Made by a program: the position numbers and the translations under genes. Of a stretch of 64,000 nt of DNA, positions 1 through 64,000 are shown in pieces. The stretch is from the sequence record PZ445451.1. One strand, 5' to 3'. This DNA is from a phage. Within the stretch, counting starts at the first letter, position 1, and each line of letters begins with the position of its first letter. The notes below the pieces were generated by a model, which had not been told where the DNA came from, did no database searches, and saw only the letters and a program-made list of their open reading frames with translations.

Positions 1-9474: not shown

Positions 9475-9494
9475 AGTTTCTAACAGGAGCATAA

Positions 9495-10901
9495 ATGGCA
9501 ACTTTTCGTGATAAGGTAGTTTCCGTAACCCTTACCTACGGTGCTACTTCAATTAGTGAAACACAGTTTGATATCCCTCTAATTCTTACAGGGCATAACG
9601 TTACTGGCAATCTTGTAGATTATTTCACTTCTTCAGACGCACTTCTGCAAGCAGGTTTTGGCACTGCCGATCCAGCTTATAAAATGGCAAAACTACTATT
9701 TGACGGTCTGTTCGCACCAGAACAAGTTATCGTCGGTAAGCGTGATGTTTCTAAAACAACTCTAACTCCAGTAGTTGAAGATAGTGCAACTTACGTTATC
9801 ACTATTAAAGCAAATTCAAAAAGCAAGGACTTCAAGTTTGTTGCCGATGATACTGCAACTGCTCAAGAGATTGTTGTTGGTTTAACAGAAATGATCAACG
9901 CAGACATAGTGTATAAAGAATTCTTCACTGTGTCAAACGATGGTAGTGTTATCACTGTAACCCCAGTTGCAGGTAAATACGCTACTATGGATAGTTCAGG
10001 ATTCACAACTAAAGTAGAATATGCAAATGATATCTTAGAAGATATTGCTAAAATTGCAGATTATGAAAACAGTTGGTTCTGGTTACTATCTGATTCTCAC
10101 GCAGAACAAGATATTATCGATCTAGCAGGTTATGTAGAAGAGCACGATAAAGTGTATTTCTTCTCTACCTCGCAACCAGGTGTTCTAACTAAAGAAGAAG
10201 ATAACATTCTAGAACGCTTAGGTGATATGGGCTACAATAACACTTGTATGGCATTGTGGATGACTAACGCTGATACAGTGTTCCCAGAGGCTGCTGTAGT
10301 TGGTTCTATCTGCTCTGCAACACCAGGTACTACTACCCTGCATGGTAAAACCCTTGTTGGTATCGAGATTGAAAAACTTGGTCAGACAGCAGAAAACTTT
10401 ATCGTTCAACAGAATGGTAATATTTACCGTAAAGAACACGGTGTTCTGTTCTACCGTGATGGTTTCATGGTTAGTGGTTTCTATGTTGACTATGTGGTAC
10501 ACGCTCTGTGGTTCAAAGCTCGTGTAGAAGAATCTCTGTTCGCTCTATTTAAACAGCAATCTATGCTTGGTAGTGGTGTTAGAGCAACTTCTGCTGGTCT
10601 TGCTTTGATTCGTCAGGCTGTTACTGCAAACCCAATCCAAGTAGGTATTAACAATGGTTCTATTGCCAATGAGGTAGTAACTTCAGAGGAAACAGGACTT
10701 CTGGTAAGCCTTAAACCTACTATCTATATCCCATCTCGTGCAGATATGACTGATGCTCAAATCAATGCACGTTTGGTTGATGGTATGGTTATTGAATACG
10801 TATACGCTGGATTCTTCCACTATGTTAAAGTGCAGGTAAACGTTCTGACGAACCGCACTGCAAATAGCCAGAATTCCAATAGCTCTACTGTATCTTCATA
10901 A
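9495..10901 (+). CDS. Tail sheath protein (putative)
   Basis: 468 aa ORF followed by a ~160 aa tube-size gene, chaperone pair and tape measure (canonical contractile-tail order); strong RBS; terminator hairpin downstream. Confidence 0.5.
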   Translation: MATFRDKVVSVTLTYGATSISETQFDIPLILTGHNVTGNLVDYFTSSDALLQAGFGTADPAYKMAKLLFDGLFAPEQVIVGKRDVSKTTLTPVVEDSATYVITIKANSKSKDFKFVADDTATAQEIVVGLTEMINADIVYKEFFTVSNDGSVITVTPVAGKYATMDSSGFTTKVEYANDILEDIAKIADYENSWFWLLSDSHAEQDIIDLAGYVEEHDKVYFFSTSQPGVLTKEEDNILERLGDMGYNNTCMALWMTNADTVFPEAAVVGSICSATPGTTTLHGKTLVGIEIEKLGQTAENFIVQQNGNIYRKEHGVLFYRDGFMVSGFYVDYVVHALWFKARVEESLFALFKQQSMLGSGVRATSAGLALIRQAVTANPIQVGINNGSIANEVVTSEETGLLVSLKPTIYIPSRADMTDAQINARLVDGMVIEYVYAGFFHYVKVQVNVLTNRTANSQNSNSSTVSS

Positions 10902-10907
10902 TTAAAA

Positions 10908-10930
10908 GCAGCGGGGGAAACCCCGCTTAT
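10908..10930 (+). terminator. Hairpin terminator (GAAA tetraloop) after the sheath gene
   Basis: agcgggg-gaaa-ccccgct stem-loop with a weak U tract. Confidence 0.45.
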
Positions 10931-10959
10931 ATGAAAAGTAGTATAAAAGGAGATCCACT

Positions 10960-11439
10960 TTGGATAAAATGCTTACTGGCGTAATGGCCTATGATCCTTC
11001 TCAAGTAATCCTGTCTTTGGGTGGTTGGGAACCTTGGGGTTTCGCCGCAGATACCAAAATTGTTATTAACAAAACTAACGATATCATCAACCCATATTCA
11101 GGTACTGATGGTGACGTTTCCTTGGCGCTTAGTCGTAACCGTTTAGGTACGCTAACAATGTCACTGCAACGTACTTCCCCAGCAAACGAAGTTCTTGCTG
11201 CTTATGCACAAACGATGTATTCTACTCGTCAAGTAGCATTTAGCGTATATCTAGAAGACCCTCGCGGATATTATATCAGCACAATTGGTTGGATTCAAAG
11301 CCAACCGGACGACACTATTGGTGAAACTATTCAAGAAAACCAATGGGTAATTGGTCTTAAAGATGCAAGCCTACTTCGTTCTACTGTAGGTGTTGGTGTT
11401 AACGCACTTAACTCTATTAGTGCTCTAACTATTCAGTAA
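10960..11439 (+). CDS. Tail tube protein (putative)
   Basis: 159 aa ORF between sheath and chaperone genes; TTG start 7 nt after AAAAGGAG. Confidence 0.5.
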   Translation: MDKMLTGVMAYDPSQVILSLGGWEPWGFAADTKIVINKTNDIINPYSGTDGDVSLALSRNRLGTLTMSLQRTSPANEVLAAYAQTMYSTRQVAFSVYLEDPRGYYISTIGWIQSQPDDTIGETIQENQWVIGLKDASLLRSTVGVGVNALNSISALTIQ

Positions 11440-11443
11440 TAAA

Positions 11444-11468
11444 AAGGGCAGAAATGCCCTTTATTTTA
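11444..11468 (+). terminator. Rho-independent terminator after the tube gene
   Basis: aagggc...gccctt stem followed by tattttaaa. Confidence 0.55.
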
Positions 11469-11481
11469 AAGAGAGGAAATA

Positions 11482-11964
11482 ATGGAACAACAAAAAGATA
11501 ATACTATTGCAAAATTTGCTCGTCCAGAAGTAATGGTTGAAATTGATCTGGATGAAGGACGCAGTGTAAAATTTAGAGTTCTCAAGTGGAGTCCGACTAA
11601 AGTTTTTGAAAGGATTCCAGAACTAGGTAGTGTACTGGCTGTTCCTATGACAATGTATAATACTGCTCTTATGTCAGCAGACGAAGATCTAGAAGCTCGT
11701 ATTGCTATGGCACTGATCCAATTATTCAGTGGTCTGGAAGAAAAAAACTTAGCTGCATTCTTACGTAAAATTTTAGATGAAGTTTACACAGAAGCAGGAC
11801 ACAGTGTTTCCGATAATTTTGATGAATTGTTTTTTGCTCACCCAGAATTAGTTGTTGACTTAGCTGCAAAAGTTCTTGAGGTGAACTATGCCCCTTTTTT
11901 CAAACGAGGTTTCGGAAAACTGTTGACCCAATTTCAAGGAATAGAGACTCTAGCGAAGAGTTAA
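11482..11964 (+). CDS. Tail assembly chaperone (lambda G-like)
   Basis: 160 aa acidic protein between tube and tape measure; contains a slippery heptamer near its 3' end. Confidence 0.6.
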   Translation: MEQQKDNTIAKFARPEVMVEIDLDEGRSVKFRVLKWSPTKVFERIPELGSVLAVPMTMYNTALMSADEDLEARIAMALIQLFSGLEEKNLAAFLRKILDEVYTEAGHSVSDNFDELFFAHPELVVDLAAKVLEVNYAPFFKRGFGKLLTQFQGIETLAKS

Positions 11965-12239
11965 GTCCGGCAATTAAATCAGCAATTGAAATTGCCTCAC
12001 AAACCCTTAGCTTGACATGGTATGAAGTAATTCTTTGTAAGGTAATTAAGAATACCTCCGAAACCTTGTCCTCGTTAGATAATTATGGTGTAGATTATCT
12101 ACTTAAAATTTATGAATATTTAACATTTGAAGACTATGTACAAGATCTTCACGTTAAAGATGCGGATATTAAACGTGGTCAACAGAGAACAATAAGAGAA
12201 CTGGATACGGCTATGAAAAAATTAATTCCAGATTCATAA
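11482..12239 (+). CDS. Tail assembly chaperone frameshift fusion product (G-T-like, about 252 aa), predicted
   Basis: -1 shift at 11895-11901 joins the 11482 frame to the frame of track ORF 12012..12239 with no intervening stops; conserved arrangement upstream of tape measure genes. Confidence 0.5.
11895..11901 (+). promoter_or_regulatory. Programmed -1 ribosomal frameshift slippery heptamer T_TTT_TTC
   Basis: Heptamer in X_XXY_YYZ register at codons F139-F140; the -1 frame is open from here to the stop at 12239. Confidence 0.55.
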
Positions 12240-12258
12240 GTAATACGGAGGATTACCC

Positions 12259-14238
12259 TTGTTAGAAATTAACACTTCCAAGATTAAGAATACAGTAACG
12301 TTTACTGTAGATAAAGACAGTTTAAAAAATACTAAAGACGCAATTAAAAACCTTAAAACTTTTACAGAATCTATTGAACCATCTTTAAATATGACTAAAA
12401 TGCGTCGTCAGTTTAAAAGTATGGAAGAGTATGCTAAAAGAATAAGGCAGCAAATGTCAGGTCTTGGCGGCGGTAATCCTCCACCAATCCCACCAACCGG
12501 AGGTTCAAGTGGTGGTGGAAAAGGAGGAAGTGGTAGAGGTGGTTCTGGATCTTCTGGAGGACGTAAGACACCAGAGGAAAGAGCCGCAGAAGCCGCCGCT
12601 AAACGTGCAGCACTTGCTAATATGAAGCAAGACGATTTTAGTTTTAAAGCTATGCCTTTTACAAAAGCAGACAGCAGAATTCTAGAAAAATCTAAAAAGA
12701 TTGTAGAAGAAACTGTTGAACTTTATCGTAAAGGTGTAATCACTAGCCAACAAATGAATAATACTTTGGCTAGACAGTTAGAAGAACTACGAAGATCTCA
12801 TAGAGAGAAGAATGCACAACTTCTTGATGAAGAGAGAGCTAGACGTAGAATTGCCCGTCTGCAAGAAGCAGAAGATAAAAGAAGACAGCGTATCCGAGAA
12901 AGAGAAAGAAAGGATTTCGAACGTCAGCAAAGAAGAGAGAAAGAAGCAAGACAACGAGATAGACAACGTAAGCTATCTGGTGTAGGTAATGCTGCTATTG
13001 CTCTTAACCCTGCTATGTTTGGTGCTGCTCTTTTAGGTGCTGGTTTATATCAAGGTATAAGCAAAATAGCTGAAAATATTACAGCGGCGGCAGAACGTAT
13101 TAATATGGTTAGTAAAGGTGGTCAGAACGTACAGGTAAACCCTAACGCAATTTTAACAATGCGTACTTGGGGTGAAATGAACGGTGTAGACTCTGCCAGC
13201 ATTATTAAAGCCATTGACAATATTAAAGACGTTCGTGAACGTTTAGGTAATACTGTACTCCACTCTGAATTTGATGAAAAATCAGGTAAATGGAAAGGTG
13301 GAGATAGTGGTATTAATGAAATCATGAACCAATTTGGTTGGTCGAAAGAAGATGTTGCTAAATTCCAGAACAGACCTCTAGACTTTGTTCAAGCACTTGT
13401 TAATGAAGGTCAAAAAAGAGGAATGAACTCCGCGCAAATTGGTCGTTTGATGGAAAACCTTGGTGATGACTTAATGCACTACCAACGTATGTTTTTGGAT
13501 AACGGTAAAGAGTACATGAAAGTCTTGGATATGTTAAAAAATTCAGGAGCAACTCTTAACGATGAAAACATCAAAGCAGCACAAGATTTTGTTAAACTAA
13601 GAGCACAAATTAGTGCAGCAGGAGAAGGTTTTACCAATAACTTACTTGTAGGGTTTATGGATGGTTTAAAATCTGCACCAGATTTTGCAGAAAATATGAA
13701 AACTTTCCAAGAAGCTGCTCGTGGTCTTGGTGAAATGTCTGGTAGTATTGTAAGTAGCCTTGCAAAAATTGCGAAATATTTCCTTGATTTTTCAAATAAG
13801 GTTGGGCCAAAAAACAATACTAAAGAAGCTGTAAGAGATTATTATAATGGTACGCAGTATGGGTACGATGCACAGGTTGGTGGTAATCCTTGGGCTTATT
13901 GGCCTATTGGAAGAGATCAATATAAACCTGAAAATCAACCTTTAGGTGACTTTGATAGTAGTTTCTTAACTAGTGCCTTAAACCCAAGTGCTTCTAGTAT
14001 CGGTTATAATAGACCTGATTTAACAGCATCTATGCTAACACCACGCCAAGGTGTTCCAGTACCGTTAAGTGTAGAGAATACGGTTGTTATCCCAGACAAC
14101 GCATTCCAGATTAATGTTATTCCAGATGGCTATGGTTTTAGTAATTATCTAGATGCGACAATGAATACCAGTTTTAGTAACTTCTCACAAGGTTTAACTC
14201 TTCAGTTAAGCAGTGGACAATCTTCTACTGGTGGTTAA
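12259..14238 (+). CDS. Tail tape measure protein
   Basis: 659 aa; Gly-rich N-terminal region, highly charged Arg/Glu/Gln coiled coil (RRRIARLQEAEDKRRQRIRERERKD), hydrophobic segment; downstream of the chaperone pair; TTG start with GGAGGA RBS. Confidence 0.65.
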   Translation: MLEINTSKIKNTVTFTVDKDSLKNTKDAIKNLKTFTESIEPSLNMTKMRRQFKSMEEYAKRIRQQMSGLGGGNPPPIPPTGGSSGGGKGGSGRGGSGSSGGRKTPEERAAEAAAKRAALANMKQDDFSFKAMPFTKADSRILEKSKKIVEETVELYRKGVITSQQMNNTLARQLEELRRSHREKNAQLLDEERARRRIARLQEAEDKRRQRIRERERKDFERQQRREKEARQRDRQRKLSGVGNAAIALNPAMFGAALLGAGLYQGISKIAENITAAAERINMVSKGGQNVQVNPNAILTMRTWGEMNGVDSASIIKAIDNIKDVRERLGNTVLHSEFDEKSGKWKGGDSGINEIMNQFGWSKEDVAKFQNRPLDFVQALVNEGQKRGMNSAQIGRLMENLGDDLMHYQRMFLDNGKEYMKVLDMLKNSGATLNDENIKAAQDFVKLRAQISAAGEGFTNNLLVGFMDGLKSAPDFAENMKTFQEAARGLGEMSGSIVSSLAKIAKYFLDFSNKVGPKNNTKEAVRDYYNGTQYGYDAQVGGNPWAYWPIGRDQYKPENQPLGDFDSSFLTSALNPSASSIGYNRPDLTASMLTPRQGVPVPLSVENTVVIPDNAFQINVIPDGYGFSNYLDATMNTSFSNFSQGLTLQLSSGQSSTGG

Positions 14239-14244
14239 TGCATA

Positions 14245-14275
14245 AAGCCTCGCTTCGGCGGGGCTTTTTATTTGT
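14245..14275 (+). terminator. Rho-independent terminator (UUCG loop) after the tape measure gene
   Basis: gcctcgc-ttcg-gcggggc stem-loop followed by tttttatttg. Confidence 0.65.
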
Positions 14276-14276
14276 C

Positions 14277-14306
14277 TTGACAAAGAGTTGTTTTTCGTGA
14301 TAAAAT
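14277..14306 (+). promoter_or_regulatory. Sigma70-like promoter with extended -10 (TTGACA-N18-TGaTAAAAT)
   Basis: Perfect -35 hexamer; TG dinucleotide upstream of a 5/6 -10; immediately after a terminator and upstream of the baseplate gene block. Confidence 0.5.
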
Positions 14307-14353
14307 GAGTGATAAGGGAGAATGTTTCTTATCACATTAAGAGGTAAAATTAT

Positions 14354-15064
14354 ATGGCAGCAAACACTCCAGAACAACACGTTCAAGCGGTTTATAAAGC
14401 GGAACAAGATATAAACTCTACAAAAAACACAAATAACTCTGCCTCTACTGTGAAAGGGGAGAATGGTTTTTGTATTTTAGCAAGCGTTTACAATAGTGCA
14501 AGTGATCAATATATTCAAAACTACCAAGCTATAGTTTTTGATGCTGTTCCAAATATCGGTGTAAAACGTCAAGCAGATGTTACTAGCTATCCTGTAGAAA
14601 ATGGTGCTAATGTATCGGATCACGTTCAAGTTAAGAATAATACTTTCTCTTTATCAGGAATGATTACAGAGACACCTGTAAGATTAATGCGAGATATGCT
14701 ATATAGTGCTGGTATTAACGGTACTCGTATCAGTCAAGCAATTACTTACTTAGATAAAATATTCGATGAAAGACAGCCTATCATTTTAATAACAGAACAT
14801 AAGGTGTATGAGAATGTTATTTTGAAAGGCATATCATATGAATATCAAACAGAATATGCAATGCAATTTGACTTGGAATTTGAACAAGTAAGATTAGTTT
14901 CCTACGGGGAAACAAATGCTATTGCACTTAAGACAAAACCAAATAAGAATACAGGTGTTAAAAACAAGAAAGGTACTAGTCCAGATGCTGATTTGGATGC
15001 AAGAACAGGGAAAGCAACTGGTACAGAACATCTTAGTGATCACAGTGCAGATGGTAAAAAATAA
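14354..15064 (+). CDS. Hypothetical tail/baseplate protein
   Basis: 236 aa ORF with AAGAGG RBS, first gene after tape measure. Confidence 0.4.
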   Translation: MAANTPEQHVQAVYKAEQDINSTKNTNNSASTVKGENGFCILASVYNSASDQYIQNYQAIVFDAVPNIGVKRQADVTSYPVENGANVSDHVQVKNNTFSLSGMITETPVRLMRDMLYSAGINGTRISQAITYLDKIFDERQPIILITEHKVYENVILKGISYEYQTEYAMQFDLEFEQVRLVSYGETNAIALKTKPNKNTGVKNKKGTSPDADLDARTGKATGTEHLSDHSADGKK

Positions 15065-15075
15065 GGAGAAAATTT

Positions 15076-15495
15076 TTGGCTATTTCATCTTATTCAAAGA
15101 TCAGTAGAAGCACATCTAATAGTGGCTACAATGCAGTATTTATTGATCGAAATTTAGGTTATTATTCTTGGTACTTACCTACAGAACAGTACCCAGACCA
15201 AACATATACGGTAACTCTCGATGGAGTAGATTATGATATACGTTTGAGATGGAATACAAGAGATCAAGCGTGGCAAATGCAATTAGGATTATCAGGAGAC
15301 AATCCTAGTGTAACTTTTAAAGTAACCAATGGTTTAGATCTTCTAGAACCATATAAGTATATAGAATCTGTGCCGGATGGTCAACTTTATTTGGTAGATA
15401 CTGTTAAAATAAACGGTAGACCTAATTACTATGACACAGGTGTAGATAAAAGATTTGCTTTGGTTTATATCGACGCTCTTCCATATCAAGCATGA
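15076..15495 (+). CDS. Hypothetical tail/baseplate protein
   Basis: 139 aa ORF, TTG start 6 nt after AAGGAG. Confidence 0.4.
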   Translation: MAISSYSKISRSTSNSGYNAVFIDRNLGYYSWYLPTEQYPDQTYTVTLDGVDYDIRLRWNTRDQAWQMQLGLSGDNPSVTFKVTNGLDLLEPYKYIESVPDGQLYLVDTVKINGRPNYYDTGVDKRFALVYIDALPYQA

Positions 15496-15511
15496 TAAAA
15501 GGAGTTTTTAA

Positions 15512-16522
15512 ATGGCAGAAGAAAGAAATTACACAAAAGCTCCTGCACCCAATCTAAACAGAGCATACAAACTGTTAATAGGTACAGCTACTAATACTAA
15601 AGAAAAAAGGACAAAAAATTCCTCTTTCAAATCTACAGTAGACTTAGATACTAAACTAGGGGATGCTAAAAAATCAACCCCTAATTTGTATGTTATTACG
15701 GAGCACCAAATATCTTTCACAATAAGAAAAGATAATAATAAAGATCCTAATCAAGCCGAGATAACTATTTATAACCTAAGTGATGATACTGTTAATTATA
15801 TTAACAAAGGTATTCGTAACAACTTGGCTGTTGCTTTGGCAGTAGGTTATGAAGGTCAAGAGTTAATTATGATCTTTAAGGGAACGGTGCAATGGGTGAG
15901 TGATACTTTTAACAATACAGACAGACGTACAGTGTTACATTGTCTGGATGGTGGTATTAACATCTCCGAAGCAAGGACAAGCCGAAGTTATCCGAAAGGT
16001 ACAAAAGTAAGTAAGGTTGTTAAAGATTTAGTTAAAGATCTAGGTACTACAGAAGGTAATATTCACGTAGACACAGAGAAAACTTTATCATCTGCAACAG
16101 CTATGTGTGGGAACACATCACATTACTTAGAAAGTATCTGTAAAGGTATTGATCATAATGTGTCAATACAAGATGGATCTGTTTACGTAACACCAAGATC
16201 ACAAATGTCTAGTGCAAGATGCGCATATATTAGTGCAGAAACAGGTTTAATTGGTAGTCCAGAACCTTTCCACAACGATATTAAACCGACACAAAAAGTA
16301 ACTAAATCTTCTAAGAAAGCTAAAAAGCCTACAGATGGTGTTAAGTTCAGATGTGAGATGAACGGTGCTATCCTACCAGAAAAAACTGTTTGGCTCAAGA
16401 GCCATAACTACGATGGTGGTTTTAAGGTAGTATCTGTTGTTCATACAGGAGATAGGGAAGGTAAAGACTGGACAACTGAAGTAGAGTCTGTATCTGTATC
16501 TGCAATTATTAAGAAGGGCTAG
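15512..16522 (+). CDS. Baseplate hub protein (putative)
   Basis: 336 aa ORF directly upstream of the spike gene, matching Mu gp44 / P2 gpD-type order; positional inference only. Confidence 0.35.
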   Translation: MAEERNYTKAPAPNLNRAYKLLIGTATNTKEKRTKNSSFKSTVDLDTKLGDAKKSTPNLYVITEHQISFTIRKDNNKDPNQAEITIYNLSDDTVNYINKGIRNNLAVALAVGYEGQELIMIFKGTVQWVSDTFNNTDRRTVLHCLDGGINISEARTSRSYPKGTKVSKVVKDLVKDLGTTEGNIHVDTEKTLSSATAMCGNTSHYLESICKGIDHNVSIQDGSVYVTPRSQMSSARCAYISAETGLIGSPEPFHNDIKPTQKVTKSSKKAKKPTDGVKFRCEMNGAILPEKTVWLKSHNYDGGFKVVSVVHTGDREGKDWTTEVESVSVSAIIKKG

Positions 16523-16524
16523 AA

Positions 16525-17262
16525 ATGGATGCTTTAAATTTTGTAACAGCAATCCGTGGATTAATCAACGAGCAAGTTGCGGAAGTACATACATCTTTAC
16601 CTGTAAGGGTAATTGGTGTAGATTATGGATCTAAGACAGTAACTTTAGAATCTATCGTAAAAAATACCAGGTCTACTGAAGATGAAATAGATTACCCAAC
16701 ATTCCACGATGTTCCTTTTATGGTAAATGGTGGTGGTACAGGTAGAATTTCATTTCCAATTAAAGCAGGAGATATTGGTGTTGTTGTCTTTTCAGAAAGA
16801 GATCCGTCGAATGCTTTCCAGACAGATGGAGATACAGCCAGCAGCGGAACATTAATTCAACCTTGTGGTTTGTATCCAGCCTGTTTTATTCCTAAGATAG
16901 CAACAGCTACAGATTCTTCAGAAGAAGTAGATTCTGAAAAAGTTGTTATCTCAAATAACAAGCAAACTTACGCTTCGTTTGATCCTAACGGTAATATATC
17001 TGTGTACAACACACAAGGTATGAAAATAGATATGACACCAAACAGTATCGTTCTTACTGATGCAGGAGGAGGAAAACTTACACTGCAAGGTGGGACTATG
17101 ACATATAAAGGTGGTACTGTAAATTTAAACGGTTTAACAATCACACCTGACGGTCGTATGAAAGATAGTGGTGGCATTGGTTTACACACACATACACACC
17201 CTGTACGCGGTGTTGAAACTGGTGGTAGCACTGTTACTTCCGACAAACCAAATGGAGGTTAA
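16525..17262 (+). CDS. Baseplate central spike protein (gpV-like)
   Basis: 245 aa; Gly-rich C-terminal region with HTHTHP (HxH-type metal-binding apex motif); located before the gp25-like gene. Confidence 0.5.
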   Translation: MDALNFVTAIRGLINEQVAEVHTSLPVRVIGVDYGSKTVTLESIVKNTRSTEDEIDYPTFHDVPFMVNGGGTGRISFPIKAGDIGVVVFSERDPSNAFQTDGDTASSGTLIQPCGLYPACFIPKIATATDSSEEVDSEKVVISNNKQTYASFDPNGNISVYNTQGMKIDMTPNSIVLTDAGGGKLTLQGGTMTYKGGTVNLNGLTITPDGRMKDSGGIGLHTHTHPVRGVETGGSTVTSDKPNGG

Positions 17263-17265
17263 CAG

Positions 17266-17901
17266 ATGGGAATACCATTTGATTTAAAACTTGATGGTTC
17301 TAATGATTTAGTGATGGTGGATGGTGATTTAACACTAACCACAACTAAAAGTGAAATTGCAGCACAGACGCTTGGAATAACACTTAGAACTTTCCGTGGA
17401 GAATGGTTCCTCAACTCTAATTTTGGGGTTCCATATCTGCAAGAGATTATTGGTGTTGCCAAGAAGAAAGAGATTGTTGATCGCATTTTCTTATCAACTA
17501 TCGCAAGTAATGTTTATATAGATAATATTAATTCCTACACATCCTCTTATGATAGAGATGATAGGTATTACTCAATGAACGTTACTGTTACAGTTGGTGA
17601 ACAAGTTGTTAGTGCTTTATTCAGTACACAGCCGTCTGAAGAATATATCTATCCAGAAGCTGGTGATGATAATGCAGCAATCACTTGTGAAGCATTTGAA
17701 ATTGTTGAATCTGCAAATAGACTCTATCGCTTTATTAACATTGTTGGTCTTCCTAAAGATACTTACTCTACTTGGTGGAATGAGTGGTCTAACGAGGCAT
17801 TGCTTGAAAAATACCTTGTTAACGAAGCCAATAAAGGTCTTGCAACCAATTACAACTATGCTATAACAGCAACAATGGGAGCTACAAATAATAATGGCTG
17901 A
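17266..17901 (+). CDS. Baseplate wedge protein (gp25/GpW-like domain)
   Basis: N-terminal region ITLRTFRGEWFLNSNFGVPYLQEI resembles the gp25/GpW signature (L.T..GE....FG). Confidence 0.5.
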   Translation: MGIPFDLKLDGSNDLVMVDGDLTLTTTKSEIAAQTLGITLRTFRGEWFLNSNFGVPYLQEIIGVAKKKEIVDRIFLSTIASNVYIDNINSYTSSYDRDDRYYSMNVTVTVGEQVVSALFSTQPSEEYIYPEAGDDNAAITCEAFEIVESANRLYRFINIVGLPKDTYSTWWNEWSNEALLEKYLVNEANKGLATNYNYAITATMGATNNNG

Positions 17902-18367
17902 TTTAACTACAATCAAGGTGTCTGATCTACCTGTAACAACATCTGTTTCAGACACAGATTATTTTGTAACAGATCAATCAGGCATCACTAAGAAAACATC
18001 ATTACGTGTTCTTCTTGCGGGTGCTGGTGTTACACGAAATCGTCTTTCTGCAAGGGGTACTGTCACAAATACCCTAGCTTTAGATATTAGCACGGCAGAG
18101 TATTTCTCTGCCACTTTATCTAGTCCAACTTGCAGTATTTCATTTAGTAATATTCCAGTTACAACTAACATTGTTCAAAACTTTACTCTATCCCTACGTC
18201 AAGGCAGTGGAGCAAATAAAGTAACGTGGCCTCAATCTGTTAAATGGAGTTTTGGTCGCGCTCCTATTTTGAGTTATAAGCAGGGAGCTACAGATATTTT
18301 TGAATTTGTTAGTTATGATAATGGAGCTACCTGGATAGGTAGTTTAGTGATGGCAGGAGTGATTTAA
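17894..18367 (+). CDS. Hypothetical baseplate/tail protein
   Basis: 157 aa ORF overlapping its neighbours by a few nt (translational coupling). Confidence 0.4.
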   Translation: MADLTTIKVSDLPVTTSVSDTDYFVTDQSGITKKTSLRVLLAGAGVTRNRLSARGTVTNTLALDISTAEYFSATLSSPTCSISFSNIPVTTNIVQNFTLSLRQGSGANKVTWPQSVKWSFGRAPILSYKQGATDIFEFVSYDNGATWIGSLVMAGVI

Positions 18368-21243
18368 TGTCAAGAATTAAGCACAGAATTGACAATGTTT
18401 TTCAACTGATCGATGGACATATTCAGTTCTTAGATCGTAATACAGGTTTAACTGTAGATCCTACAGTGCAACATTATGTATTAAACCCACAAAACGTTCT
18501 AGCTAATAACAGACACTTTATAAACTGGACTGCTCAAGAAGGGCAACCAAACGGGGATGCTACAACAGAAGGTCAATCCGTGCTTATTCTTGGTTGCGCT
18601 TATGCATACCTAGCTTCCGGCGATACAAAGTATTTAGACTCTGCTAAAAAATATTGGCAAGCCTATATAGATTACTTCTTTGGTGGTCAACCTATCCCAG
18701 ATCCGCCAGCAAAGTATCGCCCTAACTGGATTATTAACGGTAAAGAACCACGTCTTGCACATTATCCTCTTACAGATGATGGCTACCCTACACACGGAGG
18801 TTTTAAGGGTAGCTTAATGACGTGGACTAACGGTAGAACAGTTATTCCTCATGGTGCTCCTCATTGGGGAGAATACCTTGACAAAGCATGGTTTGCTTTT
18901 AATGGTAATCTAGGATGGAACTCTGTAAATGCTACAGTATATGCTGTTAATGCAGATGGTACAACAGATTGGTCTAAGAAGGGAGATCAATGGGATGTTG
19001 ATTGGATCATTGATCGTCTAGGACGTAAAGTTGATTGGGATGGAAATATCTTAGAAGAAGGTTTTCCAACATCTCAATACGGAACAGTTCAACTAAAAAA
19101 TACTTCTGTAAATGGTACATATAAATTTAACTACGCGACTTGTAACCCTGTTGAACACGGTGGTTATTTAATGGAGCGTAACACTATGTGGCATAACAGA
19201 CCAGTTAACGTTCCGGTAGAAATGGGCTTTCAGGATAATGCGTCAGATGCCGAAACTTGGTGGTGTGATGCTAATTACCTGATGTACCAAATTACAGGGG
19301 AAAGAAAATATTGGCTATGCTGGCAGTCTTCACTGTTAGTGTGTCAAGATTATTCAAACATTGATATGTTTGATAAATTCTTCCGTAAGTCTACATATGC
19401 AACTATTCCGTTTACAGATGGCATCTCTTACGATTATTCGTATCCATCTACAGCAATACCTAAATATTCAAGAGATACTTTAGGTTATATTGTTATTAGA
19501 CAAGATGTTGCTGCTCAAACAACATTAGAACAGCAATCTATTTGGTTTAAAGTTGATCAGAACTCTAAGTTACGAGTTCAGTTCCAAGGTGTAGATGACG
19601 CAGGACATGGTATCCTTTTCCGTCCAGAATTGGAGCTAAGTAAGACCAAAGATGAAAATAACACAGTAACTTACCGTTGTGGCTTACCACTAGGTACAGC
19701 TAATATGACAAGCATGGATATTCCATTATCCAGCTTTATGAGAAGTACCCCTCCAAATGGTGGAACATATATTATCGCAGATCCGCGAATTATTGTTGAC
19801 TGGGGTGACAATACTGTGGTACAATATAAGTATGTAACAGGTATTGCTGGAACTAATAATGACCAGATTGTTACTGCATCAATGGATACGGATGGTGGTG
19901 TTACTGTTGGTTTTTGGTTAACTCCTACATCAAAAGCTAATGTTAAGTCTATTACATATAGAACATATGAAGATGACTTTAACATGACTATCACGGATGC
20001 TCAAGGTTGGAGATGGTGGGCTATGCTGCCTAAAACGCAAGGGGCATGGAGTACGAAGACTTTATCAGCCTCTGCTTTTAAGTTAAGTGCTTACCAGCCT
20101 AATCATCCAGAAACAGATCCTAAACCTTCAGCAATAAATCTTACTGCTGTAGATCAGGTAAATTTAGTTCTTGATACGGCTCCTGTCAATGGTTTAACAG
20201 GAACAATAGATTTCTATTGTATTAACGATGTACCTGAAAGATATTCGTCATCTTCTGGTGATGATTATACCATGTACTTCCGTATTACTGTACAGGCTTC
20301 AAGTCCTCATACTGCTAAGTTAGGTGATTGTACTATTATTGACTATAAGTTAAATAGTCTTAATTACACACCAGGAATAATTCCATTCTCTAATATCAGT
20401 GACCCAAACACTGCATTATACGATGGATGGCGTGGTATTCCATACCCAGGATACCAGTATCCTTCCTTATACTGTTTCGCAGGTAGGGATATTGATTGGA
20501 CACGTTTAAACAACAGTATTGATTTCTTGTATGATGCTCAAATGTGGTTTTATAACACGTTTGATCCTGTGATGCCTGGGCCTATGGCACAAGCATATGT
20601 GTGGGATCGTTGGGATGCAAGAAAATACGGTGAACCTAATACGTTTACAATGAAACACTGGAATGAAAAAGCGTGGGATGGTTATGAAGCTCGTGCATTC
20701 TACTGTGCTTGTCATGCTGTATACGAACTTGTACAAAGAGGAGAAACACCTCCTGAAAAACTAGTAACTGTTTGTAAAAATTGGATCAACTACCTTAAAT
20801 GTTTCCAAGACAATAATGATGGAAGAACACCAACTATCTTTAATCCAGATGGTACAGTTCTTGCACCTATAGATGACTTTACTAGTCATATGTCTGCACT
20901 GTTTATGGCGGGTTGTTCAATCATGGGCTTGGCAGGTTATGATTCACAAATTCCAAACATTGGTATTGTAGCAGACAGATGTTTTGATCTGATTCAGCAA
21001 AACTATATTGTGCTTTCCCCTAACCATCCGATGAATGGTTCCTGGAGTGTTGCACCACGCCCAGATTCAGATAACGGAATGTTCTTTGGTTTCCATGCTG
21101 GAGAACTATTACGTGGTTTTGGTTTATATGCCTTGTATCGTAAACTAAACCCTCAAAACGCTTTACCAATTTTGGATAATAGTAACATACCAACACTAAC
21201 TGTTCTAACTATGAATGATATTAGTGTTGATGTAACCAAATAA
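18367..21243 (+). CDS. Large virion-associated protein (958 aa), possible carbohydrate-active tail protein
   Basis: Very Trp/Tyr/Asn/Asp-rich sequence in the tail module; function not recognisable by eye. Confidence 0.4.
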   Translation: MSRIKHRIDNVFQLIDGHIQFLDRNTGLTVDPTVQHYVLNPQNVLANNRHFINWTAQEGQPNGDATTEGQSVLILGCAYAYLASGDTKYLDSAKKYWQAYIDYFFGGQPIPDPPAKYRPNWIINGKEPRLAHYPLTDDGYPTHGGFKGSLMTWTNGRTVIPHGAPHWGEYLDKAWFAFNGNLGWNSVNATVYAVNADGTTDWSKKGDQWDVDWIIDRLGRKVDWDGNILEEGFPTSQYGTVQLKNTSVNGTYKFNYATCNPVEHGGYLMERNTMWHNRPVNVPVEMGFQDNASDAETWWCDANYLMYQITGERKYWLCWQSSLLVCQDYSNIDMFDKFFRKSTYATIPFTDGISYDYSYPSTAIPKYSRDTLGYIVIRQDVAAQTTLEQQSIWFKVDQNSKLRVQFQGVDDAGHGILFRPELELSKTKDENNTVTYRCGLPLGTANMTSMDIPLSSFMRSTPPNGGTYIIADPRIIVDWGDNTVVQYKYVTGIAGTNNDQIVTASMDTDGGVTVGFWLTPTSKANVKSITYRTYEDDFNMTITDAQGWRWWAMLPKTQGAWSTKTLSASAFKLSAYQPNHPETDPKPSAINLTAVDQVNLVLDTAPVNGLTGTIDFYCINDVPERYSSSSGDDYTMYFRITVQASSPHTAKLGDCTIIDYKLNSLNYTPGIIPFSNISDPNTALYDGWRGIPYPGYQYPSLYCFAGRDIDWTRLNNSIDFLYDAQMWFYNTFDPVMPGPMAQAYVWDRWDARKYGEPNTFTMKHWNEKAWDGYEARAFYCACHAVYELVQRGETPPEKLVTVCKNWINYLKCFQDNNDGRTPTIFNPDGTVLAPIDDFTSHMSALFMAGCSIMGLAGYDSQIPNIGIVADRCFDLIQQNYIVLSPNHPMNGSWSVAPRPDSDNGMFFGFHAGELLRGFGLYALYRKLNPQNALPILDNSNIPTLTVLTMNDISVDVTK

Positions 21244-21251
21244 GGAAAATA

Positions 21252-23411
21252 ATGAAACAGGCTATTTTTACTGTAACTCGAAATACGAGAGTAAATGCCA
21301 GTTCATTCAGCTATAAGACCGTCGATGGAACGGCGGTCGCTGGTAGAGATTATGTAGCTAAACAGGGAACAGTAACGTTCCCTTCTGATGCAGATTCTGC
21401 TACTGTAGTGGTTGATGTATATGAACGTCCGGCAAACTCTTTAGATCTTTATTTTACTCTTGAGATTACTAGCATAAGTCAAAATAACATGATGATCAAC
21501 GAAGAAATTCGTTGTGTTATTACGACTGATCAATCGAATACAACCCCGCTAACTTGGCCTGTTGTGAAGTCTAGAATGTTTGATCCTAAGTTTTGGACAA
21601 TAGATTCTCAAGCAACAGAAAGTTGTTCTATTATCTCTAATGGTGATTCTTTCACAGCAAGAATGGTTAATAGGACAGTGGCTGGTCTTGCTGGGATTAT
21701 TTGGTCAACTTACGATAAATATGATCACAAAGGATTAGGCTACCAAGAACATTCTGATTTAAGTAAAGAAAAACTTTGGTTTAAAATGGAACTTAGTCAA
21801 GGTGTTCCTGGATTAAAAGAAGAAAAATTAATGCCATCCTTAACAGTGACACTGAAGGATGAAACAGTTCATTATGTATCTCTAAACTTTTATGCAGAAG
21901 AAGTTTCAGAGGACGGTAAAACAGCAATAATCAAATTAGATTTCTCAAATTTAAAATCTGGGTCAGAAAATGATATTGTTGTTGACACTACACAAATAGA
22001 TAACATGTTCTTCTCCTTGATCTCCGCAAGGTATCAAGAAATTGAAGATGTTATACCTGTAGACAATATGGATCTTTCCTTTAAGTTTACCATACTAGAG
22101 CCTGATACTGGTTACAGTATGATGAATATGGGTAATTTAAATGTTCCGGCGCACACCATAAGAATGTGTACATCTTATGATGATATGTATAACCTAACCC
22201 CAGAGCGAGTTATTTCTAACACCTATAGATTAGGTTATAGAGATATGATTAACCATTATAATGGTATGTCACACTATTATCAATTTAGTTGGGATGCTGG
22301 ATCTAATAAATGGGCTTTGAACAGAACAGAATATTTAAACCCAGCAACAGAAGCCTGGTTTGATAATTTCCACGCTAATGCAAAAGCTATGGGCTACACA
22401 GTAATGAACTCCTTAAGTTTTGAACTTATGAGTACAGTGTGTCCTGTAGAATGGGTACAACATGCTTGGAATGATGATCTTGCTGCTACAGGTTATGAGC
22501 CACCAAGTTATGTTTTATCTCCTTCAATTGATGAAGGGATGAATTATTTACAAGGTGTAATAAATAAGATAGCTTCTATATCCGCTGCTAATGATCTTCC
22601 GGTTATTATTCAGGTTGGTGAACCGTGGTGGTGGTATAACACAGCTACCAATCTACCGTGTATTTATGATTATACAACCAAAGTTGCATTTAATAATGAA
22701 ACTGGATTATATGCACAAGATGTTGGTACAGTTAAGAATTATAAAACTGGTACACCATATGATGAATATTATGCATTCCTATCTAAAACATTAGGACTAC
22801 GTGTTGCTAAGTTTGCAACGGATACTAGATTAGCATATCCTGGAGCGAAAGTTACATTGTTACCATTTGTGCCATCCATTTTGGGTAATGGTATGATGGA
22901 GTTTGTTAACTTTCCTAAAGATTATTATATCCCAGAAAACTTTGACTTTTATTGTTCAGAATGTTATGATTGGTTGTTGGAAGGTAAGATGGAAAGATCT
23001 TTCGACGCTATCACAATACCTAATGAGCAACTAGGTTTTAGTTATGATAAGATACATTATCTTGCAGGGTTTGTTCCAGATGCAACTCTAGCACCATTAT
23101 ATGGCTTTGATCCTGAATCAGACTACAGAACATATTTGTGGAAAATGATTATAGGTAATATTGTATTGAATGACCAGAAGTTTGTTGGTTTATATCAATA
23201 CATATGGGCTTATCCACAAATAATGCATGATTCAATAACTGTTCTTAATTCAAAATCCCAAGTTTTTTATATGGGTAATGTGCCTTTGAATTGCTATTTG
23301 CAAGATATCACTCTTAAACAGGTAAATGTTACGATTGCTACTATAAGCGGAATTACATTAGCCACTAAATCTGGAGAAGATTTAGTAACAACACAAAAAT
23401 TTTATATATAG
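21252..23411 (+). CDS. Large virion-associated protein (719 aa), possible carbohydrate-active tail protein
   Basis: Aromatic-rich ORF in the tail module with AAGGA RBS. Confidence 0.4.
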   Translation: MKQAIFTVTRNTRVNASSFSYKTVDGTAVAGRDYVAKQGTVTFPSDADSATVVVDVYERPANSLDLYFTLEITSISQNNMMINEEIRCVITTDQSNTTPLTWPVVKSRMFDPKFWTIDSQATESCSIISNGDSFTARMVNRTVAGLAGIIWSTYDKYDHKGLGYQEHSDLSKEKLWFKMELSQGVPGLKEEKLMPSLTVTLKDETVHYVSLNFYAEEVSEDGKTAIIKLDFSNLKSGSENDIVVDTTQIDNMFFSLISARYQEIEDVIPVDNMDLSFKFTILEPDTGYSMMNMGNLNVPAHTIRMCTSYDDMYNLTPERVISNTYRLGYRDMINHYNGMSHYYQFSWDAGSNKWALNRTEYLNPATEAWFDNFHANAKAMGYTVMNSLSFELMSTVCPVEWVQHAWNDDLAATGYEPPSYVLSPSIDEGMNYLQGVINKIASISAANDLPVIIQVGEPWWWYNTATNLPCIYDYTTKVAFNNETGLYAQDVGTVKNYKTGTPYDEYYAFLSKTLGLRVAKFATDTRLAYPGAKVTLLPFVPSILGNGMMEFVNFPKDYYIPENFDFYCSECYDWLLEGKMERSFDAITIPNEQLGFSYDKIHYLAGFVPDATLAPLYGFDPESDYRTYLWKMIIGNIVLNDQKFVGLYQYIWAYPQIMHDSITVLNSKSQVFYMGNVPLNCYLQDITLKQVNVTIATISGITLATKSGEDLVTTQKFYI

Positions 23412-23419
23412 GAGTAAAA

Positions 23420-25294
23420 ATGTCAACTACAATTACTAATTTACCCGAAACATCAAAAGTTAATGGTTCTGATTACCTGGTTTTAGACCAATCTGATAAG
23501 ACTGTTAAAAGCACAGTTTCCAAATTTCTTACTGACACTGGGGTGGTTTTAGCCACCCAGTTGAAAGATACAGATGGAGCAGATTTAATACAATCCTCAA
23601 ATGGTAATACTGTTCAGGAAGAGTTGAATAACAATCTTCTTAATGATCGTGAACAGTGGCGTCGTAGTCTTGCTGAGGCAGGGTTAACACTTGTTGATGG
23701 TAGCTTTGAGGAGGGTGCTACATTAAATAATAATACTGATGCTGTTTGGTATATTGCAGCGGGCCAGTGTTATTCCTGGGATGGTGCATTCCCTAAAACT
23801 GTAGCTGCTGGCTCAACACCTACATCATCTGGTGGAGTTGGATTGGGTGCGTGGGTTAGTGTTGGTGATGCTTCATTGAGAAAAGAACTATCATCTAACT
23901 ATGGTGCTGGTCTTATTAAAACAACAAATGGCGACAGTGTTCAGTCAGAACTTGATACTTTGCGGTTATCTGATAGTGCTGAGAAAATTGCAGCCAACCT
24001 GTTATTAGGCTCCGCAAAAGTTATTGACTCCGTATCCAGTGCCGATTCTTTTATCCTCCCATCCTTCGCTACGTTAGAAGGGGGAGATAATTTCTTAACC
24101 GGCTTCATAGGAACAACCTACCAGAAAAACAAAACTATTCGTAAATCAAGTAATACAACTGTTACGTTAACAAACCAAGACCCAACCGCCAGTAGTCAAA
24201 CCGTCGACGCTGTAGTATACCAGGATCCGTCCTGGCCTGGCGGCAGAGTATTCCCCCAAAAATCGGCATTAAAGCATATTACTGTTGAGGGTAACTCTGC
24301 TGCCAACCCCAGTCAGGCCGGATTTTTCGTATTACAAGCTGGAGTAGTTGACATTGAGAATGTAGATTTCATCAACTGCACCTATGCAATATGGGCTAAA
24401 GATATCTGGCAAAGCCGTATCTCCAGGGTATTCTCCAACAACGGAAAGATTCGTCTGGATAATGGTACGTCTGTGGTACTTACCGGGTGTGGACTTGCGT
24501 CAGCAGACACAGGGAGAACGGGCGCATTCGACCTTACGGGCATGAAGTATTCTACGCTTATTGGTTGTACATCAGACCATACTACCAATACTGCATATTC
24601 ATTCGACGCTTGCGAAGGGATTGTGCTTGACGCTTGCGGATGTGAGGGCGCCAACACCACCACGGCTAATGCCGGAACAGCTCTGGCTTTTAAAGATAAC
24701 AATCATAATATAGTGGTCAATGCTTTCACATGTTTTCCGGTAGCCGATCAGGGGCCAGCGCTAATATCGTTTGGCAGTAATAATCAGGTAACTCTAAACT
24801 CGTTCGAGGTTATACCAGGAATTACATATAACGGGGACATATACCTTTATGGAGCTAATTCCCATATCACTATAAATGGTGGGCGTTTCGGTTCATCCGG
24901 TAATGCTATGCCTATTGTTATTGCTTCAGCAGCCGCCGTTGGTTCTACGGTGACATACCATCATCGGCGCGGTATCACGTACACCTACAGAGTAACAGAG
25001 GCTGGGGTTGTATCTCCGGTACAACATTTCAGGCCTATTGTGTCTGCTATTATTGCTGCCTCTGGGGATGTTGTTTCAGGGTTTGGCGTTAACAGTGTAA
25101 CTAAAAATAGTACTGGCTCTTACACTATTAACTTCACCAGTGAAGTAGCCACCGGATATCATATACAGCAGCTTTCGAGCTTCGGATTTCAGCAGGTAAG
25201 CACATTTGATAATACATCATTAACGGTTACACTCATAAGCCCAGATAAGATACCAACTGATTCTGCATTCTCAATAAATATAAATGGATGGTAA
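23420..25294 (+). CDS. Tailspike protein (beta-helix type, putative depolymerase)
   Basis: N-terminal anchor-like sequence (MSTTITNLPETSKVNGSDYLVLDQSDKTVK); Gly/Thr/Asn/Cys-rich repetitive region typical of right-handed beta-helices; terminator downstream. Confidence 0.55.
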   Translation: MSTTITNLPETSKVNGSDYLVLDQSDKTVKSTVSKFLTDTGVVLATQLKDTDGADLIQSSNGNTVQEELNNNLLNDREQWRRSLAEAGLTLVDGSFEEGATLNNNTDAVWYIAAGQCYSWDGAFPKTVAAGSTPTSSGGVGLGAWVSVGDASLRKELSSNYGAGLIKTTNGDSVQSELDTLRLSDSAEKIAANLLLGSAKVIDSVSSADSFILPSFATLEGGDNFLTGFIGTTYQKNKTIRKSSNTTVTLTNQDPTASSQTVDAVVYQDPSWPGGRVFPQKSALKHITVEGNSAANPSQAGFFVLQAGVVDIENVDFINCTYAIWAKDIWQSRISRVFSNNGKIRLDNGTSVVLTGCGLASADTGRTGAFDLTGMKYSTLIGCTSDHTTNTAYSFDACEGIVLDACGCEGANTTTANAGTALAFKDNNHNIVVNAFTCFPVADQGPALISFGSNNQVTLNSFEVIPGITYNGDIYLYGANSHITINGGRFGSSGNAMPIVIASAAAVGSTVTYHHRRGITYTYRVTEAGVVSPVQHFRPIVSAIIAASGDVVSGFGVNSVTKNSTGSYTINFTSEVATGYHIQQLSSFGFQQVSTFDNTSLTVTLISPDKIPTDSAFSININGW

Positions 25295-25298
25295 CAAC

Positions 25299-25325
25299 AA
25301 CCCCGCTTCGGCGGGGTGTTTTAAA
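25299..25325 (+). terminator. Rho-independent terminator (UUCG loop)
   Basis: ccccgc-ttcg-gcgggg followed by tgttttaaaa. Confidence 0.6.
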
Positions 25326-25347
25326 ACTACAACATGAGGACTAACCC

Positions 25348-25653
25348 ATGAATAAGATGTTCACACAGCCCACTGGCCCAGTGGCTAAACAGGTTAATAA
25401 ACAAGCCATTGCCCGTAAGTTTGGTGTTAAGCAGAATGAAGTAGTTTACTTCGCTGTAGGTGCTGTACTAAGTGGATATAAGATTATCTATGATAAGGAG
25501 ACGCAAAGGGCGTATTCCCTACCTACTGATATTGCCCCAGGTATTACTGCCATTAGTCTTAGTGCTGCTGTACTTGTGCATTCAGCGGGTTCTGTAGACC
25601 TTGGGGAATTAGCTGTATATCGTGATTTAAAAAGTAATGAGAACGCACCATGA
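25348..25653 (+). CDS. Hypothetical protein
   Basis: 101 aa ORF with GAGGA RBS. Confidence 0.4.
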   Translation: MNKMFTQPTGPVAKQVNKQAIARKFGVKQNEVVYFAVGAVLSGYKIIYDKETQRAYSLPTDIAPGITAISLSAAVLVHSAGSVDLGELAVYRDLKSNENAP

Positions 25654-25895
25654 GAAAATTTTTAATAGGTATGTTTTGTACATATCCTGATAATAAAGTC
25701 AGTTCTACTAAAGTTTGGAATGCTATTGGTATGATTGTTATGTCCAGTATGTTTATTTATTTGGGAATTGATAAAGAAATTCCTGAGTGGATGGGCTGGG
25801 CTTTTGTTTTTATGATCACACCCTCCAGACTAATGAAGAGTTTAATAGATTTACGTTGGGGCAGATCACCTGCCCCTGATAAGGAGGATAACTAA
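25650..25895 (+). CDS. Small membrane protein (two predicted TM helices)
   Basis: 81 aa; hydrophobic stretches IGMIVMSSMFIYLGI and WMGWAFVFMI; ATGA start/stop overlap. Confidence 0.4.
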   Translation: MRKFLIGMFCTYPDNKVSSTKVWNAIGMIVMSSMFIYLGIDKEIPEWMGWAFVFMITPSRLMKSLIDLRWGRSPAPDKEDN

Positions 25896-27382
25896 TGGCA
25901 GATTATGGTTTAACAGATGCTGGTTTTGTCATTCCAACGTTTGATGATATTCTAAATAATTATATGACAGCATTGAAAAACACTTTCGGTGCAGATACAG
26001 CTACATCTGAAGATACTGTCTTTGGTCAACTGTTTCGTATTATTGCATATACAGATTACACTCTTTGGGAAGGTATGCAAGGTGTTTACAATACCCAAAC
26101 CTTAGATGGTGCAGAAGGTATTTACCTTGATGAAATTTTCTCTAAAAGGGGTTTTTATCGTAAAGCTGCTTCTGCTGGTAGTGGTTATGCTTATGTTAAA
26201 TCTAACAATAAGGCAGCTTGGACTTATGAGCTAAGCACAGATGTTTATTTTAATGCCGATAACGATTTGACATATTATGTCAGTGCACCAACAATGTTGA
26301 ATGCTAAGATTGGAGCGTATACCATTTCTAAAGCAAACGCAACAGCTTCTGGTGAAACTTCTATTACTTTCTACATTCAAAGTGCTATTGATGGTGGTCT
26401 TAACAGTAAAACACTAAGTCCTAGCAATACAAACTTTATTTTAGATCTCACGAATTTCATTAAAGCTAACGTATCAACAACAGATCGTGCTTTAGTATGG
26501 AATGATGCTAGTAATGTTTACATGGGTTATAATCCAGAAGATAATGTTAACCCAATAGGTCTAGTAACACCAGTGAAATTTTACGCATCTATTGCAATAG
26601 GTACAAAATGGAGTGAAATTCCAGTTACGTGTTCAGACGTTGGTTATAATCCAGTAGGCACAGAAAGTATCACAGGTATTTCTTCAACGTTTACAGGCTT
26701 TTTAGATACAGGTAACTTCTATCAATTCTCTCCAGGTACAGATGTTGAAACAGATGCAGAATTCCGTTCTCGTTTCAATGATAATATGGATGAAGCTAAT
26801 GCTGCTACTCGTGCTGCTATTGTTAAAGCCCTGTTACTGACAGATGGTGTGACAAAGGTTAAGATTTATGATAACCCTACACTACACGATCAGGAACATG
26901 CTCCAGCTATGACATTCCAGACTATTGTGTATGGTGGTACAGCAGAAGAAGTTGCACAGGTTATTTATAATACTAAACCTATTAACACCTTAACTTATGG
27001 TACGACAGCAATTACTATCGTAACAGAAGATGGCGGTCAAGAAGTAATTCGTTTTTCTCCTGGTGACAATGCTGAATATTCACTTAAACTAGTATATCAA
27101 ACTGGCAATGGTAGTGTGTTAAGTACAACAGAAAGAGAAAACATTGTTTCTGCTCTTTCAAATCTACAGGCTTATTTTGAGCTAGGGTCAACAGTAACTA
27201 ACGATCAGATAAAAGGTGTAATTTATTCTGCACTTGCGTTCGGACGCTTGACTTCTCTCCGTGTTTATGTTAAACTTAATACTGAGGATGACAGTAAATA
27301 TAATGAGGGAGATATCACTCCAGCGTACAATGTTGTACCATCCTTTGACCTTGATAATATTTCCTACGAGTACGGAGTCTAA
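25895..27382 (+). CDS. Baseplate wedge protein (Baseplate_J / gp6-like)
   Basis: 495 aa; region GIYLDEIFSKRGFYRKAASAGSGYAYV resembles the Baseplate_J conserved block (LD..g...G..R..A..A.G). Confidence 0.5.
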   Translation: MADYGLTDAGFVIPTFDDILNNYMTALKNTFGADTATSEDTVFGQLFRIIAYTDYTLWEGMQGVYNTQTLDGAEGIYLDEIFSKRGFYRKAASAGSGYAYVKSNNKAAWTYELSTDVYFNADNDLTYYVSAPTMLNAKIGAYTISKANATASGETSITFYIQSAIDGGLNSKTLSPSNTNFILDLTNFIKANVSTTDRALVWNDASNVYMGYNPEDNVNPIGLVTPVKFYASIAIGTKWSEIPVTCSDVGYNPVGTESITGISSTFTGFLDTGNFYQFSPGTDVETDAEFRSRFNDNMDEANAATRAAIVKALLLTDGVTKVKIYDNPTLHDQEHAPAMTFQTIVYGGTAEEVAQVIYNTKPINTLTYGTTAITIVTEDGGQEVIRFSPGDNAEYSLKLVYQTGNGSVLSTTERENIVSALSNLQAYFELGSTVTNDQIKGVIYSALAFGRLTSLRVYVKLNTEDDSKYNEGDITPAYNVVPSFDLDNISYEYGV

Positions 27383-27384
27383 AA

Positions 27385-28014
27385 ATGGCAGTGAGTGTTG
27401 ACCATGTGACAACGTGGGATAGTATCAATGAAGATGTTAAAGACCTACTGATTGAAGATTTTAAATCTTCTCCGAACATTGTCAAACTACTCTATATCAT
27501 TTCTAGCGAAAAACAAAAGATAGATCAGGCAATGATCTATCTTGCCAAACACCGCTTAATCTCTACTGCAACTGGTAAGTATTTAGATCTTATTGGTGAA
27601 GAGATGGGGATGGAAAGAAATGGTGCTACAGATGAAGAGTATCGTACAATATTAAAAATCAGGGCTTATCGTGTTGCGTCTTCTGGTACGCGAGATGATA
27701 TCATTGATATGTTCGCTCGTTTTACAGGAACAGAAAAAGAAACGATCAATACATACGTTGGATTAAATAAAACATTCGACGTATTCTTTTATAATTTGTG
27801 TCTACAATCCGATCAGGCAGTAGCACAGTTACTTAACGTTTTCCCGATCCTAAGTAGTTATCGCTTAGGTGCGAAAGCGGGTGCAGCCTTTGGTTTCACT
27901 TCCTATTATGCCACAACTCCACCTCATGGTATAGGTGGTTTAGGTTCTCTTTACACAGAGGCTGAAGGAGATGATACAGGGCGAATGACTATGCTGATAG
28001 CTCAAATAGAATAA
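27385..28014 (+). CDS. Baseplate protein (gpI-like, putative)
   Basis: 209 aa ORF immediately after the J-like gene; positional inference only. Confidence 0.35.
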   Translation: MAVSVDHVTTWDSINEDVKDLLIEDFKSSPNIVKLLYIISSEKQKIDQAMIYLAKHRLISTATGKYLDLIGEEMGMERNGATDEEYRTILKIRAYRVASSGTRDDIIDMFARFTGTEKETINTYVGLNKTFDVFFYNLCLQSDQAVAQLLNVFPILSSYRLGAKAGAAFGFTSYYATTPPHGIGGLGSLYTEAEGDDTGRMTMLIAQIE

Positions 28015-28027
28015 GGAGTTACTCTTA

Positions 28028-29011
28028 ATGGCAAAGCCACAATACTACCCTGACTGGGCGACACAAACAGTAACCCTCCCAGGAACGGGAAACACAAACA
28101 AAATTAGACCAAAAGAAACCATCCGTAATGTTGGTATGGACTTTGGTCAGATTATGACTTGTGAAGAAATGAACTGGATCTTAAACAATATTGGGTCTTG
28201 GATTCGCTATATGCAAGATGAATTCTTCCCAACATTGCCTACTACATATCTTCCTATAGTCGGTACTAAAATTACAATGGCAGGTGATGCTGCAGGTGAA
28301 GTTACATGGAATGGTAATGCTGCTGTAACATTATCTATTCAAGTAGTAGATAACAGCCATAATCACTTATCAGCTAACATTACAGACGCAACATCAAACC
28401 AAGTTGTAGGGAATGTCCTTGTTAAGCGTGATAATGGTGGTGCTATCTATGCAGGTGATATTTACACTTGTGGTACAGGTGCTACAGATCCTGCAACATT
28501 ATTTTTTAGAAACTACAACGGACAAACAGTAGGTAATATGTCCTCTGAACCAGGTGCAGGTGGTCAACTCTATATTTATAGAATAAACCCATCAACTGGA
28601 GGAACATCTTGTGGAGTCCGTTTGTACGATGCAGGTTATGTTTTAATAGACAATCCTCGTTCTAATTCTGGTCAAGATACTGGCAATGGTAATGCTCTTG
28701 TAAGATTAGATTATCTTAACTCAAGACTAAACTCATTGCAAAGTACACTGCAAAATAATATTAACAACGTTAATAGCAACTTGCAAGGCCAAATTAATAG
28801 CATTAACAATAGAGTTTCTTCTGTTGTGTCTGCTATCCGTCTTGGAACACGTATCCAAGCTGGTGTGTCTGAGTCTCGTTTCTATGCTGGTCACGTGATC
28901 ACAGGTTGGGGTTTTGGTGACAAGAAAGAACTTCGTGGTGCTTGGTATTGGTCAGCCCCGCTACAATATTATATTAACGGTAGCTGGATAACAGTAACCA
29001 ACGTTTCGTAA
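28028..29011 (+). CDS. Tail fibre protein
   Basis: 327 aa, Gly/Asn/Thr-rich; immediately followed by a tail fibre assembly chaperone gene. Confidence 0.5.
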   Translation: MAKPQYYPDWATQTVTLPGTGNTNKIRPKETIRNVGMDFGQIMTCEEMNWILNNIGSWIRYMQDEFFPTLPTTYLPIVGTKITMAGDAAGEVTWNGNAAVTLSIQVVDNSHNHLSANITDATSNQVVGNVLVKRDNGGAIYAGDIYTCGTGATDPATLFFRNYNGQTVGNMSSEPGAGGQLYIYRINPSTGGTSCGVRLYDAGYVLIDNPRSNSGQDTGNGNALVRLDYLNSRLNSLQSTLQNNINNVNSNLQGQINSINNRVSSVVSAIRLGTRIQAGVSESRFYAGHVITGWGFGDKKELRGAWYWSAPLQYYINGSWITVTNVS

Positions 29012-29020
29012 GGAGAGTCT

Positions 29021-29572
29021 ATGAAAAAAGACGTTATTTTTACAGGTTTTGAATTGTATGAACCAGAATTAACAGAAGAAAATATTCTTTATCTTTCTGT
29101 TGGTGGTGGTTTTTTGCAAGACAAAGATGGTAACGACTGGTATCAGCTTCAAAAAACTTTGATGGTAGAATATCCCGACGCTTATTTTATTACCTTAGAT
29201 GATAATAATATTGTACGTGGTGCTACTAAAGATGTTACTACCTATTTCCCTGCCGGACAATCTATTTTAGTTACATATAATGTACCAGATAAAATAGAAG
29301 ATGAAAGTAATATTGGCTCTTGGCAATATGTTGAAGGTAAGTTTGTTCCTCACAATAATCTTGCTATTGAAGATGCTACTCTTAAGTTAGAAAAGGAGCT
29401 AACTTGGGCTACGAATCAAGTGTCTGCGATTCAAGATTTAGAGGAATTACAAGGTTTATCTGAAGAACAAAAAGATTGGTTAGGAAAAGTTAAACTCTAT
29501 CGTGCAACATTAATTCAAATTAACGTTGAAGATGCACCTAATATAACTTGGCCTACAAAACCTAAGAAATAG
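29021..29572 (+). CDS. Tail fibre assembly chaperone (Tfa-like)
   Basis: 183 aa; C-terminal KLYRATLIQINVEDAPNITWPTKP matches the Tfa C-terminal signature (W..yR..L..vd....p.i.WP..P). Confidence 0.7.
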   Translation: MKKDVIFTGFELYEPELTEENILYLSVGGGFLQDKDGNDWYQLQKTLMVEYPDAYFITLDDNNIVRGATKDVTTYFPAGQSILVTYNVPDKIEDESNIGSWQYVEGKFVPHNNLAIEDATLKLEKELTWATNQVSAIQDLEELQGLSEEQKDWLGKVKLYRATLIQINVEDAPNITWPTKPKK

Positions 29573-29581
29573 GGGCAATGT

Positions 29582-29923
29582 ATGGAGCTAACAGAAGTAT
29601 GGGATATCGCTAAAGAGGCGATTATCCCTCTTATTGGCGTAATCTGGGTGGTCTTCAAACAGAAGATAGATGATATGGCAAGTGATTTGGATAAAATGGA
29701 AGACAAATACCGCGAACTAGAAAAGAAGTTGGTGTTTGTTGAATCCACTTATGCTACCAAAGCAGAACTTGCTCAAATGCTTAACCAGATCAACTCTACA
29801 TTAATGGCAAATAATACTGCCTTAGAACAGAAGATTGAAAAAATAATGGATTTAAAAAATGCTCCTGTTCAATTAATGTTAGAGGAGATTACGAAGCGCA
29901 CACAAAGTAAGGACAAAAATTAA
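29582..29923 (+). CDS. Membrane-anchored coiled-coil protein (unknown function)
   Basis: 113 aa; N-terminal TM segment IIPLIGVIWVVF followed by a heptad-like charged region. Confidence 0.35.
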   Translation: MELTEVWDIAKEAIIPLIGVIWVVFKQKIDDMASDLDKMEDKYRELEKKLVFVESTYATKAELAQMLNQINSTLMANNTALEQKIEKIMDLKNAPVQLMLEEITKRTQSKDKN

Positions 29924-32337
29924 TGGCGAATTTTCCAACATATCCTGCTACGACACTAGAACAAGGTGTTGATCTGGTTATATTCTCGTCTAACCAGATG
30001 CATGATGTTATTAATGGGGATGCTACAGCAACTGTAGAAACCGAAACAGGTTTAATACCTACACTGCGTAAAGCACTTGTTGATAACTTCTTCTTTAAGA
30101 GTCCTGTTGCTTGGTCAGCAGGATCAACTGAAACTGTATTTAACCAGTTACGTTATTTTGAAAACGGTATCTTGAGTGGATACTATTATGCCCCATCTGC
30201 CACTACTGCTAACCCTGTACCTATGCAGGGTACACCTGTAGGAGATAGTAACTGGACTCTGTACGCTCTTAAAACTGAACAGTTAGCTTCAGATGTGTAT
30301 CCTTGGTATTTTAAAGGTGCTACAGGATATGAAACAGAAATCAGTCCTCCTTATATCTTTGATAATGCTATTGTCACCATTAATGGTGTAATTCAGATTC
30401 AAGGTGAAGCATTTACTATCAAAGATAGTAAAATTATTCTGGCAGAACCATTAGGTTTAGATCCGTCTACTGGTCTACCTAACAAATTGTTTGCTTTTAT
30501 TGGTAAAACAACAGCCTCTACTTCTTACGTAGAGAAAAACCTTTTGTCATCTACTACTGGTGCAGCAATGGTTGGTCTTCCATCTGGAGGCAACCTGTTA
30601 CAAGCTCAATACTTTGTAACGCCTGAGCAGTTTGGTGCAATTGGGGATGGAGTTACCGATGATACTCAAGCAATTTTAAAAACCATTACTTTCGCTAACA
30701 CGAATAACATTCAAGTACGTGCAGATAAGAATTATAGATTCACAAGCTCAATTGCTATGTCTGGTATTCGTTGGTATGGTGGTACATTCACTGGTAACGG
30801 TGGAACAATGATTTCTACTGTGTCCTGTTGGATTGAAAACGTTCGCTTTGAAAAATGTTATGTTAAGATGTTAGGTGGGGATTGCCGATTCTATCGTAAT
30901 ATCTTCTCCAACGCAACATCTACAGCAGCATTCTTAATGCAAGCAATGACAAGTGAAGGTACGTTGGACTTCAGTTACAACGAAATGTATGGTTGTAAAT
31001 ATGCGATCCTGCAACAAGGTACTGGAGAAGTAATGACCTACGGGCGTTACTCTAACAACTATATTCACGATATTAAAGGTGATGCTATTGAACTTAACGT
31101 AGTTCAAAAACACTACACTGAAGGTTTGATTATCGAGAATAACCACATTGCTAACGTAGATGCTTCTGGACAAGGGGCAAACTGGGGTATTGGTATTGGT
31201 GTAGCAGGTAGTGGCCCATATGGTGTTGATGTTCCTGATTCACAATATGTACGTAATTTCAGTATCGTTGGGAATAGGGTTTACAATTGCCGTCAATGTT
31301 TACACGTTGAAATGGGTAAAAACTTCACAATACGTGATAATGAAGTTTATCCTAACACAGCAGTTTCAACAGGTACAGGTTTAACTACTTGTGGTGTTGC
31401 ATTATACGGATGCCAAGATTTTGAAGTTGATGGTTTAACTGGTTATCTGCTTAATGACCCATCTGTTTCAACACGCATGGTCTTTATTGACTGGGGTGTT
31501 AACAGTGGAAGATATGCGGGGCCACCAATTAACTTTACAATTAAGAATTTGGATATTCCAGAATCTTCAATTGAGATTGCAACATCTGGATCAGATGACT
31601 GGGAAAACTCTACAATTGTTAGTAATATCAATTGTAATGTTTTTAAATGGCGTGGGCTACCATCTAGCTCTACCTTTAATAATATTCGTTGCCGTAGTAT
31701 TGACTTTATTGGTCAACACGGAAGCGGAGAAGGAAGTGGTGGCGGTTTCTATACTCGCAGTCAATTCACGTATATGAAGTGGGTAGGATGCACAGCACTT
31801 AGCGGAGATGAAACAACAGTTTCTTTTGCTAAAATCTACACTGATCGTTGCGATCAGGTTGGAAATAATTTTGGTGTTCCAACTGCTGTTGATGGTACAG
31901 GTCATCGTGGGCCAGTTTTAACTACTATTTCTGAACAATATTTTACAGCTTATGATGAATTCCCAGGTGGGCGTGAATTCCCTACTGGAACAGTTATTCA
32001 TTGTGCAAGCGGTAAAAAACATGTTGTTACAGTAGGTGGTGCTTTCTTTAGTGACAACGAGAAAATAAAAGCAACTGTTACAGGTCAAACCTATCTACAG
32101 TCTAATGCTTTAAACTGGGCTAGTAATGGCTACGCTAAAGCAGCAGGTACTAAGATTGTTATTCCAGGTGCAGGTGCAAATGGCGGCGATCTTGTGACAA
32201 CTATAGCACGTGCTACATACGTGACAAATAGTTTGTACACAATAGATATTGCAGATCCAATTGTAACACCTACAGCAGAGAATACACAAATTAAAGCTCT
32301 GAATCCTGTTACTTTTGTTACTGTCAACAATGCTTAA
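29923..32337 (+). CDS. Tailspike protein with pectate-lyase-type beta-helix (putative depolymerase)
   Basis: 804 aa; motif PEQFGAIGDGVTDDTQAI is the classic N-terminal signature of pectate-lyase-3 / GH28-like beta-helix tailspikes; N-terminal anchor domain. Confidence 0.65.
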   Translation: MANFPTYPATTLEQGVDLVIFSSNQMHDVINGDATATVETETGLIPTLRKALVDNFFFKSPVAWSAGSTETVFNQLRYFENGILSGYYYAPSATTANPVPMQGTPVGDSNWTLYALKTEQLASDVYPWYFKGATGYETEISPPYIFDNAIVTINGVIQIQGEAFTIKDSKIILAEPLGLDPSTGLPNKLFAFIGKTTASTSYVEKNLLSSTTGAAMVGLPSGGNLLQAQYFVTPEQFGAIGDGVTDDTQAILKTITFANTNNIQVRADKNYRFTSSIAMSGIRWYGGTFTGNGGTMISTVSCWIENVRFEKCYVKMLGGDCRFYRNIFSNATSTAAFLMQAMTSEGTLDFSYNEMYGCKYAILQQGTGEVMTYGRYSNNYIHDIKGDAIELNVVQKHYTEGLIIENNHIANVDASGQGANWGIGIGVAGSGPYGVDVPDSQYVRNFSIVGNRVYNCRQCLHVEMGKNFTIRDNEVYPNTAVSTGTGLTTCGVALYGCQDFEVDGLTGYLLNDPSVSTRMVFIDWGVNSGRYAGPPINFTIKNLDIPESSIEIATSGSDDWENSTIVSNINCNVFKWRGLPSSSTFNNIRCRSIDFIGQHGSGEGSGGGFYTRSQFTYMKWVGCTALSGDETTVSFAKIYTDRCDQVGNNFGVPTAVDGTGHRGPVLTTISEQYFTAYDEFPGGREFPTGTVIHCASGKKHVVTVGGAFFSDNEKIKATVTGQTYLQSNALNWASNGYAKAAGTKIVIPGAGANGGDLVTTIARATYVTNSLYTIDIADPIVTPTAENTQIKALNPVTFVTVNNA

Positions 32338-32340
32338 TTA

Positions 32341-32363
32341 AAAAGGGGCGAAAGCCCCTTTAT
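32341..32363 (+). terminator. Rho-independent terminator (GAAA loop)
   Basis: aaggggc-gaaa-gcccctt followed by tataaaa. Confidence 0.55.
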
Positions 32364-32378
32364 AAAAGGAGTAGTAAA

Positions 32379-34340
32379 GTGATTTTAACACGTCCAAATA
32401 GTGCCATTGCAGACATGGTAGAGTCTCGCTATAGAAAGCGTAGAAGTTTTGCAAGTGGTTTTACCTTAAGAGATGCTCGTGAAGCATTGCTCTTTGAAGC
32501 TGACGGTAACTACTATCAGTGGAAAGGTTCTCTACCTAAAGTTGTACCTGCTAACTCTACTCCTACATCTACTGGAGGGATTTCAGATACAGCTTGGAAA
32601 AATGTGGGTAATGCAGATGACATTGCTCAAATAGAATCAGAATTAGATGCTATTGAAGCTGAAATTGAAGATCTTAGAGAATCCATTCCAGAAGCTGGTA
32701 AATCAGCTTACCAGATTGCCGTAGACAATGGTTTCCAAGGTACTGAGACAGACTGGTTGGCTTCTTTAAAAGGTGATCCAGGTGCTCCATTAAAGCTGCT
32801 AGGGACGCTATCTAATACCAACCAATTACCTGCAACTGGAAACAATGCAGGAGATGCATGGATTGTAGGCGAGAATATGTATGCTTGGGATGGTACTGCT
32901 TGGAGAAAAGTAAACTCACAGGGGCCAGAAGGTAAATCTGCTTATGAAGTATGGCTTGCAGCAGGAAATGAAGGTACAGAACTAGATTATCTTGCTTCAA
33001 TTAAAGGTGATAAAGGGGAGCCTGGCCCAGAGGGGCCACAAGGTGTGCCAGGTAATAATGCTAATGGTTTTGATTACCAAGGCGCAGCTAATTCCGTTTC
33101 AGATCTTCCTTCTGCATCTCATGGAAACACATCTCAAGCATGGAGTGTTGGTACATATCTATACGTGTCAAACGGTGTAGAATGGATCAATATGGGCGCT
33201 ATAGTGGGGCCAAAAGGAGATAAAGGCGACAAAGGAGATAAGGGTAATACTGGTGATTCAGCTTATCAAGTCTGGTTAAATGCTGGTAACGTTGGTACTA
33301 TTGACGAATATATTGCCTCTCTGAAAGGAGAAAAAGGTGATAAGGGAGACAAGGGTGATCAAGGTGTACAGGGTATACAAGGCTTGACGGGGCCAACTGG
33401 CGCAGGGTTGACCATTATTGATATTCTGACTAACACTTCTGAACTACCACAAACTGGAGAAGATGGTGATGGTTATCTAATCAATAATGAACTTTGGGTC
33501 TGGTTGCAAGGAGCCACAGAGTGGACAAATGTTGGTCGTTTAGCTGGTACTCCAATCACTGCAAAAGGACACGTTGCGTCTGCAAGTGCGCTTCCTCCTA
33601 CAGCCAATTACGGTGATGCTTATCTGACGGAAGATACAGGTCATCTTTACATTTACACCTATAATGAACAAACTCAAACTGCTGAATATGTAGATATGGG
33701 TAGTTTGAAAGGTGATAAGGGTGAAAAAGGTGACGCTGGTACTAACGGTACAGACGGTGCAACTTGGATTGTTAAAACAACAGATCCAATCTCTAGTGAT
33801 GGTAAACAAGGTGATTATGCCTTTAATATCTCCACTGGTGAGGTGTTCTTAAAAACATCTGCAACTGTCTGGTCTTCTCAAGGTACACTACCTAGTATCA
33901 CAGATGCACCTAGTGATGGTAAGACTTATGCTCGTAAAGATGGGGCATGGGAAGAACTCACTAATTCTGTAGATGGTCAAGATATAGTTCCAACAAAAGT
34001 AACAACTAATTTTATAGAGGTTACAGCATATACCAACAATTCTGTTACAGGGGACTGGACACCTCCAGGAACACATAACATGAATGTGTTGAATCTTACT
34101 GGTAACGCTACTATAAAAGCATGGCCTGGTGTCGAAGATAGTACAAAACCTAAACCATTCTCTGCAATAGTTTATCTTATCCAAGATGCCACTGGAGGTC
34201 GTACTGTTACTTTAGATCCATCTTACAAAGTAATTGGTTCCAGTGATATTAATACAGATCCTAACGGAGTAACAATACTACAACTAACATATTGTGGTGT
34301 TGGTGATTACGTGGATGCTATTGTTGCTAAACGCACATAA
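32379..34340 (+). CDS. Collagen-like repeat tail fibre protein
   Basis: 653 aa; several Gly-X-Y tracts (GDKGDKGDKGNTG, GEKGDKGDKGDQGVQGIQGLTGPTG) interleaved with a repeated module SAYQ.W..AGN.GT..DYLAS.KG; GTG start with AAAGGAG RBS. Confidence 0.65.
   Translation: MILTRPNSAIADMVESRYRKRRSFASGFTLRDAREALLFEADGNYYQWKGSLPKVVPANSTPTSTGGISDTAWKNVGNADDIAQIESELDAIEAEIEDLRESIPEAGKSAYQIAVDNGFQGTETDWLASLKGDPGAPLKLLGTLSNTNQLPATGNNAGDAWIVGENMYAWDGTAWRKVNSQGPEGKSAYEVWLAAGNEGTELDYLASIKGDKGEPGPEGPQGVPGNNANGFDYQGAANSVSDLPSASHGNTSQAWSVGTYLYVSNGVEWINMGAIVGPKGDKGDKGDKGNTGDSAYQVWLNAGNVGTIDEYIASLKGEKGDKGDKGDQGVQGIQGLTGPTGAGLTIIDILTNTSELPQTGEDGDGYLINNELWVWLQGATEWTNVGRLAGTPITAKGHVASASALPPTANYGDAYLTEDTGHLYIYTYNEQTQTAEYVDMGSLKGDKGEKGDAGTNGTDGATWIVKTTDPISSDGKQGDYAFNISTGEVFLKTSATVWSSQGTLPSITDAPSDGKTYARKDGAWEELTNSVDGQDIVPTKVTTNFIEVTAYTNNSVTGDWTPPGTHNMNVLNLTGNATIKAWPGVEDSTKPKPFSAIVYLIQDATGGRTVTLDPSYKVIGSSDINTDPNGVTILQLTYCGVGDYVDAIVAKRT
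33220..33365 (+). repeat. In-frame tandem 9 bp repeats (GAT AAR GGN) encoding collagen-like Gly-X-Y tracts
   Basis: Repeated gataaaggcgacaaaggagataagggt-type units inside the fibre gene. Confidence 0.6.
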
Positions 34341-34343
34341 TCA

Positions 34344-34368
34344 AAGCCCCTTCGGGGGCTTATTGTTT
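34344..34368 (+). terminator. Rho-independent terminator (UUCG loop)
   Basis: agcccc-ttcg-ggggct followed by tattgttt. Confidence 0.55.
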
Positions 34369-34379
34369 AAGGAGATTAA

Positions 34380-37199
34380 ATGTATCCTATTCCTCTATTT
34401 ATGTCAACAACACCAGCTTCAGTAGTAACAGCTACATCTATAACTACTTCCTCTATTGGTATTGCAATAGTTGGTGGTAAAAAACAACTGACATACACAG
34501 TTACACCGGAAGATGGTGCATTATTTGATATAGCTTTTTCATCTTCAGATAATACCAAAATGGTTATAGATAATAGTGGTATGATGGAGTTTGTTGCCGA
34601 AGGTGGTTTTGATGCAATAATGACAGCTAAAAATAATTTAGGTGCTGTCTTAACTGATCAATCTGGTGGTTATGCTTCAGAATTAAGTGTGTACACTGAA
34701 AGTCTATCGGCTATGGATGTAGGCACTACTCAACAGTTAGTTGCTACAATCAGTCCAGAAGGTGCTAAAGACCTTCCAGATATGGTAATTACATACACCA
34801 CAACAGATCCAGAAGTAGCTACTGTAAGCCCTACAGGGTTAATAACTGCTCTTAAAGATGGCGGTTGCCGTATAGGTTGTACTGCAACGTATCAAGGAAC
34901 AGTTGTGGCCTCTGATAGGTCTTATTTAGGTGTTAATGCTATTCCTGTTATTTCTAATGTAACAGCCGTGGCAAACAGTTATGGAGACGTTCGTGTTGCT
35001 TGGGATGTAACTGATCCACTAGACGGTGATACTTATACTGTAGAAGTATTAGATTTAAGTGATAATAGTGTTCAGTGGACTACAACAACCACGAATACTC
35101 ATGCTTACTTTGATATCTCTGACTCTATTCCTCTTTATGGGTTTGCTCCAACATACCTTAAAATTAGCGTTAAGAGCACCAAAGCAGCAGCCGTTATCTT
35201 TAATAACTCAATAGCTACAGATGATTCATTCATTAAAGAAGTTATTGTCTTTGCTGGACAAGATAACGTAAATGCACACTTTACAGAACTATCTGGTGCA
35301 AATAAAGCAGCAATGAGTAGCACAACAGCCCGTAATGCATATGCTGCGCAACGTGGTTTAGCAAATGCTGAAGTTCTTCCGTTAAATACAGCTTCTGGAT
35401 CATCAGCAGCAGATAAATATGCTGACGATAAAGCTGGAACAGGTACACCAGACAATTACTGGTATGATCTGGATAACACAGCAGATGGGCCATGCTTAAC
35501 TAACTTTATCACTAAAGTCACACCTTATGCAAGTAAGGTTAAAGCAATTATTTGGGGACAAGGTGAAAATGATGCTGTATCAGCATCTTCGACTGTTGCA
35601 GGTAGGTACAGTAACACTACACGTTACCATGATGCTACGATAGCTATCTTTGATAAGATGCGTACAATAGTTCCTGCTTCTCAAGCAAAAATTGTTTGGC
35701 AGATCCTAGGACGTTCTTATTTATATGGTGTAGAAGTTAATGGTGTGGATTGGCAGAAGTACAGAAATGTACAAAGAACCATCTCTACAGCACGTGATGA
35801 TGTTATCATTGGTTCTTGGGTAGATGGTGCTGAACGTTACAGTGGCTATGTTTATGAAGAAGGTATTGATGGTCGTATCCATTATGTTTCTTCTGTATAC
35901 CAAACAGCAGCTACAAAACTTGCTAAATCGGCAGCAGACGGTACAGACTTAACATCAACGTCACCTGTTTGGGTTGATATGGCTGTTCCAACTGGAGCAA
36001 CAGCCACTTCCCAATCTAATCAAGATACAATTTTAGCATGGGATGCTCAAGGCTATAGTAAACACTACTTCCGTAATATTAACGTCTTAACCGCATCTGT
36101 ATTAACTGAACAAACGCTTAATACGAACAGTTATACGTTTACCTATGCAGATCAAGTAGAACAATATGGTTTTGCAGCAGGAACTGCTATATTTGATGTT
36201 GCATATTATGACGAAGCAAATGATGTGTTATCTCCTTTAGTACGTTTTAATGTTAATATTACAGCAGGAACCGAAGAAGATAAACCTGTCGTGATGGACT
36301 ATGATTTGACGCAAGAAACTCTCCCATCAGATGTTAAGGTTAATGGTGGGAACTCTTTTGCTCGTGCCTCTGGAGATAAACTTGTAGCCACTAACACCTT
36401 GGTTGCCCCGTTGGAGTATGTTGGTACTACCCCTGTAGGTAGACGTGTAACAGCTAACACAGCTACACAAATTTTTGTCAACAACGCCTTAACAAGTGCA
36501 AGCCCGTGGGTAAAGACCAACTTAACTGTTGCAGCTTCATCTGATAACTCTCCGGCTGGAACTACTGCTAATGTATTCAAATTAACTCCGACTACAACCT
36601 CTGGTAGTCATATCTTAACTGCAACATATACTAACGCGTACAACATATCTGCCGGACGTAACTGGTCTGCCTCTGTTTTCTTGAAAGCGAACGGGATTAC
36701 TAAGGCCAAACTAAGATTAAAAGCAGGAACTGAAGTTAATGAGGGTACTTTTGATTTAGCAGCAGGTACATTCACAGGAAGTGAAGCTAATATTATATCT
36801 ATGGGCAACGGTTGGTATCGTGCTATTCTGCATAAAACAGGGATAGCCAAACAGTCCTCCATAAGTTTTGAAATAATTGCCTTGGATGCAACTGGTGCGG
36901 AGATTTTCGCTGGAAATGGTACTAGTAACCTTGCAGTTTGGTTGCCACAGCTTGAAGGTGCTTCTACAGGAGAAACATCAAAAGCTGGATCGCCTTATGT
37001 CTGCACATATCCTGGAAATTTAGGAGGAGTATCCTTCACTATACCAAGGAACGGACATACTGGTGTGGATGTTTACTATTCCAACGGAGACGTTGTTCGT
37101 GACGTATTCTCTGGTACGGCATCTACTTGGACAATAAACTACTCCAGCTTGTACGATTGGGGATCAGTCTTTATTACAGGTTTGAAATATTACGACTAA
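34380..37199 (+). CDS. Tailspike/tail fibre with two Big_2 Ig-like domains and a SASA-type carbohydrate esterase domain
   Basis: 939 aa; N-terminal Big_2-like repeats (TQQLVATISPEGAKD...ATVSPTGLITALKDG); GQDN(V) and WGQGENDA motifs resemble the GQSN / QGESD motifs of sialate-O-acetylesterase-type domains; C-terminal beta-rich region. Confidence 0.55.
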   Translation: MYPIPLFMSTTPASVVTATSITTSSIGIAIVGGKKQLTYTVTPEDGALFDIAFSSSDNTKMVIDNSGMMEFVAEGGFDAIMTAKNNLGAVLTDQSGGYASELSVYTESLSAMDVGTTQQLVATISPEGAKDLPDMVITYTTTDPEVATVSPTGLITALKDGGCRIGCTATYQGTVVASDRSYLGVNAIPVISNVTAVANSYGDVRVAWDVTDPLDGDTYTVEVLDLSDNSVQWTTTTTNTHAYFDISDSIPLYGFAPTYLKISVKSTKAAAVIFNNSIATDDSFIKEVIVFAGQDNVNAHFTELSGANKAAMSSTTARNAYAAQRGLANAEVLPLNTASGSSAADKYADDKAGTGTPDNYWYDLDNTADGPCLTNFITKVTPYASKVKAIIWGQGENDAVSASSTVAGRYSNTTRYHDATIAIFDKMRTIVPASQAKIVWQILGRSYLYGVEVNGVDWQKYRNVQRTISTARDDVIIGSWVDGAERYSGYVYEEGIDGRIHYVSSVYQTAATKLAKSAADGTDLTSTSPVWVDMAVPTGATATSQSNQDTILAWDAQGYSKHYFRNINVLTASVLTEQTLNTNSYTFTYADQVEQYGFAAGTAIFDVAYYDEANDVLSPLVRFNVNITAGTEEDKPVVMDYDLTQETLPSDVKVNGGNSFARASGDKLVATNTLVAPLEYVGTTPVGRRVTANTATQIFVNNALTSASPWVKTNLTVAASSDNSPAGTTANVFKLTPTTTSGSHILTATYTNAYNISAGRNWSASVFLKANGITKAKLRLKAGTEVNEGTFDLAAGTFTGSEANIISMGNGWYRAILHKTGIAKQSSISFEIIALDATGAEIFAGNGTSNLAVWLPQLEGASTGETSKAGSPYVCTYPGNLGGVSFTIPRNGHTGVDVYYSNGDVVRDVFSGTASTWTINYSSLYDWGSVFITGLKYYD

Positions 37200-37200
37200 T

Positions 37201-37230
37201 AAAAAAGGAGCCATTAGGCTCCTTTTCTTT
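37201..37230. terminator. Bidirectional terminator at the convergence of + and - transcription units
   Basis: Stem ggagcc / ggctcc with loop atta, flanked by aaaaaa on one side and ttttctttt on the other. Confidence 0.65.
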
Positions 37231-37234
37231 TATC

Positions 37235-37666
37235 TTAATCAGTGAAAATTACGCTTACATCTTCTTTAGAAAAGAGTTTATGATCTTCACCTTTTGTCTC
37301 AAGAGTTTCATACAGGTTAAGAAGTTCTGAAACATCTTTCTCTACCAGTTTCTTCAATGTTGCAATTTTCTGTTTGCGATTCTTAATACGTTCAGCTACA
37401 ACCTTACGTTGGTATCCAGCAGTACGATAACCTGAGAAAGTTACACCAGTGAGACTTGCAGTTACAGGATCGTAATGACGTTCAATCTGAAATTTATTAA
37501 AAGGTACAGCGTCATCACGAATAATCTTACCGCCATTACTTACTTGACGAAGACCAGTAACTTGTTCCAGTCGTGCCATAGAAATCTTTGGAGATAGACC
37601 AGAATCCAGGTTCATACCGTTGTTAATCAGTGCTTTCAGGGTGATTTTGCTGTTCAGTGTACTCAT
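37235..37666 (-). CDS. Hypothetical protein
   Basis: 143 aa ORF; GGAGG about 9 nt upstream of the ATG; 5' end overlaps the 3' end of the methyltransferase gene by about 44 nt. Confidence 0.45.
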   Translation of the reverse strand: MSTLNSKITLKALINNGMNLDSGLSPKISMARLEQVTGLRQVSNGGKIIRDDAVPFNKFQIERHYDPVTASLTGVTFSGYRTAGYQRKVVAERIKNRKQKIATLKKLVEKDVSELLNLYETLETKGEDHKLFSKEDVSVIFTD

Positions 37667-38354
37667 TTAGTCGTTCCTCCGCTTGCTTAAAAATATTTAC
37701 ATCGGCTTCACAGCCTAAGTATTCTCTACCTGTTAAAAGTGCCGCAACTTGTGTTGTTGCACTTCCAGAGAAGAAGTCTAAGATTACATCTCCTTCGTTG
37801 GTATGTATATTAATAAGGTCACAAAACAAAGTCAAGTGTTTTTGTGTTGGATGAAAACGATCTGCTCCTTGATAGATAGGATACTCAAACACACCCTTAT
37901 GGTAGGAAGCATTGAAGGTTGGCTTCGAACCTTTAACACAAACAATAGCCATCTCTTTAGCGTTACTAAGATAGTTAACACCGCTGTTGATGGGTACAGG
38001 GTTTGTTTTAATCCATTCAATAGTACGGAACATACGAAAACCAAGCGGTTCAAGGATTTCACGTAGCTCCTGGATCTTCCAGATATCATACCAAACTATG
38101 CAAGTACCACCTTTTCTAAGCACCCTATAGGCTTCTTTGAATACTTCTTTAAAGTAAGGAATATCTACAACATCCCAATCACCAAAGTTGTAAGATACAC
38201 GGAATCTATCTGTATCTTTTCCAGTAGGCTCTCCAGATTGAAAATTTGTGTCACGAGAAATAGCATATGGTGGATCAGTAAGAATCAAATCTACACTATT
38301 GCTTTCGAGGGTTTGCAGGTAGTTTAATGCGGTGTTGTTTACAAATTCGCTCAT
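37623..38354 (-). CDS. DNA methyltransferase (beta-class N6-adenine/N4-cytosine amino-MTase), orphan
   Basis: 243 aa; N-terminal DPPY catalytic motif followed by a C-terminal AdoMet-binding motif (DFFSGSATT) in the beta-class order; no restriction endonuclease gene adjacent. Confidence 0.7.
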   Translation of the reverse strand: MSEFVNNTALNYLQTLESNSVDLILTDPPYAISRDTNFQSGEPTGKDTDRFRVSYNFGDWDVVDIPYFKEVFKEAYRVLRKGGTCIVWYDIWKIQELREILEPLGFRMFRTIEWIKTNPVPINSGVNYLSNAKEMAIVCVKGSKPTFNASYHKGVFEYPIYQGADRFHPTQKHLTLFCDLINIHTNEGDVILDFFSGSATTQVAALLTGREYLGCEADVNIFKQAEERLNEYTEQQNHPESTD

Positions 38355-38371
38355 TATATCTCCTTCAAAGA

Positions 38372-38393
38372 AAAGGAGCCGTTAGGCTCCTTA
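38372..38393 (-). terminator. Hairpin terminator, near-identical copy of the 37201-37230 hairpin
   Basis: Stem ggagcc / ggctcc with loop gtta; a U-rich tract follows on the - strand; lies between the SSB and methyltransferase genes. Confidence 0.5.
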
Positions 38394-38414
38394 TATTTAC
38401 ACAATATTTAATTA

Positions 38415-39362
38415 TTAGAAACAGTGCAGGAAGTTTCGACCATACTGCAAACCAATAGGAGCAAATGGGATATCATCATCGAAATCTTGAACAACAGGTT
38501 CTGGTTCTTTCGGTGCTGGCTCTTTCTTCTCTACTTTTTTAGTTTCTTTCTTAACTTCTTGTACTGGGATAGACATTCCACGGATAGCAGCAGCTACTTT
38601 ATCAGACAAAGCAAGAACTTCACGAGCAGCTTCAATAATCTCTTCTGCCGTTACAGTTTTACCTGTATGATCACGACAAGCGTTAAGAATTGCGTGTCCA
38701 ACTGAAGCACCAAGATCATAGTCAGTTACATCAACGCCACGATCTTTAGCAATTTCAGCTTTCAGAGTAACAGTTGCAGATTGTACCACACCAGCCAAGT
38801 CGAAAGCATCACCTTTCACACCAGCACGTAGAAGCTCCAGAGCGCCGTTTACAGCGTGTCCTGTTTCAATCCCTACGGTATCACGTTTTTTGTAGTTAGG
38901 CTTGCTACCGTCATTATTAGAGGGCTTATTTCCACCTTTTGAAGAGGATTGTGCTTGCTGAACACCTTCTGTTGAAAGAATAGTGATTTTACCTTTAGAG
39001 GAATTATAGTATGTTTTGCCATTCCATTCAGAAGGTTTAACATCCATAGTTAGTTCTACACCTTTTTCGATAGTAACCCATTTATCACCATCTTTAACTT
39101 GCAGGTTTTCATGTTCTGGGTGCAGTTTAACTTCACCTAAGCTAACCCAAACACCTTTATCATCAGCACCAGCACCTTTCTCTTTAATAAGCAGAGATGC
39201 TTTGTGAGTTGATTCAATTTTCTTATCTGGTTGACCTGCAACCTTAATATAAGAGACTTTCATTTCATCAAACTTATCCAGTTTGACATATTCAACGATA
39301 CCTTCAGCCCAGAATGCTTCTTTTTTAGTACGACGGTCGATTTCAGAATTAATTACTGGCAT
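38415..39362 (-). CDS. ssb: Single-stranded DNA-binding protein
   Basis: 315 aa; ends with the acidic amphipathic tail DFDDDIPF characteristic of SSBs; sits in the replication module. Confidence 0.6.
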   Translation of the reverse strand: MPVINSEIDRRTKKEAFWAEGIVEYVKLDKFDEMKVSYIKVAGQPDKKIESTHKASLLIKEKGAGADDKGVWVSLGEVKLHPEHENLQVKDGDKWVTIEKGVELTMDVKPSEWNGKTYYNSSKGKITILSTEGVQQAQSSSKGGNKPSNNDGSKPNYKKRDTVGIETGHAVNGALELLRAGVKGDAFDLAGVVQSATVTLKAEIAKDRGVDVTDYDLGASVGHAILNACRDHTGKTVTAEEIIEAAREVLALSDKVAAAIRGMSIPVQEVKKETKKVEKKEPAPKEPEPVVQDFDDDIPFAPIGLQYGRNFLHCF

Positions 39363-39378
39363 AAATTCTCCTCTATAA

Positions 39379-39777
39379 TTACATTACTTTAACACAAAAC
39401 TCTCGTAAAAGAGTAGCGTCAGTTTCTTCCAACAGGTATTTACCAAGACCAATACCAAATCCTATTTCACCACTTTCAAAATGGAGGATTTGTATCTTTT
39501 CTCCACCAAGGTTAATTACTTTTGCTTTTCCAGGATTATCCAAAACATCTCGTATTGTATCCTGTAGTAACATAAGCTCACGTTTTGTGATAGTGGTTTC
39601 AGATATCTCTTTGTTTTCTACTCTCACTGTTAAACGATTGTATCCACCAAAGAGACATAGTATTTGAATAAAAAAGGTATTATCTTGAGGTTCAACATCT
39701 TTTTTAGTTAGTTCAAGACGATTAGTTTCTCTACTGTAGAACGTCTCGACTAAGATTTTAGAACGATTATCTGTCAT
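39379..39777 (-). CDS. Hypothetical protein
   Basis: 132 aa ORF on the replication-module strand. Confidence 0.4.
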   Translation of the reverse strand: MTDNRSKILVETFYSRETNRLELTKKDVEPQDNTFFIQILCLFGGYNRLTVRVENKEISETTITKRELMLLQDTIRDVLDNPGKAKVINLGGEKIQILHFESGEIGFGIGLGKYLLEETDATLLREFCVKVM

Positions 39778-39820
39778 TCAAGTCCTCATAATAACACATA
39801 ATTGTAAGGTTTGTCAACAC

Positions 39821-40435
39821 TTAAATCTTAAATTCTTCGTTGTTAAGTGAATCCAGTGTACGTACTTCTGGTTCTTTGGGGATGAAAACGTCTTTTACAA
39901 AGCGGAACATAGGGAAACGTTCTGCCATTTTACGGACGTGTGCTTCTTTACCTGTGTAGCGGTGATTAATAGTACAAATATTAGTTTTCAGCGCAAATTC
40001 AAAATCTGGATGATATACATAATTTTGACCATCCCAGTAACACAGGCAAATAGCTACGTCAAAGTTCCATACGATTTCACTGCGTACACCTTCTTCCATG
40101 ATCATAAAGTTAAACTTAAGATCTTTATAGTATGCTTCAAATACCCATTTCAAATGTGGTAGTTCGGCATAAGTGTGTTCTGTTTGCTTAGTAAGTTGTT
40201 TAACATTACGTGCACCAACACCCAACATCAAAAATTTCTCTACTAGTACGAGTGTATTGTGGTTAGGCATACGCAAGTAAATATCAATATCTTGCGCAGG
40301 TTTCTCTAATCGCCAATCACGTACAGCGCCGCCAGCTACAATTGCAAACGGATCTACCAGTTGGCACATACGTAATACTTCTAAAGCTCGTACTTTTTGA
40401 TCTTCAATATTCATATTTTCTCCTATCGTTTCCAC
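39821..40435 (-). CDS. Minimal nucleotidyltransferase related to the CCA-adding enzyme / poly(A) polymerase head domain
   Basis: 204 aa; motif FAIVAGGAVRDW...DIDIYL matches the pol-beta-type NTase signature of CCA-adding enzymes (GGaVRD...DhDh); far shorter than full-length CCA enzymes. Confidence 0.55.
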   Translation of the reverse strand: METIGENMNIEDQKVRALEVLRMCQLVDPFAIVAGGAVRDWRLEKPAQDIDIYLRMPNHNTLVLVEKFLMLGVGARNVKQLTKQTEHTYAELPHLKWVFEAYYKDLKFNFMIMEEGVRSEIVWNFDVAICLCYWDGQNYVYHPDFEFALKTNICTINHRYTGKEAHVRKMAERFPMFRFVKDVFIPKEPEVRTLDSLNNEEFKI

Positions 40436-41010
40436 TCTTTGTGTTGTTCTACATGCTCAAGCATTTCATTATATAGTGCTTTAAGATGTGGAACAACTCT
40501 TTCATCTTCAGTTTCAAAGAATTTTGTAAGCTGCTCTGCTTTAGCTTTCAACCAGCAAAGATGCGCTTCAATTTCAGTATTAAAACGTCCCAGCGTTTTT
40601 ATGCGACTGTCTACTTTTATATTGGCTTTGTATTTATTACGATCTTTTTCGTAACTACATCCCACCATAGTCCCATGAGATCTTTTACTTACTCTATAAG
40701 CTAAGAACTTATTAAGATCTCCTGTTACTAAAAGACAGGTATTGGGAGAGTAAACTCTCCCTCCTATAATATCTTTATCAAGTTCTAAGTTTTCCCAGTC
40801 ATCCCAAGTTTGCAACCAGGAATAGAAATTGGAGAACAACTTCCATTCTTCACAAACTGTCACCCCATTATAACAAGGATCACGTTCTTGTTGACAAGGG
40901 GAGTAACACCTCCCCAACATAGACATCCATTTCATATAAGCAGGGTGCATAGTTCCTCTAGGAGATCTTACAGTAAAATCTCCATCAAAAATACCATGAC
41001 CATATACCAT
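40423..41010 (-). CDS. Putative homing endonuclease with AP2-like DNA-binding domain
   Basis: 195 aa; AP2-like block (KYKANIKVDSRIKTLGRFNTEIEAHLCWLKAKAE); Cys/Trp-rich N-terminal region; free-standing gene directly downstream of the polymerase. Confidence 0.4.
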   Translation of the reverse strand: MVYGHGIFDGDFTVRSPRGTMHPAYMKWMSMLGRCYSPCQQERDPCYNGVTVCEEWKLFSNFYSWLQTWDDWENLELDKDIIGGRVYSPNTCLLVTGDLNKFLAYRVSKRSHGTMVGCSYEKDRNKYKANIKVDSRIKTLGRFNTEIEAHLCWLKAKAEQLTKFFETEDERVVPHLKALYNEMLEHVEQHKEWKR

Positions 41011-41039
41011 AAAAACTCCTTATAAAACAATATGTTAGA

Positions 41040-44000
41040 CTAATGACAACTGGCCCATGAGTTACCAACATCGTACCCAGCAGTGAGAGGTACATTAAGA
41101 TTGTAATACTCACCAGCTTTATTAACAGCGATAGATGCTAATTCTCCAGCACGACTGTAGGCTGTAAACCAACCACCTTTCGGAGATTCATGTACGTTCG
41201 CCCAAATCTTGCCAGTACGTTTCTCTTCCTCTTCTTTCCAGGCATTAACTTTATCCAAACATTCTTTATCAATTTTCTTTTGTTCTTCTGGATCATCAAC
41301 TTGAGTCCAACCTAAAGATTCTTTAGAGAACCATTTAAAATGCACCAGATCACGAGTTACTTCAAGTTGTGCTTCATCGTGATATGCAATCATTTGTTGA
41401 ACGAATGACTTATTTTTCCAGTCATCAACAAAAAAGTCAACAGCTAATCCTTCTTCTTCGATAAGATCGTCGTAGATAACCATTGCTCTTTTTGCACAAA
41501 TAACACCACCACTCTGGAACAGAGAGTTAAGTATTGCGTGTGCAGATCGTGTAGGTACTTTTCTACCATCAATACCGAGAATGTATTTCTTACCTGTTTT
41601 AACCCAAAAGTCATGCAGACGTTCTTTAAGAAGCGCAAGAGGTTTTGCAGCTTCCCAGAAAGCATCGTATACAAGCTGTCCTGTATACATATCACTACCT
41701 ATAGTTTTTGCTACTTTTGCAGCTTGAGCACCATAAGTAATACCATACTTAACAGATTTAGCAGGGCTTCGTTCAAACTTACGACCAATAGTGTCAGAAA
41801 TACGTCGAGCCATCATTGTATGAACATCATTAGGTTTTTCCAATAATAGAGCATTACAATATTCGTGTGGTTCCTGCTCGTACCGCCAACAATTCCCTGT
41901 AATCGTGATGCAGTCTTTCTGACGCATAACCCATGTACCGAGTTCTGTTTGTGGACACCAAACATCTTCTACACCCCATTCTTCAATAGTCAGACTTTGA
42001 ACAGGGATGTGAGAGCGGTTAGCCAACGTTGCCACTTTTACTTTCTGGTCTTTCGTATTGAAGGCTACAGAAATATTACCCCCATGAACCAGGTATGAGG
42101 CAGTTAAGGCTGCTTCAAAAAGTTCTCCTGGGTTCTGCGCCCAGCGCCAAACAGGTTTTTGTTTATGTTTGTGCCAGTAACCATCCGCAATCAAAAAACC
42201 TTCCAAGAAAGCCACACGCTCGGCATGAGACATATTAACTACACGTTCTACCCACGGAACATCCCATTTACCTTGTTGAACAGAAGTTAAACTATTTACT
42301 TGATCTTGTTCCATGTTAAATGGAGCATTACAAATAATGTTATCTCCTGTGCAAAGCTCGGCAGTTGTTCTGACTTTAGGCACATAAGTATTCCCTGTAC
42401 TACGAGTATTAACATACCAACGGTGATCTGCTGTTGCACGATAAGTATGGGATTTTCCTTTAATCTCAAACGTCTTACTATTTTTATAGAAGACCTTACC
42501 TTTTACTTTAGTCCATTCTTTAAGTCCTGTTTCTGGGTTATATCCTAAGATTTCATCCCCTTCTTGTAGATCGTGATAACCAACCCAACCTTTACGGGTT
42601 AGTGCTTGTGCATCCATAGGTACACAGTAGTGTGATTCTATTTTTGCCTCAAGAGAATCAAAGTCATAACCAATTTGGAAGTATTTTGGAACTTCTACAC
42701 CAAATAAGTTACGCATTTCATATCCGTACAGAGATGTTACACGTGGGATATTTGCTACTAACCTATGTTTCATACGAGATGTAGCTGCATCACACGTTGC
42801 AGCAGGAGTTGGTATACGACCATCAGCCCTTACTGCTGCCAGATAACCTTTATCGTAATCCTCTTCATCTTCTTCCCAATCAGCACCACCACCTAGAATA
42901 GAGTTCCTACGGTGTTTATACGTAAGATACTGCACAATCTGCGTAGCATAAGGAAACTTTTCACCCAGTGCTTCCAAGTTAGGACAAATATCTTTCTCTT
43001 GCCCTTTTGTAAAGGAAGGGTTCGTAAGCACTTTAACACCACGACCTTTAGCTTTAGCAATACGATCTCTTAGTTTCCATTCCAAAGTTTCTGGTGTGCA
43101 CTCCAGATGATCACATCTGTCCTGGCAGAAGTTAGATGCTAACGTTTGATCAACATAGTCACGAATAGCTTTCTCCATTTGTGCTTCATCTTTCTTAATC
43201 TTAGTGCCAGATTTAAGAGTGATATCTTTATCTTTGTATTCAGATGGACTCCAACCTAAACCAACTAACCAGTTTTTAATATGTGTAGTGTCGTCTAAAG
43301 TAGCAGGTACTGTAGGATCACAAATAGGTTCTTCTGCTGGAATAGGGAGTTTAAACTCTTTACCTAAAGCAAATAACCACCAACCATCTTCTTTTTGTAC
43401 AAGTTCACCAGAATGTTTCTCTGCAAACTTTATCATGTTACTTGAAGGTTCACCATTCTTTTTAAACTGTAGTTTAGGTGGAATGAATGATTTCAAATAA
43501 CCTTTGGTAGCAGGTTTAGGAGGTAGCACAGGTTCTGCCTCTAAACGACATGCTTCCATTCGAGCATCCAGATCACGAATATTATCTTCTGCTTGTTTCA
43601 TATTGAAAGCAAAGCCACGGTGCTCTTGACGTGTAATAATATCAGCTACACGTTGTTCTAAGTTAAATGGTTCAGACCACTTATTATAATCACCCCACTC
43701 TTCCATCAAATAACGGAACACTGCGGTGTTAGCTTTGTTATCGTAAATACAGTAATACAGCATATCTGCTGCAAATGTTTTAAATCTTTCAGTTTCAGGG
43801 ATGTTTTTTCTAAAATCAATTTTAACATCCCCTCCAGCTTTCTTAGATAACTCTGCCAGACTATGACCACCGAAGCGATCAGGGTTTAGTGTCTTACTTA
43901 AGATCATAGTATCACAAATTTCAATGTTACTATTACCCCAAGTATTGTACTTAATACTGTAGTTGAGTTTAAAAAATAATTTAATTGCCAGTAAGTCGAA

Positions 44001-44354
44001 GTTAATGATGTTGTGTCCAACTACTTTGGTAATTTTATAGTTTGAATTACCTTTAAATTTACCTGTTCCATTTACAAAATCAGGAAAATCTTTAAGAGGG
44101 AAATGGGTATATTCTAAATGCTCATATTCCTCCAATCGGTATTCATACTTTCCGTCAGTCTCAATATACGGACGACCATCGAAAAGATATTTATCACCAT
44201 CATGGAAAGCAATAATCTCTCCAGTATCATGACTTTCGCACACAATACAGTGCATTGCAAAACTATCTTTTAAACGATATGGACTTGCCAAGTAATCTAC
44301 ACTTTCGTCATTAAGCAAGTTGTTACTTTCAATGTCGAAAGTAAAAGCTCCCAT
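41040..44354 (-). CDS. DNA polymerase, family A (3'-5' exonuclease + polymerase), intein-containing
   Basis: Exo I FDIES and Exo II HNIINFD motifs; motif A DFDSLEAKIESHY interrupted right after HY; motif B-like KSVKYGITYG; motif C-like YHDE; strong AAGGAGGG RBS. Confidence 0.8.
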   Translation of the reverse strand: MGAFTFDIESNNLLNDESVDYLASPYRLKDSFAMHCIVCESHDTGEIIAFHDGDKYLFDGRPYIETDGKYEYRLEEYEHLEYTHFPLKDFPDFVNGTGKFKGNSNYKITKVVGHNIINFDLLAIKLFFKLNYSIKYNTWGNSNIEICDTMILSKTLNPDRFGGHSLAELSKKAGGDVKIDFRKNIPETERFKTFAADMLYYCIYDNKANTAVFRYLMEEWGDYNKWSEPFNLEQRVADIITRQEHRGFAFNMKQAEDNIRDLDARMEACRLEAEPVLPPKPATKGYLKSFIPPKLQFKKNGEPSSNMIKFAEKHSGELVQKEDGWWLFALGKEFKLPIPAEEPICDPTVPATLDDTTHIKNWLVGLGWSPSEYKDKDITLKSGTKIKKDEAQMEKAIRDYVDQTLASNFCQDRCDHLECTPETLEWKLRDRIAKAKGRGVKVLTNPSFTKGQEKDICPNLEALGEKFPYATQIVQYLTYKHRRNSILGGGADWEEDEEDYDKGYLAAVRADGRIPTPAATCDAATSRMKHRLVANIPRVTSLYGYEMRNLFGVEVPKYFQIGYDFDSLEAKIESHYCVPMDAQALTRKGWVGYHDLQEGDEILGYNPETGLKEWTKVKGKVFYKNSKTFEIKGKSHTYRATADHRWYVNTRSTGNTYVPKVRTTAELCTGDNIICNAPFNMEQDQVNSLTSVQQGKWDVPWVERVVNMSHAERVAFLEGFLIADGYWHKHKQKPVWRWAQNPGELFEAALTASYLVHGGNISVAFNTKDQKVKVATLANRSHIPVQSLTIEEWGVEDVWCPQTELGTWVMRQKDCITITGNCWRYEQEPHEYCNALLLEKPNDVHTMMARRISDTIGRKFERSPAKSVKYGITYGAQAAKVAKTIGSDMYTGQLVYDAFWEAAKPLALLKERLHDFWVKTGKKYILGIDGRKVPTRSAHAILNSLFQSGGVICAKRAMVIYDDLIEEEGLAVDFFVDDWKNKSFVQQMIAYHDEAQLEVTRDLVHFKWFSKESLGWTQVDDPEEQKKIDKECLDKVNAWKEEEEKRTGKIWANVHESPKGGWFTAYSRAGELASIAVNKAGEYYNLNVPLTAGYDVGNSWASCH
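41892..42626 (-). mobile_element. Intein (about 245 aa) with LAGLIDADG homing-endonuclease motif in the polymerase motif A region
   Basis: Starts with Cys after ...IESHY (CVPMDAQALTRKGW); block B TADHRWYV; LAGLIDADG-like VAFLEGFLIADGYW (about 42180-42209); ends ...ITITGN followed by Cys; extein resumes CWRYEQEPHEY...DVHT, aligning with family A sequence after motif A. Confidence 0.7.
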
Positions 44355-44421
44355 TCTCCCTCCTTAAAATATTTCTAAAGTCTTAATTTGTTAATACTGT
44401 ACCACAAATTAATTGTTTTGT

Positions 44422-44445
44422 AAAGGGGCTTTCGCCCCTTCTTGT
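44422..44445 (-). terminator. Stem-loop downstream of the 44445 gene (putative terminator or processing site)
   Basis: aggggc / gcccct 7 bp stem; no clear U tract on the - strand. Confidence 0.3.
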
Positions 44446-44840
44446 TATTTATTGTCAGCACTTAGTTGTACTTTAATAAGGCAATTAGGGACACCATTGG
44501 TATTTCTCAAGCCTACACGGTCAATTTTAACTGTTCCTGTTAAGCCACTAAAAGTGGAAACAATGTTATTAATGTTTTCATCCTTACTAGCGATATCAAG
44601 AACAACTTTATCACTAACATTTTTCAGCATACGATCTACAAGCTCTCCCACAAAACCACTGGTAGTTTGAATGAGAAGGTATAGGCAACCATCCTCAAAC
44701 CACAAATGTTCACCATAAGCATAACCGTATGGTTCTAATTCTAATCCGTCTTGAAATTTAAACTTAGCAATAGTTTTCGTATAATCATATGCTAAAGCAG
44801 AAGGGCATACCCCATAGAGGATGTTTTCGTTGTCTTTCAT
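44445..44840 (-). CDS. Hypothetical protein (start moved to internal ATG)
   Basis: Track ORF start 44969 lies inside the primase-helicase gene; the internal Met (MKDNENILYG...) sits about 11 nt downstream of the primase-helicase stop. Confidence 0.4.
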   Translation of the reverse strand: MKDNENILYGVCPSALAYDYTKTIAKFKFQDGLELEPYGYAYGEHLWFEDGCLYLLIQTTSGFVGELVDRMLKNVSDKVVLDIASKDENINNIVSTFSGLTGTVKIDRVGLRNTNGVPNCLIKVQLSADNK

Positions 44841-44850
44841 ATTTTTCTCC

Positions 44851-46623
44851 TTAATAAGAACCAGCAGAAATATTTTCTGGGTTACTTGTGTATTGATCGT
44901 AATCGTGAAGTGTAGCTGTTTTAATCTCATAGAAGAAACTACCTGCTGCACCAGTCTCTGAGAACTCACGGTTCTTTAGGATGTAGCAATATGTGCGGTT
45001 ACGTTCCATAGGATCTTCAGCTTGTTTATCACGCTCCAGCGCAATTGTGATACCAGCACCTTTAGCAAGGAAGCTACTACCCATTGCATCATCTTCTACA
45101 ATATGCTCATTACTATTGTTAGAAGACTTTTTAACGTGTGAAATTACAACAATGGTTATTGCGTACTCTTTCATAATGCGTTTGAGCCACGTCGCAAGTT
45201 CCTCTTGTTGTGACACGTCCATACCAGAAAGCAAATCAGAATAAGGGTCGATAACAAGAATGGTTACTCCGAAATAAATAATCATTTCCAGAACCTTCTC
45301 TTTAATCACATCTACGTTAGCTCCACGATCATCACAAACATAGAAACGTGGTGTTCCATCTTCCCGTTCGTAAAAATCACGAATCTTTTCTTCATTATCT
45401 TTTAAAATCTTTTCCTTCTCTTCTTTCGTTTTACGGTGAAGAGGGATATGCAAGAATGAAGACAGTAAGTTACGAGAATACTTCTTATACGTTGCCTCCA
45501 AAGATAAAATACCAAGAGTATGTTCTGGGTGTGCAAGAATAATGTGTTTCGTAATCTCGTTAACCAACAGTGTCTTACCGATACTTGTTTTTGCAAGTAT
45601 AACAGTAATTTCTTCTTCTACCAAGCCTCCACCTAACATATTCGAAGCAACACGCATGAATGGAGGAAGGGTGATCATTTTAGCTTCCAAGCATTCCAAG
45701 GCTGCTTCATACAGTACGTTAGAAGCGTAAACACCAGCAGGTGTGTACAGTTTAGCTTTGAAAAAGCGATCAATAAAATGATCAATTTTTCCTTCTACTA
45801 GTGCTTGGTTAGGATCTTTAACATCCGTTAGTTCCATCACGTAAACTTTATTACGTGGTAAGATTTTAACACATTTCTCAACTGCTGCACGTCCAGCTTC
45901 ATCATTATCCATACATAGAACAATCTTTTTAAATTGATCTAAGAATTTATAACGATGTTGAAGCTGCTTATGCAGAGATGTTTCGCCACAAGTACCAGAT
46001 ACTACAGCAGGAACAGGATATTTACCACCCTTGTTATAATCTTTTAGCATCTGTGTTGCAGCCAGCATATCGTGTTCACCACCAACGATTAGAATAGTAC
46101 CGCTGTGGTTACGATATTTAAACTCCCCAAAAAGATCACAATCCTTTCCTGTTTCACCGATAGGATGTGAGAAATCTTTTGGATCGATACGTTGTTTATA
46201 CCCAGCAATATTGTAATCTTTAGTTGTAGGGTATAGTGTTGAAATTACTTCGCCAGTAGCTTCATCGTACATATAGCGTACACCGAAAGGCTTAGAGATA
46301 TCTTCACGAATACCGCGATAACCTTTTGGATTAGTTCCAGTGCTGGCTTTTAGTTTATCATGTACTTCTGGATTAAACTCACTACCCAAGATATCCTCCT
46401 CTTCAATTTCTTCGCCGTGTGCATTTAACCATTTTTGATCAGGGATAGTAAAGCCACAAGAAAAACAATGTGCGCCTCGATGGTCTTCATCGGCATCTAA
46501 GCCATATACCATCAAATTGTTTTGTGATCGATCACGCCCTCCTTTCATACAACGAGGACACCCAGTATGTCCTTCTTGACTTAGATCAATGTTATACCCA
46601 TATTTATTTACAACATAAGACAC
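44851..46623 (-). CDS. DNA primase-helicase (Zn-ribbon, TOPRIM, DnaB-like helicase)
   Basis: 590 aa; N-terminal Zn-binding CPRCMKGG...CFSCGF; central acidic primase-like region; Walker A ILAKTSIGKT and Walker B-like ILVIDPYSDL in the C-terminal half. Confidence 0.7.
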   Translation of the reverse strand: MSYVVNKYGYNIDLSQEGHTGCPRCMKGGRDRSQNNLMVYGLDADEDHRGAHCFSCGFTIPDQKWLNAHGEEIEEEDILGSEFNPEVHDKLKASTGTNPKGYRGIREDISKPFGVRYMYDEATGEVISTLYPTTKDYNIAGYKQRIDPKDFSHPIGETGKDCDLFGEFKYRNHSGTILIVGGEHDMLAATQMLKDYNKGGKYPVPAVVSGTCGETSLHKQLQHRYKFLDQFKKIVLCMDNDEAGRAAVEKCVKILPRNKVYVMELTDVKDPNQALVEGKIDHFIDRFFKAKLYTPAGVYASNVLYEAALECLEAKMITLPPFMRVASNMLGGGLVEEEITVILAKTSIGKTLLVNEITKHIILAHPEHTLGILSLEATYKKYSRNLLSSFLHIPLHRKTKEEKEKILKDNEEKIRDFYEREDGTPRFYVCDDRGANVDVIKEKVLEMIIYFGVTILVIDPYSDLLSGMDVSQQEELATWLKRIMKEYAITIVVISHVKKSSNNSNEHIVEDDAMGSSFLAKGAGITIALERDKQAEDPMERNRTYCYILKNREFSETGAAGSFFYEIKTATLHDYDQYTSNPENISAGSY

Positions 46624-46635
46624 AGGATTCTCCTA

Positions 46636-46905
46636 CTAAAATGATTCGTTTGTCTCCATAATATATTGCATTTCCAAATCTTCCATATGTTTCTTAAATT
46701 GGTAAACAATTTCCGATGGGGAAATATCTATATCAAAAAGTTCTTTTGTACCAGAATAAAATCTAATACCATCAACAATAAGACCACCATAATAATCCCA
46801 ATCACTTTCTCGTGAGAAAGGGTTAGGTTCTTCATAATAGTAATCTACTTCAACAATAATAGGCTCTTTATTATCTTGTTTATACTCAAAATCAAAAGTG
46901 TTCAT
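46636..46905 (-). CDS. Hypothetical protein
   Basis: 89 aa acidic ORF, start/stop coupled to its neighbours. Confidence 0.35.
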   Translation of the reverse strand: MNTFDFEYKQDNKEPIIVEVDYYYEEPNPFSRESDWDYYGGLIVDGIRFYSGTKELFDIDISPSEIVYQFKKHMEDLEMQYIMETNESF

Positions 46906-47849
46906 TATAAATCCTCGATAAGCAGTCTGCGGGTTTCATTTAAATCATCAATATTGTAGTTATCTCTTACATACTTAGCAAGAGCCAATCCTTTCTCAAT
47001 ACAAACATCAGGAGATTCGATTAAGTATTCTACAATATCTTTCCACTCTTTAACTGAATCAGCAAAGAAGATTAGATCTTTAAATTCTTCAGTATAATAG
47101 TTCTCTCGTGGCGAACAAACGAGTGGCAAACCTTTAGCACCAGCTTCAAGAATTTTTAAATTACTTTTGGCATTATTAAAATGATTATTTACTAACGGAG
47201 CTATGGAGATTTGATGACCATCGTATGCTTCCATATAACACTCATAAGGACGAATACCTTCATAAACACAATCTGGTTGAATATTTTCTTTAATTTGCAA
47301 CCATTGAGCACTACTCAACTCTTCGTGATCTCTACGAAATCCACATAAAGTTAAATCTTTACCAAAATCAGGAAGAATTGCTAAATCATGTTTATGTGTT
47401 TCACTTCCCGCCCAAACCAGTGGACTTTTAGAATAACGATCTTTAGTAAGAACAAACTGTCCTTCATCAAAAGGTAATCCGTTAGGCACAATATGTACAT
47501 TATCATTGTATTGGCTTAATTCAACCTTTAATGCCGGAGTTGTTGTAGTTACAAGATCGCTTCTTTCAAGGAACCATTTTAGGTCATCTCGGATTTGATT
47601 TTCAAATAGTCCTTCAAGCATATGCCCTTCAGGAATAATTAAAGAATCATCCAGATCCATTACCAATTTAAACCCAAGTTGTTTAAGAGCCAGGAAACCT
47701 GGCTTTCCACGTGTTGGTACTCCATTGAACACAAAAATATTATGCTTAGGATTAATGGTCAGTTTGCGTTTATATGGCAAAATGATTCTATGAAAATCAC
47801 ATACACTATACTTTTCATTTCCGCGTGTGTCAAGAATAATATTAGGCAT
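46905..47849 (-). CDS. Glycosyltransferase-like protein (GT-B-like), paralog A
   Basis: 314 aa; C-terminal NNAKSNLKILEAGAKGLPLVCSP resembles the GT1/GT4 donor-binding motif; paralogous to the next gene. Confidence 0.5.
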   Translation of the reverse strand: MPNIILDTRGNEKYSVCDFHRIILPYKRKLTINPKHNIFVFNGVPTRGKPGFLALKQLGFKLVMDLDDSLIIPEGHMLEGLFENQIRDDLKWFLERSDLVTTTTPALKVELSQYNDNVHIVPNGLPFDEGQFVLTKDRYSKSPLVWAGSETHKHDLAILPDFGKDLTLCGFRRDHEELSSAQWLQIKENIQPDCVYEGIRPYECYMEAYDGHQISIAPLVNNHFNNAKSNLKILEAGAKGLPLVCSPRENYYTEEFKDLIFFADSVKEWKDIVEYLIESPDVCIEKGLALAKYVRDNYNIDDLNETRRLLIEDL

Positions 47850-47860
47850 ATAACTCCTTG

Positions 47861-48835
47861 TTAAAGACTTTCAATAACTTGACGACGCAGTTCATTGGCA
47901 TCTGCAAGATTATAATTAAGACGAACGTGTTCTGCAAGCATCATACCACGATCTTCTGTGTATCTAGGGTTCCTCATTAGCTTGACAACTTCATAATGCC
48001 AAGATGCTTTAGAGTCTGCATAGATAACAGCCTTTGCATCTACCGGATTGAAGTACGGCAGCACAGGAGAACAGATAATAGGAAGACCCTTTGCACCTGC
48101 TTCCAAAATCTTCAAATTGCTTTTACAGTTGTTGAAGTCATTATCTACCAGAGGAGCAATTGCAATACTGTGACCGTCATACACAGACATATACTCACCT
48201 AAATTTTTAATAGCTGGTTTATACTGTGCATTTGGAATTTTACGTTTTATTTTAACCCACTCCGCAGTAGTTAGATACTGACTGTTATTTCCAACAGGTG
48301 CAGAAGGATACACTTCATACCCTGCAATTGTCAATAGTGTATCATCAAATGTATTAGCTACAAGAGATAAATCAGGTTCATGGCTTGCTCCTCCAGCCCA
48401 AACAATAGGCGTGTCAGAATAACGGTCTTTTGTTAAAGTAAATTGACCTTCGTCGTAAGGCAGTGCGTTTCTAATAACGACAACATTACGATTTAAATGA
48501 CGAATTTTGTAAGCTAGGTATTCTGTTGTTACTGTAACAACATCTGCTAACTTAACCATCTCTACAATAGTTTTTGAGTGATTAGTAAATACGCCAGCCA
48601 TATAATGTTCAGGATTAAGCGAATAAAAATCATCTAAATCAACAATAATCTTAACACCTTGTGCCTTCAGGCGTTTAACTTCGTCTGATCCACGAGAATA
48701 CACTCTATTAAAAACTAAAACGTCTTTCTTAGGCTTAAACGTATTTCCCGCAAATGGCATTACAATACGATGGTAATCACAACCACTGCCTAACTTATTA
48801 TCACACTTAAGTACAGGAGTATTAGGATTTACCAT
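47861..48835 (-). CDS. Glycosyltransferase-like protein (GT-B-like), paralog B
   Basis: Shares CD(Y/F)HRI, APLV(D/N)N.FNN.KSNLKILEAGAKGLP and other blocks with paralog A; start set at the internal Met (MVNPNTPVLKCD) that aligns with the paralog and avoids overlap. Confidence 0.5.
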   Translation of the reverse strand: MVNPNTPVLKCDNKLGSGCDYHRIVMPFAGNTFKPKKDVLVFNRVYSRGSDEVKRLKAQGVKIIVDLDDFYSLNPEHYMAGVFTNHSKTIVEMVKLADVVTVTTEYLAYKIRHLNRNVVVIRNALPYDEGQFTLTKDRYSDTPIVWAGGASHEPDLSLVANTFDDTLLTIAGYEVYPSAPVGNNSQYLTTAEWVKIKRKIPNAQYKPAIKNLGEYMSVYDGHSIAIAPLVDNDFNNCKSNLKILEAGAKGLPIICSPVLPYFNPVDAKAVIYADSKASWHYEVVKLMRNPRYTEDRGMMLAEHVRLNYNLADANELRRQVIESL

Positions 48836-49508
48836 ATTTTTGAGCCTCCTCATAAGAGATAAAAGTTTTACCATTGCGAAGATCCTCCAGTGATTGTTTA
48901 TATTGTTCCCAGTTTACACCAATCCCCTGTTCTTTCTCTTCTTTTGACAGATTCGCAAAAGGTAAAGGATTATCTCCAAACACATCGTCAGGATGGATAA
49001 ACGCCATAATTCGAATAGGACATGGTACACCGAGAATGCCTCGGTTCAAACCTGCCAGTGGAACGCGCTGAATCCACTCTGCATCTTCATATCCATAACC
49101 GTGGGTGTATGAGCGGAAATAGCCAGCTTTCTCAATAACTGCACGGGAATACATACCAAACTGGCACATACCTAGTTCCCAAATAACCACCTCCCCTTCA
49201 ATACCTTTTACTTTATCTTTAAAGTATTCAGGCATACCAAAGAAATCCCAACCATTTTCCTTTGCCTGTTTTACAAAATATGTTTCCCACCCTGGAACAA
49301 CAGGGTAGCAATCATCATCAAAAATAAACCAGTAGTCATACCCTTCATCATAAAACTTTTTCATCAGTTCATTACGGGCATATGCAACACCTTTTCGTTC
49401 ACGATCATACTGTACAACAAAAGTAGCATTAGGATCAGTCACAAGATAATCTTTAAGAGGACGCTTACCTACAGTAATAACACCAACACCAATTTTTGTA
49501 TTTTCCAA
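48822..49508 (-). CDS. Glycosyltransferase family 2-like protein (GT-A fold)
   Basis: 228 aa; DxD motif in FIFDDDCYP; YGYEDAEW block typical of GT2 enzymes. Confidence 0.5.
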   Translation of the reverse strand: MENTKIGVGVITVGKRPLKDYLVTDPNATFVVQYDRERKGVAYARNELMKKFYDEGYDYWFIFDDDCYPVVPGWETYFVKQAKENGWDFFGMPEYFKDKVKGIEGEVVIWELGMCQFGMYSRAVIEKAGYFRSYTHGYGYEDAEWIQRVPLAGLNRGILGVPCPIRIMAFIHPDDVFGDNPLPFANLSKEEKEQGIGVNWEQYKQSLEDLRNGKTFISYEEAQKYGKS

Positions 49509-49517
49509 AATAACTCC

Positions 49518-50081
49518 TTAAATAATTTTATTCATGTCTTGACAATGTAAAAGGTGTGAAACAGCTTTTCTAGGATCATCATTACCTAAACGGTAGGTGT
49601 GAAATAAATATAACCCACGTAATAAACCTAGCCTTTTGTTGTTAGCATGTAATGCTTTAGAGAAAATTATATCAAACTGTATTGACCTTTCCTCAAAAGG
49701 GATTTCATTCCACAGACTCTTACGAAAGAGAAGAAAGAATCCTGCTAAGATAGCATCTGTAGGTACTTCCTCTATTGAGTTTCCCCATTCTAGATGTGCT
49801 CTTTTTGCAATCTCAATGTGGTGTAATATATTCGGATCTTCACTTCTTTCATTATTAAATAATTGATATGTTGATCCCAATCTGTTACAAGATGCACCAA
49901 GAACATCAAAATCAGGATTTGAACGGACAATTGATTCCAGCCAAGCAGGTTGTTCTGGAAGAAGAAACATTGTATCAATGTCTCTTAGGCAAATCCAACT
50001 ATCTTCTGGTAAGACACTTATTGTGTCATTGATACCTTTTCCAATATCTCCAGAAAGATAGGGAGTTATGTGAAATATCAT
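49518..50081 (-). CDS. Hypothetical protein, possibly GT-A-like
   Basis: 187 aa; ICLRDIDTMF DxD-like motif; adjacent to three glycosyltransferase-like genes. Confidence 0.35.
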   Translation of the reverse strand: MIFHITPYLSGDIGKGINDTISVLPEDSWICLRDIDTMFLLPEQPAWLESIVRSNPDFDVLGASCNRLGSTYQLFNNERSEDPNILHHIEIAKRAHLEWGNSIEEVPTDAILAGFFLLFRKSLWNEIPFEERSIQFDIIFSKALHANNKRLGLLRGLYLFHTYRLGNDDPRKAVSHLLHCQDMNKII

Positions 50082-50138
50082 ACTCCCTCCGTATTATTAC
50101 TTTAGCATTTTTAGACTAAAAAGTCAAAATGGTTTTAC

Positions 50139-50333
50139 CTATTGATTACGTTTTGCGAGTTCCATTTGGATAGCTAAACTGTGATCTCGTGCTTCCATAT
50201 ACTCTTTATATGTTTCATTAAGATGATCACGACAAACATCACGCAGTTTAATCAGTTTATCTGTAGGGATACCACTAAGATCATCCCAAGATTTTACAAC
50301 TTCACCAGTATCATTGATCCCAATGGTTTTCAT
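50139..50333 (-). CDS. Hypothetical small protein
   Basis: 64 aa ORF in the - strand gene array. Confidence 0.3.
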   Translation of the reverse strand: MKTIGINDTGEVVKSWDDLSGIPTDKLIKLRDVCRDHLNETYKEYMEARDHSLAIQMELAKRNQ

Positions 50334-50589
50334 CTACAACCTCCTTAATTGCTACAGCACAGTTTTTGCAGATACACTGCCCTTTACCTTTAGAAATCTG
50401 GATGTAAGGTTCATTTTCATTTTCGCCCTTACGTGAGTCATATATTACAGAATTGAAGCACACAACGCAAATATTTTTTAAGATTGTATACTTATCAACT
50501 TTCTTTTTTGTTTTAAAGTTAACTTCAATAACATCAGCCATCAGTGTAACACTCCCAGTATATTGCTTTGTGACATAACCATAGAACAT
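50311..50589 (-). CDS. Hypothetical Zn-ribbon protein
   Basis: 92 aa with CVVC...CICKNC cysteine pairs. Confidence 0.35.
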   Translation of the reverse strand: MFYGYVTKQYTGSVTLMADVIEVNFKTKKKVDKYTILKNICVVCFNSVIYDSRKGENENEPYIQISKGKGQCICKNCAVAIKEVVDENHWDQ

Positions 50590-50819
50590 TCAACATTATC
50601 GTGACTACGTGAAAAACGTTCCCAAACATCTTCATCGACTCGTAAAGCTATACAAGGATAGACGTTATCATTGATCATTTCAATTGAATAAACATCCACA
50701 TTGTCTTCGTCTTCGATGAACATCATTGCAAACTGTTCTAAATGTTTCCTAATGTAATGTACATCCTCTTCTGTAAGACCAATAACAAGATAACTTGCAA
50801 CGATAACGCCATCTTTCAT
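50541..50819 (-). CDS. Hypothetical protein
   Basis: 92 aa ORF; 5' region overlaps the upstream gene. Confidence 0.3.
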   Translation of the reverse strand: MKDGVIVASYLVIGLTEEDVHYIRKHLEQFAMMFIEDEDNVDVYSIEMINDNVYPCIALRVDEDVWERFSRSHDNVECSMVMSQSNILGVLH

Positions 50820-50829
50820 CTATATCTCC

Positions 50830-51339
50830 TTAGCGATAGAATTGATGTTCTTTGTAGCGGTACACTAGAACCATATCTTTTTCCCAGTGTGCTCTTATTG
50901 TAGATTTTTTAAAGTATAATGCTCCTTTTGTAATATCTAATGCAATTCGTAATTCTGGAAAATGCGTATCGAGATAAAGTAGACGTTCTGCTATAGCCTT
51001 AGCTTCCTTCCACTTATCACGTTCCATAACGTTGAATGTCTTTGTGTAAGAGAATTGTCCTTTTTGAAACAAAACTTCTTTTATAGTATCAGGGAAATAT
51101 GAATCTCTAGCCCTATTCAATACTACATTACCAACAGCAGACATACCGCGCTTTCCTTGATTACGACTTTCTGCATAGATTGCACAAGCTAATAGATTTT
51201 CTTTACTATCACGCTTTGTACACTTGTGAACTACTTTAGCAGTTTTTACGTTTGCAGCTTCGGCTTGCGCCACAACAGGTGTAAATGTAAAAGCAGTTAA
51301 GGATAGTAACGCAATTGCGACAAAGGTTTTTATTGACAA
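50830..51339 (-). CDS. Cell-wall hydrolase, SleB/CwlJ-like (putative endolysin) with N-terminal signal peptide
   Basis: 169 aa; signal-like N-terminus MSIKTFVAIALLSLTAFTFTPVVAQA; core CAIYAESRNQGKRGMSAVGNVVLNR resembles the SleB-family hydrolase domain. Confidence 0.55.
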   Translation of the reverse strand: MSIKTFVAIALLSLTAFTFTPVVAQAEAANVKTAKVVHKCTKRDSKENLLACAIYAESRNQGKRGMSAVGNVVLNRARDSYFPDTIKEVLFQKGQFSYTKTFNVMERDKWKEAKAIAERLLYLDTHFPELRIALDITKGALYFKKSTIRAHWEKDMVLVYRYKEHQFYR

Positions 51340-51431
51340 ACTTGCCTCCTATTTTGTTAAACGAACTTTTATTGTAACACAGAAGAGGCTGTTTTGCAAG
51401 TGGAGGGGGATTATCCCCCTCTTAGACTCTG

Positions 51432-52034
51432 TTAGATATTGTAAACCTTTGTATGAGTTACTACACCATCTTCTACAAAATCAATACGTTCTTGATCCGT
51501 AACTAGTGCAGACAACACTTTAAATTTAATTTTTACACGTTCAAAAGCTGGTTGACCATCTTTAAGATAATTATGTTCGGTTGTCACTGTCTTGTTTACA
51601 AAATCAACTTTCGCTTTACCGTTTTCGCGCAAGTGGAATGTTTTTCCTGCTTTATACACAATTTCAACATTACCTTCGAGAGTAATTCCTTCAAAAAGTT
51701 CACCCTCTTCTTCATTTTCTTCACTTTTGAACAGACGACGAAACTCTTCCATATCAAGATAAACAACATCTTCAGAACAACTATCAGTAAGGTATGTCTT
51801 ACCATCCATTAACCCGAAATATTGCCAGATCGCAGAATAAACATCACTAGTTGATCCAAGGGTTTCCCTGAGTTTAGTTCCACGGATTACCTCATAAACT
51901 TCAAAACTGAAACCAGACTGCAAAGCATTAAACAGTACATCACTAACTTCTAAAGCATAATCTTCATTGTTGTCAATATCCACAAGAAAATTGCCGCTAC
52001 GAATAAGTTTTTGACCTTCTAAAGTAATACCCAT
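51432..52034 (-). CDS. Hypothetical protein
   Basis: 200 aa acidic ORF; GC-rich hairpin downstream. Confidence 0.4.
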   Translation of the reverse strand: MGITLEGQKLIRSGNFLVDIDNNEDYALEVSDVLFNALQSGFSFEVYEVIRGTKLRETLGSTSDVYSAIWQYFGLMDGKTYLTDSCSEDVVYLDMEEFRRLFKSEENEEEGELFEGITLEGNVEIVYKAGKTFHLRENGKAKVDFVNKTVTTEHNYLKDGQPAFERVKIKFKVLSALVTDQERIDFVEDGVVTHTKVYNI

Positions 52035-52057
52035 TGTTTTCTCCTCTTCTATTTAAA

Positions 52058-52080
52058 ATATGCGCCCCGAAGGGCGCTAT
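52058..52080 (-). terminator. Hairpin terminator downstream of the TerD-like gene
   Basis: gcgccc-cgaa-gggcgc stem-loop. Confidence 0.4.
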
Positions 52081-52086
52081 GATTTA

Positions 52087-52683
52087 TTACTCGAACCAAT
52101 CGTCGCCAGCGCCAAACGCTTTAACTACATCGTAAATGTCAAGCCCAGCTTTACCTACACCATATGCTTTCAGTTTCCATTCACTGTCTTCCCGTACCAG
52201 GGAGGCAACGTGGCAAATGGTGTTACCTGCAAGTTCTGGAGCCAAGAAGTCAAAGTCCAGCAGTTCAACATTACGTTCATCATCGAAGATTTTAAGGAAA
52301 CCTTCGGTAGCGTGACCAAGGCGTTTCTTACCCGTTTCGTCATCAATAGTAATTACGAATGCAATTTCCTGTGCTTCAGCAGAGATATTATCCAGTGTAA
52401 CATCAATCTGCTCCATTTGTCCTACACCGTCACGAACATCTTCACCTGCAAAAGTAGAACGTTCAGGATCAAATTTCTGTGCGTAGCATACCAGGTGGCG
52501 AGGAGACAACAGTTCCGGCAGACCAGATGCATTGTGTCGGCAAATCAGAGCACTAACATCCAGATCCAGTTTTTCGTTAGATTTCCAAGAGAATTCCAGA
52601 CGAATACGTTTCAGTGCTGGTGCGATCTTTTTCAGAGAAACTTTTTCGCTAGAACCTTTTTTCAGGGAAATTTTCTGAGTCAT
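52087..52683 (-). CDS. terD: TerD-family protein (tellurite-resistance / stress-response domain)
   Basis: 198 aa; colinear with bacterial TerD in N-terminal ISLKKG...VSLKK, DLDVSA, hydrophobic IAFVITIDD block and C-terminal EWKLKAYGVGKAGL. Confidence 0.7.
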   Translation of the reverse strand: MTQKISLKKGSSEKVSLKKIAPALKRIRLEFSWKSNEKLDLDVSALICRHNASGLPELLSPRHLVCYAQKFDPERSTFAGEDVRDGVGQMEQIDVTLDNISAEAQEIAFVITIDDETGKKRLGHATEGFLKIFDDERNVELLDFDFLAPELAGNTICHVASLVREDSEWKLKAYGVGKAGLDIYDVVKAFGAGDDWFE

Positions 52684-52755
52684 AATTTATTATCTCCTTT
52701 GTTGTTAATTTACGTTGTCTATTTTACTAATCTTTTCTACAAAGTCAAGCGTTTT

Positions 52756-53550
52756 TTACGCTTTTGCTCCAAATTTTTTAACCCACTCACCAAACTCTTC
52801 GGATAGTAGTTTATCGTAAAGTTCTTCGTCAGACAAGGACAAATCTGCAATACCGATAAAATCAACATTATCATATTCTTTTGCCAAGTCTTTCAGGAAT
52901 TTAAAGTTTGCATTACCTACACCAACCATAAACCAGTAAACAGGTGTATTGCGGTGTTTGTTCAGTAAGCTACGTACTGCTGAAGTATCCATGTTCTCCC
53001 CGTCAGTTTGGAAGAAAATCATTGCAGGAGTACGATCAACTTGTGCATCAGTATCTACAACCTGTTCTACAACAGTACGTGTAACTTCTACAAGTTCTTT
53101 TTTACCAGTTAGTTTAGCAAGGAAACCCTTAGCCGGAACTTCTTCATACTCAACGACTTCGCGTGTAATATTTTTCATAGGTACACTACCGAAGTATGTA
53201 TCATAGATCTCTTGCATTACTGGGGCATAAGCTGTACCACCATTGATGCAAACATTAGACATACAAGAGCCGACATAATCATCATATACATCAGCCGTTG
53301 CAGGAGGCAGTTCAAAAGAAGAACTATTGAAAGCCCACATGTCAATCTGTGCATTATCATCAAACTTCATACCAAACGGCAGCAGCTTACCTACAAAATC
53401 ACTAACAGTGCCATCACGATACAGCTCACACATACTACCCGAAATGTCTAAGGCGCTACCGACACGAAGAACAACATCGTTAATCTTTTTCTTACGCAGA
53501 GATACAGTAAGAGTTTCTTGACGTTTTTTAAGACTGATTTTATTGGACAT
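52756..53550 (-). CDS. vWA-domain protein (TerY/TerF-like)
   Basis: 264 aa; MIDAS motif DISGSM after a hydrophobic strand, later FFQTDGENMD; N-terminus ISLKK...VSL resembles the TerD N-terminus. Confidence 0.55.
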   Translation of the reverse strand: MSNKISLKKRQETLTVSLRKKKINDVVLRVGSALDISGSMCELYRDGTVSDFVGKLLPFGMKFDDNAQIDMWAFNSSSFELPPATADVYDDYVGSCMSNVCINGGTAYAPVMQEIYDTYFGSVPMKNITREVVEYEEVPAKGFLAKLTGKKELVEVTRTVVEQVVDTDAQVDRTPAMIFFQTDGENMDTSAVRSLLNKHRNTPVYWFMVGVGNANFKFLKDLAKEYDNVDFIGIADLSLSDEELYDKLLSEEFGEWVKKFGAKA

Positions 53551-53551
53551 A

Positions 53552-53821
53552 TTATTTCTCCTTTCTGAGTGTAATGTTAGTAACTTCTAAATCCACTTCT
53601 ACCATTTCTGTATCATATGAAATACAGCTAAGTTGACCTCTTTGTGAACCGTTCAGACACATCGCTTGGTTTGTATTAACCTTAATAAACACTAAGTTTC
53701 TGAACGTATCTAAACCAGAATCTTGATAGGCAACATAATATACAAATGTATCACCTGCGTCAAGTTCTCCAAAACATTTAGGTTCATCTGATTTGTCGTC
53801 TTTGATATTAAATTTAAGCAC
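53552..53821 (-). CDS. Hypothetical protein
   Basis: 89 aa ORF coupled to its neighbours. Confidence 0.3.
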   Translation of the reverse strand: MLKFNIKDDKSDEPKCFGELDAGDTFVYYVAYQDSGLDTFRNLVFIKVNTNQAMCLNGSQRGQLSCISYDTEMVEVDLEVTNITLRKEK

Positions 53822-54377
53822 TATCTCCTCCTTTACCTACTTTCCAACCTAAATAGAAAGCCTCTCTGGTGATTTTTTGCAACTCGTTTAAAGAGATAGT
53901 TACAACTAAATCATCTTCAATTTCTAGCTTTGAGTCTTCTTCTGTCTCAATGCAAGTATTATGCACTTTGTGGTAAGGATTGTCAACACGTTTAAATTTA
54001 TTATTTTCAGTGCTGAAGAAGCAATCTGGATCTTCTTCTCCATCACCCCAACCCTGGTTAGGGTCTTCTTCAGATCTTTCTGTTGGGATTTCACCTGTAA
54101 AGTGCTCTTCTAACACCATAGCAATACCATCCCCAAGATCGGAAGAGAACATCAAATTACAAACTTCTTCCCAAGGCATAGACCACTTGAATCTTTTACG
54201 ATTGCCATGTTTATCTTCTTCGTTAGAGAAAACACTACCATAGCTATCATAATTGCCATACATCTCTTCAACAACTTTACCACCTTTCAAAAGAAATAGG
54301 TAGCAAGGAGAGCCATCGAAAGAGGTAGAAAGAGCAGCATTACCAGACTCTTTGCACAAGAAACTAAAACATCCCAT
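53814..54377 (-). CDS. Hypothetical acidic protein with a C-terminal motif shared with the next gene
   Basis: 187 aa; C-terminal ISLNELQKITREAFYLGWKVGKGG resembles the N-terminal HLTREELQTIMEDAFIDGWKQGQE of ORF 54377..54577. Confidence 0.35.
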   Translation of the reverse strand: MGCFSFLCKESGNAALSTSFDGSPCYLFLLKGGKVVEEMYGNYDSYGSVFSNEEDKHGNRKRFKWSMPWEEVCNLMFSSDLGDGIAMVLEEHFTGEIPTERSEEDPNQGWGDGEEDPDCFFSTENNKFKRVDNPYHKVHNTCIETEEDSKLEIEDDLVVTISLNELQKITREAFYLGWKVGKGGDSA

Positions 54378-54577
54378 TATACACCAGCCTTAAGATCAAT
54401 TATAGCCAAAGTTGTTTCAGAGTGTGTTTGCTCGTCTACAGGTGCAGTCATATGATAATACAAAAAATCTTCAACATCATACCAATCTGACTCTTGACCT
54501 TGTTTCCAACCATCAATGAAAGCATCTTCCATAATGGTTTGTAACTCTTCACGAGTTAAGTGAATATCTTTACTCAT
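54377..54577 (-). CDS. Hypothetical small protein
   Basis: 66 aa; shares the L..ELQ.I...AF..GWK.G motif with the downstream gene. Confidence 0.3.
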   Translation of the reverse strand: MSKDIHLTREELQTIMEDAFIDGWKQGQESDWYDVEDFLYYHMTAPVDEQTHSETTLAIIDLKAGV

Positions 54578-54810
54578 TACACATTCTCCTCTTTTACCAA
54601 TTCCATCGTTGAACTATCAAAACCATCTTTAGAAGAATAGGTATAGACAGAACGTAGTTCTCGCAGGACAGTAAATACATTAGGATCATCTAACCAAGCA
54701 TCCTGGAGGAGAACATAACGATCTTCATTGTCGTACTGGACAGCGATCATAGAACCAGACAGTTTGTAAATTTTAATATTCATAATATATTTCTCCTTAA
54801 AGTAGACCAC
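54577..54810 (-). CDS. Hypothetical small protein
   Basis: 77 aa ORF. Confidence 0.3.
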   Translation of the reverse strand: MVYFKEKYIMNIKIYKLSGSMIAVQYDNEDRYVLLQDAWLDDPNVFTVLRELRSVYTYSSKDGFDSSTMELVKEENV

Positions 54811-55900
54811 GTTTAACAGTTTGAATCATACCATCTTCAAGAGATTGCACTTCTTGAATGTAATCAATACGAGCAGCACGGGCTTCAGTGTTGATTCGGT
54901 TAGTTTCTTCCAACATTTTAACTAAGTTTTCTTGATCACGACGTAATGTTTCAATATCCAATACTTGACGATTAGCAAGTTGTGTAGCTTCAATCTGGTT
55001 TTGTGCAGCCAGATCACTACCCATTGCAATAGCAGCATTAAATTCATTCAGTACGTTGTTCTGTGTATCGGCTGCTTTCTTCTGGCGTAGACTTTCAATA
55101 TACATAGAAAAGTTTGCAGAGTAAGCAGGGATAACGTTATTCACAATATTACGGGCTGATCGCATCAAACTTGCAGATACTTTCTGCATACTTTGTACAC
55201 GTGGCCCCATCTGAACACAGAGTAAACGTAAGGCTTTCAGGTCTGCAATACGAATTTCAAGCAGATCCATAGTATCACGAGTACGTTTACGCTCTTCTAC
55301 TTCATTTTCAGGTAGTGTATTAAGGCGAACTTCTTCTTTTTCATAAGTAGCTGTTAGAAGCTCTATATCCCTGTTTAAGCTAAGAGCATATTTTGCAATA
55401 GCCTCTTCTAAACGTTGCAGATATCGTAAAGAATCTTCTTCTTTTTTCAAGTCTGTTTGGAGTATCTTTACCAAACCTTCAATACGGTTATTGATGGTGT
55501 CAAATTCTCCAAACAAATCTTCTTTCATACCTAAAACTTTCTTAACTAGTTTACCTAAACCTTTAGATTGTTTAATAGAGTTAGGATCAAGTTGCTTTGC
55601 TTGCTTAATAAGTGCAGTTAAACGTTCACTCATTTCATCTCCCTGAGATGAACGCTGGTGTTTAAGCACTTCAGCATTAAGGTTACGAAGAGTAAGTCCT
55701 GCATCAGCACCAACCTGTTCAATCTCTTCACGAGACATTGGAGGCAGCATTTGTACAGGGCGTGCAACAGCAGGGGCATATACAGGACTTGCATCCATAG
55801 CACTTGGAGCAAACAAAGACTTACTTTTTTCTGTTGTTGCCGTGAATACACTCATTTCAGACGGTTTGCTTTTTACGGCACTGATAAAAGGACTGGACAT
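54797..55900 (-). CDS. TelA-like (toxic anion resistance family) protein, putative
   Basis: 367 aa largely alpha-helical/coiled-coil protein of TelA-like size and composition, within a TerD/TerC neighbourhood; assignment by eye only. Confidence 0.4.
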   Translation of the reverse strand: MSSPFISAVKSKPSEMSVFTATTEKSKSLFAPSAMDASPVYAPAVARPVQMLPPMSREEIEQVGADAGLTLRNLNAEVLKHQRSSQGDEMSERLTALIKQAKQLDPNSIKQSKGLGKLVKKVLGMKEDLFGEFDTINNRIEGLVKILQTDLKKEEDSLRYLQRLEEAIAKYALSLNRDIELLTATYEKEEVRLNTLPENEVEERKRTRDTMDLLEIRIADLKALRLLCVQMGPRVQSMQKVSASLMRSARNIVNNVIPAYSANFSMYIESLRQKKAADTQNNVLNEFNAAIAMGSDLAAQNQIEATQLANRQVLDIETLRRDQENLVKMLEETNRINTEARAARIDYIQEVQSLEDGMIQTVKRGLL

Positions 55901-55968
55901 TCAATTTCCTCCATATTCTTTAGTAGATGGTGATACCTCTGTACCACCATCATAACACAAATTAAGTA

Positions 55969-56820
55969 TTAAACAAACATATCTAAATAATTTGTAGTAA
56001 TAAATGCTCCATCTGCTTCCAGATTAACATAACCAGTAGCATTAGTGGTTAAGAAATCCAGATCGAAGGACTCTTTAACACCACGTACCTCAACACGAGA
56101 AATATCGAATACAGGTAGTGTAACAGCCTCTTCGTGCAATACCGTACCTTTGTAGGTTGCCTTAATGATAAACTTGATATTACCCGTTCCCGCATCATAC
56201 AAAACACTTTCAAAGCCTTTGAGAGTATACTTATCACCAGAGGTGAAGTGCAAAGTTGCTTTGTTTACAGTACGTTTTTTACGAGGAGTTCCTTTCACAC
56301 GTTTATGATCACTACGTTTTTTGTATTTAGGAATGAATACAAACGATACACTCTCAAGAAAGGTATCAACATCAAGGATTTTAATATCCTCTGTTGCAGC
56401 AAATTTTGAAGTCGTTGCATCAAAATGCTTTTCCCTGCGATCATACATAAAGATATCAAAACGATCTTCTAAATCAAACAAATTATGTATCTTAATTTCA
56501 GAATGTTTGCACATTGCAGCAACCTTAAACTCTTCAAAACGTGGGTGTTCTACAAGCTCTTCAAGTTTTACACCAAAGACAGTATATTGCTTCGAAGTCT
56601 TTTCTGGTGTTGGCATTACAGAAGCATAGTCCCCGATTGCGCTCTTAAAGCAAAATTGCTCTTGACCTGTATTTTTACCAACGAATTTACAGTATTCGTC
56701 ATCGTGCATACTTTCTTTGGTAGTACCAACAAACTCAAAACCATCTTTATTCTTCTCAAGAATTTCTTGATTAAAGATCCAACCTTCCAGGCGATACACT
56801 TTACCAACTTCTAGTTTCAT
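55969..56820 (-). CDS. Hypothetical protein
   Basis: 283 aa ORF within the Ter-like gene neighbourhood. Confidence 0.4.
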   Translation of the reverse strand: MKLEVGKVYRLEGWIFNQEILEKNKDGFEFVGTTKESMHDDEYCKFVGKNTGQEQFCFKSAIGDYASVMPTPEKTSKQYTVFGVKLEELVEHPRFEEFKVAAMCKHSEIKIHNLFDLEDRFDIFMYDRREKHFDATTSKFAATEDIKILDVDTFLESVSFVFIPKYKKRSDHKRVKGTPRKKRTVNKATLHFTSGDKYTLKGFESVLYDAGTGNIKFIIKATYKGTVLHEEAVTLPVFDISRVEVRGVKESFDLDFLTTNATGYVNLEADGAFITTNYLDMFV

Positions 56821-56855
56821 CTGTTTCTCCTTCTTATTTAATCTGTATTAAATTA

Positions 56856-57446
56856 TTAACGACGACGTGAGCTACTAAAACTACGTTTCGACGAAGAATA
56901 ACTTTTCGAAGACTTACTATAAGAGCTAATAGGACTTGAGTAAGACTTACGAGCAGAGTAATCACTATTCACTTTTGTTGTTGATGGGCGTGAATACGTT
57001 TGTACACTTTGCTGCTTAATTGTGTTTTGTTTAGTGGTTGTATATGTATTTACAGGTTTATCATAAAAACTACGCTTTTGTGTTGTATATGATTTACTGT
57101 TAGTTGTAGGAGCAGCATTGTTATTAATAATGGTTGTATTGCTACCGCCATCTCTATAACCACCACCGCCACTATTACCACTCAACATATGACCAAGAAG
57201 CATACCTGTAGCAAATTCACCTACACCAGAAGAACTACTACCACCTCCTTGCACAACAACTGTTGAAGGTTGTGCAGGTGCTGCTTGAACAACTTGAGGT
57301 GCAGGTTGATTTACATATTGTTCATCTACCATCTGATTTGGTGTTTGTTGGTAACGTTGATTTTGTACATTTTCAGAATCATCACAACCTACCAGCAATG
57401 CACTACCTAATACAACTGCAACAATAAAAGATTTAATGTTTTTCAT
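56856..57446 (-). CDS. Lipoprotein (lipobox LLVGC), Gly-zipper-like segment and Ser/Tyr/Lys-rich low-complexity tail
   Basis: Signal peptide MKNIKSFIVAVVLGSALLVGC; GGGSSSSGVGEFATGMLLGHMLSG; C-terminal SYSKSSKSYSSSKRSFSSSRRR; start placed at the Met preceding the signal peptide. Confidence 0.5.
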   Translation of the reverse strand: MKNIKSFIVAVVLGSALLVGCDDSENVQNQRYQQTPNQMVDEQYVNQPAPQVVQAAPAQPSTVVVQGGGSSSSGVGEFATGMLLGHMLSGNSGGGGYRDGGSNTTIINNNAAPTTNSKSYTTQKRSFYDKPVNTYTTTKQNTIKQQSVQTYSRPSTTKVNSDYSARKSYSSPISSYSKSSKSYSSSKRSFSSSRRR

Positions 57447-57639
57447 TTGTAACCCTCTCATTTAAAGTCTCAACACAATTTTTAAAATCCCTAGAGAAAC
57501 AATACATCTGTTCTCCGTTCCTGTTGATAGTAATTGTATGGTTATCAATGTATGTTGTCAAGATAAAAATCAAACAAAATAACCCTAAAGCAAAACAAAT
57601 ATTTTCAAACAGAATCCAAAGAACACGTAAAACCACCAT
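57433..57639 (-). CDS. Small membrane protein
   Basis: 68 aa with hydrophobic N-terminal LRVLWILFENICFALGLFCLIFILTTYI. Confidence 0.35.
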   Translation of the reverse strand: MVVLRVLWILFENICFALGLFCLIFILTTYIDNHTITINRNGEQMYCFSRDFKNCVETLNERVTNEKH

Positions 57640-57653
57640 CAGATCACCTCAAC

Positions 57654-57673
57654 AAAGCCCCCGAAGGGGCTTA
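57654..57673 (-). terminator. Hairpin terminator downstream of the TerC-like gene
   Basis: agcccc-cgaa-ggggct stem-loop. Confidence 0.4.
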
Positions 57674-57678
57674 ATGAA

Positions 57679-58656
57679 TTAAGCAACAGTCTGGTCTTCT
57701 TTTTCAGGGAAGATTAAACTTGCAATAACACCCAGCCCCAGAGTACCTAACACAATATACATACTGATCGTCGGATCAATGTGTGCTGGCAGGAAACTCA
57801 CTTTTGCGTGCAGAGTTTCTGCAAACGGGTGATACATCAGTTTTACACCCACAAATACCAGGACTACGATAACTGCTTTCTCCAGATGAACCAAATATTT
57901 CAGTGCAACACTAAGGACAAAGAACAGAGCACGTAGACCTAAAATTGCACACAGCATTGAAGAAAATACAAGCAGAGGTTCTTGTGTCACTGCAATTACT
58001 GCTGGAACAGAGTCTACTGCAAAGATTACGTCAACCATTTCCATTACAAACACACAAACCAGAGCCGGAGTTGCTACACGAACACCATTTTTGATTGTGA
58101 AGAACTTCTCACCATCCATCTGATCAGATACAGGGAACAGCTTACGAACAATGCGAGTAACCCAGTGTTTAGAGTAATCAACTTCTGCGTCATTATCTCC
58201 AGCGAATACCATTTTAGCTGCACAGAAAAGGATGACCGCACCGAAGAAGATATTAACATACCAGCCCAAACTCAACAAGTAAGTGCCTACTGCTACAAAC
58301 ACACCTCGGAAGACAATCGCACCTGCAATACCCCAAAGTAGAATCTTGTGTTGCAAGTGTGTGCTTTTAATACCAAAACTTGCGAATACTGCCACAAATA
58401 CTACTAAGTTATCTACAGAAAGAGATTTCTCCAACACATACCCACTCAAGAACAAGCTCGCAAAATCAGCACCGTGTTGGAAGTATACAAAACCATAGTA
58501 GGCTAATGATACCCCAATCCAGAAAATTGACCAACCAACTGCCGATTTAAATGAAATCTCTTTGTTTTCTCTGTGTCCAAAGAAATCAATACAAATCGAC
58601 AACACTAAAATACCCACTAAAACAACCACATCAATAATTGGGAAACCCAGTTGCAT
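57679..58656 (-). CDS. terC: TerC-family integral membrane protein
   Basis: 325 aa, multiple TM helices; motif EKSLSVDNLVVFVAVF typical of the TerC/Alx family. Confidence 0.65.
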   Translation of the reverse strand: MQLGFPIIDVVVLVGILVLSICIDFFGHRENKEISFKSAVGWSIFWIGVSLAYYGFVYFQHGADFASLFLSGYVLEKSLSVDNLVVFVAVFASFGIKSTHLQHKILLWGIAGAIVFRGVFVAVGTYLLSLGWYVNIFFGAVILFCAAKMVFAGDNDAEVDYSKHWVTRIVRKLFPVSDQMDGEKFFTIKNGVRVATPALVCVFVMEMVDVIFAVDSVPAVIAVTQEPLLVFSSMLCAILGLRALFFVLSVALKYLVHLEKAVIVVLVFVGVKLMYHPFAETLHAKVSFLPAHIDPTISMYIVLGTLGLGVIASLIFPEKEDQTVA

Positions 58657-58733
58657 TCTCTTCTCCTCTTTAATGCGGAGGACAATCCTCCGCTCTATGT
58701 CTTATACTATAAACTGTTTTTAAAGAAAGTCAA

Positions 58734-58982
58734 CTAGTTCAGTTCTGTAATTTTAAGTTTATCTTCTTTGTTAATGATAGGGAAAGCTACAGCATCACCT
58801 ACATCATCAATAAAGCAAATAGCAAGACCACCTTCCACTTTGCTAACCTGACCGTTAAAGGCATGATACGGGGCAGGAACTTCATCCCCATCTTCAATGA
58901 GAATAGCCTCGTAAACCTTGCCGATAGTACAATCACGGGTGTTTATAAATTTTTCAAGCACTTCAACATTTACTTTACGCAT
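58734..58982 (-). CDS. Hypothetical protein
   Basis: 82 aa ORF; GC hairpin between it and terC. Confidence 0.35.
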   Translation of the reverse strand: MRKVNVEVLEKFINTRDCTIGKVYEAILIEDGDEVPAPYHAFNGQVSKVEGGLAICFIDDVGDAVAFPIINKEDKLKITELN

Positions 58983-58996
58983 ATAAAGATCCTCTC

Positions 58997-59203
58997 TTAT
59001 TTGTTAGATTGAAAGATACCACGGAGTACCGCAAGAATGAACGTCACACAGACTACACTCCAAAACGTTACAGGAACATGATGCCAGTCTAAGCCGATAA
59101 TGTCAATCATATAATTGTATGCTAAAAGCAGTAGCCAACTAGGGATTAACACAATCAAGAACACAACAATAAAACAACCTAATACTGCTAAAACACCTGC
59201 CAT
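58997..59203 (-). CDS. Small membrane protein
   Basis: 68 aa, two hydrophobic helices. Confidence 0.35.
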   Translation of the reverse strand: MAGVLAVLGCFIVVFLIVLIPSWLLLLAYNYMIDIIGLDWHHVPVTFWSVVCVTFILAVLRGIFQSNK

Positions 59204-59212
59204 ACTTTCTCC

Positions 59213-59929
59213 TTATTTCAGTTTGTAAACAATTACATTTAAACCTTTGTTTACTAGAGTTTCTTCGATCATAAGTTTTACAATATTCCAAGAACCTCCA
59301 GCCAAACCACAACCAAGCATTGGTAAACCTACAATTTTACCGCCTGAAGATACAACATCGTCTCCCATACTATCTAGCGCATTGTAGATAGCTTCATAAT
59401 TCAGGTCACGCTTACCTTCCTCACGACTACTATAACCATATTGTCCATATAAATTATAAATTGTCAAATTGTTTTCTGTATATTTGGTAAACGTACCTAA
59501 TTTTTTATAATCACCACGTTTAGTGGCACAATCTGCTTTAAACGCACCAGGCCACTTGCTTTTAATTTTTGGTGCAATACCACTACCCATAGTGCAAAAA
59601 CAGTTACAGCAGTGTGCTATAGCGTCTATATCGCCTCTCTCGGCTGCTGCTAAAAGATCACCGTATACCTCAACGATACCTGCTGGATAACTTGTTACAA
59701 TTTCATCTTCCCAGTACATTTTCTCTACACCACCGATCAGTGCAAAGTTTTGTGTAATGCGATCATCAATATAGTTAAGACCTGAAACATACACAGCGTA
59801 TTCATCCTGTGCTGTAATACCTTGCACACGAATTCTTAAGACACCATCTTTATCTGTTGCTACACGCCCAAAATCTTTTTCTGTAATATTGGTGATAGGA
59901 TCTCCGAAAGTCATTACTTTATTAGACAT
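59213..59929 (-). CDS. Macro-domain protein (ADP-ribose binding/processing), putative
   Basis: Blocks AIAHCCNCFCTMGSGIAPKI and KIVGLPMLGCGLAGGSW resemble the macro-domain Gly-rich ADP-ribose-binding loops; start set at the internal ATG with AAAGGGGA RBS just after the upstream stop. Confidence 0.5.
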   Translation of the reverse strand: MSNKVMTFGDPITNITEKDFGRVATDKDGVLRIRVQGITAQDEYAVYVSGLNYIDDRITQNFALIGGVEKMYWEDEIVTSYPAGIVEVYGDLLAAAERGDIDAIAHCCNCFCTMGSGIAPKIKSKWPGAFKADCATKRGDYKKLGTFTKYTENNLTIYNLYGQYGYSSREEGKRDLNYEAIYNALDSMGDDVVSSGGKIVGLPMLGCGLAGGSWNIVKLMIEETLVNKGLNVIVYKLK

Positions 59930-60779
59930 AATAATCCCCTTTAACATTAGATTTGTTGATAATGTTGCTTTCAAAAAATTGACGTAGGAAATCAAAGTTC
60001 TCTTTGTATTTTTCAACGTTATTGTAACCTTCTGCAAGGCAACCAAAGAACAGTTGTTCTACATAATACAAAGGAAGTTGTGAAAGTGCAATTTTAAAAT
60101 CAACTTCGCTTTGACTCATTAGATACTTAATAGGACGAACCAAACATTTAGCATCAGTTTCTTGCTTAATCATTTTAATAAAAGCTGCCAGATTGTTGAT
60201 ATAGTTGAAGTTAAGTGCAGCTTCGGTATTGGCTTCTGTACCTTCATACTTTGCAAAGTACAGGAAAAACGTATCGTTTTCAACACCTTCTTTGTCTAAA
60301 ATTTCAATAAGTTTTTCTTCGTGTGTTCCTGTAATATTAACATCATCAATGAAAATCAGAGTTTTATTACCCCAGAAATCACGATTGATAGAGAAAGTGT
60401 CACCATCGATCAAAGCCTTACGATCTTCTTTGCTAAGAAATCCATAATCATTAATGTAGCTCACTTTACGATGAACGATATCCCACTCCACTGCTTTACC
60501 TCCTTTGATAGAGATTAGGTAGTTGAGGTGATCTACAAAATGTTCAGATAACACTGTAGCTGCATTTTTCACATAGTTATATGGAGATGGAATAACAACA
60601 AAACTTTCATTTACCAGTCGTTCTTCATACTTAGAAAAGAAACTTTCAGCCAGAATGCGCCCCATTCTTTTTGCTGCCTGGTTACTGCCAAACTTTAGCT
60701 TGGAATAATCTGCAATGTTAAATTTTGCTTCCTTCAGGTTAGTAAAAGTATTAGCAAAATGTTGAATTTGATTACGCAT
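59922..60779 (-). CDS. Type I phosphoribosyltransferase-like protein
   Basis: 285 aa; PRPP-binding motif KTLIFIDDVNITGTHEE (hhhhDDhhtTG.T) preceded by a hood-like N-terminal region. Confidence 0.55.
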   Translation of the reverse strand: MRNQIQHFANTFTNLKEAKFNIADYSKLKFGSNQAAKRMGRILAESFFSKYEERLVNESFVVIPSPYNYVKNAATVLSEHFVDHLNYLISIKGGKAVEWDIVHRKVSYINDYGFLSKEDRKALIDGDTFSINRDFWGNKTLIFIDDVNITGTHEEKLIEILDKEGVENDTFFLYFAKYEGTEANTEAALNFNYINNLAAFIKMIKQETDAKCLVRPIKYLMSQSEVDFKIALSQLPLYYVEQLFFGCLAEGYNNVEKYKENFDFLRQFFESNIINKSNVKGDYYV

Positions 60780-61428
60780 TAATAAGTTCCTCTTTTTTAA
60801 GTTTAGCCAACAAGTCTTCTGGATTAATAATATGACAGAACTTCATCCCTATGTCAACAGCTTTTCCATCATAGATCAAACTATCTCCAACGTGTAAGAT
60901 CTCCTCTGGTGCGAGATCAAACGTTACCATTTCATCAAAAGAGAGTTTAAAAAACCTGGGATCTGGTTTACACAAGCAAAACTCATCAGAAAAATGCATA
61001 AAGTCAAATGGTAATTTTGTCAAGCCAGAATATACAGCTAAGAAACTACCAGGTACAAAATTGGTATTGCTTTTAATACTCAAAGAATAGGTTGAACTTA
61101 GCTCTTCCAACTTCTTGCAAAGTTCAGGGTTTAATGTTGGAGGATGTTTTATAAACATTGCTAAACAGTCTCTTTTTAACCCATCCACCTTATCAAGATC
61201 AATGTTCAAATGAGCAGAAAGTGTTTCCCAAGCATTTCTAGATGTTCCACAAATGCCTTTTTCTGCTTTTAAATCCAAGAGAGTTTTTACCTCTTTATAT
61301 ACGGTAGCTGCTTCTACCTCAGAACAAGAGGCATACTCGGCAATAACCTTGTTGCGTTCTTCTGCATACAAAGGATTAGCAGTAATAAGAGTATTCCATA
61401 CATCAAAAGAAATATGCTTAACAGTCAT
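60772..61428 (-). CDS. HAD-superfamily hydrolase (phosphatase-like)
   Basis: 218 aa; motif I ISFDVWNTLI near the N-terminus and motif IV-like HVGDSLIYDGKAV near the C-terminus. Confidence 0.55.
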   Translation of the reverse strand: MTVKHISFDVWNTLITANPLYAEERNKVIAEYASCSEVEAATVYKEVKTLLDLKAEKGICGTSRNAWETLSAHLNIDLDKVDGLKRDCLAMFIKHPPTLNPELCKKLEELSSTYSLSIKSNTNFVPGSFLAVYSGLTKLPFDFMHFSDEFCLCKPDPRFFKLSFDEMVTFDLAPEEILHVGDSLIYDGKAVDIGMKFCHIINPEDLLAKLKKEELINA

Positions 61429-61429
61429 T

Positions 61430-61585
61430 TTAATCCTCCGTCCAAAAGAATATCATCTGCTTAATTTTATTAATCTCTTGATGTAGTAACTTTCCAGCAT
61501 GTGATTGATCTTTAATATTGACAGCAAGAATTTCAAGCTCCGTCAGTTTTTCTTGGATAGCTTTATATTCATCATCTGTAAGCAT
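61430..61585 (-). CDS. Small hypothetical protein (about 52 aa, below the ORF-track cutoff)
   Basis: ATG preceded by AAGGGGA; stop abuts the HAD gene start; translation begins MLTDDEYKAIQEKLTELEILAVNIKDQ. Confidence 0.3.
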   Translation of the reverse strand: MLTDDEYKAIQEKLTELEILAVNIKDQSHAGKLLHQEINKIKQMIFFWTED

Positions 61586-61596
61586 TTTCTTCCCCT

Positions 61597-61800
61597 TTAG
61601 AATGGTAATCTTTGTATATCACTTATCCCCACACCAAGAAGTCTAGCAATATCCTTATCTAAAAGCAACTCTTTTTGTTCTAAAATGTTAATCAGATCTC
61701 CTAATACTTCTTTAATGTCACGATCATTTTTAGCAACGTGACCACCTGCTGTATCAACTTTATCTTTAAAAACAAAATAATGATCCATAATACCCTCCAT
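61597..61800 (-). CDS. Hypothetical small protein
   Basis: 67 aa ORF. Confidence 0.35.
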   Translation of the reverse strand: MEGIMDHYFVFKDKVDTAGGHVAKNDRDIKEVLGDLINILEQKELLLDKDIARLLGVGISDIQRLPF

Positions 61801-61807
61801 ATAAATA

Positions 61808-61830
61808 AAGGAGGCTTTCGCCTCCTTTTA
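61808..61830 (-). terminator. Hairpin terminator downstream of the ATPase gene
   Basis: aaaggaggc-tttc-gcctccttt 9 bp stem. Confidence 0.45.
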
Positions 61831-61834
61831 TCAC

Positions 61835-62995
61835 TTAGTAAGAACGACCACCAAACACATACTCTGTGTAGTTTTTACGTTCTTTGTTTTTAATAACAAC
61901 TTCAATGTTGTTACCTTTATCATCGGTGAACATAAAGTGATAACCGTCACCACCCATTGTACGAATGTGTTTTTCATCATACGTTAGCAAGATACGGTCT
62001 ACACCCCAGTAGTAGTCACCTTCTTCATCTTTATCTTCTACGGTAACAATCCCTTCCATTTCAGGAAGATGCTCTTCACCTAGTTTATGGTCTACAGCTA
62101 CAACATAACGATTACCGCTAAACAAACCTTGTGCTGTCATACCGTCAATATCGGTATCTGACGAAACATCTCCTGTACGATCTACACCGTTAACTTTCAG
62201 AAGTTTAACCTCTTTTGCAGCATAGCGGTGTTCAGTAATACTGATACCCATCAATGCAAGTGCATCAGAGAATTTGTCATTAGGGTAACGGTTAAGTTCT
62301 TCTACTAATGACTGAACAATATCAAAGTTCAAATCCACGGAGAGATTATAAAGCGTTTCAAAATCTGGTAAGAAGGCTTTGTTCTCCAGATTTTTAGCCA
62401 GATAATCATCCATAGTAGCTTTAGGTAGTTTCTTATAGCTAAAACTGTAGAAAATACGGCTAGGACGATTACGCAAAAATTCTGATACATAACCATCATT
62501 TTTAGTCAATACAAACAGTTTGTCGTAGCCACCAACACCATCCAGCAGGGTAAGCAAACCATCTTGTGCATCTTTTTCAGCATACAGTTTATCAAATTCA
62601 TCGATCATAATCATCACAGGTTGTGTGATTTTAGACATAAAATTGATAAAGCCTTCACCATTAAAAGCACTACCGATAGAAATAGTAGGAATACCCATTT
62701 CACGAAGAGCAGAAGACAGCATTTTAGCTTGCAAAGTTTTACCGCTACCTTTCGTACCTTCAAGGAGAACACCTGTGTTTTTACCTTTGCGGCTAAGGAA
62801 CGTTTTGATAATACGTTCTGATTTATCATCAGTATCACCGTATGTTACTGAAGGGACTTCCATATCGTTTTTAGGATACAGGAAGAACTCACCACTTTGA
62901 GTAACACCTACACCAAAAGTTCCTGCTGGAATTTCTTCAATATCTGTACCAGATTTCTGACGCAGAAAGATTTGATTGCCGAATACTGTAAACAT
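61835..62995 (-). CDS. P-loop NTPase (AAA-like ATPase) of unknown role
   Basis: 386 aa; Walker A GTKGSGKT, Walker B VMIMIDEFD. Confidence 0.5.
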   Translation of the reverse strand: MFTVFGNQIFLRQKSGTDIEEIPAGTFGVGVTQSGEFFLYPKNDMEVPSVTYGDTDDKSERIIKTFLSRKGKNTGVLLEGTKGSGKTLQAKMLSSALREMGIPTISIGSAFNGEGFINFMSKITQPVMIMIDEFDKLYAEKDAQDGLLTLLDGVGGYDKLFVLTKNDGYVSEFLRNRPSRIFYSFSYKKLPKATMDDYLAKNLENKAFLPDFETLYNLSVDLNFDIVQSLVEELNRYPNDKFSDALALMGISITEHRYAAKEVKLLKVNGVDRTGDVSSDTDIDGMTAQGLFSGNRYVVAVDHKLGEEHLPEMEGIVTVEDKDEEGDYYWGVDRILLTYDEKHIRTMGGDGYHFMFTDDKGNNIEVVIKNKERKNYTEYVFGGRSY

Positions 62996-63015
62996 AGTTT
63001 TCTCCTCTATTTAAT

Positions 63016-63486
63016 TTAGTCAGATTCCCAAATGTTGTCTTTCTTAACCCACATTCGTTGATTATCTGAACCTCTATAACGTTTCGTTGTTGGTTGATTC
63101 ATATCATACTTACCATCTATCACTATGTCAACCAGTTTTTTAATTTTCTCTGGAATTTCTTCAAAAAGATATCCTGTATATAAGACAATATCTTTTTTGT
63201 TTCCAAAACAATCTCTTACCTTCTCAAGAACATACTCTACAGTGTCAATGTTCTCTTTGTCAAGAGGTTCACCACCTAAAACTGTTAATCCTTTAATGAA
63301 AGGTCGAGATAAATCTTCCAAGATAAGATCTAATGTTTCAGCAGTGAACTCTTGTCCGTAGTTATACGACCAGGCTTTCTGGTTAAAGCAGCCACGGCAA
63401 CCGTGGCTACAACCGCTCACCCACAAAGAGCATCTTACACCGTCACCGTTGAGCATGTCAACAGGTTCATATCCGGCGTAATTCAA
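63016..63486 (-). CDS. nrdG: Anaerobic ribonucleotide reductase activating protein (radical SAM)
   Basis: 156 aa; CxxxCxxC cluster in CSLWVSGCSHGCRGCFN; located immediately downstream of the nrdD 3' end with a 4-nt overlap. Confidence 0.75.
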   Translation of the reverse strand: MNYAGYEPVDMLNGDGVRCSLWVSGCSHGCRGCFNQKAWSYNYGQEFTAETLDLILEDLSRPFIKGLTVLGGEPLDKENIDTVEYVLEKVRDCFGNKKDIVLYTGYLFEEIPEKIKKLVDIVIDGKYDMNQPTTKRYRGSDNQRMWVKKDNIWESD

Positions 63487-64000
63487 AAGTGTTTCTCCCT
63501 TTCTAGTACCTCTTGCATTTTACCTTTATTATAAGGGCGAGAGTTAGGAGCAGAAAGGTATCCTGACACTCTTCTGATCACAGATATGGATTCTTCTTCA
63601 TGATTTCCACAACTTGGACACTCGAAGCCTTTAGCTGTTGCCTTAAATTCACCATGAAAACCACATTTGAAACACTGATCTACAGGTTGGTTCACGCCAA
63701 AATAAGGAATTTTGTTGTAGGCATAATCTACAAGAGTTTCCAGTGCTTGCAAGTTATTTTTAAGGTTTGGTGTTTCTACATAACCTATGTTCCCACCATT
63801 ACTAATTTGTGCAAAACCTTCCTCATAATCCCATTTTTGGAACGGGGTAGTGTGCATCCATACAGGTTGATGGAAAGAGTTTGTCAAGTAGTCACGATCA
63901 ATAGAACCAGGATAGCGATCATTTAATGCTTTGGCAAATTTATAGCACAAGGATTCTGCTGGTGTTCCATACAAACTAAAAGCTAAACCAGAACGTTCTT
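63483..64000 (-). CDS. nrdD: Anaerobic ribonucleotide reductase NrdD, C-terminal part (gene continues beyond the window end)
   Basis: C-terminal Zn-ribbon CFKCG...CPSCGN and glycyl-radical motif RRVSGYL; reading frame is open to position 64000. Confidence 0.75.
   Translation of the reverse strand, partial: ERSGLAFSLYGTPAESLCYKFAKALNDRYPGSIDRDYLTNSFHQPVWMHTTPFQKWDYEEGFAQISNGGNIGYVETPNLKNNLQALETLVDYAYNKIPYFGVNQPVDQCFKCGFHGEFKATAKGFECPSCGNHEEESISVIRRVSGYLSAPNSRPYNKGKMQEVLEREKHF

What the first reader, a model, noticed from the sequence alone, without database searches (positions are those of the whole stretch)
37201..38393. Near-identical hairpins flank a two-gene cassette containing an orphan DNA methyltransferase
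The hairpin aaaaggagccATTAggctcctttt at the convergence point of the late and replication modules recurs as aaaaggagccGTTAggctcctt about 1.15 kb away, bracketing the methyltransferase and a 143-aa ORF. Repeated terminator-like hairpins at cassette borders can mark recombination junctions through which accessory genes are acquired.
Basis: seen in the sequence. Interest (0 to 1): 0.4.

Follow-up and report, generated by a model that had tools for sequence, protein, structure and literature searches.

The report
Paired terminators around a variable gene slot
Two near-identical hairpins in a phi92-like coliphage are ordinary transcription terminators that bound a gene slot whose content varies between related phages, and their resemblance is not a scar left by acquiring the methyltransferase genes.

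Summary
The window is Escherichia phage PaulScherrer (Justusliebigvirus, phi92-like). AAAAGGAGCC-ATTA-GGCTCCTT (H1, 37203-37224) and AAAAGGAGCC-GTTA-GGCTCCTT (H2, 38371-38392) are the only two copies in the 150-kb genome. They bracket a beta-class N6-adenine methyltransferase and a 143-aa ORF (phi92 gp154).

Both look like Rho-independent terminators. H1 is bidirectional, where the tail-fibre operon meets the leftward replication operon. H2 has a U-tract on the minus strand only and sits between the SSB-like gene and the methyltransferase RBS, so it probably acts as an attenuator.

- The slot is variable: empty, an HNH endonuclease, or gp154-like alone in relatives. H1 is also a tail-fibre module breakpoint.
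- Three related metagenomic lineages carry the same two genes between non-identical hairpins.
- Another lineage has two GGAGCC hairpins around gp154-like alone, or around nothing.
- This hairpin type occurs in at least 349 phage records.
- This genome reuses other terminator sequences three to four times.

So there is always a hairpin at each position, but which sequence fills it changes. H1/H2 identity is not a cassette-insertion signature. A PeSL-like recombination role is not excluded. Interest is low.

The parts
34380..37199 (+). Last gene of the late (tail) operon: a 939-aa lateral tail fibre / tail protein with a Big_2 domain. Its stop codon TAA lies one base before the A-run of H1.
   Evidence: ORF list; Pfam Big_2; annotated as lateral tail fiber protein in MZ501100.1.
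36291..37199 (+). Exchangeable C-terminal module of the tail-fibre gene. Its right-hand boundary is H1.
   Evidence: Window 36291-37233 (this module plus H1) is 96.7% identical to Phapecoctavirus ZCKP1, versus 73% for the SSB-like gene. The module is absent from phi92, PD114 and UAB_1, where homology resumes at about 37186.
37201..37233 (.). H1: a bidirectional intrinsic-terminator hairpin. Layout is A6, GGAGCC, ATTA, GGCTCC, T4CT4AT. It fills almost the whole 35-nt gap between the two converging stop codons.
   Evidence: best terminator-like hit on the + strand; RNA fold -15.4 (+) and -19.4 (-) kcal/mol; annotated as a terminator on both strands in phage Paula.
37235..37666 (-). 143-aa ORF, the homologue of phi92 gp154 (phrog_20244), function unknown. 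It has a strong GGAGG RBS inside the methyltransferase 3' end and overlaps that gene by 44 nt.
   Evidence: Homologues at 56-66% identity are always next to the methyltransferase. A 38%-identical homologue occurs without a methyltransferase in L143, L145 and L138.
37623..38354 (-). Orphan beta-class N6-adenine (N6/N4) DNA methyltransferase, 243 aa.
   Evidence: PF01555 E=3.8e-30; best PDB matches are the DpnA-like enzyme 5hek (1.4e-28) and CcrM; PADLOC MTase_II. No nuclease partner: the neighbours are gp154 and the SSB-like gene.
38360..38365 (-). AAGGAG ribosome-binding site of the methyltransferase. It starts 5 nt after the U-tract of H2, leaving no room for a promoter.
   Evidence: Sequence read; phi92 annotation of an AGGAG RBS for gp155; no promoter-like hit between H2 and the start codon.
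38371..38392 (-). H2: a leftward-only intrinsic terminator or attenuator. On the - strand it reads AAGGAGCC-UAAC-GGCUCC-UUUUCUUUG; on the + strand the tail is the poor UUAUAUUUA.
   Evidence: -14.0 kcal/mol. Annotated as a - strand terminator in Paula. Identical in all nine Justusliebigvirus loci read and in L147.
38394..38411 (-). Spacer between the SSB-like stop codon and H2. It looks like a relic of the 3' end of an HNH endonuclease gene.
   Evidence: 15/18 identity with the last 18 nt of the HNH gene that precedes the identical H2 in L147, at the same position. Only 1 of 2000 shuffles scored as well.
38415..39362 (-). 315-aa SSB-like gene, the phi92 gp156 homologue (phrog_4477). It is the last conserved gene of the leftward replication operon and H2 is its terminator.
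   Evidence: annotated as SSB in several records; homologues in 343 phage records.

Best explanation
H1 and H2 are Rho-independent transcription terminators, not cassette-insertion scars.

H1 has an A-tract on one side and a T-tract on the other. It stops both the rightward late (tail-fibre) operon and the leftward replication operon where they converge.

H2 has a U-tract on the minus strand only. It ends transcription of the SSB-like gene, which is presumably abundant. The methyltransferase RBS begins 5 nt after that U-tract and no promoter intervenes. I therefore infer that the overlapping methyltransferase-gp154 pair is expressed at a low level by read-through of H2, and that those transcripts end at H1.

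[quoted passage not shown] It holds, in different lineages:
- nothing;
- an HNH endonuclease;
- gp154-like alone with its own promoter;
- methyltransferase plus gp154.

A hairpin is always present at each position, but its sequence turns over among a small repertoire (GGAGCC, GGGGC and GGGAACCTC types).

The 21/22 identity of H1 and H2 in Justusliebigvirus is best read as two members of one popular phage terminator family. They are kept alike by stem constraint, and possibly by occasional conversion between the copies. It is not best read as a duplication made when the cassette arrived.

Shown: the hairpin anatomy, the comparative states of the slot, and the breakpoints. Inferred: termination itself, read-through expression, and the direction of the evolutionary events.
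For: Anatomy:
- Stable GC-rich stems, with U-tracts on both strands for H1 and on the minus strand only for H2.
- Both hairpins lie in short intergenic gaps just after stop codons.
- Both are annotated as terminators in phage Paula.

Positional conservation with sequence turnover:
- L146: GGGGC-ttcg upstream of the pair and GGGAGCCTC-ttgc downstream.
- L148: GGGGCT upstream and GGGAGCC-aat downstream.
- L147: the exact H2 upstream and GGGAACCTC-gaaa downstream.
- All of these fold at -13 to -20 kcal/mol and have T-tracts.
- In every methyltransferase-bearing lineage the RBS follows the T-tract directly.

Other states of the slot:
- Lineage X has two GGAGCC hairpins around promoter + gp154-like (L143, L145), or around a 17-nt spacer (L139).
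- phAPEC8 keeps the same flanks, TAATAAAAAAGG...CCTTTTCTTTTAT, but has a different complementary stem.

The hairpin is generic:
- 349 phage records and 424 places.
- At least 120 IMG/VR stretches with 33 loop types.
- Pairs of GGAGCC hairpins flank other modules: ssb-recT-exo in W011D and a lysis cassette in NBD2.

Within this genome:
- Other terminator sequences are reused three to four times.
- The methyltransferase (GC 0.387) and gp154 (GC 0.377) match the window's composition of 0.38.
Against: - There are no transcript data, so termination and read-through are untested.
- H1 and H2 share 3 of 4 loop bases in direct orientation. In an IMG/VR sample the ATTA and GTTA loop types each make up only about 5% of GGAGCC hairpins. 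This suggests common descent or conversion rather than mere reuse.
- Hairpins within one genome resemble each other more than the hairpins at the same position in different lineages do. Loops are taac/taat in Justusliebigvirus and gaaa/tttc in lineage X. This pattern also fits recombination between the copies.
- All 56 phage records with the cassette belong to one genus and match the H2 45-mer at 97.8% or better over at least 80% of its length (both hairpins read directly in nine loci). The association is therefore fixed there.
Confidence: 0.7

Rival explanations
1. PeSL-like recombination modules. The two direct-repeat hairpins are short homologies through which the cassette can be excised, leaving one hairpin and forming a mini-circle, and then captured by any phage that carries the same terminator. 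This is what Arbiol et al. 2010 showed for promoter/stem-loop cassettes in T4-like phages.
For: - The repeats are direct.
- The sister genus has a single hairpin at the empty site, with identical flanks.
- H1 is a breakpoint for tail-fibre module exchange between genera.
- The same 30-38-nt hairpin with its flanks is shared with unrelated virulent phages: T1-like phages between tail fibre and ssb, and the jumbo phage EJP2. It is absent from 5,426 E. coli genomes.
- In lineage X the upstream hairpin is followed by a TTGACG-17-TAATAT promoter, which makes it a true terminator+promoter composite.
- Hairpins are more alike within a genome than across lineages.
- The PeSL precedent is described in PMC2839356 and PMC4122927.
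Against: - The shared stretch is only 22 bp.
- There are only two copies in the genome, not a dispersed family.
- The same two genes sit between non-identical hairpins in L146, L147 and L148.
- The empty site in L139 keeps both hairpins, so that loss did not go through hairpin-hairpin recombination.
- The single hairpin of phAPEC8 has a different stem.
- No cassette-free Justusliebigvirus appears among the phage records searched: 56 records carry gp154 and 56 match the H2 45-mer, but genus members as such were not counted.
Confidence: 0.15
2. Pure convergence. H1 and H2 arose independently and look alike only because A-tract, GGAGCC stem, tetraloop and T-tract is a favoured terminator design in phages of Gammaproteobacteria.
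For: - This hairpin type occurs at hundreds of unrelated sites with many loops.
- The genome shows several other recurring stems.
- Random placement among terminator sites would make the two copies neighbours with p of about 0.08.
Against: - The loops agree at 3 of 4 positions in the same orientation, and both loop types are uncommon.
- The GGAGCC stem is found at both positions in lineage X as well, and at one or the other position in L147, L148 and Phapecoctavirus. That pattern suggests inheritance rather than repeated invention.
Confidence: 0.12
3. The repeats are a target-site duplication or an attC-like site made by a transposase or integrase that inserted the two-gene cassette into a single ancestral hairpin.
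For: Direct repeats flank a discrete 1.15-kb segment. The sister genus has a single hairpin at this site.
Against: - No transposase or integrase lies in or beside the cassette.
- A 22-bp duplication is atypical (my knowledge).
- gp154-like occurs between two hairpins without the methyltransferase, and the pair occurs without repeats.
- A 22-nt spacer carrying an HNH relic lies outside H2 and is also specific to this arrangement.
Confidence: 0.03

Closest known systems
Rho-independent (intrinsic) terminators, including bidirectional ones between convergent operons
   Same: A GC-rich stem of 6 core pairs extended by A:U pairs, a 4-nt loop and an adjacent U-tract, placed right after stop codons. 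H1 carries A- and T-tracts on opposite sides, as bidirectional terminators do. Other annotators already call both hairpins terminators.
   Different: Nothing structural differs. Termination activity was not measured. H2 is followed immediately by an RBS, so it must be leaky if the downstream genes are expressed.
PeSLs, the promoter-early stem-loop cassettes of T4-like phages (Arbiol et al. 2010, PMC2839356; Comeau et al. 2014, PMC4122927)
   Same: Stem-loop terminators sit at the borders of non-essential genes in a variable region. Indels and replacements between relatives end at them. In lineage X the upstream hairpin is followed by a sigma70-like promoter.
   Different: In the window there is no promoter component at H1 or H2. 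There are only two copies in the genome, compared with about 50 PeSLs per T4-like genome. Mini-circles were not tested. The same genes occur in relatives between dissimilar hairpins.
Phage 'morons': extra genes inserted between conserved genes, usually with their own promoter and terminator (concept of Hendrix and colleagues, from my own knowledge)
   Same: An accessory methyltransferase (+gp154) lies between two genes that are adjacent in a sister genus. It is bounded by terminators.
   Different: No promoter of its own was found. Base composition does not differ from the genome. gp154 appears to be an old resident rather than part of one imported unit.
Phage-encoded orphan DNA methyltransferases (Murphy et al. 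2013, as cited in PMC12210895)
   Same: A PF01555 beta-class N6A/N4C enzyme with no cognate nuclease. It is one of several methyltransferases in Justusliebigvirus genomes.
   Different: It is always translationally overlapped with a conserved small ORF of unknown function (gp154). Its target sequence is unknown.

Membership tests
Rho-independent terminator | Stable GC-rich stem-loop in the transcript | tested here: met
   H1 folds at -15.4 (+) and -19.4 (-) kcal/mol and H2 at -14.0 (-). Z-scores range from -2.7 to -6.1 against shuffles.
Rho-independent terminator | U-rich tract immediately 3' of the stem | tested here: met
   H1: UUUUCUUUU on the + strand and UUUUUUAUU on the - strand. H2: UUUUCUUUG on the - strand only; the + strand has UUAUAUUUA.
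Rho-independent terminator | Located at the 3' end of a transcription unit | tested here: met
   H1 lies 1-2 nt from both converging stop codons. H2 lies 22 nt after the SSB-like stop codon.
Rho-independent terminator | Measured termination of RNA polymerase | not testable with these tools
   No transcript data are available. Term-seq or reporter assays are needed.
PeSL (promoter-early stem-loop) mobile regulatory cassette | Stem-loop that acts as a terminator or attenuator | tested here: met
   Met by structure only.
PeSL (promoter-early stem-loop) mobile regulatory cassette | Sigma70-like early promoter within the same motif | tested here: not met
   Only 5 nt separate the H2 U-tract from the methyltransferase RBS, and there is no promoter-like hit there or at H1. 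In lineage X (L143, L145) a TTGACG-17-TAATAT promoter does follow the upstream hairpin.
PeSL (promoter-early stem-loop) mobile regulatory cassette | Many dispersed copies concentrated in hyperplastic regions | tested here: not met
   There are exactly two copies in 150,425 nt. Other terminator families recur three to four times.
PeSL (promoter-early stem-loop) mobile regulatory cassette | Indels or replacements between relatives that end at the motif | tested here: inconclusive
   Breakpoints at H1 are clear and the slot content varies. But L146, L147 and L148 carry the same genes between unlike hairpins, and L139 lost its cargo while keeping both hairpins.
PeSL (promoter-early stem-loop) mobile regulatory cassette | Circular recombination products (mini-circles) | not testable with these tools
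   This needs outward-facing PCR on infected-cell or virion DNA.
Moron | Gene(s) present between two genes that are adjacent in related phages | tested here: met
   In phAPEC8 the order is tail protein, hairpin, SSB-like gene, with nothing between.
Moron | Own promoter and terminator, and atypical base composition | tested here: not met
   Terminators are present, but no promoter was found. GC is 0.387 and 0.377 against 0.38 for the window, and GC3 lies within 1 sd of the mean for long ORFs in the window.
Orphan DNA methyltransferase (beta-class N6A/N4C, PF01555) | N6_N4_Mtase domain with DPPY and FxGxG motifs | tested here: met
   PF01555 full length, E=3.8e-30. The translation contains DPPY and DFFSGSATT. 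PDB matches are a DpnA-like enzyme and CcrM.
Orphan DNA methyltransferase (beta-class N6A/N4C, PF01555) | No cognate restriction endonuclease | tested here: met
   The neighbours are the SSB-like gene and gp154. gp154 has no nuclease or other hit in Pfam, NCBIfam, PADLOC or PDB. It also occurs without any methyltransferase in lineage X, which a restriction enzyme could not tolerate (inference).
Transposon target-site duplication / integron attC | Adjacent transposase or integrase, and repeats that travel with the cassette | tested here: not met
   No such gene is present. The repeats do not accompany the cassette in L146, L147 or L148.

The most novel reading that the evidence does not exclude
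The GGAGCC terminator could be a shared 'docking' sequence among unrelated virulent enterobacterial phages: phi92-like phages, T1-like phages, jumbo Asteriusvirus phages and T4-like Acinetobacter phages. Short-homology recombination at it, as with PeSLs, would move adjacent modules (tail-fibre tips, HNH genes, the methyltransferase-gp154 pair) between genomes. It would also keep the two copies in one genome alike by conversion. On this reading H1 and H2 are both terminators and the recombination borders of a portable slot.
Probability: 0.12. Interest if true: 0.55.

Novelty: new member of a known kind. Interest (0 to 1): 0.2.

Why it matters
There is little surprise here. Terminator hairpins bounding accessory genes at the junction of convergent operons are standard phage architecture.

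- five or six alternative contents;
- a terminator position on each side that is always occupied, while the hairpin sequence changes;
- a tail-fibre tip module whose exchange between genera ends exactly at H1.

For phage engineering, the site between H2 and H1 looks like a natural, insulated place to insert cargo. H1 also marks the natural right-hand boundary for swapping receptor-binding modules.

If the recombination reading were shown to be correct, it would extend the PeSL concept beyond T4-like phages.

Tried and rejected
- **Function of gp154.** Pfam, NCBIfam, PADLOC and a PDB profile search gave nothing significant. AlphaFold2 on a 5-sequence alignment gave mean pLDDT 54.7 and pTM 0.27, too poor to search folds with, so no fold search was run. 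The search of 5.8 billion proteins found only four clusters.
- **Promoter scan.** It found 46 sites against 43.4 expected from shuffles, so it carries no information beyond the absence of space for a promoter between H2 and the RBS.
- **Host origin of the hairpin.** The H1 45-mer has no match in 5,426 complete E. coli genomes.
- **SSB-like C-terminal extension as an insertion scar.** I first suspected the 15-residue extension after DDDIPF was one. I rejected this because rV5, in another subfamily, has the same extension.
- **Foreign composition of the methyltransferase.** Not seen.
- **Target-site duplication or attC reading.** Rejected.
- **Limits of the evidence.** The metagenomic lineages are each known from one to three contigs. 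The direction of gains and losses is inferred by parsimony only.
Full report
**Identity of the window.** Window 36000-40000 is 100% identical to Escherichia phage PaulScherrer (MZ501100.1; Justusliebigvirus, Stephanstirmvirinae; phi92-like). Window position equals record position minus 675.

**The observation.**
- AAAAGGAGCCNTTAGGCTCCTT occurs twice, at 37203-37224 (H1, loop ATTA) and 38371-38392 (H2, loop GTTA). Both are in the same orientation, and none is expected in shuffles.
- Similarity ends at the hairpin edges.
- I assembled the rest of the genome from the public record. No further copy appears even with four mismatches.
  - tail-fibre gene 34380-37199 (+), then H1;
  - the 143-aa ORF 37235-37666 (-);
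  - the methyltransferase 37623-38354 (-), then H2;
  - the 315-aa SSB-like gene 38415-39362 (-).
- The methyltransferase is a full-length PF01555 enzyme. Its closest solved relatives are a DpnA-like N6-adenine methylase and CcrM.
- The 143-aa ORF is phi92 gp154 (phrog_20244, unknown function). It starts at a GGAGG RBS inside the methyltransferase gene and overlaps it by 44 nt.

**What the hairpins look like.**
- H1 fills the 35-nt gap between the two converging stop codons. It has six A on one side and TTTTCTTTT on the other. It folds at -15.4 kcal/mol on the + strand and -19.4 on the - strand.
- H2 has a U-tract only when read on the minus strand (UUUUCUUUG) and folds at -14.0 kcal/mol.
- H2 lies 22 nt after the SSB-like stop codon. 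The methyltransferase AAGGAG RBS begins 5 nt after its U-tract, so no promoter fits between them.
- Phage Paula's annotators marked both hairpins as terminators.
- I infer that H1 is a bidirectional terminator and that H2 is a leaky terminator placing methyltransferase-gp154 under read-through control. This is structural inference; no transcript data were available.

**Is the repetition special within this genome?**
- A simple scan of the whole genome finds about 25 terminator-like hairpin sites.
- Other stem-loops also recur exactly: AAAGGGGCTTTCGCCCCTTT four times, AAACCCGCTTCGGCGGGTTT three times, and a GGGCGC stem three times.
- Reuse of terminator sequences is therefore a habit of this phage.
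- With 25 sites, two copies of a rare type would be neighbours by chance with probability about 0.08 (my arithmetic).

**Is the hairpin special among phages?**
- The H1 45-mer matches 349 phage records at 424 places. These span Escherichia, Klebsiella, Acinetobacter, Salmonella, Erwinia, Aeromonas and other phages, next to spanins, dUTPase, phosphatases, tail sheath genes and more.
Among those hits there were 33 loop types, led by GAAA/TTTC at 30%; ATTA/TAAT and GTTA/TAAC were about 5% each.
- Some matches extend to the flanks:
  - T1-like phages carry TAATAAAAAAGGAGCC-tttc-GGCTCCTTTTCTTTTATC between their tail-fibre and ssb genes.
  - The jumbo phage EJP2 has the exact H1 sequence between two unrelated genes.
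- In nine of the 120 IMG/VR stretches, a second GGAGCC hairpin lies 50 nt to 11 kb from the first. In W011D the pair brackets ssb-recT-exo, and in NBD2 a lysis cassette.
- The H1 45-mer is absent from 5,426 complete E. coli genomes.
- H2 together with its flanks is found only in the 56 Justusliebigvirus records.

**Comparative states of the slot.**
- *Within Justusliebigvirus.* The methyltransferase and gp154, at 95% amino-acid identity or better, are confined to 56 Justusliebigvirus records; the next methyltransferase relative in the phage collection is below 35% identical. All nine loci of the genus that I read have both hairpins. H2 is invariant, whereas the H1 loop is ATTA, AATA or TATT.
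- *Sister genus Phapecoctavirus.*
  - phAPEC8 has tail protein, one hairpin and the SSB-like gene, with no cargo. The flanks are the same but the complementary stem differs (GGGAACC...GGTTCCC).
  - ZCKP1, Mt1B1_P17 and nepoznato have an HNH endonuclease in the slot. It is preceded by a GGGGC hairpin and followed by an H1-type hairpin.
- *Metagenomic 'lineage X'* (SSB-like protein 62% identical to the window's).
  - L143 and L145: the SSB-like gene is followed by GGGAGCC-gaaa-GGCTCC, a TTGACG-17-TAATAT promoter and a 139-aa gp154 homologue (38% identity over 97% of its length). Then comes AGGAGCC-tttc-GGCTCC and the converging tail gene. There is no methyltransferase.
  - L138 has an added HNH gene.
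  - L139 has both hairpins 17 nt apart with nothing between them.
- *Three further lineages*, found through the few gp154 homologues in the 5.8-billion-protein collection. All carry the same overlapping methyltransferase+gp154 pair in the same synteny (methyltransferase 78-86% identical), but between unlike hairpins:

| Lineage | Hairpin before the methyltransferase | Hairpin after gp154 |
|---|---|---|
| L146 | GGGGC-ttcg | GGGAGCCTC-ttgc-GAGGTTCCC |
| L148/149/150 | GGGGCT-gcttgt | GGGAGCC-aat |
| L147 | exact H2, including loop, U-tract and RBS | GGGAACCTC-gaaa-GAGGCTCCC |

- All of these hairpins fold stably and carry T-tracts.

**Reading of the comparison.**
- A terminator hairpin is always present after the SSB-like gene and at the convergence point, but its sequence is interchangeable. 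That pattern fits selection for function, not a specific recombination site.
- The 'cassette' is not one unit. gp154 occurs without the methyltransferase, and two GGAGCC hairpins occur around other contents or none.
- The methyltransferase and gp154 have the genome's base composition.

- The slot is a hotspot of gain and loss.
- H1 is a sharp mosaic boundary. Window 36291-37233 (the tail-fibre tip plus H1) is 96.7% identical to ZCKP1, while the neighbouring SSB-like gene is 73% identical.
- phi92, PD114 and UAB_1 lack 36237/36264-37185, with homology resuming at H1.
- The two hairpins in one genome resemble each other more than the hairpins at the same position across lineages. Loops are taac/taat in Justusliebigvirus; in lineage X they are gaaa/tttc, i.e. 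the same hairpin flipped. This could reflect conversion between the copies.
- These features resemble the PeSL cassettes of T4-like phages, which are terminator+promoter motifs that mediate modular shuffling and form mini-circles (PMC2839356, PMC4122927).
- The window's hairpins fail two PeSL criteria: they have no promoter component, and they are not a dispersed multi-copy family.
- I keep the PeSL-like reading as a minority rival (0.15).

**A possible origin of H2.** The 18 nt just upstream of H2 (38394-38411) match the last 18 nt of the HNH gene that precedes the identical H2 in L147, at 15/18 positions. Only 1 of 2000 shuffles scored as well. This suggests that Justusliebigvirus descends from an L147-like arrangement (SSB-like gene, HNH, H2, methyltransferase, gp154) that later lost the HNH gene.

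**Verdict.** The hairpins are ordinary intrinsic terminators framing a variable accessory-gene slot. Their near-identity is a lineage-specific feature of a widely used terminator type and not evidence of how the methyltransferase was acquired. This is a new member of a known kind, of low interest.

Noticed in passing
window 38415-38462 (- strand); L002, L009, L010: The SSB-like protein carries the classic SSB C-terminal tip DDDIPF, followed by 15 more residues (APIGLQYGRNFLHCF). The same extension occurs in ZCKP1 and Mt1B1_P17, and as APVGLQYGKSRIHAL in rV5. In contrast, phAPEC8, nepoznato, L146, L148 and lineage X end exactly at DD(D/E/N)IPF. A buried DDDIPF tip would be unusual for partner binding.
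   Followed up: partly
window 38394-38411: The spacer between the SSB-like stop codon and H2 matches the last 18 nt of an HNH endonuclease gene at 15/18 positions. In contig L147 that gene sits directly upstream of an identical H2. Only 1 of 2000 shuffles scored as well, so this is probably a relic of a deleted HNH gene.
   Followed up: partly
window 36291-37233: The tail-fibre C-terminal module plus H1 is 96.7% identical to Klebsiella phage ZCKP1 of another genus. It is absent from phi92, PD114 and UAB_1. This looks like recent exchange of a receptor-binding tip between genera, bounded on the right by H1.
   Followed up: yes
window 32342-32361, 44423-44440, 34344-34361; whole-genome coordinates 117584, 130673, 79876, 105557, 109931, 87785, 91722, 92877 (record position minus 675): Other terminator-like hairpins recur with identical stem and loop: AAAGGGGC-TTTC-GCCCCTTT four times, AAACCCGC-TTCG-GCGGGTTT three times, and a GGGCGC stem three times clustered in the early-gene region. 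I did not examine whether they bound variable genes.
   Followed up: no
L003 2500-2540 (Salmonella phage phSE-5); many Drexlerviridae; L008 2500-2535 (jumbo phage EJP2): Unrelated phages share the hairpin together with its flanks, TAATAAAAAAGGAGCC....GGCTCCTTTT(CTTTTAT). In T1-like phages it also sits between a tail-fibre gene and an ssb gene ending in DDDIPF. In EJP2 the sequence equals H1 exactly, including the loop. The hairpin is absent from E. coli genomes.
   Followed up: partly
window 41040-44354 (- strand): The DNA polymerase ORF is 1104 aa here but about 859 aa (2580 nt) in JohannJBalmer and VivaForever. UAB_1 and PD114 have the long form. The internal segment starting CVPMDAQALT... 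looks like an intein, but I did not verify this.
   Followed up: no
window 40423-41010 (- strand): A 195-aa ORF between the nucleotidyltransferase and the DNA polymerase is present in the window, JohannJBalmer and PD114. VivaForever has only a 96-nt ORF there, and UAB_1 has no annotated gene at that position. This is another indel in the same operon, and its function was not examined.
   Followed up: no
L139 4937-5010 (= L099 3526-3596): In the empty-slot relative, the two hairpins are reverse complements of each other, 17 nt apart. Read as a single strand, the whole about 75-nt region folds into one long hairpin at -42.5 kcal/mol. The remnant GTATAG resembles the last codon plus stop (GTATAA) of the missing gp154-like gene.
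   Followed up: partly
L146, L147, L148 versus window 37623-38354: The methyltransferase is more conserved across lineages (78-86% amino-acid identity) than the adjacent SSB-like protein (54-74%) or gp154 (56-66%). This could mean stronger constraint on the enzyme or more recent lateral movement of its gene.
   Followed up: no

What the first reader, a model, noticed from the sequence alone, without database searches (positions are those of the whole stretch)
37623..38354. Orphan beta-class amino-methyltransferase with no partner endonuclease
The DPPY catalytic motif precedes the AdoMet-binding motif, the beta-class order, and no restriction enzyme gene is adjacent. It probably methylates the phage genome for protection against host restriction. 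The downstream ORF overlaps its 3' end by about 44 nt, which is unusual and could reflect a frameshifted or fused accessory domain.
Basis: partly seen in the sequence, partly recalled or inferred. Interest (0 to 1): 0.35.

Follow-up and report, generated by a model that had tools for sequence, protein, structure and literature searches.

The report
Phage methylase with disarmed restriction-enzyme partner
This coliphage gene is an intact DNA adenine methylase, probably specific for CATG, and the small gene overlapping its end is a conserved remnant of the matching NlaIII/IceA-type restriction enzyme that has kept its front domain and lost its nuclease, so the methylase is not a true orphan.

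Summary
The window is Escherichia phage PaulScherrer (Bas60, Justusliebigvirus). The ORF at 37623-38354 (-) is an intact 243-aa beta-class N6_N4 methyltransferase, with DPPY at residues 27-30 before FSGSA at 195-199. The 44-nt overlap with the downstream 143-aa ORF is exact.

"No partner" is only half right. In bacteria, 32 of 72 assessable homologues (44-57% identical) sit directly upstream of an IceA/NlaIII-family HNH restriction enzyme, which recognises CATG. The phage's downstream ORF is homologous to the N-terminal half of that enzyme (hhalign 96%, E 3e-9; BLASTP E 1e-10 to a full-length phage-borne member). It lacks the HNH half entirely.

The methylase plus small ORF travel together, overlapping by 4-44 nt, in eight divergent phage lineages with different flanking genes. 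Both genes are under purifying selection. The overlap is translational coupling across a variable methylase tail, not a frameshift or fusion.

CATG is the most depleted of all 256 tetramers in the window (84 observed, 211 expected). It is also depleted in most other module carriers, but not in the related phages rV5 and phAPEC8, which lack the module.

The CATG specificity, the actual methylation and the role of the small protein are inferred, not shown. I rate this a new variant of a known kind, of moderate interest.

The parts
37623..38354 (-). Beta-class N6-adenine DNA methyltransferase, 243 aa (bas60_0039; phi92 gp155 equivalent)
   Evidence: PF01555 E 3.8e-30. phrog_67 E 8e-56. PADLOC MTase_II E 1.4e-46. 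Closest solved structure is 5hek, M1.HpyAVI, E 1.4e-28. dN/dS 0.08-0.10 against relatives.
38265..38276 (-). Catalytic motif IV, D-P-P-Y (residues 27-30)
   Evidence: Read from the sequence. D27, P28 and P29 are invariant in alignment A1.
37752..37778 (-). AdoMet-binding motif I region, DFFSGSATT (residues 193-201)
   Evidence: D193, F195, G197, T200 and T201 are invariant in A1. The region lies after motif IV, which is the beta-class order.
37953..38021 (-). Highly conserved central block IEWIKTNPVPINSGVNYLSNAKE (residues 112-134), the presumed DNA-contact/target-recognition region
   Evidence: E113, W114, K116-P121, N123, S124, Y128, L129, N131 and E134 are invariant between the phage and the IceA-linked bacterial homologues. 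The role in DNA contact is inferred.
38360..38365 (-). Shine-Dalgarno sequence AAGGAG of the methylase, 5 nt before its ATG
   Evidence: Read from the sequence.
37623..37666 (-). 44-nt overlap: the variable C-terminal tail of the methylase (residues 229-243) and the N-terminus of the small ORF, in different frames
   Evidence: The tail after ERLN is not conserved in length or sequence. Overlaps of 4-44 nt occur in relatives.
37675..37680 (-). Shine-Dalgarno sequence GGAGGA of the small ORF, inside the methylase coding sequence, 8 nt before the ATG at 37666
   Evidence: Read from the sequence.
37235..37666 (-). 143-aa ORF (bas60_0038; phrog_20244; phi92 gp154 equivalent): nuclease-less homologue of the IceA/NlaIII restriction enzyme
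   Evidence: hhalign Prob 96.1, E 3e-9, with controls scoring at most 15.4. Reciprocal HMM hits. BLASTP E 1e-10 to the full-length ICEA protein P0193. dN/dS 0.18-0.20. AF2 model with pLDDT 89.
37373..37630 (-). Residues 13-98 of the small ORF: the stretch aligned to residues ~46-133 of ~245-aa IceA/NlaIII enzymes. Predicted as two helices, a loop and a beta-hairpin, resembling a winged helix.
   Evidence: Foldseek matches to TFE-alpha, MarR and HTH proteins, and to a giant-virus 'ICEA1', are weak (E 0.05-1).
37511..37558 (-). Most conserved motif of the small-ORF family, TGLRQVSNGGKIIRDD (residues 37-52), shared as NG..(W/I).R.D with IceA enzymes
   Evidence: G38, Q41, S43, N44, G45, I48, I49, R50 and D52 are invariant or nearly so. 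These columns are aligned.
37292..37420 (-). Predicted 43-residue helix (residues 83-125) in the position occupied by the HNH nuclease half; possible dimerisation helix
   Evidence: AF2 secondary structure, pLDDT 93-97. The small ORF has no Cys at all, against 8 Cys in the HNH half of P0193. Dimerisation is inferred.
38373..38392 (-). Terminator-like hairpin AAGGAGCC-TAAC-GGCTCCTT followed by a T-run, between the upstream 315-aa gene and the methylase
37203..37226 (+). Terminator-like hairpin AAAAGGAGCC-ATTA-GGCTCCTTTT between the convergent tail-fibre gene and the small ORF. Its stem is nearly the same as that of the hairpin at 38373-38392.

Best explanation
The two overlapping genes at 37235-38354 (-) form a phage-adapted derivative of an NlaIII/IceA-type Type II restriction-modification operon. 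(1) The 243-aa protein is an active beta-class N6-adenine methyltransferase. During infection it methylates the phage's own DNA, most probably at the A of CATG (structure of the enzyme shown; activity inferred). (2) The 143-aa protein is translated from a start inside the methylase's variable tail, so the two are translationally coupled. It descends from the N-terminal, winged-helix-like domain of the cognate HNH restriction enzyme. The nuclease half has been replaced by a long helix, so it most likely binds DNA, probably as a dimer at or near CATG, without cutting it. (3) I think the pair most likely acts as a narrow counter-measure against CATG-specific restriction, with the methylase marking sites. 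The nuclease-less reader may occupy unmethylated sites, assist the methylase, or poison related host enzymes. (4) Carriers of the module have additionally purged CATG from their core genes. Shown here: gene structure, family membership, homology of the small ORF to IceA N-domains, linkage of the two genes, purifying selection, CATG depletion. Inferred: CATG specificity (about 0.7), DNA binding by the small protein (about 0.6), and its anti-restriction or accessory role (about 0.35).
For: Methylase: a full-length PF01555 match with all motifs intact, and 5hek as the closest structure.

Bacterial context: 32 of 72 assessable GTDB loci carry a PF05315 ICEA gene directly downstream on the same strand, and no other recurrent partner was found. 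IceA1/NlaIII enzymes are CATG-specific HNH enzymes (PMC4202330; title of the cited reference Xu et al. 2002; PMC2441816).

Phylogeny: phage methylases with the small partner form one clade nested among the IceA-linked bacterial ones.

Small ORF homology to IceA N-domains:
- hhalign Prob 96.1, E 3e-9, score 61.5, against at most 15.4 for reversed and shuffled controls.
- The ICEA HMM hits every phage small ORF at E 1.8e-7 to 1.3e-3, and nothing else in the 64-kb window.
- BLASTP gives 37% identity over 76 aa, E 1e-10, to P0193. P0193 is a full-length ICEA enzyme that follows a PF01555 methylase with a 4-nt overlap on a phage-like contig.

Linkage: eight divergent lineages with unrelated flanking genes keep the methylase followed by the small ORF, overlapping by 4-44 nt.

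Selection: dN/dS is 0.18-0.20 for the small ORF and 0.08-0.10 for the methylase.

Fold: the AF2 model has pLDDT 89 and a winged-helix-like fold plus a long helix.

CATG: O/E is 0.40, the lowest of all 256 tetramers, z about -8.8. Other module carriers pooled give O/E 0.30, rank 1 of 16, against 0.85 and 0.86 in rV5 and phAPEC8. The remaining CATG sites are concentrated in the HNH gene, the polymerase intein and the variable tail fibres.
Against: - There are no methylation data for any Justusliebigvirus.
- Identity to the IceA-linked bacterial methylases is only 44-57%. Forty of 72 bacterial homologues have no IceA neighbour, so specificity could have drifted.
- CATG depletion is not universal among carriers: L084 has O/E 0.73 and L085 has 0.96. 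Depletion is also not what simple protection by methylation predicts.
- No IceA-type enzyme was found on sequenced plasmids, and none was looked for in E. coli chromosomes, so the supposed enemy in E. coli is unidentified.
- Foldseek matches to DNA-binding folds are weak, E at least 0.05.
- The small ORF occurs without an adjacent methylase in Pseudoalteromonas phage J2-1, and after a non-PF01555 ORF in L093. It may therefore act independently of the methylase.
Confidence: 0.6

Rival explanations
1. Plain orphan methylase. The methylase alone protects the phage DNA. The downstream ORF is an unrelated small phage gene, or a decaying leftover with no role connected to the methylase.
For: No intact endonuclease is adjacent. 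Forty of 72 bacterial homologues are also solitary. The small ORF occurs without an adjacent methylase in phage J2-1.
Against: Homology of the small ORF to the cognate enzyme's N-domain is significant and reciprocal. The pair stays together across eight lineages whose flanking genes differ. A dN/dS of about 0.2 and identity down to about 35% with conserved motifs rule out a decaying pseudogene.
Confidence: 0.15
2. Complete phage-borne restriction-modification system. The 143-aa protein still cuts unmethylated CATG using a non-HNH active site or a recruited nuclease. The phage uses it against host or rival-phage DNA while its own DNA is methylated, as chlorella viruses do with CviAII (my recollection).
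For: The methylase-first operon order and translational coupling are typical of RM systems. A sister phage-like contig carries the full-length HNH enzyme in the same position. Depletion of a genome's own recognition site is the classical signature of genomes that carry the corresponding restriction enzyme (established knowledge), and CATG is strongly depleted.
Against: The whole HNH half is absent. The protein has no Cys and only two His. It matches no nuclease fold or family in Pfam, PADLOC, PDB or BFVD. No ICEA-like HNH half lies anywhere else in the window.
Confidence: 0.1
3. Regulatory pair. The winged-helix-like small protein is a transcription or replication regulator that reads the methylation state of CATG-containing operators. 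Under this reading the methylase serves as an epigenetic timer rather than as anti-restriction.
For: The best structural neighbours are MarR, TFE and HTH regulators. With CATG depleted, few sites remain and they could act as signals. The module lies at the end of the replication-gene block, bracketed by two hairpins.
Against: The structural matches are weak. The remaining CATG sites sit mostly inside mobile or variable coding regions rather than in intergenic regions. There is no CATG within or next to the module itself.
Confidence: 0.15
4. The methylase has a specificity other than CATG, for example GATC as the GenBank label 'Dam-like' implies, or GAGG-type like M1.HpyAVI.
For: The record annotation. 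The closest solved structure is deposited under the name 'DpnA'. A different BASEL phage methylase, from Bas51, methylates GATC (PMC12548924). Identity to the IceA-linked enzymes is only about 50%.
Against: It is not in the Dam family: it matches PF01555, not PF02086. The only recurrent bacterial partner is the CATG enzyme family. GATC is not depleted (O/E 0.93), whereas CATG is the most depleted tetramer. No close homologue exists in phages outside Justusliebigvirus, so the Bas51 result does not transfer.
Confidence: 0.25

Closest known systems
NlaIII / HpyI (iceA1-hpyIM) Type IIP restriction-modification systems, CATG-specific, with an HNH endonuclease of Pfam family PF05315 ICEA
   Same: Bacterial homologues of the methylase sit directly upstream of PF05315 enzymes. 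The phage small ORF is homologous to the N-terminal half of those enzymes. The gene order is methylase then R. CATG is the sequence that is depleted.
   Different: The phage 'R' lacks the entire HNH nuclease and zinc-binding half. The methylase here is a minimal 243-aa beta-class enzyme; whether it is related to M.NlaIII or M.HpyI themselves was not tested. The module sits in a lytic phage, not in a cell.
M1.HpyAVI of Helicobacter pylori (PDB 5hek/5hfj, deposited as 'DpnA')
   Same: It is the closest solved structure (E 1.4e-28, aligned over residues 19-238). It has the same minimal beta-class architecture of about 230-240 aa with DPPY first and FxGxG last.
   Different: Identity is only about 30%. 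From my recollection of the literature, its specificity is of the GAGG type. It has no IceA-like partner.
Orphan DNA methyltransferases of lytic phages (e.g. T4/T2/P1 Dam; Bas51 GATC methylase, PMC12548924)
   Same: A phage-encoded adenine methylase with no working endonuclease, presumed to self-methylate the phage genome.
   Different: It belongs to a different family (beta-class PF01555, not the Dam families). It keeps a conserved, translationally coupled remnant of its restriction enzyme. Its predicted target is CATG, not GATC.
Virus-encoded complete RM systems, e.g. chlorella virus CviAII (CATG), from my recollection, and the phage-like contig L092 found here
   Same: A virus carries the methylase gene and the R gene head-to-tail with overlapping stop and start. 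L092 has a PF01555 methylase followed by a full-length ICEA enzyme with a 4-nt overlap.
   Different: In the window the R gene has lost its nuclease.
Truncated iceA1 alleles of H. pylori
   Same: NlaIII-like genes that have lost endonuclease function next to a retained methylase. A full-length ORF was found in only 10 of 49 iceA1 strains (PMC3261200).
   Different: Those are recent, variable frameshifts or truncations within one species. The phage form is an old, conserved family with a defined domain boundary, a new C-terminal helix, and evidence of purifying selection.

Membership tests
Beta-class N6-adenine DNA methyltransferase (Pfam PF01555 N6_N4_Mtase) | Significant full-length match to the family profile | tested here: met
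   E 3.8e-30, 105.9 bits against a cut-off of 26.7, profile positions 1-221 of 221.
Beta-class N6-adenine DNA methyltransferase (Pfam PF01555 N6_N4_Mtase) | Circular permutation: catalytic motif IV (D/S-P-P-Y/F) lies N-terminal to AdoMet motif I (FxGxG) | tested here: met
   DPPY at residues 27-30 and FSGSA at 195-199.
Beta-class N6-adenine DNA methyltransferase (Pfam PF01555 N6_N4_Mtase) | N6-adenine rather than N4-cytosine chemistry | tested here: inconclusive
   By established knowledge, DPPY rather than SPPY favours m6A. The best PDB matches are adenine enzymes (E 1e-28), against N4C enzymes at E 1e-8.
Beta-class N6-adenine DNA methyltransferase (Pfam PF01555 N6_N4_Mtase) | Methyltransferase activity on DNA | not testable with these tools
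   Requires methylome sequencing or an in vitro assay.
Dam family (as the GenBank label 'Dam-like' implies) | Alpha-class architecture (PF02086 MethyltransfD12, or the T1-type Dam family) and GATC specificity | tested here: not met
   No PF02086 hit, and the motif order is beta-class. GATC O/E is 0.93. Specificity itself was not tested.
Type III RM Mod subunit (label used in some related records) | A Mod of about 600 aa with a Res helicase-nuclease partner | tested here: not met
   The protein is 243 aa. PADLOC gives MTase_II at E 1.4e-46 against MTase_III at 3e-12 over 65 residues only. No Res gene lies nearby.
NlaIII/IceA-type Type II RM system | The methylase belongs to the lineage whose members pair with PF05315 enzymes | tested here: met
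   32 of 72 assessable bacterial loci have this pairing, and the phage clade is nested among them.
NlaIII/IceA-type Type II RM system | An adjacent gene homologous to the IceA/NlaIII endonuclease | tested here: met
   hhalign E 3e-9, reciprocal HMM hits, and BLASTP E 1e-10 to P0193. The match is to the N-terminal half only, and it falls below Pfam's own reporting threshold.
NlaIII/IceA-type Type II RM system | HNH (beta-beta-alpha-metal) catalytic domain with its Cys-rich zinc sites in the endonuclease | tested here: not met
   The alignment stops at residue 98. The protein has no Cys and no D-H...N...H motif. No ICEA C-terminal half occurs elsewhere in the window. The module is therefore not a functional member of this system.
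NlaIII/IceA-type Type II RM system | CATG recognition | not testable with these tools
   Indirect support only: the partner family, and CATG O/E of 0.40, the lowest of all 256 tetramers.
Winged-helix DNA-binding proteins | Helix-turn-helix plus beta-hairpin wing fold, with significant structural similarity to known members | tested here: inconclusive
   The AF2 topology fits, but the Foldseek E-values are 0.05-1.

The most novel reading that the evidence does not exclude
Phages have domesticated the sequence-reading domain of a restriction enzyme. The nuclease-less IceA/NlaIII N-domain protein, co-translated with its cognate methylase, would be a CATG reader. It would act as a previously undescribed kind of anti-restriction or epigenetic device, by shielding unmethylated sites, guiding the methylase, or poisoning host NlaIII-like enzymes through mixed dimers. 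Its activity on the phage's own DNA would then be what drives the extreme CATG depletion seen in carrier genomes.
Probability: 0.3. Interest if true: 0.7.

Novelty: new variant of a known kind. Interest (0 to 1): 0.5.

Why it matters
Phage "orphan" methylases are usually annotated and then ignored. Here the neighbouring "hypothetical protein" (phrog_20244, phi92 gp154) turns out to be a conserved, selected derivative of the matching restriction enzyme without its nuclease.

This has four consequences:
- It gives a testable specificity, CATG, for a methylase present in all phi92-like therapeutic-candidate coliphages and mislabelled as "Dam-like" or "Type III Mod".
- It may explain why these phages look unprotected against the standard E. 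coli RM panel: none of the systems I believe that panel contains (my recollection; not checked in the paper) recognises CATG.
- It offers a natural example of a restriction enzyme's front domain, presumably its DNA-reading domain, surviving as a stand-alone protein. That is of interest both for phage counter-defence and for engineering CATG-binding modules.
- The co-occurrence of the module with strong CATG avoidance is an unexplained genome-wide signal that experiments could resolve.

Tried and rejected
- **Frameshift or fusion reading of the overlap.** Rejected. Both ORFs are intact in 56 related genomes and in diverged contigs, no fused homologue appeared among the best 120, and the small ORF has its own GGAGGA RBS.
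- **Alternative later start for the small ORF.** An ATG at codon 18 would remove the overlap. Rejected, because the N-terminal helix is conserved in relatives and the upstream ATG has the strong RBS.
- **Transfer of the Bas51 GATC result (PMC12548924).** Rejected. That methylase is from a Vequintavirus. This gene has no close phage homologues outside Justusliebigvirus: the identity bands were at least 95%, or below 60%.
- **Search for published methylomes of phi92-like phages.** None was found, including in the Durham collection paper, which does not mention phage Paula.
- **A solved structure for IceA/NlaIII.** None in the PDB by sequence.
- **Split nuclease hypothesis.** The HNH gene at 40423-41010, and the HNH gene next to the J2-1 homologue, do not match the ICEA profile.
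- **IceA-type enzymes on plasmids.** One weak partial hit in Priestia, and none in enterobacteria.
- **PADLOC and Pfam on the small ORF.** No hits.
- **Recurrent partners among the 40 bacterial loci without IceA.** None found; the neighbours are heterogeneous.
- **One script timed out** and was rerun in parts.
Full report
**Identity of the window.** Bases 36500-39500 are 100% identical to Escherichia phage PaulScherrer (BASEL Bas60, MZ501100.1), genus Justusliebigvirus, the phi92-like phages. Window coordinate 1 corresponds to record coordinate 676. The finding is CDS bas60_0039, annotated "Dam-like N6-adenine methyltransferase". The overlapping downstream CDS is bas60_0038, annotated "hypothetical protein".

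**Check of the observation.**
- The ORF at 37623..38354 (-) encodes 243 aa.
- It matches PF01555 N6_N4_Mtase end to end (E 3.8e-30), phrog_67 and PADLOC MTase_II (E 1.4e-46).
- DPPY occupies residues 27-30 and the AdoMet motif FSGSA residues 195-199. This is the beta-class order, and both motifs are invariant among homologues.
- The closest solved structures are the minimal beta-class adenine methylase M1.HpyAVI (5hek, E 1.4e-28) and CcrM.
- The downstream ORF at 37235..37666 (-) overlaps the methylase by exactly 44 nt. A GGAGGA lies 8 nt before its ATG.

The sequence-level observation is therefore correct.

**The overlap is not a frameshift or a fusion.**
- The methylase core ends at about residue 231 (…ERLN). 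The last 12-20 residues vary in length and sequence among homologues.
- The small ORF's reading frame, by contrast, is conserved across the overlap.
- Both ORFs are intact, at 98.6-100% amino-acid identity, in 56 Justusliebigvirus records.
- None of the 120 best homologues of the methylase is longer than 252 aa.
- In diverged relatives the same two genes overlap by 4, 17, 29, 32 or 44 nt.

This is the usual signature of translational coupling.

**What partners this methylase family in cells.** A 56%-identical bacterial homologue, P0068, is followed by a PF05315 ICEA gene. I then scanned one genome per GTDB species and recovered 75 loci that are 44-57% identical to the phage methylase.
- 32 loci have an ICEA gene directly downstream on the same strand.
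- 3 loci are cut off by a contig end.
- 40 loci have no ICEA gene and no other recurrent neighbour.

IceA1 and NlaIII are CATG-recognising enzymes (PMC4202330; title of the cited reference Xu et al. 2002). NlaIII is classified in the HNH superfamily (PMC2441816). In a neighbour-joining tree, IceA-linked and solitary bacterial methylases are interspersed. The phage methylases form one clade nested among them.

**The downstream ORF is a remnant of that restriction enzyme.** A tblastn of the small-ORF family against the bacterial loci gave weak hits that fell inside the ICEA genes. I followed this up in several ways.
- Profile-profile comparison of the small-ORF alignment (23 sequences) with 33 ICEA proteins gives probability 96.1%, E 3e-9, score 61.5. 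It aligns residues 13-98 of the phage protein to residues ~46-133 of the ~245-aa enzymes.
- Reversed and column-shuffled controls score at most 15.4, with E at least 0.14.
- The ICEA HMM hits all phage small ORFs at E 1.8e-7 to 1.3e-3, and hits nothing else. The reverse search hits six ICEA proteins.
- In the whole 64-kb window, the small ORF is the only ORF of 40 aa or more that matches the ICEA profile, and only its N-terminal half matches.
- An exhaustive HMM search of 1.84 billion representative proteins found 46 hits. Almost all are 100-143 aa.
- One hit, P0193, is a full-length ICEA protein: 206 aa, PF05315 at E 1.6e-16, with eight Cys in its HNH half.
- P0193 is encoded on a phage-like 47-kb contig directly after a PF01555 methylase that is 46% identical to the window's methylase. 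The two genes overlap by 4 nt.
- BLASTP of the window's small ORF against P0193 gives 37% identity over 76 residues, E 1e-10.

The phage protein has no Cys, no HNH motif, and nothing that aligns to the nuclease half.

**Predicted fold of the small protein.** The AlphaFold model (pLDDT 89) shows two helices, a loop carrying the family's most conserved motif (SNGxKIIRDD), a beta-hairpin, and then a 43-residue helix. Foldseek finds only weak similarities, at E 0.05-1. These are to winged-helix and HTH proteins (TFE-alpha, MarR, RTP) and, in the viral library, to an "ICEA1" protein of a giant virus. DNA binding is therefore plausible but not established.

**The two genes form a mobile module.** The methylase followed by the small ORF is found in eight divergent lineages:
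- the window itself;
- L002 and L003, whose methylases are about 80% identical to the window's;
- L082, L083 and L084, at 64-68% methylase identity;
- L085 and L086, further metagenome contigs in which the small ORF again directly follows this methylase.

In L082-L084 and L086 the surrounding genes (ribonucleotide reductase, PhoH, thymidylate synthase/DHFR) are entirely different from those in the window.

dN/dS is 0.18-0.20 for the small ORF and 0.08-0.10 for the methylase wherever dS is not saturated. There are two exceptions to the linkage. Pseudoalteromonas phage J2-1 has the small ORF with no adjacent methylase. A short contig, L093, has it after a 176-aa ORF that is not PF01555.

**Independent support for CATG.**
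- CATG occurs 84 times in the window against 211.5 expected from a second-order model. That is O/E 0.40, z about -8.8, the lowest of all 256 tetramers.
- Other module-carrying phage loci pooled give O/E 0.30, rank 1 of 16 palindromes. The individual values are 0.00, 0.08, 0.14, 0.16, 0.48 and 0.73; a further carrier, L085, shows no depletion (0.96).
- The related coliphages rV5 and phAPEC8, which lack the module, give 0.85 and 0.86.
- Within the window the remaining sites are densest in an HNH gene (5.1 per kb), the polymerase intein (5.4 per kb) and the variable tail fibres (about 3.5 per kb). The overall density is 1.3 per kb. This fits long-term purging from core genes.
- GATC is not depleted, at 0.93.

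**Interpretation.** The methylase is almost certainly functional and most probably methylates CATG. It is not Dam-like in family, and it is not a Type III Mod.

It is "orphan" only in the sense that no nuclease is present. Its neighbour is a selected, nuclease-less derivative of the cognate restriction enzyme. I consider a CATG-reading, non-cutting accessory protein to be the most likely role for that neighbour. It might shield sites, assist the methylase, or act as a dominant-negative against related host enzymes. This step is inference.

The BASEL study found these phages "exceptionally susceptible" to the RM systems it tested (PMC8594841). I recall that panel as EcoKI, EcoRI, EcoRV and type III systems, but I did not check this in the paper. 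If so, a CATG-only protection would be compatible with that finding.

Why carriers also avoid CATG is unexplained. Three possibilities are pressure from CATG enzymes in natural hosts, a legacy of a full RM ancestor like the one in L092, or a cost imposed by the reader protein itself.

**Literature.** I found no published methylome or functional study of this gene pair.

**Verdict.** Its interpretation is partly right on the class of enzyme and the likely self-methylation. It is wrong on the absence of a partner and on the suggestion of a frameshift or fusion. I classify the feature as a new variant of a known kind, an RM-derived phage module with a disarmed R subunit. Interest is 0.5.

Noticed in passing
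window 1-64000 (all 84 site positions are listed): CATG is the most under-represented of all 256 tetramers (O/E 0.40). The surviving sites cluster in the HNH gene at 40423-41010, the polymerase intein at 41889-42623, and the variable lateral tail-fibre genes at 18367-21243 and 32379-34340. This suggests those segments are recent arrivals in a CATG-purged genome.
   Followed up: partly
window 38415-39362 (-): This 315-aa protein (phrog_4477) is annotated 'hypothetical' here and as a single-stranded DNA-binding protein in some related records. It contains DFDDDIPF, which I recall as the E. coli SSB C-terminal tip motif. Unusually, the motif is followed by 15 more residues (APIGLQYGRNFLHCF).
   Followed up: no
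window 39821-40435 (-): A 204-aa nucleotidyltransferase-like protein (phrog_1614; weak PolyA_pol head hit). Its homologues in L002 and L003 carry a weak precomputed hit to PF26128 Gad2, which I recall as the anti-Gabija protein family. It could be an anti-defence gene.
   Followed up: no
window 40423-41010 (-): A 195-aa ORF annotated 'hypothetical' matches phage HNH endonuclease families (phrog_953, E 7e-75). It overlaps the upstream gene by 13 nt, is absent from the syntenic position in L002 and L003, and is CATG-rich, which suggests a mobile homing-type endonuclease. It does not match the ICEA profile.
   Followed up: partly
window 37203-37226 and 38373-38392: Two terminator-like hairpins with nearly the same stem (GGAGCC…GGCTCC) bracket the two-gene module. 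The first lies between convergent genes and could act in both directions.
   Followed up: no
L094 (Pseudoalteromonas phage J2-1, MF988720.1) 2480-2893; L093 719-1096: Members of the small-ORF family occur without the PF01555 methylase. In J2-1 there is no adjacent methylase. In L093 the small ORF follows a 176-aa ORF with only a sub-threshold EcoRI_methylase hit. The protein may therefore function on its own, or with other methylases.
   Followed up: partly
L092 2255-3621: A phage-like 47-kb metagenome contig, with gyrase/topoisomerase genes and many small ORFs, carries a seemingly complete methylase plus full-length IceA/NlaIII pair with a 4-nt overlap. It looks like a virus-borne CATG RM system and the likely ancestral state of the window's module.
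   Followed up: partly
phage records MG065689.1, MG065645.1, MG065656.1 (hits H27, H106, H107): Records labelled 'Campylobacter phage' with host C. jejuni are 99.3-99.6% identical in these proteins to E. coli Justusliebigvirus phages. The host label is probably wrong, or the samples were contaminated.
   Followed up: no
window 41040-44354 (-): The DNA polymerase gene is interrupted by an intein (41889-42623, as annotated in the record). The polymerases in L002 and L003 are 854 aa, so they appear to lack the intein.
   Followed up: no

Follow-up and report, generated by a model that had tools for sequence, protein, structure and literature searches.

Gad2 is a phage protein that disarms the Gabija defence: phage SPbetaL7 requires it to escape from Gabija, and one homologue is able to block Gabija on its own (10.1101/2023.05.01.538930). 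The verified Gad2 proteins are those of Bacillus phage SPbetaL7 and a homologue from a Brevibacillus laterosporus prophage. Gad2 is about 400 aa long and consists of a nucleotidyltransferase (NTase) domain, a set of helices (residues 147-245) and a β-rich domain (residues 250-376); a February 2026 review still counts its mechanism as unsolved. Gabija itself has been reported to respond to RecBCD inhibition and to DNA ends (PMC12904381). Class II CCA-adding enzymes, which have been solved at 370-420 aa, possess body and tail domains. T7-like phages are not known to carry tRNA genes, and the small "tRNA nucleotidyltransferase" genes of the Autographiviridae (Pectobacterium phages PP47, gp28, and PP2; Klebsiella phage fHe-Kpn01, Gp22) encode stand-alone proteins of ~170-190 aa with a class II-like head. 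These genes sit among DNA-metabolism genes (PMC7693777; PMC7291057). The MNT-like NTases of Bacillus phage BCP1 and coliphage Av05 are stand-alone counter-defence enzymes that make competitor cyclic dinucleotides; they produce 3'3'-cGAMP and blunt TIR-STING (10.1101/2022.06.09.495361). The MenT/AbiEii toxins are of a different family, DUF1814, and have an antitoxin as partner.

The window that we analysed, a stretch of 64,000 nucleotides, comes from the phi92-like Escherichia phage PaulScherrer (Bas60). Its NTase gene and phi92 gp158 "nucleotidyltransferase" are orthologues, with products that are 99.5% identical. The 204-aa ORF that the initial annotation placed at 39821-40435, without giving a strand, is present on the minus strand and fills that interval exactly. 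The GTG at 40435 is probably not the true start of the gene; no Shine-Dalgarno sequence lies upstream of it, and a start there also overlaps the HNH gene. The ATG at 40414 has an AGGAG in front of it that shares bases with the TAG stop (40423-40425) of the same upstream HNH gene, the annotation of phi92 gp158 at 197 aa with the same ribosome-binding site agrees with this ATG, and the N-termini of the NTase homologues coincide with its position. The product is therefore most likely the 197-aa protein. The coordinates are collected in Table 1.

Table 1. Features at and around the NTase gene, in window coordinates
Feature	Coordinates	Strand	Basis or remark
NTase coding sequence, 197 aa then stop	39821..40414	-	preferred ATG at 40414; ORF list, PHROG, phi92 annotation
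Alternative GTG start	40433..40435	-	used in GenBank bas60_0042, 204 aa
Shine-Dalgarno AGGAG	40420..40424	-	5-nt spacer to ATG 40414; read from sequence
Motif A, first half, G28-G29-A30-V31-R32-D33	40316..40333	-	translation, regex
Motif A, second half, D42-I-D44-I-Y46	40277..40291	-	catalytic carboxylate dyad, strand β2
HNH homing endonuclease, free-standing, between DNA polymerase and NTase	40423..41010	-	PHROG 953, E 7e-75
Family A DNA polymerase, intein-containing	41040..44354	-	directly upstream, same orientation; ORF, record annotation
Sigma-70-like promoter match, TTGACA-18-TATTAT with TG	39788..39817	-	consensus scan, 11/12 matches
gp157-like gene, downstream	39379..39777	-	PHROGs 16560 and 4477 for the two downstream genes
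315-aa gene, downstream	38415..39362	-	SSB annotation in related phage ESCO32

A match to PHROG 1614 "nucleotidyltransferase" (E 4.6e-34), homologues in 992 cluster representatives at E<=1e-3, and an AlphaFold2 model with a mean pLDDT of 91.6 together indicate that this is not a chance ORF. The family becomes visible in an exhaustive HMMER search, which is the source of the 992 representatives; a word-indexed search returns only 2 proteins. It is already catalogued as PF26128 and PHROG 1614, and its carriers include phi92, the BASEL phages Bas60-62, Phapecoctavirus phages and Vibrio phage ICP1. The PaulScherrer protein, at 197 aa and with a near-neutral pI of 6.3 (family medians 193 aa and 6.5), has no recognisable nucleic-acid-binding extension. 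Longer members of the family (284-400 aa) carry N-terminal extensions in which no Pfam domain was found, the uncharacterised PHROG 17589 being their sole match, so that they gave no clue to a substrate.

The signature read in the initial annotation, GGAVRD ... DIDIY, is found in the ORF, where DIDIY comes nine residues after GGAVRD. The first half of this motif A, after which W34 comes next, constitutes the glycine-rich loop and helix N-terminus of the Pol-β NTase fold, and residues 43-48 form a strand in the AlphaFold2 model. Characteristics of the Pol-β superfamily can be discerned: an hG[GS] loop, [DE]h[DE]h on the following strand, and an α-β-α-β-α-β core. In a family alignment of 95 homologues at 22-53% identity, G28, G29, A30, R32, D33 and W34 are invariant, and so are both carboxylates of the catalytic dyad, D42 and D44 (95/95). 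A candidate for the third carboxylate is E93, on strand 88-96, in a column that is E or D in 61/95 sequences and N or Q in 27/95; E93, K162 and R166 may be equivalent to class II residues. The proposal that this is a stand-alone Pol-β-type NTase is borne out by the modeled fold and the conserved dyad, and we regard the predicted fold and the catalytic residues as established, along with the family to which the protein belongs, its genomic association and its lack of CCA-enzyme determinants.

The closest characterised relative of the PaulScherrer NTase is Gad2. PF26128 (Gad2) is the precomputed Pfam family of the NTase's own 90% cluster (P0001) and of most of its relatives, and the relatives of verified Gad2 all fall into PF26128. 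With hhalign, the gp158-family profile aligns with verified B. laterosporus Gad2 over 113 columns (probability 92%, E 6.7e-7) and with a profile of the Gad2 clade at 95.1% (E 3.2e-8). An HMM built from 35 Gad2 N-domains matches the NTase at 22.2 bits and matches neither any other ORF of the window nor Cca, and the PHROGs of the two families cross-match in both directions. In the AlphaFold2 models of both proteins the order of secondary-structure elements is alike to about residue 135, the segments AGG...DxD(Y/F) and (F)D(F/V)(T/A)(V/I)C are common to the two, and both families are nearly confined to phages and prophages. Not all of Gad2 is represented, however. The 197-aa chain corresponds to the NTase domain only and ends shortly past the NTase core, so that the two-part architecture of Gad2 is not seen and the C-terminal part of ~250 residues, with its confidently folded β-rich domain, is absent. 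The PHROGs differ as well (1614 for the NTase, 18122 for Gad2). A Gad2-type reading of the function has to contend with that missing part, with the remoteness of the similarity to verified Gad2 (18-24% identity over ~114 columns, 22 bits with the Gad2 N-domain HMM), with AGG(T/A)ITSLF in Gad2 where the NTase family has AGGAPRDW, and with the setting: Gad2 is encoded in a dedicated anti-Gabija locus of temperate Firmicute (Bacillus) phages, whereas the NTase lies in a replication module, in virulent phages of Gram-negative hosts. In the literature, no usable report of Gabija being tested on Bas60 or phi92-like phages was found.

The description of the gene as next to replication genes is correct, only the HNH gene standing between it and the DNA polymerase. 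The HNH endonuclease is not at this position in phi92, where the gap between gp158 and gp159 is just 137 nt. The order polymerase, NTase, gp157-like gene and next gene is kept in Phapecoctavirus (phage anhysbys). A promoter match occupies the 43-nt gap right after the NTase stop, so the NTase is probably the last gene of a transcription unit; this match is the best of the 8-kb region, where the total number of matches is not above chance, and is a lead only. Across 80 IMG/VR loci (45 groups at 60% identity), a T7-type primase-helicase is encoded within 6 kb of the NTase at 56 loci and DNA_pol_A at 45. Linkage to replication genes is also seen in PaulScherrer, Phapecoctavirus, a Zobellviridae vibriophage and two metagenomic contigs, in one of which a gene for a T7 gp5.9-like RecBCD inhibitor lies 1.4 kb from the NTase. 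No conserved antitoxin- or adaptor-like partner gene stands beside the NTase in the 80 loci; the small "clusters" 5 and 12 that are frequent among the neighbours are antisense ORFs inside the NTase gene itself. The linkage to the replication module may have been inherited from the common ancestor of a large clade of phages and have no functional meaning, which likewise weakens a Gad2-type reading.

Is the NTase a CCA-adding enzyme? Very probably it is not, because motif A is all that the two have in common, the RRD and EDxxR motifs are missing and so are the body and tail domains, family cut-offs are missed, the phage tRNA genes already encode CCA, and a homologue occurs in a phage that has none. 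In structure the protein is most like CCA-, CC- and A-adding enzymes, with targets of 344-517 aa and target TM-scores of just 0.23-0.33. What is shared with class II enzymes is GGxVRD...DxD with the preceding helix, G28-G-A-V-R-D33 and D42-I-D44 aligning with the GGAVRD...DVD of solved CCA enzymes. The initial annotation had called the signature the form typical of CCA enzymes and poly(A) polymerases, which is true of motif A and fails beyond it: RRD (motif B) is absent from the query and from all family members (0/95), its position being taken by W-N-F-D-V-A-I-C in the query and by xFPLSIC in the family consensus, and EDxxR (motif D) is absent from the query and occurs in 5/95 members at non-equivalent positions. 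The PF01743 score is 19.1 bits, below the cut-off of 23, and the NCBIfam CCA equivalogs fall much further short (NF009814, 15 bits against 290; TIGR03671, 14 against 281). Body and tail are lacking, as had been noted, and within its 197 aa no neck, body or tail domain for binding tRNA or RNA was found. A PDB search with the single sequence and with the profile gave non-significant matches confined to motif A (profile E 0.04-0.1), and in hhalign the gp158-family profile reached a probability of 5.6% with E. coli Cca, over 20 columns.

Other small NTases resemble the PaulScherrer protein in structure. In BFVD it is similar to the PP2 protein (E 4e-8, TM 0.60); the Autographiviridae proteins are nevertheless a separate sequence family, with 11-21% identity in structural alignments. 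Several of them are named PF01743 "Poly A polymerase head domain" in BFVD, and presumably most reach the PF01743 cut-off that the NTase misses. The Streptococcus pneumoniae protein NP_344798.1 (PDB 2la3) is a stand-alone "CCA-adding enzyme head domain" protein of bacterial origin, 9% identical to the NTase, and the PDB sequence and profile searches detected no sequence relationship between them.

What, then, might such an enzyme do? One option is tRNA repair: a CCA- or A-adding enzyme cut down to a minimum could rebuild the CCA 3' ends of tRNAs, whether of phage or host, that a defence nuclease, for instance, has damaged. The structural matches and the class II type of motif A are in keeping with this, some GenBank records name homologues "tRNA nucleotidyl transferase/poly(A) polymerase", the phage possesses 15 tRNA genes, a polynucleotide kinase, an RNA ligase and small tRNA-synthetase-like genes, and an RtcB gene lies 2.7 kb from one distant homologue. 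The remark that no tRNA genes are visible is right for the window and misleading for the genome, since the 15 tRNA genes are ~100 kb away, and the Pnk/Rnl repair genes are about as distant (~100 kb) from the NTase. E. coli tRNA genes encode CCA, as do all 15 of the phage, and the host has its own Cca; a family member is also present in Vibrio phage 405E50-1 (46.9 kb), which has no tRNA genes. Because of the encoded CCA and this tRNA-less phage, a role in tRNA maturation is disfavoured. A tRNA gene lies within 6 kb of the NTase at only 9 of the 80 viral loci, and the missing RRD and EDxxR motifs, the want of body and tail domains to grip the tRNA elbow and the wide shortfall from Pfam and NCBIfam thresholds also speak against repair, which we consider quite improbable. 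Damage by OLD-family tRNases was considered as a source of such a need and rejected: these enzymes reportedly cut the anticodon stem-loop, and an NTase could not mend such a break. A replication-linked terminal transferase without a defence role, extending DNA 3' ends, RNA primers or replication intermediates of T7-type replisomes without a template and so, for example, processing ends or primers as an ordinary part of phage DNA metabolism, is unlikely, with more to be said for it. The linkage to primase-helicase, PolA and FEN genes persists over 45 divergent NTase groups, and the gene has the DNA polymerase on one side and, on the other, a gene that carries an SSB annotation in a related phage. 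In class II enzymes the RRD motif is credited with recognising the ribose 2'-OH, and its loss would fit the use of dNTPs. Small NTase genes have also been reported among DNA-replication genes in Pectobacterium T7-like phages and Gordonclarkvirinae (PMC7693777; PMC11990801). Most phages with the same type of replisome, T7 included, are nonetheless without the NTase (PMC7693777), which therefore must be accessory. The near-neutral pI and the want of a nucleic-acid-binding extension do not favour a terminal transferase either, and the closest characterised relative has an anti-defence phenotype.

The remaining two readings are less probable still. As a maker of nucleotide "anti-signals", the enzyme would make an oligonucleotide, either cyclic or linear, to compete with a messenger of host immunity. 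Stand-alone phage NTases with such an activity are known, and a near-neutral protein with no nucleic-acid-binding domain is compatible with small-molecule substrates. The MNT-like type described by Ho et al. was rejected for this protein: the motifs GS-x-AY[GAN]T-x4-SDxD and NP-x-h2[DE] are absent from it, and a six-frame regex search found none in the genome. As to a CD-NTase (CBASS cyclase), no defence-system model matched the protein, and the CD-NTase fold is not its best match. We give the anti-signal reading very little credence. Alternatively, a host-takeover toxin would nucleotidylate host tRNA or other RNA in the manner of MenT/AbiEii, for an early shutdown of translation or RNA metabolism. 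The phage, however, depends on the host translation apparatus and supplies tRNAs of its own, the gene stands among middle/replication genes and not among early host-takeover genes, the protein has no DUF1814/MenT sequence signal, and there is no adjacent antitoxin, unlike in the toxin systems. A toxin of this kind seems highly improbable.

In our judgment, this gene very probably encodes an NTase of the Gad2 family that is active and is no CCA enzyme. Its most likely role is that of a single-domain Gad2-type enzymatic counter-defence or of a replication-linked nucleotidyltransferase. The best overall explanation, which we hold at slightly short of even chances, is a competent single-domain enzyme of the Gad2 family that acts as an enzymatic counter-defence. 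The NTase retains the head fold of class II (CCA/PAP-like) enzymes together with a two-metal DxD site, which leads one to expect that it takes an NMP from an NTP or dNTP and attaches it to a hydroxyl group, and it has lost all determinants for tRNA and for C-C-A specificity. That hydroxyl could belong to the 3' end of a nucleic acid, to a protein or to a nucleotide. The enzyme, a fixed accessory of T7-type replication modules in phages, may, like Gad2, counter a host system that senses phage DNA replication or DNA ends, and would do so by nucleotidylating a target and not by stoichiometric binding of a defence complex. We infer both enzymatic activity and an anti-defence function; among the options that the initial annotation had listed for a stand-alone head, the anti-signal one, read as anti-defence, gains support from membership in PF26128 (Gad2), the most informative link and one that this annotation did not have, and tRNA repair loses ground. 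The counter-defence role of Gad2 type, taken alone, is a tentative assignment, less likely than not. Gabija is the sole defence on which a family member has been demonstrated to act, the column of E93 is acidic in only the 61 members mentioned, and "works like Gad2" as yet specifies no chemistry.

Could the defence role and the replication linkage be one and the same? The NTase may have joined T7-type phage replisomes in ancient times as an accessory subunit, one that chemically edits 3' ends, whether of primers, genome termini or replication intermediates, and thereby hides them from defences that sense ends, Gabija among them. We consider this decidedly unlikely. If true, it would account for small CCA-head-like NTases recurring by DNA polymerase genes in unrelated phages, and the 197-aa enzyme would be a minimal catalytic unit that reveals the Gad2 mechanism.

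The database label "tRNA nucleotidyl transferase/poly(A) polymerase" is unjustified for this family, and the comparison with CCA-adding enzymes corrects a recurring label. The counter-defence reading makes a testable prediction, that the target is Gabija or another replication- or end-sensing system, and the linkage with primase-helicase and PolA suggests where the target of the NTase could be sought. Gad2 is one of few anti-defence proteins thought to be enzymes, and a single-domain relative of 197 aa in tractable, well-studied coliphages and in ICP1 is a much simpler protein in which to find the substrate.

What kind of enzyme is the small nucleotidyltransferase (NTase) encoded by Escherichia phage PaulScherrer (BASEL Bas60; MZ501100.1; genus Justusliebigvirus, phi92-like), to whose record the window is 100% identical? 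We predict with good confidence that it is an active NTase of the Gad2 family and not a CCA enzyme. The open reading frame of the initial annotation exists at exactly the coordinates proposed and corresponds to bas60_0042 of the GenBank record, labelled "hypothetical protein", but its start is better placed downstream. The GTG (40433..40435, minus strand) lacks a ribosome-binding site and lies in an overlap with the gene upstream, whereas the ATG at 40414 is, together with its ribosome-binding site, the annotated start of phi92 gp158 (RefSeq "nucleotidyltransferase", 99.5% identity), and the N-termini of distant homologues coincide with it. Because these observations favor the ATG, the product is treated here as a 197-aa protein (39821..40414).

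Features of the NTase locus and of the PaulScherrer genome (window positions, equal to MZ501100.1 positions minus 675, unless stated otherwise)
Feature	Position	Strand	Remarks
ORF of the initial annotation	39821..40435	minus	204 aa, GTG start
Alternative ATG start	40412..40414	minus	7 codons (21 nt) downstream of GTG; preceded by AGGAG
Motif A residues	G28-G-A-V-R-D33 and D42-I-D-I-Y46 (protein)	minus	both present in NTase
HNH homing endonuclease, free-standing	40423..41010	minus	PHROG 953, E 7e-75; between DNA polymerase and NTase
Family A DNA polymerase with intein	gene 41040..44354; intein 41889..42623	minus	intein annotated in record
315-aa protein	38415..39362	minus	PHROG 4477; annotated SSB in phage ESCO32
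Sigma-70-like promoter match	39788..39817	minus	TTGACA, 18 nt, TG-TATTAT; 11/12; best of 8-kb region
Four glycosyltransferase genes	about 46.9-50.1 kb (record 47580..50756)	minus	directly downstream of primase/helicase, replication block
tRNA cluster	33587..36301 of L003 (a stretch of MZ501100.1) = record about 146.6-149.3 kb		outside window; ARAGORN

The NTase is a genuine member of a widespread protein family. It matches PHROG 1614 "nucleotidyltransferase" (E 4.6e-34), and when 1.84 billion representatives were searched exhaustively with HMMER, 992 clusters were retrieved at E<=1e-3, 278 of them at E<=1e-10; almost all are stand-alone proteins of 175-230 aa aligned to query residues ~3-175. 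By tblastn, 196 phage records carry the family, including every Justusliebigvirus and Phapecoctavirus phage matched in the search, one Klebsiella phage, many vibriophages, among them ICP1, and Aeromonas phages. In ICP1 isolates the homologue aligns only with query residues ~3-126 (positions 3959..4541 of L006, a stretch of Vibrio phage ICP1_2006_A) and is split by annotation into two short ORFs of 139 and 60 aa that overlap; the ICP1 reference has the 137-aa ORF223 instead. The gene may thus be truncated or frameshifted there, and close to it are genes for DNA ligase, PRPP synthetase, and NadV. Across a 95-sequence family alignment, whose members are 22-53% identical to the query, G28, G29, A30, R32, D33, W34, D42, D44, and Y82 are invariant, and Q6, A10, L14, D21, P22, A27, F118, F138, Y153, K162, and F167 are at least 90% conserved.

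The GGAVRD...DIDIY signature that had suggested a CCA-adding-enzyme-like head is indeed present, and structurally the suggestion holds: an AlphaFold2 model built on the 95-sequence alignment (mean pLDDT 91.6, pTM 0.85) has as its top 46 Foldseek matches in the PDB exclusively class II CCA-, CC-, or A-adding enzymes or PAP, and neither the NTase fold nor the carboxylate dyad is missing. However, sequence likeness to class II CCA enzymes ends at motif A. The NTase scores 19.1 bits against PF01743 (gathering score 23) and 14-15 bits against the NCBIfam CCA equivalogs (cut-offs 281-290); the family profile reaches only E 0.04-0.1 against all PDB sequences, aligning the helix-GGAxRD-DxD stretch alone, and hhalign pairs it with E. 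coli Cca over 20 columns at 5.6% probability. Motif B (RRD) occurs in none of the 95 family members, its position being occupied by WNFDVAIC in the query and xFPLSIC in the family consensus, and the query has no motif D (EDxxR). Unlike CCA-adding enzymes, the protein has no body and tail domains, which hold the tRNA, confirming the initial reading on that point, and it is not basic (pI 6.3; family median 6.5). Judged by its motifs and profiles, the NTase is not a CCA-adding enzyme.

Could it nevertheless be a minimal enzyme for repairing tRNA 3' ends? ARAGORN agrees that the window contains no tRNA genes, yet 15 lie in a cluster near the right end of the same genome, where the record annotates 14; tRNA-Met(CAU), at 33587-33662 of L003, is the one not annotated. 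All 15 encode the 3' CCA, and therefore de novo CCA synthesis is unnecessary for them; the host also carries its own cca. Zobellviridae Vibrio phage 405E50-1 (46.9 kb) encodes a homologue (32% identity, E 7e-19), and no tRNA gene was found in its record positions 107-46858 (all except the first 106 nt). Of 80 metagenomic viral loci, just 9 have a tRNA gene within 6 kb of the NTase. For these reasons a tRNA-repair role has little support, and we regard it as improbable. Of the five tRNAs that the P2 OLD tRNase reportedly prefers as targets (bioRxiv 10.64898/2026.07.10.737580), the phage encodes four: Thr(UGU), Gly(UCC), Met(CAU), and Pro(UGG).

The minus-strand gene order in PaulScherrer is primase/helicase, a small ORF, intein-containing DNA polymerase, HNH endonuclease, NTase, a gp157-like gene, the 315-aa protein, and a Dam-like methylase. 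Phi92 lacks the HNH insertion and has a 137-nt spacer instead, and Phapecoctavirus retains the order polymerase, NTase, gp157-like gene, and next gene. The TAG stop of the HNH gene overlaps the NTase Shine-Dalgarno sequence. A promoter match fills part of the 43-nt gap directly after the NTase stop and before the gp157-like gene; promoter-like matches across the 8-kb region are in total no more numerous than in shuffles. The 315-aa protein contains DFDDDIPF, the sequence with which E. coli SSB ends and by which it recruits host replication and repair proteins; in the phage protein it is internal, with 15 more residues after it (APIGLQYGRNFLHCF). Elsewhere in the genome are a second intein, in a UvrD/Rep helicase outside the window, and a dTDP-rhamnose synthesis operon (L003 7033..9467). 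Together with the four glycosyltransferase genes, this operon may serve to modify either DNA or a glycan of the cell surface.

To survey neighborhoods, all ORFs surrounding the family in 80 IMG/VR loci were clustered, the NTases forming 45 groups at 60% identity. Within 6 kb, a T7 gp4-like primase-helicase (Toprim_2 + DnaB_C) was found in 56 of the 80 loci (28 NTase groups), family A DNA polymerase in 45 (25 groups), an HNH endonuclease, third most frequent, in 21 (12 groups), a FEN-type 5'-3' exonuclease in 14 (10 groups), and a second exonuclease/polymerase type in 9 (8 groups). Independent contigs show the same arrangement, with ThyX, primase-helicase, and PolA near the NTase, and on one contig a T7 gp5.9-like RecBCD inhibitor gene lies 1.4 kb away; no conserved small partner gene accompanies the NTase in the 80 loci. 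Proximity to replication genes, remarked on initially for this phage, is thus a family-wide property. The linkage may reflect function or the shared ancestry of one large clade whose replisome is of the T7 type. We consider a purely replicative terminal transferase unlikely.

The NTase's own 90% cluster and most of its relatives carry a precomputed Pfam assignment to PF26128, named "Gad2". Bacillus phage SPbetaL7 encodes this protein, Gabija anti-defense 2 (400 aa), and becomes Gabija-sensitive when the gene is deleted; a Brevibacillus laterosporus prophage homologue alone abolishes Gabija defense, AlphaFold predicts an NTase domain, and the SPbetaL7 gene is toxic on expression (10.1101/2023.05.01.538930). 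How Gad2 works was still listed as unknown in a review of February 2026 (PMC12904381). As an independent test we used the verified B. laterosporus sequence from the supplement of 10.1101/2023.05.01.538930. The gp158-family profile aligned with it by hhalign over 113 columns (92% probability, E 6.7e-7) and with a 35-sequence Gad2 profile at 95.1% (E 3.2e-8), pairing query residues 22-152 with Gad2 residues 25-142. Among the ORFs of the window, the NTase was the only match of a Gad2 N-domain HMM (22.2 bits); the reverse HMM matched 31 of the 35 Gad2 proteins, and neither HMM matched E. coli Cca. PHROG searches cross-match in both directions, the query also hitting PHROG 4400 and Gad2 hitting PHROGs 4400 and 1614. 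In an AlphaFold2 model of the Gad2 homologue the order of secondary structure follows that of the NTase until about residue 135, beyond which the chain continues into helices of low prediction confidence and a confidently modeled β-rich C-terminal domain, which the phi92-type protein lacks; the invariant PRDW of the NTase family is ITSLF in Gad2. The relationship is real but remote (18-24% identity).

The NTase thus has a class II-like head fold, an intact two-metal site, homology to an enzyme-type anti-Gabija protein, and a fixed residence in replication modules, and has lost the ribose- and base-reading motifs and tRNA-binding domains. From this combination we infer an active NTase whose acceptor is not the tRNA CCA end. 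It would transfer a nucleotide onto another acceptor, candidates being a nucleic-acid 3' end, a defense protein, or a nucleotide. Enzymatic counter-defense of the Gad2 type, aimed at a system reacting to phage replication or DNA ends, is tentatively our leading candidate for the biological role; both inhibition of RecBCD and DNA ends are reported to elicit a Gabija response (PMC12904381). Synthesis of a competitor nucleotide, akin to the MNT-type phage NTases of Ho et al., is very improbable, the motif of those enzymes being missing here, and we give equally little credence to a MenT-like host-takeover toxin.

Small CCA-head-like NTases of phages have been described earlier, under the label "tRNA nucleotidyltransferase", which was assigned without experiments. 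Of 46 Pectobacterium Autographiviridae, 37 carry one (PMC7693777); another, Gp22 of Klebsiella phage fHe-Kpn01, is toxic in E. coli (PMC7291057), and in Gordonclarkvirinae they occur alongside replication genes (PMC11990801). Many such proteins in BFVD structurally resemble our model at 11-21% identity. The RefSeq name, PHROG 1614 membership, and coverage by the Pfam Gad2 family were already known, and the NTase therefore belongs to a short, single-domain subfamily of known proteins. What is new is that the CCA-enzyme label is explicitly rejected, that phi92/rV5/ICP1-type proteins are shown to be related to Gad2, and that numbers are given for how often genes of T7-type replisomes lie nearby. 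The mechanism of Gad2 becomes testable through a minimal enzyme whose coliphage carriers are tractable.

What the first reader, a model, noticed from the sequence alone, without database searches (positions are those of the whole stretch)
40423..41010. Free-standing AP2-domain homing-endonuclease-like gene immediately downstream of the intein-containing polymerase
An AP2-like DNA-binding block with a Cys/Trp-rich N-terminal domain sits directly after the polymerase gene, which itself carries a LAGLIDADG intein. The polymerase locus therefore appears to be a hotspot for selfish-element insertion.
Basis: partly seen in the sequence, partly recalled or inferred. Interest (0 to 1): 0.35.

Follow-up and report, generated by a model that had tools for sequence, protein, structure and literature searches.

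The report
Homing-endonuclease-like AP2 gene beside phage polymerase
This is a small, dispensable, selfish-looking phage gene of an already described family (AP2-linked "IPA-HNH" homing-endonuclease genes) sitting just after the DNA polymerase gene; it is ordinary, except that the whole family lacks the catalytic histidine its "HNH" label implies and has never been shown to cut DNA.

Summary
The window is Escherichia phage PaulScherrer (Bas60, a phi92-like Justusliebigvirus). The ORF at 40423-41010 on the minus strand (195 aa, bas60_0043) is real. It starts 29 nt after the stop of the intein-containing DNA polymerase, and its own stop lies inside the ribosome-binding site of the next gene.

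Residues about 113-165 form an AP2 domain, supported at family level. Residues 1-110 form the conserved domain that Barth, Dunham and Seed (2023) named IPA-HNH. The query is 34% identical to an ICP1 protein that also lies directly after a DNA polymerase.

The gene is not core. About half of Justusliebigvirus records carry one of two independent deletion relics. Most Phapecoctavirus records have an 18-nt hairpin at the site instead. Intact copies are under purifying selection (dN/dS 0.11-0.49). Sequence divergence peaks in and beside the gene. The intein and this gene occur in all four presence/absence combinations.

The main caveat is the catalytic site. No canonical HNH motif is present: a Lys, invariant in 208 of 208 relatives, occupies the position where the general-base His would fall in my alignment to I-HmuI. 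Similarity to solved HNH nucleases is not significant, and I found no published nuclease assay for the family.

Verdict: a new member of a known kind, of low to moderate interest.

The parts
40423..41010 (-). Free-standing ORF, 195 aa plus stop (bas60_0043), a member of the IPA-HNH/AP2 family
   Evidence: ORF list. GenBank annotation. phrog_953 at 7e-75. 34% identity to the ICP1 polymerase-adjacent homolog, E=2e-21. dN/dS 0.11-0.49.
41016..41021 (-). AAGGAG ribosome-binding site of the ORF, inside the 29-nt spacer after the polymerase stop
   Evidence: Read from the sequence. It is retained, together with the ATG, in the deletion relics of phi92, inny and outra.
40681..41010 (-). N-terminal conserved domain (residues 1-110), the 'IPA-HNH' domain. 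No Pfam model covers it.
   Evidence: Modelled alone at pLDDT 92.8. 66 BFVD viral proteins share the fold at E<=1e-3. No Pfam hit in any of 43 members.
40684..40788 (-). Predicted beta-beta-alpha core (residues 75-109): strands 76-78 and 93-95, helix 97-109
   Evidence: DSSP on the AlphaFold models. Short, non-significant Foldseek matches to the HNH enzymes PacI, Gme-HNH and TasH.
40771..40779 (-). Codons for D78-K79-D80, the invariant 'LDKD' motif. K79 falls where the HNH general-base His would be in my alignment to I-HmuI.
   Evidence: D78 in 206/208, K79 in 208/208 and D80 in 208/208 relatives. A gapless register made by eye against I-HmuI places D78/K79 on D74/H75; the I-HmuI sequence was verified. 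hhalign did not reproduce this register with any support.
40750..40752 (-). Codon for Y87, an invariant Tyr in the loop between the two core strands
   Evidence: 207/208 relatives. In PacI, a Tyr in the equivalent loop replaces the catalytic His (PMC5714182; PMC4081073).
40711..40713 (-). Codon for N100, an invariant Asn in the core helix and the candidate metal ligand (position of I-HmuI N96 in the by-eye register)
   Evidence: 208/208 relatives. It lies in helix 97-109.
40516..40674 (-). AP2-type DNA-binding domain (residues about 113-165): three strands plus a helix
   Evidence: Amino-acid differences between alleles cluster in strands 2-3, residues 125-138.
40444..40494 (-). C-terminal helix (residues 173-189). 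The last 60-90 nt of the ORF, which overlap this region, are what survives in the deletion relics.
40420..40425 (-). TAGGAG: the ORF's stop codon embedded in the ribosome-binding site of the downstream nucleotidyltransferase gene (ATG at 40414)
   Evidence: Read from the sequence. RefSeq relatives start the nucleotidyltransferase at this ATG. This junction is identical in genomes with and without the gene.
41040..41070 (-). Last ~10 codons and stop of the DNA polymerase: a mosaic boundary with clustered silent changes (Ser AGT/AGC versus TCT/TCC; stop TAG versus TGA)
   Evidence: Alignments. Variable-site counts rise from 0-10 (mostly 0-6) per 100 nt in the flanks to 10-36 per 100 nt over most of this zone.
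41040..44354 (-). Family-A DNA polymerase gene, the upstream neighbour
   Evidence: Pfam DNA_pol_A at 7.8e-11 and phrog_17 at 1.3e-106. GenBank annotation.
41889..42623 (-). Intein in the polymerase (245 aa), a second and independently assorting selfish element
   Evidence: Annotated in MZ501100.1. It is a 735-nt in-frame indel relative to alia, inny, outra and KKP_3264. Present in 34 of 78 records. LAGLIDADG_3 match is weak, E=0.084.

Best explanation
The ORF is a free-standing, selfish, homing-endonuclease-type gene of the IPA-HNH family.

Shown here: it encodes a two-domain protein, with a conserved N-terminal domain and a C-terminal AP2 DNA-binding domain. It sits in the intergenic slot between the polymerase stop and the ribosome-binding site of the nucleotidyltransferase gene. 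It is dispensable, repeatedly deleted and mosaic, yet under purifying selection where intact.

Inferred mechanism: during co-infection, the AP2 domain (possibly helped by the N-terminal hairpins) recognises a site in or near the 3' end of the polymerase gene, or the intergenic junction, of a phage that lacks the gene. The N-domain then nicks or cuts the DNA using one metal ion held by D78 and N100 on a beta-beta-alpha scaffold. Because no His is present, K79 or the loop tyrosine Y87 (as in PacI) would activate the nucleophile. Recombinational repair from the gene-carrying genome then copies the gene and adjacent markers into the recipient, producing the observed mosaic boundary in the last codons of the polymerase.

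Loss by deletion, and exchange of alleles with different AP2 strands, complete the usual gain, decay and loss cycle of such genes.
For: Family membership:
- phrog_953 'HNH endonuclease' at 7e-75.
- 34% identity, E=2e-21, to the ICP1 protein encoded directly after the ICP1 DNA polymerase, which shares the LDKD...Y.P..C.LV...N motif.
- Barth et al. define IPA-HNH genes by this architecture and report that 29% of them lie next to DNA polymerase genes (PMC10448857).
- The same primase, polymerase, homolog layout occurs in Rheinheimera phage Barba15S.

Mobility-type distribution:
- 1553 phage records and 2631 places in the phage collection, often 2-4 copies per genome.
- 37 of 65 records matching the locus carry the gene, including several Phapecoctavirus records at about 82% coverage; nearly all the rest carry relics.
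- There are two independent deletions: the phi92/inny type and the outra type.
- About 10 Phapecoctavirus records carry it, and dozens more have an 18-nt hairpin at the same spot.
- All four intein/gene combinations exist.

Boundary of genetic exchange: divergence peaks inside the ORF and in the last ~30 nt of the polymerase, while the flanks are 97-100% identical.

Function retained: dN/dS is 0.11-0.49.

Active-site-like conservation in a family with about 18-20% mean column identity: K79, D80 and N100 in 208/208; Y87, C92, R34 and Y47 in 207/208; D78 in 206/208.

Predicted beta-beta-alpha topology. A gapless by-eye register with I-HmuI D74/H75/N96. There is precedent for a His-less active HNH enzyme, PacI.
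Against: - No member of the family has been shown to cut DNA or to home (Barth et al. rely on HHsearch and architecture).
- The catalytic His that defines His-Me nucleases is absent. Two of the three known His-less groups are inactive DNA or substrate binders.
- My own tests for HNH relatedness were not significant. There was no Pfam HNH hit in any of 43 members. hhalign against an I-HmuI family profile gave probability about 1% or less. A HMMER profile search against PDB found only AP2 domains. Foldseek against PDB gave E=3-8 for the HNH enzymes.
- Every gene-less Justusliebigvirus examined carries a relic of the gene, so those states record loss rather than a never-invaded target.
- Between the two genera the gene is about as diverged (79-82% nt) as the neighbouring polymerase sequence. 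This fits old vertical inheritance with losses as well as it fits recent homing.
- The polymerase-end haplotypes track the gene's allele type rather than its presence or absence, so no target or immunity site could be identified.
Confidence: 0.55

Rival explanations
1. A domesticated or non-catalytic DNA-binding protein. The N-domain would be a degenerate His-Me-like or unrelated fold that, together with AP2, binds a specific site and acts as a repressor, regulator or competitor-exclusion factor. Smad MH1, the satellite CapR and the phage CasPR proteins are all built from homing-endonuclease DNA-binding parts in this way. The patchy distribution would then reflect an accessory gene, not homing.
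For: - The catalytic His is absent family-wide.
- His-less and Tyr-less His-Me domains such as Smad MH1 and Enpp are inactive binders.
- AP2 and CapR modules derived from homing endonucleases do act as transcriptional silencers (discussion).
- No significant similarity to any solved nuclease.
- The gene is as diverged between genera as its flanks.
Against: - Strict invariance of an acidic/basic/Asn/Tyr constellation (D78, K79, D80, Y87, N100) across 208 relatives at about 18-20% overall column identity looks like a catalytic centre rather than a binding surface. By contrast, the catalytic region of Smad MH1 is described as completely devolved.
- Multi-copy, patchy spread next to essential genes in 1553 phage genomes, and placement at recombination boundaries, are typical of homing-endonuclease genes.
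- The family retains a Tyr in the loop, which is the feature that keeps PacI active.
Confidence: 0.27
2. An active nuclease whose role is not self-propagation. It would act as a weapon or processing enzyme, for example cutting the DNA of competing phages or satellites, or the host chromosome. The polymerase-adjacent position would then reflect co-expression with the replication module.
For: - Barth et al. stress that nucleases related to homing endonucleases are repeatedly co-opted in conflicts between phages and satellites, and that bioinformatics alone cannot tell whether a given gene homes.
- The gene sits inside an early, replication-type gene block on the same strand.
Against: - Roughly half of close relatives have lost it without any visible compensation.
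- Allelic mosaicism is confined to the gene and its immediate flanks. This is what local gene conversion produces.
- The repeated position directly after family-A polymerase genes in three unrelated phage groups suggests the site itself is targeted.
Confidence: 0.13
3. A core replication accessory protein of phi92-like phages, for example a polymerase cofactor, conserved in synteny.
For: Constant position between the polymerase and the nucleotidyltransferase in both Justusliebigvirus and Phapecoctavirus, and purifying selection.
Against: It is absent or deleted in about 28 of 65 records matching the locus and in most Phapecoctavirus records. These include well-studied viable phages such as phi92 and phAPEC8.
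Confidence: 0.03

Closest known systems
IPA-HNH homing-endonuclease genes of Vibrio phage ICP1 (gp59, gp115-116, gp209; Barth, Dunham & Seed 2023, PMC10448857)
   Same: Same two-domain architecture: a divergent 'HNH-like' N-domain followed by AP2. 34% identity, E=2e-21, to the ICP1 protein encoded directly after the ICP1 DNA polymerase. That protein is probably gp59, inferred from its position, since the numbering could not be checked in the text. Same LDKD...Y.P..C...N motif, same placement after a family-A polymerase, and the same patchy distribution.
   Different: The PaulScherrer protein is the minimal version (195 aa). It lacks the ~80-aa N-terminal extension that ICP1 and many other members carry. 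phi92-like phages were not found in the supplementary tables of that study that I could search. Activity is untested in both.
I-HmuI (PDB 1U3E) and other HNH_3 homing endonucleases, including the HNH_3+AP2 group (group 2 of Jablonska et al. 2017, PMC5714182)
   Same: A nuclease-type N-terminal part followed by a modular DNA-binding domain, with AP2 listed as one such module. Predicted beta-beta-alpha core. A gapless by-eye register puts D78 and N100 on the I-HmuI metal ligands D74 and N96; the ligand roles are from my own knowledge of Shen et al. 2004, and the sequence was verified.
   Different: K79 replaces the general-base H75 in every relative. No Pfam HNH_3 hit. hhalign probability to an I-HmuI family profile is about 1% or less, and hhalign did not recover the by-eye register with support.
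Restriction endonuclease PacI (PDB 3LDY/3M7K)
   Same: A His-Me enzyme that lacks the catalytic His and uses a Tyr in the loop between the core strands, with the metal held by one Asp and one Asn. The phage family has an invariant loop Tyr (Y87), Asp (D78) and Asn (N100). PacI is the top PDB fold match of the N-domain.
   Different: The match covers only 29 columns at E=3.0, which is not significant. PacI has two Cys4 zinc sites and is a homodimeric restriction enzyme, whereas this family has no Cys4 pattern. Residue-level equivalence of the two tyrosines could not be checked.
Free-standing seg and mob homing-endonuclease genes of phage T4
   Same: Small intergenic genes next to conserved essential genes. 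They are variably present among close relatives and are associated with localized marker conversion (general knowledge; summarised).
   Different: T4 genes use GIY-YIG or canonical HNH_3 catalytic domains with zinc-finger or helix-turn-helix DNA-binding parts. T4 has no IPA-HNH genes.
Domesticated relatives of homing-endonuclease DNA-binding modules: plant AP2/ERF factors, satellite CapR, phage CasPR anti-CRISPR repressors
   Same: They use AP2 (and CapR) domains for sequence-specific DNA binding. The AP2 profile of this family hits plant WRI1 and ERF structures.
   Different: Those proteins have no nuclease-like domain. This protein keeps a strictly conserved N-domain with an active-site-like residue set.

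Membership tests
IPA-HNH homing-endonuclease genes (Barth et al. 2023) | N-terminal domain homologous to that of ICP1 gp59, gp115 and gp209 | tested here: met
   tblastn hits to ICP1 genomes. BLASTP 34% identity over 156 aa, E=2e-21, to the ICP1 polymerase-adjacent ORF, with a shared LDKD...Y.P..C...N motif. That this ORF is gp59 is inferred from position, not read from the paper.
IPA-HNH homing-endonuclease genes (Barth et al. 2023) | C-terminal AP2 DNA-binding domain | tested here: met
   16 of 43 homologs hit PF00847. The family profile hits WRI1, ERF096 and AtERF1 structures at 1.9e-7 to 4.9e-4. Predicted three-strand-plus-helix fold, with AP2 domains as the top (non-significant) fold matches. 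The query alone gives no Pfam hit.
IPA-HNH homing-endonuclease genes (Barth et al. 2023) | Free-standing gene near an essential gene, variably present among relatives | tested here: met
   29 nt after the polymerase stop. Present in 37 of 65 records matching the locus, with relics or an empty site in others.
IPA-HNH homing-endonuclease genes (Barth et al. 2023) | Actual endonuclease and homing activity | not testable with these tools
   No experimental report found for any member.
HNH / His-Me finger nucleases | Catalytic His at the C-terminal end of the first core strand | tested here: not met
   In the by-eye register with I-HmuI, the position is Lys in 208 of 208 relatives, and no conserved His exists anywhere in the domain.
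HNH / His-Me finger nucleases | Beta-hairpin plus helix core, with a metal-binding Asn or His in the helix | tested here: inconclusive
   The predicted strands 76-78 and 93-95 and helix 97-109, with invariant N100 in the helix and invariant D78, fit the pattern.
HNH / His-Me finger nucleases | Significant sequence or structure similarity to established members | tested here: not met
   No Pfam HNH family in 43 members. hhalign against the I-HmuI family gave probability 0.3-1.1%. The profile search against PDB found no HNH chain at E<=10. Foldseek gave PacI E=3.0 and Gme-HNH E=4.5. Barth et al. report HHsearch hits to HNH, but I could not reproduce this with the profiles available here.
AP2/ERF DNA-binding domain (PF00847) | Profile match and a three-stranded antiparallel sheet packed on a helix | tested here: met
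   The query itself falls below Pfam detection.
Intein with LAGLIDADG endonuclease (neighbouring element in the polymerase) | In-frame insertion absent from relatives, Cys at position 1 and at +1, and LAGLIDADG motifs | tested here: inconclusive
   A 735-nt in-frame indel, annotated as an intein. It begins with Cys, ends Gly-Asn, and the next residue is Cys (translation). Only one LAGLIDADG-like stretch was found, Pfam LAGLIDADG_3 E=0.084, below cut-off, with no PHROG hit. Splicing-domain models were not matched.

The most novel reading that the evidence does not exclude
The 'IPA-HNH' domain may be a distinct catalytic variant of the His-Me finger. In this reading, the general-base His is permanently replaced (K79, with the invariant loop Tyr87 acting as in PacI), while the Asp and Asn metal ligands are kept.

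This would make the domain a large and biochemically unexplored class of homing endonuclease: 7,188 50%-identity clusters at E<=1e-30 and no Pfam model.

The alternative is that the domain is not a nuclease at all. In that case thousands of 'HNH endonuclease' annotations are wrong, and the patchy, site-specific spread of these genes needs another explanation.
Probability: 0.4. Interest if true: 0.5.

Novelty: new member of a known kind. Interest (0 to 1): 0.28.

Why it matters
For this genome, the result turns a 'hypothetical protein' into a defined selfish element. It also documents a compact locus where two independent selfish elements, an intein and a free-standing gene about 880 bp apart, come and go within one phage subfamily. 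That makes the locus a convenient natural system for measuring homing and loss.

More generally, the analysis shows that the very large phage family routinely labelled 'HNH endonuclease' has no histidine at the catalytic position and carries an invariant D-K-D / Y / N set instead. A simple cleavage assay on this 195-aa minimal member, using phi92 or phAPEC8 DNA as the natural gene-less substrate, would settle two questions: whether the family is catalytically active, and which residue does the chemistry.

Tried and rejected
- Pfam and NCBIfam scans of the query found no AP2, HNH or any other hit. AP2 appeared only at family level.
- phmmer of the query against PDB returned chance matches only.
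- Foldseek of the full model found AP2 domains only, with weak E-values. Foldseek of the N-domain alone placed HNH enzymes among the top hits, but at E=3-8, which is not usable as evidence. Foldseek against BFVD returned only members of the same family.
- hhalign of the family against I-HmuI as a single sequence, against a 120-sequence I-HmuI family profile, and again with a 208-sequence query profile and trimmed cores was negative each time. hhalign did not reproduce the expected register with any support.
- A viral-contig scan for I-HmuI relatives gave only 2 loci and was not useful.
- I looked for a target or immunity polymorphism separating genomes with and without the gene at the polymerase 3' end. 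The haplotypes follow the gene's allele type, not its presence, so no target site can be named.
- The promoter and terminator scan of 39700-41400 gave counts no higher than shuffled controls.
- I considered a zinc finger for the Cys-rich N-domain. It was rejected because only C92 is near-invariant and there is no Cys4 pattern.
- I considered PD-(D/E)xK because of 'ELDKD'. It was rejected because the spacing does not fit (D/E)-x-K and the predicted fold is a hairpin plus helix.
- I considered the neighbouring ORF at 44448-44840, noted as 'potential endonuclease/hydrolase' in phi92, as a third selfish element. There is no Pfam hit and only an unknown-function PHROG, so there is no support.
- The primary PacI paper could not be retrieved. 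PacI facts are taken from two reviews.
Full report
**Identity of the window and the ORF.** A 6-kb query around the finding is 100% identical to Escherichia phage PaulScherrer (Bas60, MZ501100.1; Stephanstirmvirinae, Justusliebigvirus, phi92-like). The ORF list shows a 195-aa ORF at 40423..41010 on the minus strand. This ORF is bas60_0043, 'hypothetical protein'. RefSeq relatives call the ortholog 'HNH endonuclease'. The polymerase ORF ends at 41040. A 29-nt spacer carrying AAGGAG precedes the ATG at 41010. The TAG stop (40423-40425) lies inside the TAGGAG ribosome-binding site of the nucleotidyltransferase gene, whose ATG is at 40414. The gene therefore fills the intergenic slot exactly.

**Domain content.** The query alone hits nothing in Pfam or NCBIfam. 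In PHROGs it matches phrog_953 'HNH endonuclease' at 7e-75. Other 'HNH endonuclease' PHROGs cover either residues about 20-110 or about 105-177.

An AlphaFold2 model built on 43 homologs is confident (pLDDT 94). It shows short N-terminal hairpins, helices 23-66, strand 76-78, strand 93-95 and helix 97-103. These are followed by a three-stranded sheet (118-143), a helix (146-165) and a final helix (173-189).

The second half is an AP2 domain:
- 16 of 43 homologs hit PF00847, best 6.8e-8.
- A 149-sequence profile hits solved AP2/ERF domains: WRI1 at 1.9e-7, ERF096 at 2.7e-4, AtERF1 at 4.9e-4.
- The best PDB fold matches of the model are AP2 domains (TEM1, PF14_0633, WRI1), although those Foldseek E-values (0.19-1.2) are not significant by themselves.

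**The family is already described.** Barth, Dunham and Seed (2023, PMC10448857) named 'IPA-HNH' homing-endonuclease genes in Vibrio phage ICP1 (gp59, gp115-116, gp209). They describe an N-terminal domain too divergent for the Pfam HNH_3 model but seen by HHsearch, followed by AP2. They report that 29% of such genes lie next to DNA polymerase genes, and that they are enriched in Barbaviruses and Flaumdraviruses.

My tblastn search found the family in 1553 phage records (2631 places), including ICP1 and the Rheinheimera Barba phages. The ICP1 hit is the ORF directly downstream of the ICP1 DNA polymerase. It is 34% identical to the query (E=2e-21) and has the same LDKD...Y.P..C.LV...N motif. In Barba15S a homolog also follows the DNA polymerase by 45 nt. 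phi92-like phages were not found in that paper's supplementary tables. An exhaustive profile search gives 7,188 50%-identity clusters at E<=1e-30.

**Is there a nuclease motif?** In 208 diverse relatives:
- K79, D80, N100 and F62 are invariant.
- Y87, C92, R34 and Y47 are present in 207 of 208.
- D78 is present in 206 of 208.
- No His is conserved.

The predicted strand, loop, strand, helix arrangement (76-78, 93-95, 97-109) has the topology of a His-Me finger. The I-HmuI sequence was verified against 1U3E. A gapless register made by eye against it puts D78 on D74, K79 on the general-base H75, and N100 on N96. The catalytic roles of those I-HmuI residues are from my own knowledge of the 1U3E paper.

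The direct tests were all negative or non-significant:
- No HNH Pfam family in any of 43 members.
- hhalign against a 120-sequence I-HmuI family profile gave probability 0.3-1.1%, even with the deeper query alignment, and did not recover the by-eye register with support.
- Profile searches against PDB found no HNH chain.
- Foldseek of the N-domain placed PacI (E=3.0), Gme-HNH (E=4.5 and 8.0) and TasH (E=8.0) among the top nine hits, which is not significant.

Jablonska et al. (PMC5714182) state that the catalytic His is nearly invariant. Only three groups lack it: PacI, where a Tyr in the loop substitutes, and Smad MH1 and Enpp, which are inactive (PacI chemistry also). The phage family has an invariant Tyr (Y87) in the corresponding loop. 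I therefore treat 'HNH' as a working analogy, not a demonstrated membership. The defining His is tested and not met.

**Comparative genomics.** Seven Justusliebigvirus loci and two Phapecoctavirus loci were aligned.

Presence and absence:
- PaulScherrer, ESCO32 and KKP_3264 carry one allele type, and alia carries a second. The second type differs mainly in residues 1-25 and in AP2 strands 2-3 (residues 125-138).
- phi92 and inny keep only the ribosome-binding site, the ATG and a diverged stretch of about 90 nt from the 3' end.
- outra keeps the first ~80 nt and the last ~66 nt of an alia-type copy. This is a second, independent deletion.
- Of 65 records matching the locus, 37 hold the gene and about 28 hold relics.
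- In Phapecoctavirus, about 10 records hold the gene (nieznany and others). Most, such as phAPEC8, have an 18-nt GC hairpin (GGGGCTTCTGCCCC) between the same conserved flanks. This is a clean empty site.

Divergence: variable sites number 0-10 (mostly 0-6) per 100 nt in the flanks but 10-36 per 100 nt across most of the ORF and in the last ~100 nt of the polymerase. The changes at the end of the polymerase include silent Ser AGY/TCN swaps and TAG/TGA stop changes. This fits imported rather than locally mutated sequence.

Selection: dN/dS among intact copies is 0.11-0.49.

Independent assortment: the intein is present in 34 of 78 records. All four intein/gene combinations occur:
- PaulScherrer and ESCO32 have both.
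- phi92 has the intein only.
- alia and KKP_3264 have the gene only.
- inny and outra have neither.
The same four combinations occur in Phapecoctavirus.

**Limits of the homing inference.** All gene-less Justusliebigvirus examined carry relics, so they record loss, not naive targets. Between the two genera the gene is 79-82% identical, like the adjacent polymerase sequence. Old vertical descent with repeated loss is therefore as compatible with the data as recent homing. The polymerase-end haplotypes follow the allele type rather than presence or absence, so I could not name a target site. No activity data exist for the family. No promoter or terminator signal exceeds chance.

**Conclusion.** The most likely reading (about 0.55) is a free-standing homing-endonuclease-type selfish gene of the IPA-HNH family. 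It would use AP2 for recognition and an atypical, His-less beta-beta-alpha centre (D78/N100 metal site, with K79 or Y87 as activator) for cleavage.

The main rival (about 0.27) is a non-catalytic DNA-binding derivative. A non-homing nuclease role (about 0.13) and a core replication role (about 0.03, effectively refuted) follow.

The gene is a new member of a known kind, and its interest is low to moderate. The one point that goes beyond the literature I could read is the family-wide Lys-for-His replacement with an invariant loop Tyr. This 195-aa minimal member, with natural gene-less substrates at hand, would be a convenient protein on which to test that point.

Noticed in passing
window 41889-42623 (-): The polymerase intein is 89-90% identical (nt) between Justusliebigvirus and Phapecoctavirus copies, whereas the adjacent polymerase 3' end and the AP2 gene are 78-82% identical. 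The intein seems to have moved between the genera more recently than the backbones diverged. It is only 245 aa, ends Gly-Asn rather than His-Asn, and shows a single weak LAGLIDADG-like stretch (Pfam E=0.084).
   Followed up: partly
L012 (phAPEC8) about 905-950; corresponds to window about 40426-41020: In gene-less Phapecoctavirus the slot holds an 18-nt GC-rich hairpin (GGGGCTTCTGCCCC followed by TTTAT), a possible terminator after the polymerase. It is absent when the gene is present.
   Followed up: partly
L007 (phage outra) 2200-2322: The annotated 40-aa 'hypothetical protein' outra_77 fuses the first ~27 and last ~13 codons of an alia-type copy of the gene. This looks like a recent internal deletion, independent of the older phi92/inny relic.
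   Followed up: yes
window 40414-40435: The GenBank record starts the nucleotidyltransferase gene (bas60_0042) at GTG 40435, overlapping the AP2 gene. RefSeq relatives start it at ATG 40414, which has a TAGGAG ribosome-binding site that contains the AP2 gene's stop codon. The ATG start looks more plausible.
   Followed up: partly
window 40597-40638 (residues 125-138 of the ORF): Amino-acid differences between alleles (PaulScherrer, ESCO32, KKP_3264, alia, nieznany) concentrate in strands 2-3 of the AP2 sheet, the part that contacts DNA in plant AP2/ERF domains. This hints at diverging target specificity.
   Followed up: no
phage records MG065639, MG065645, MG065689 (hits H83-H85): Three records labelled 'Campylobacter phage' (A150, A145, A110a; host C. 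jejuni) are about 92% identical to E. coli Justusliebigvirus across this locus. The host label looks doubtful.
   Followed up: no
L004 (ICP1) 2339-3157; L013 (Barba15S) 3465-4118: Homologs of the gene sit directly after a DNA polymerase gene in three unrelated phage groups (E. coli Stephanstirmvirinae, Vibrio ICP1, Rheinheimera Barbavirus). In Barba15S and in the window a primase gene also lies upstream of the polymerase. Some Barba records annotate the homolog itself as 'tRNA nucleotidyltransferase', probably a mislabel.
   Followed up: partly
It has no Pfam hit and only an unknown-function PHROG, so that label is unsupported here.
   Followed up: partly
family level: Many relatives are 250-570 aa and carry N-terminal extensions of about 40 to over 200 aa, one with a DUF723 hit, or tandem duplications of the whole unit. 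The PaulScherrer protein is the minimal two-domain form.
   Followed up: no
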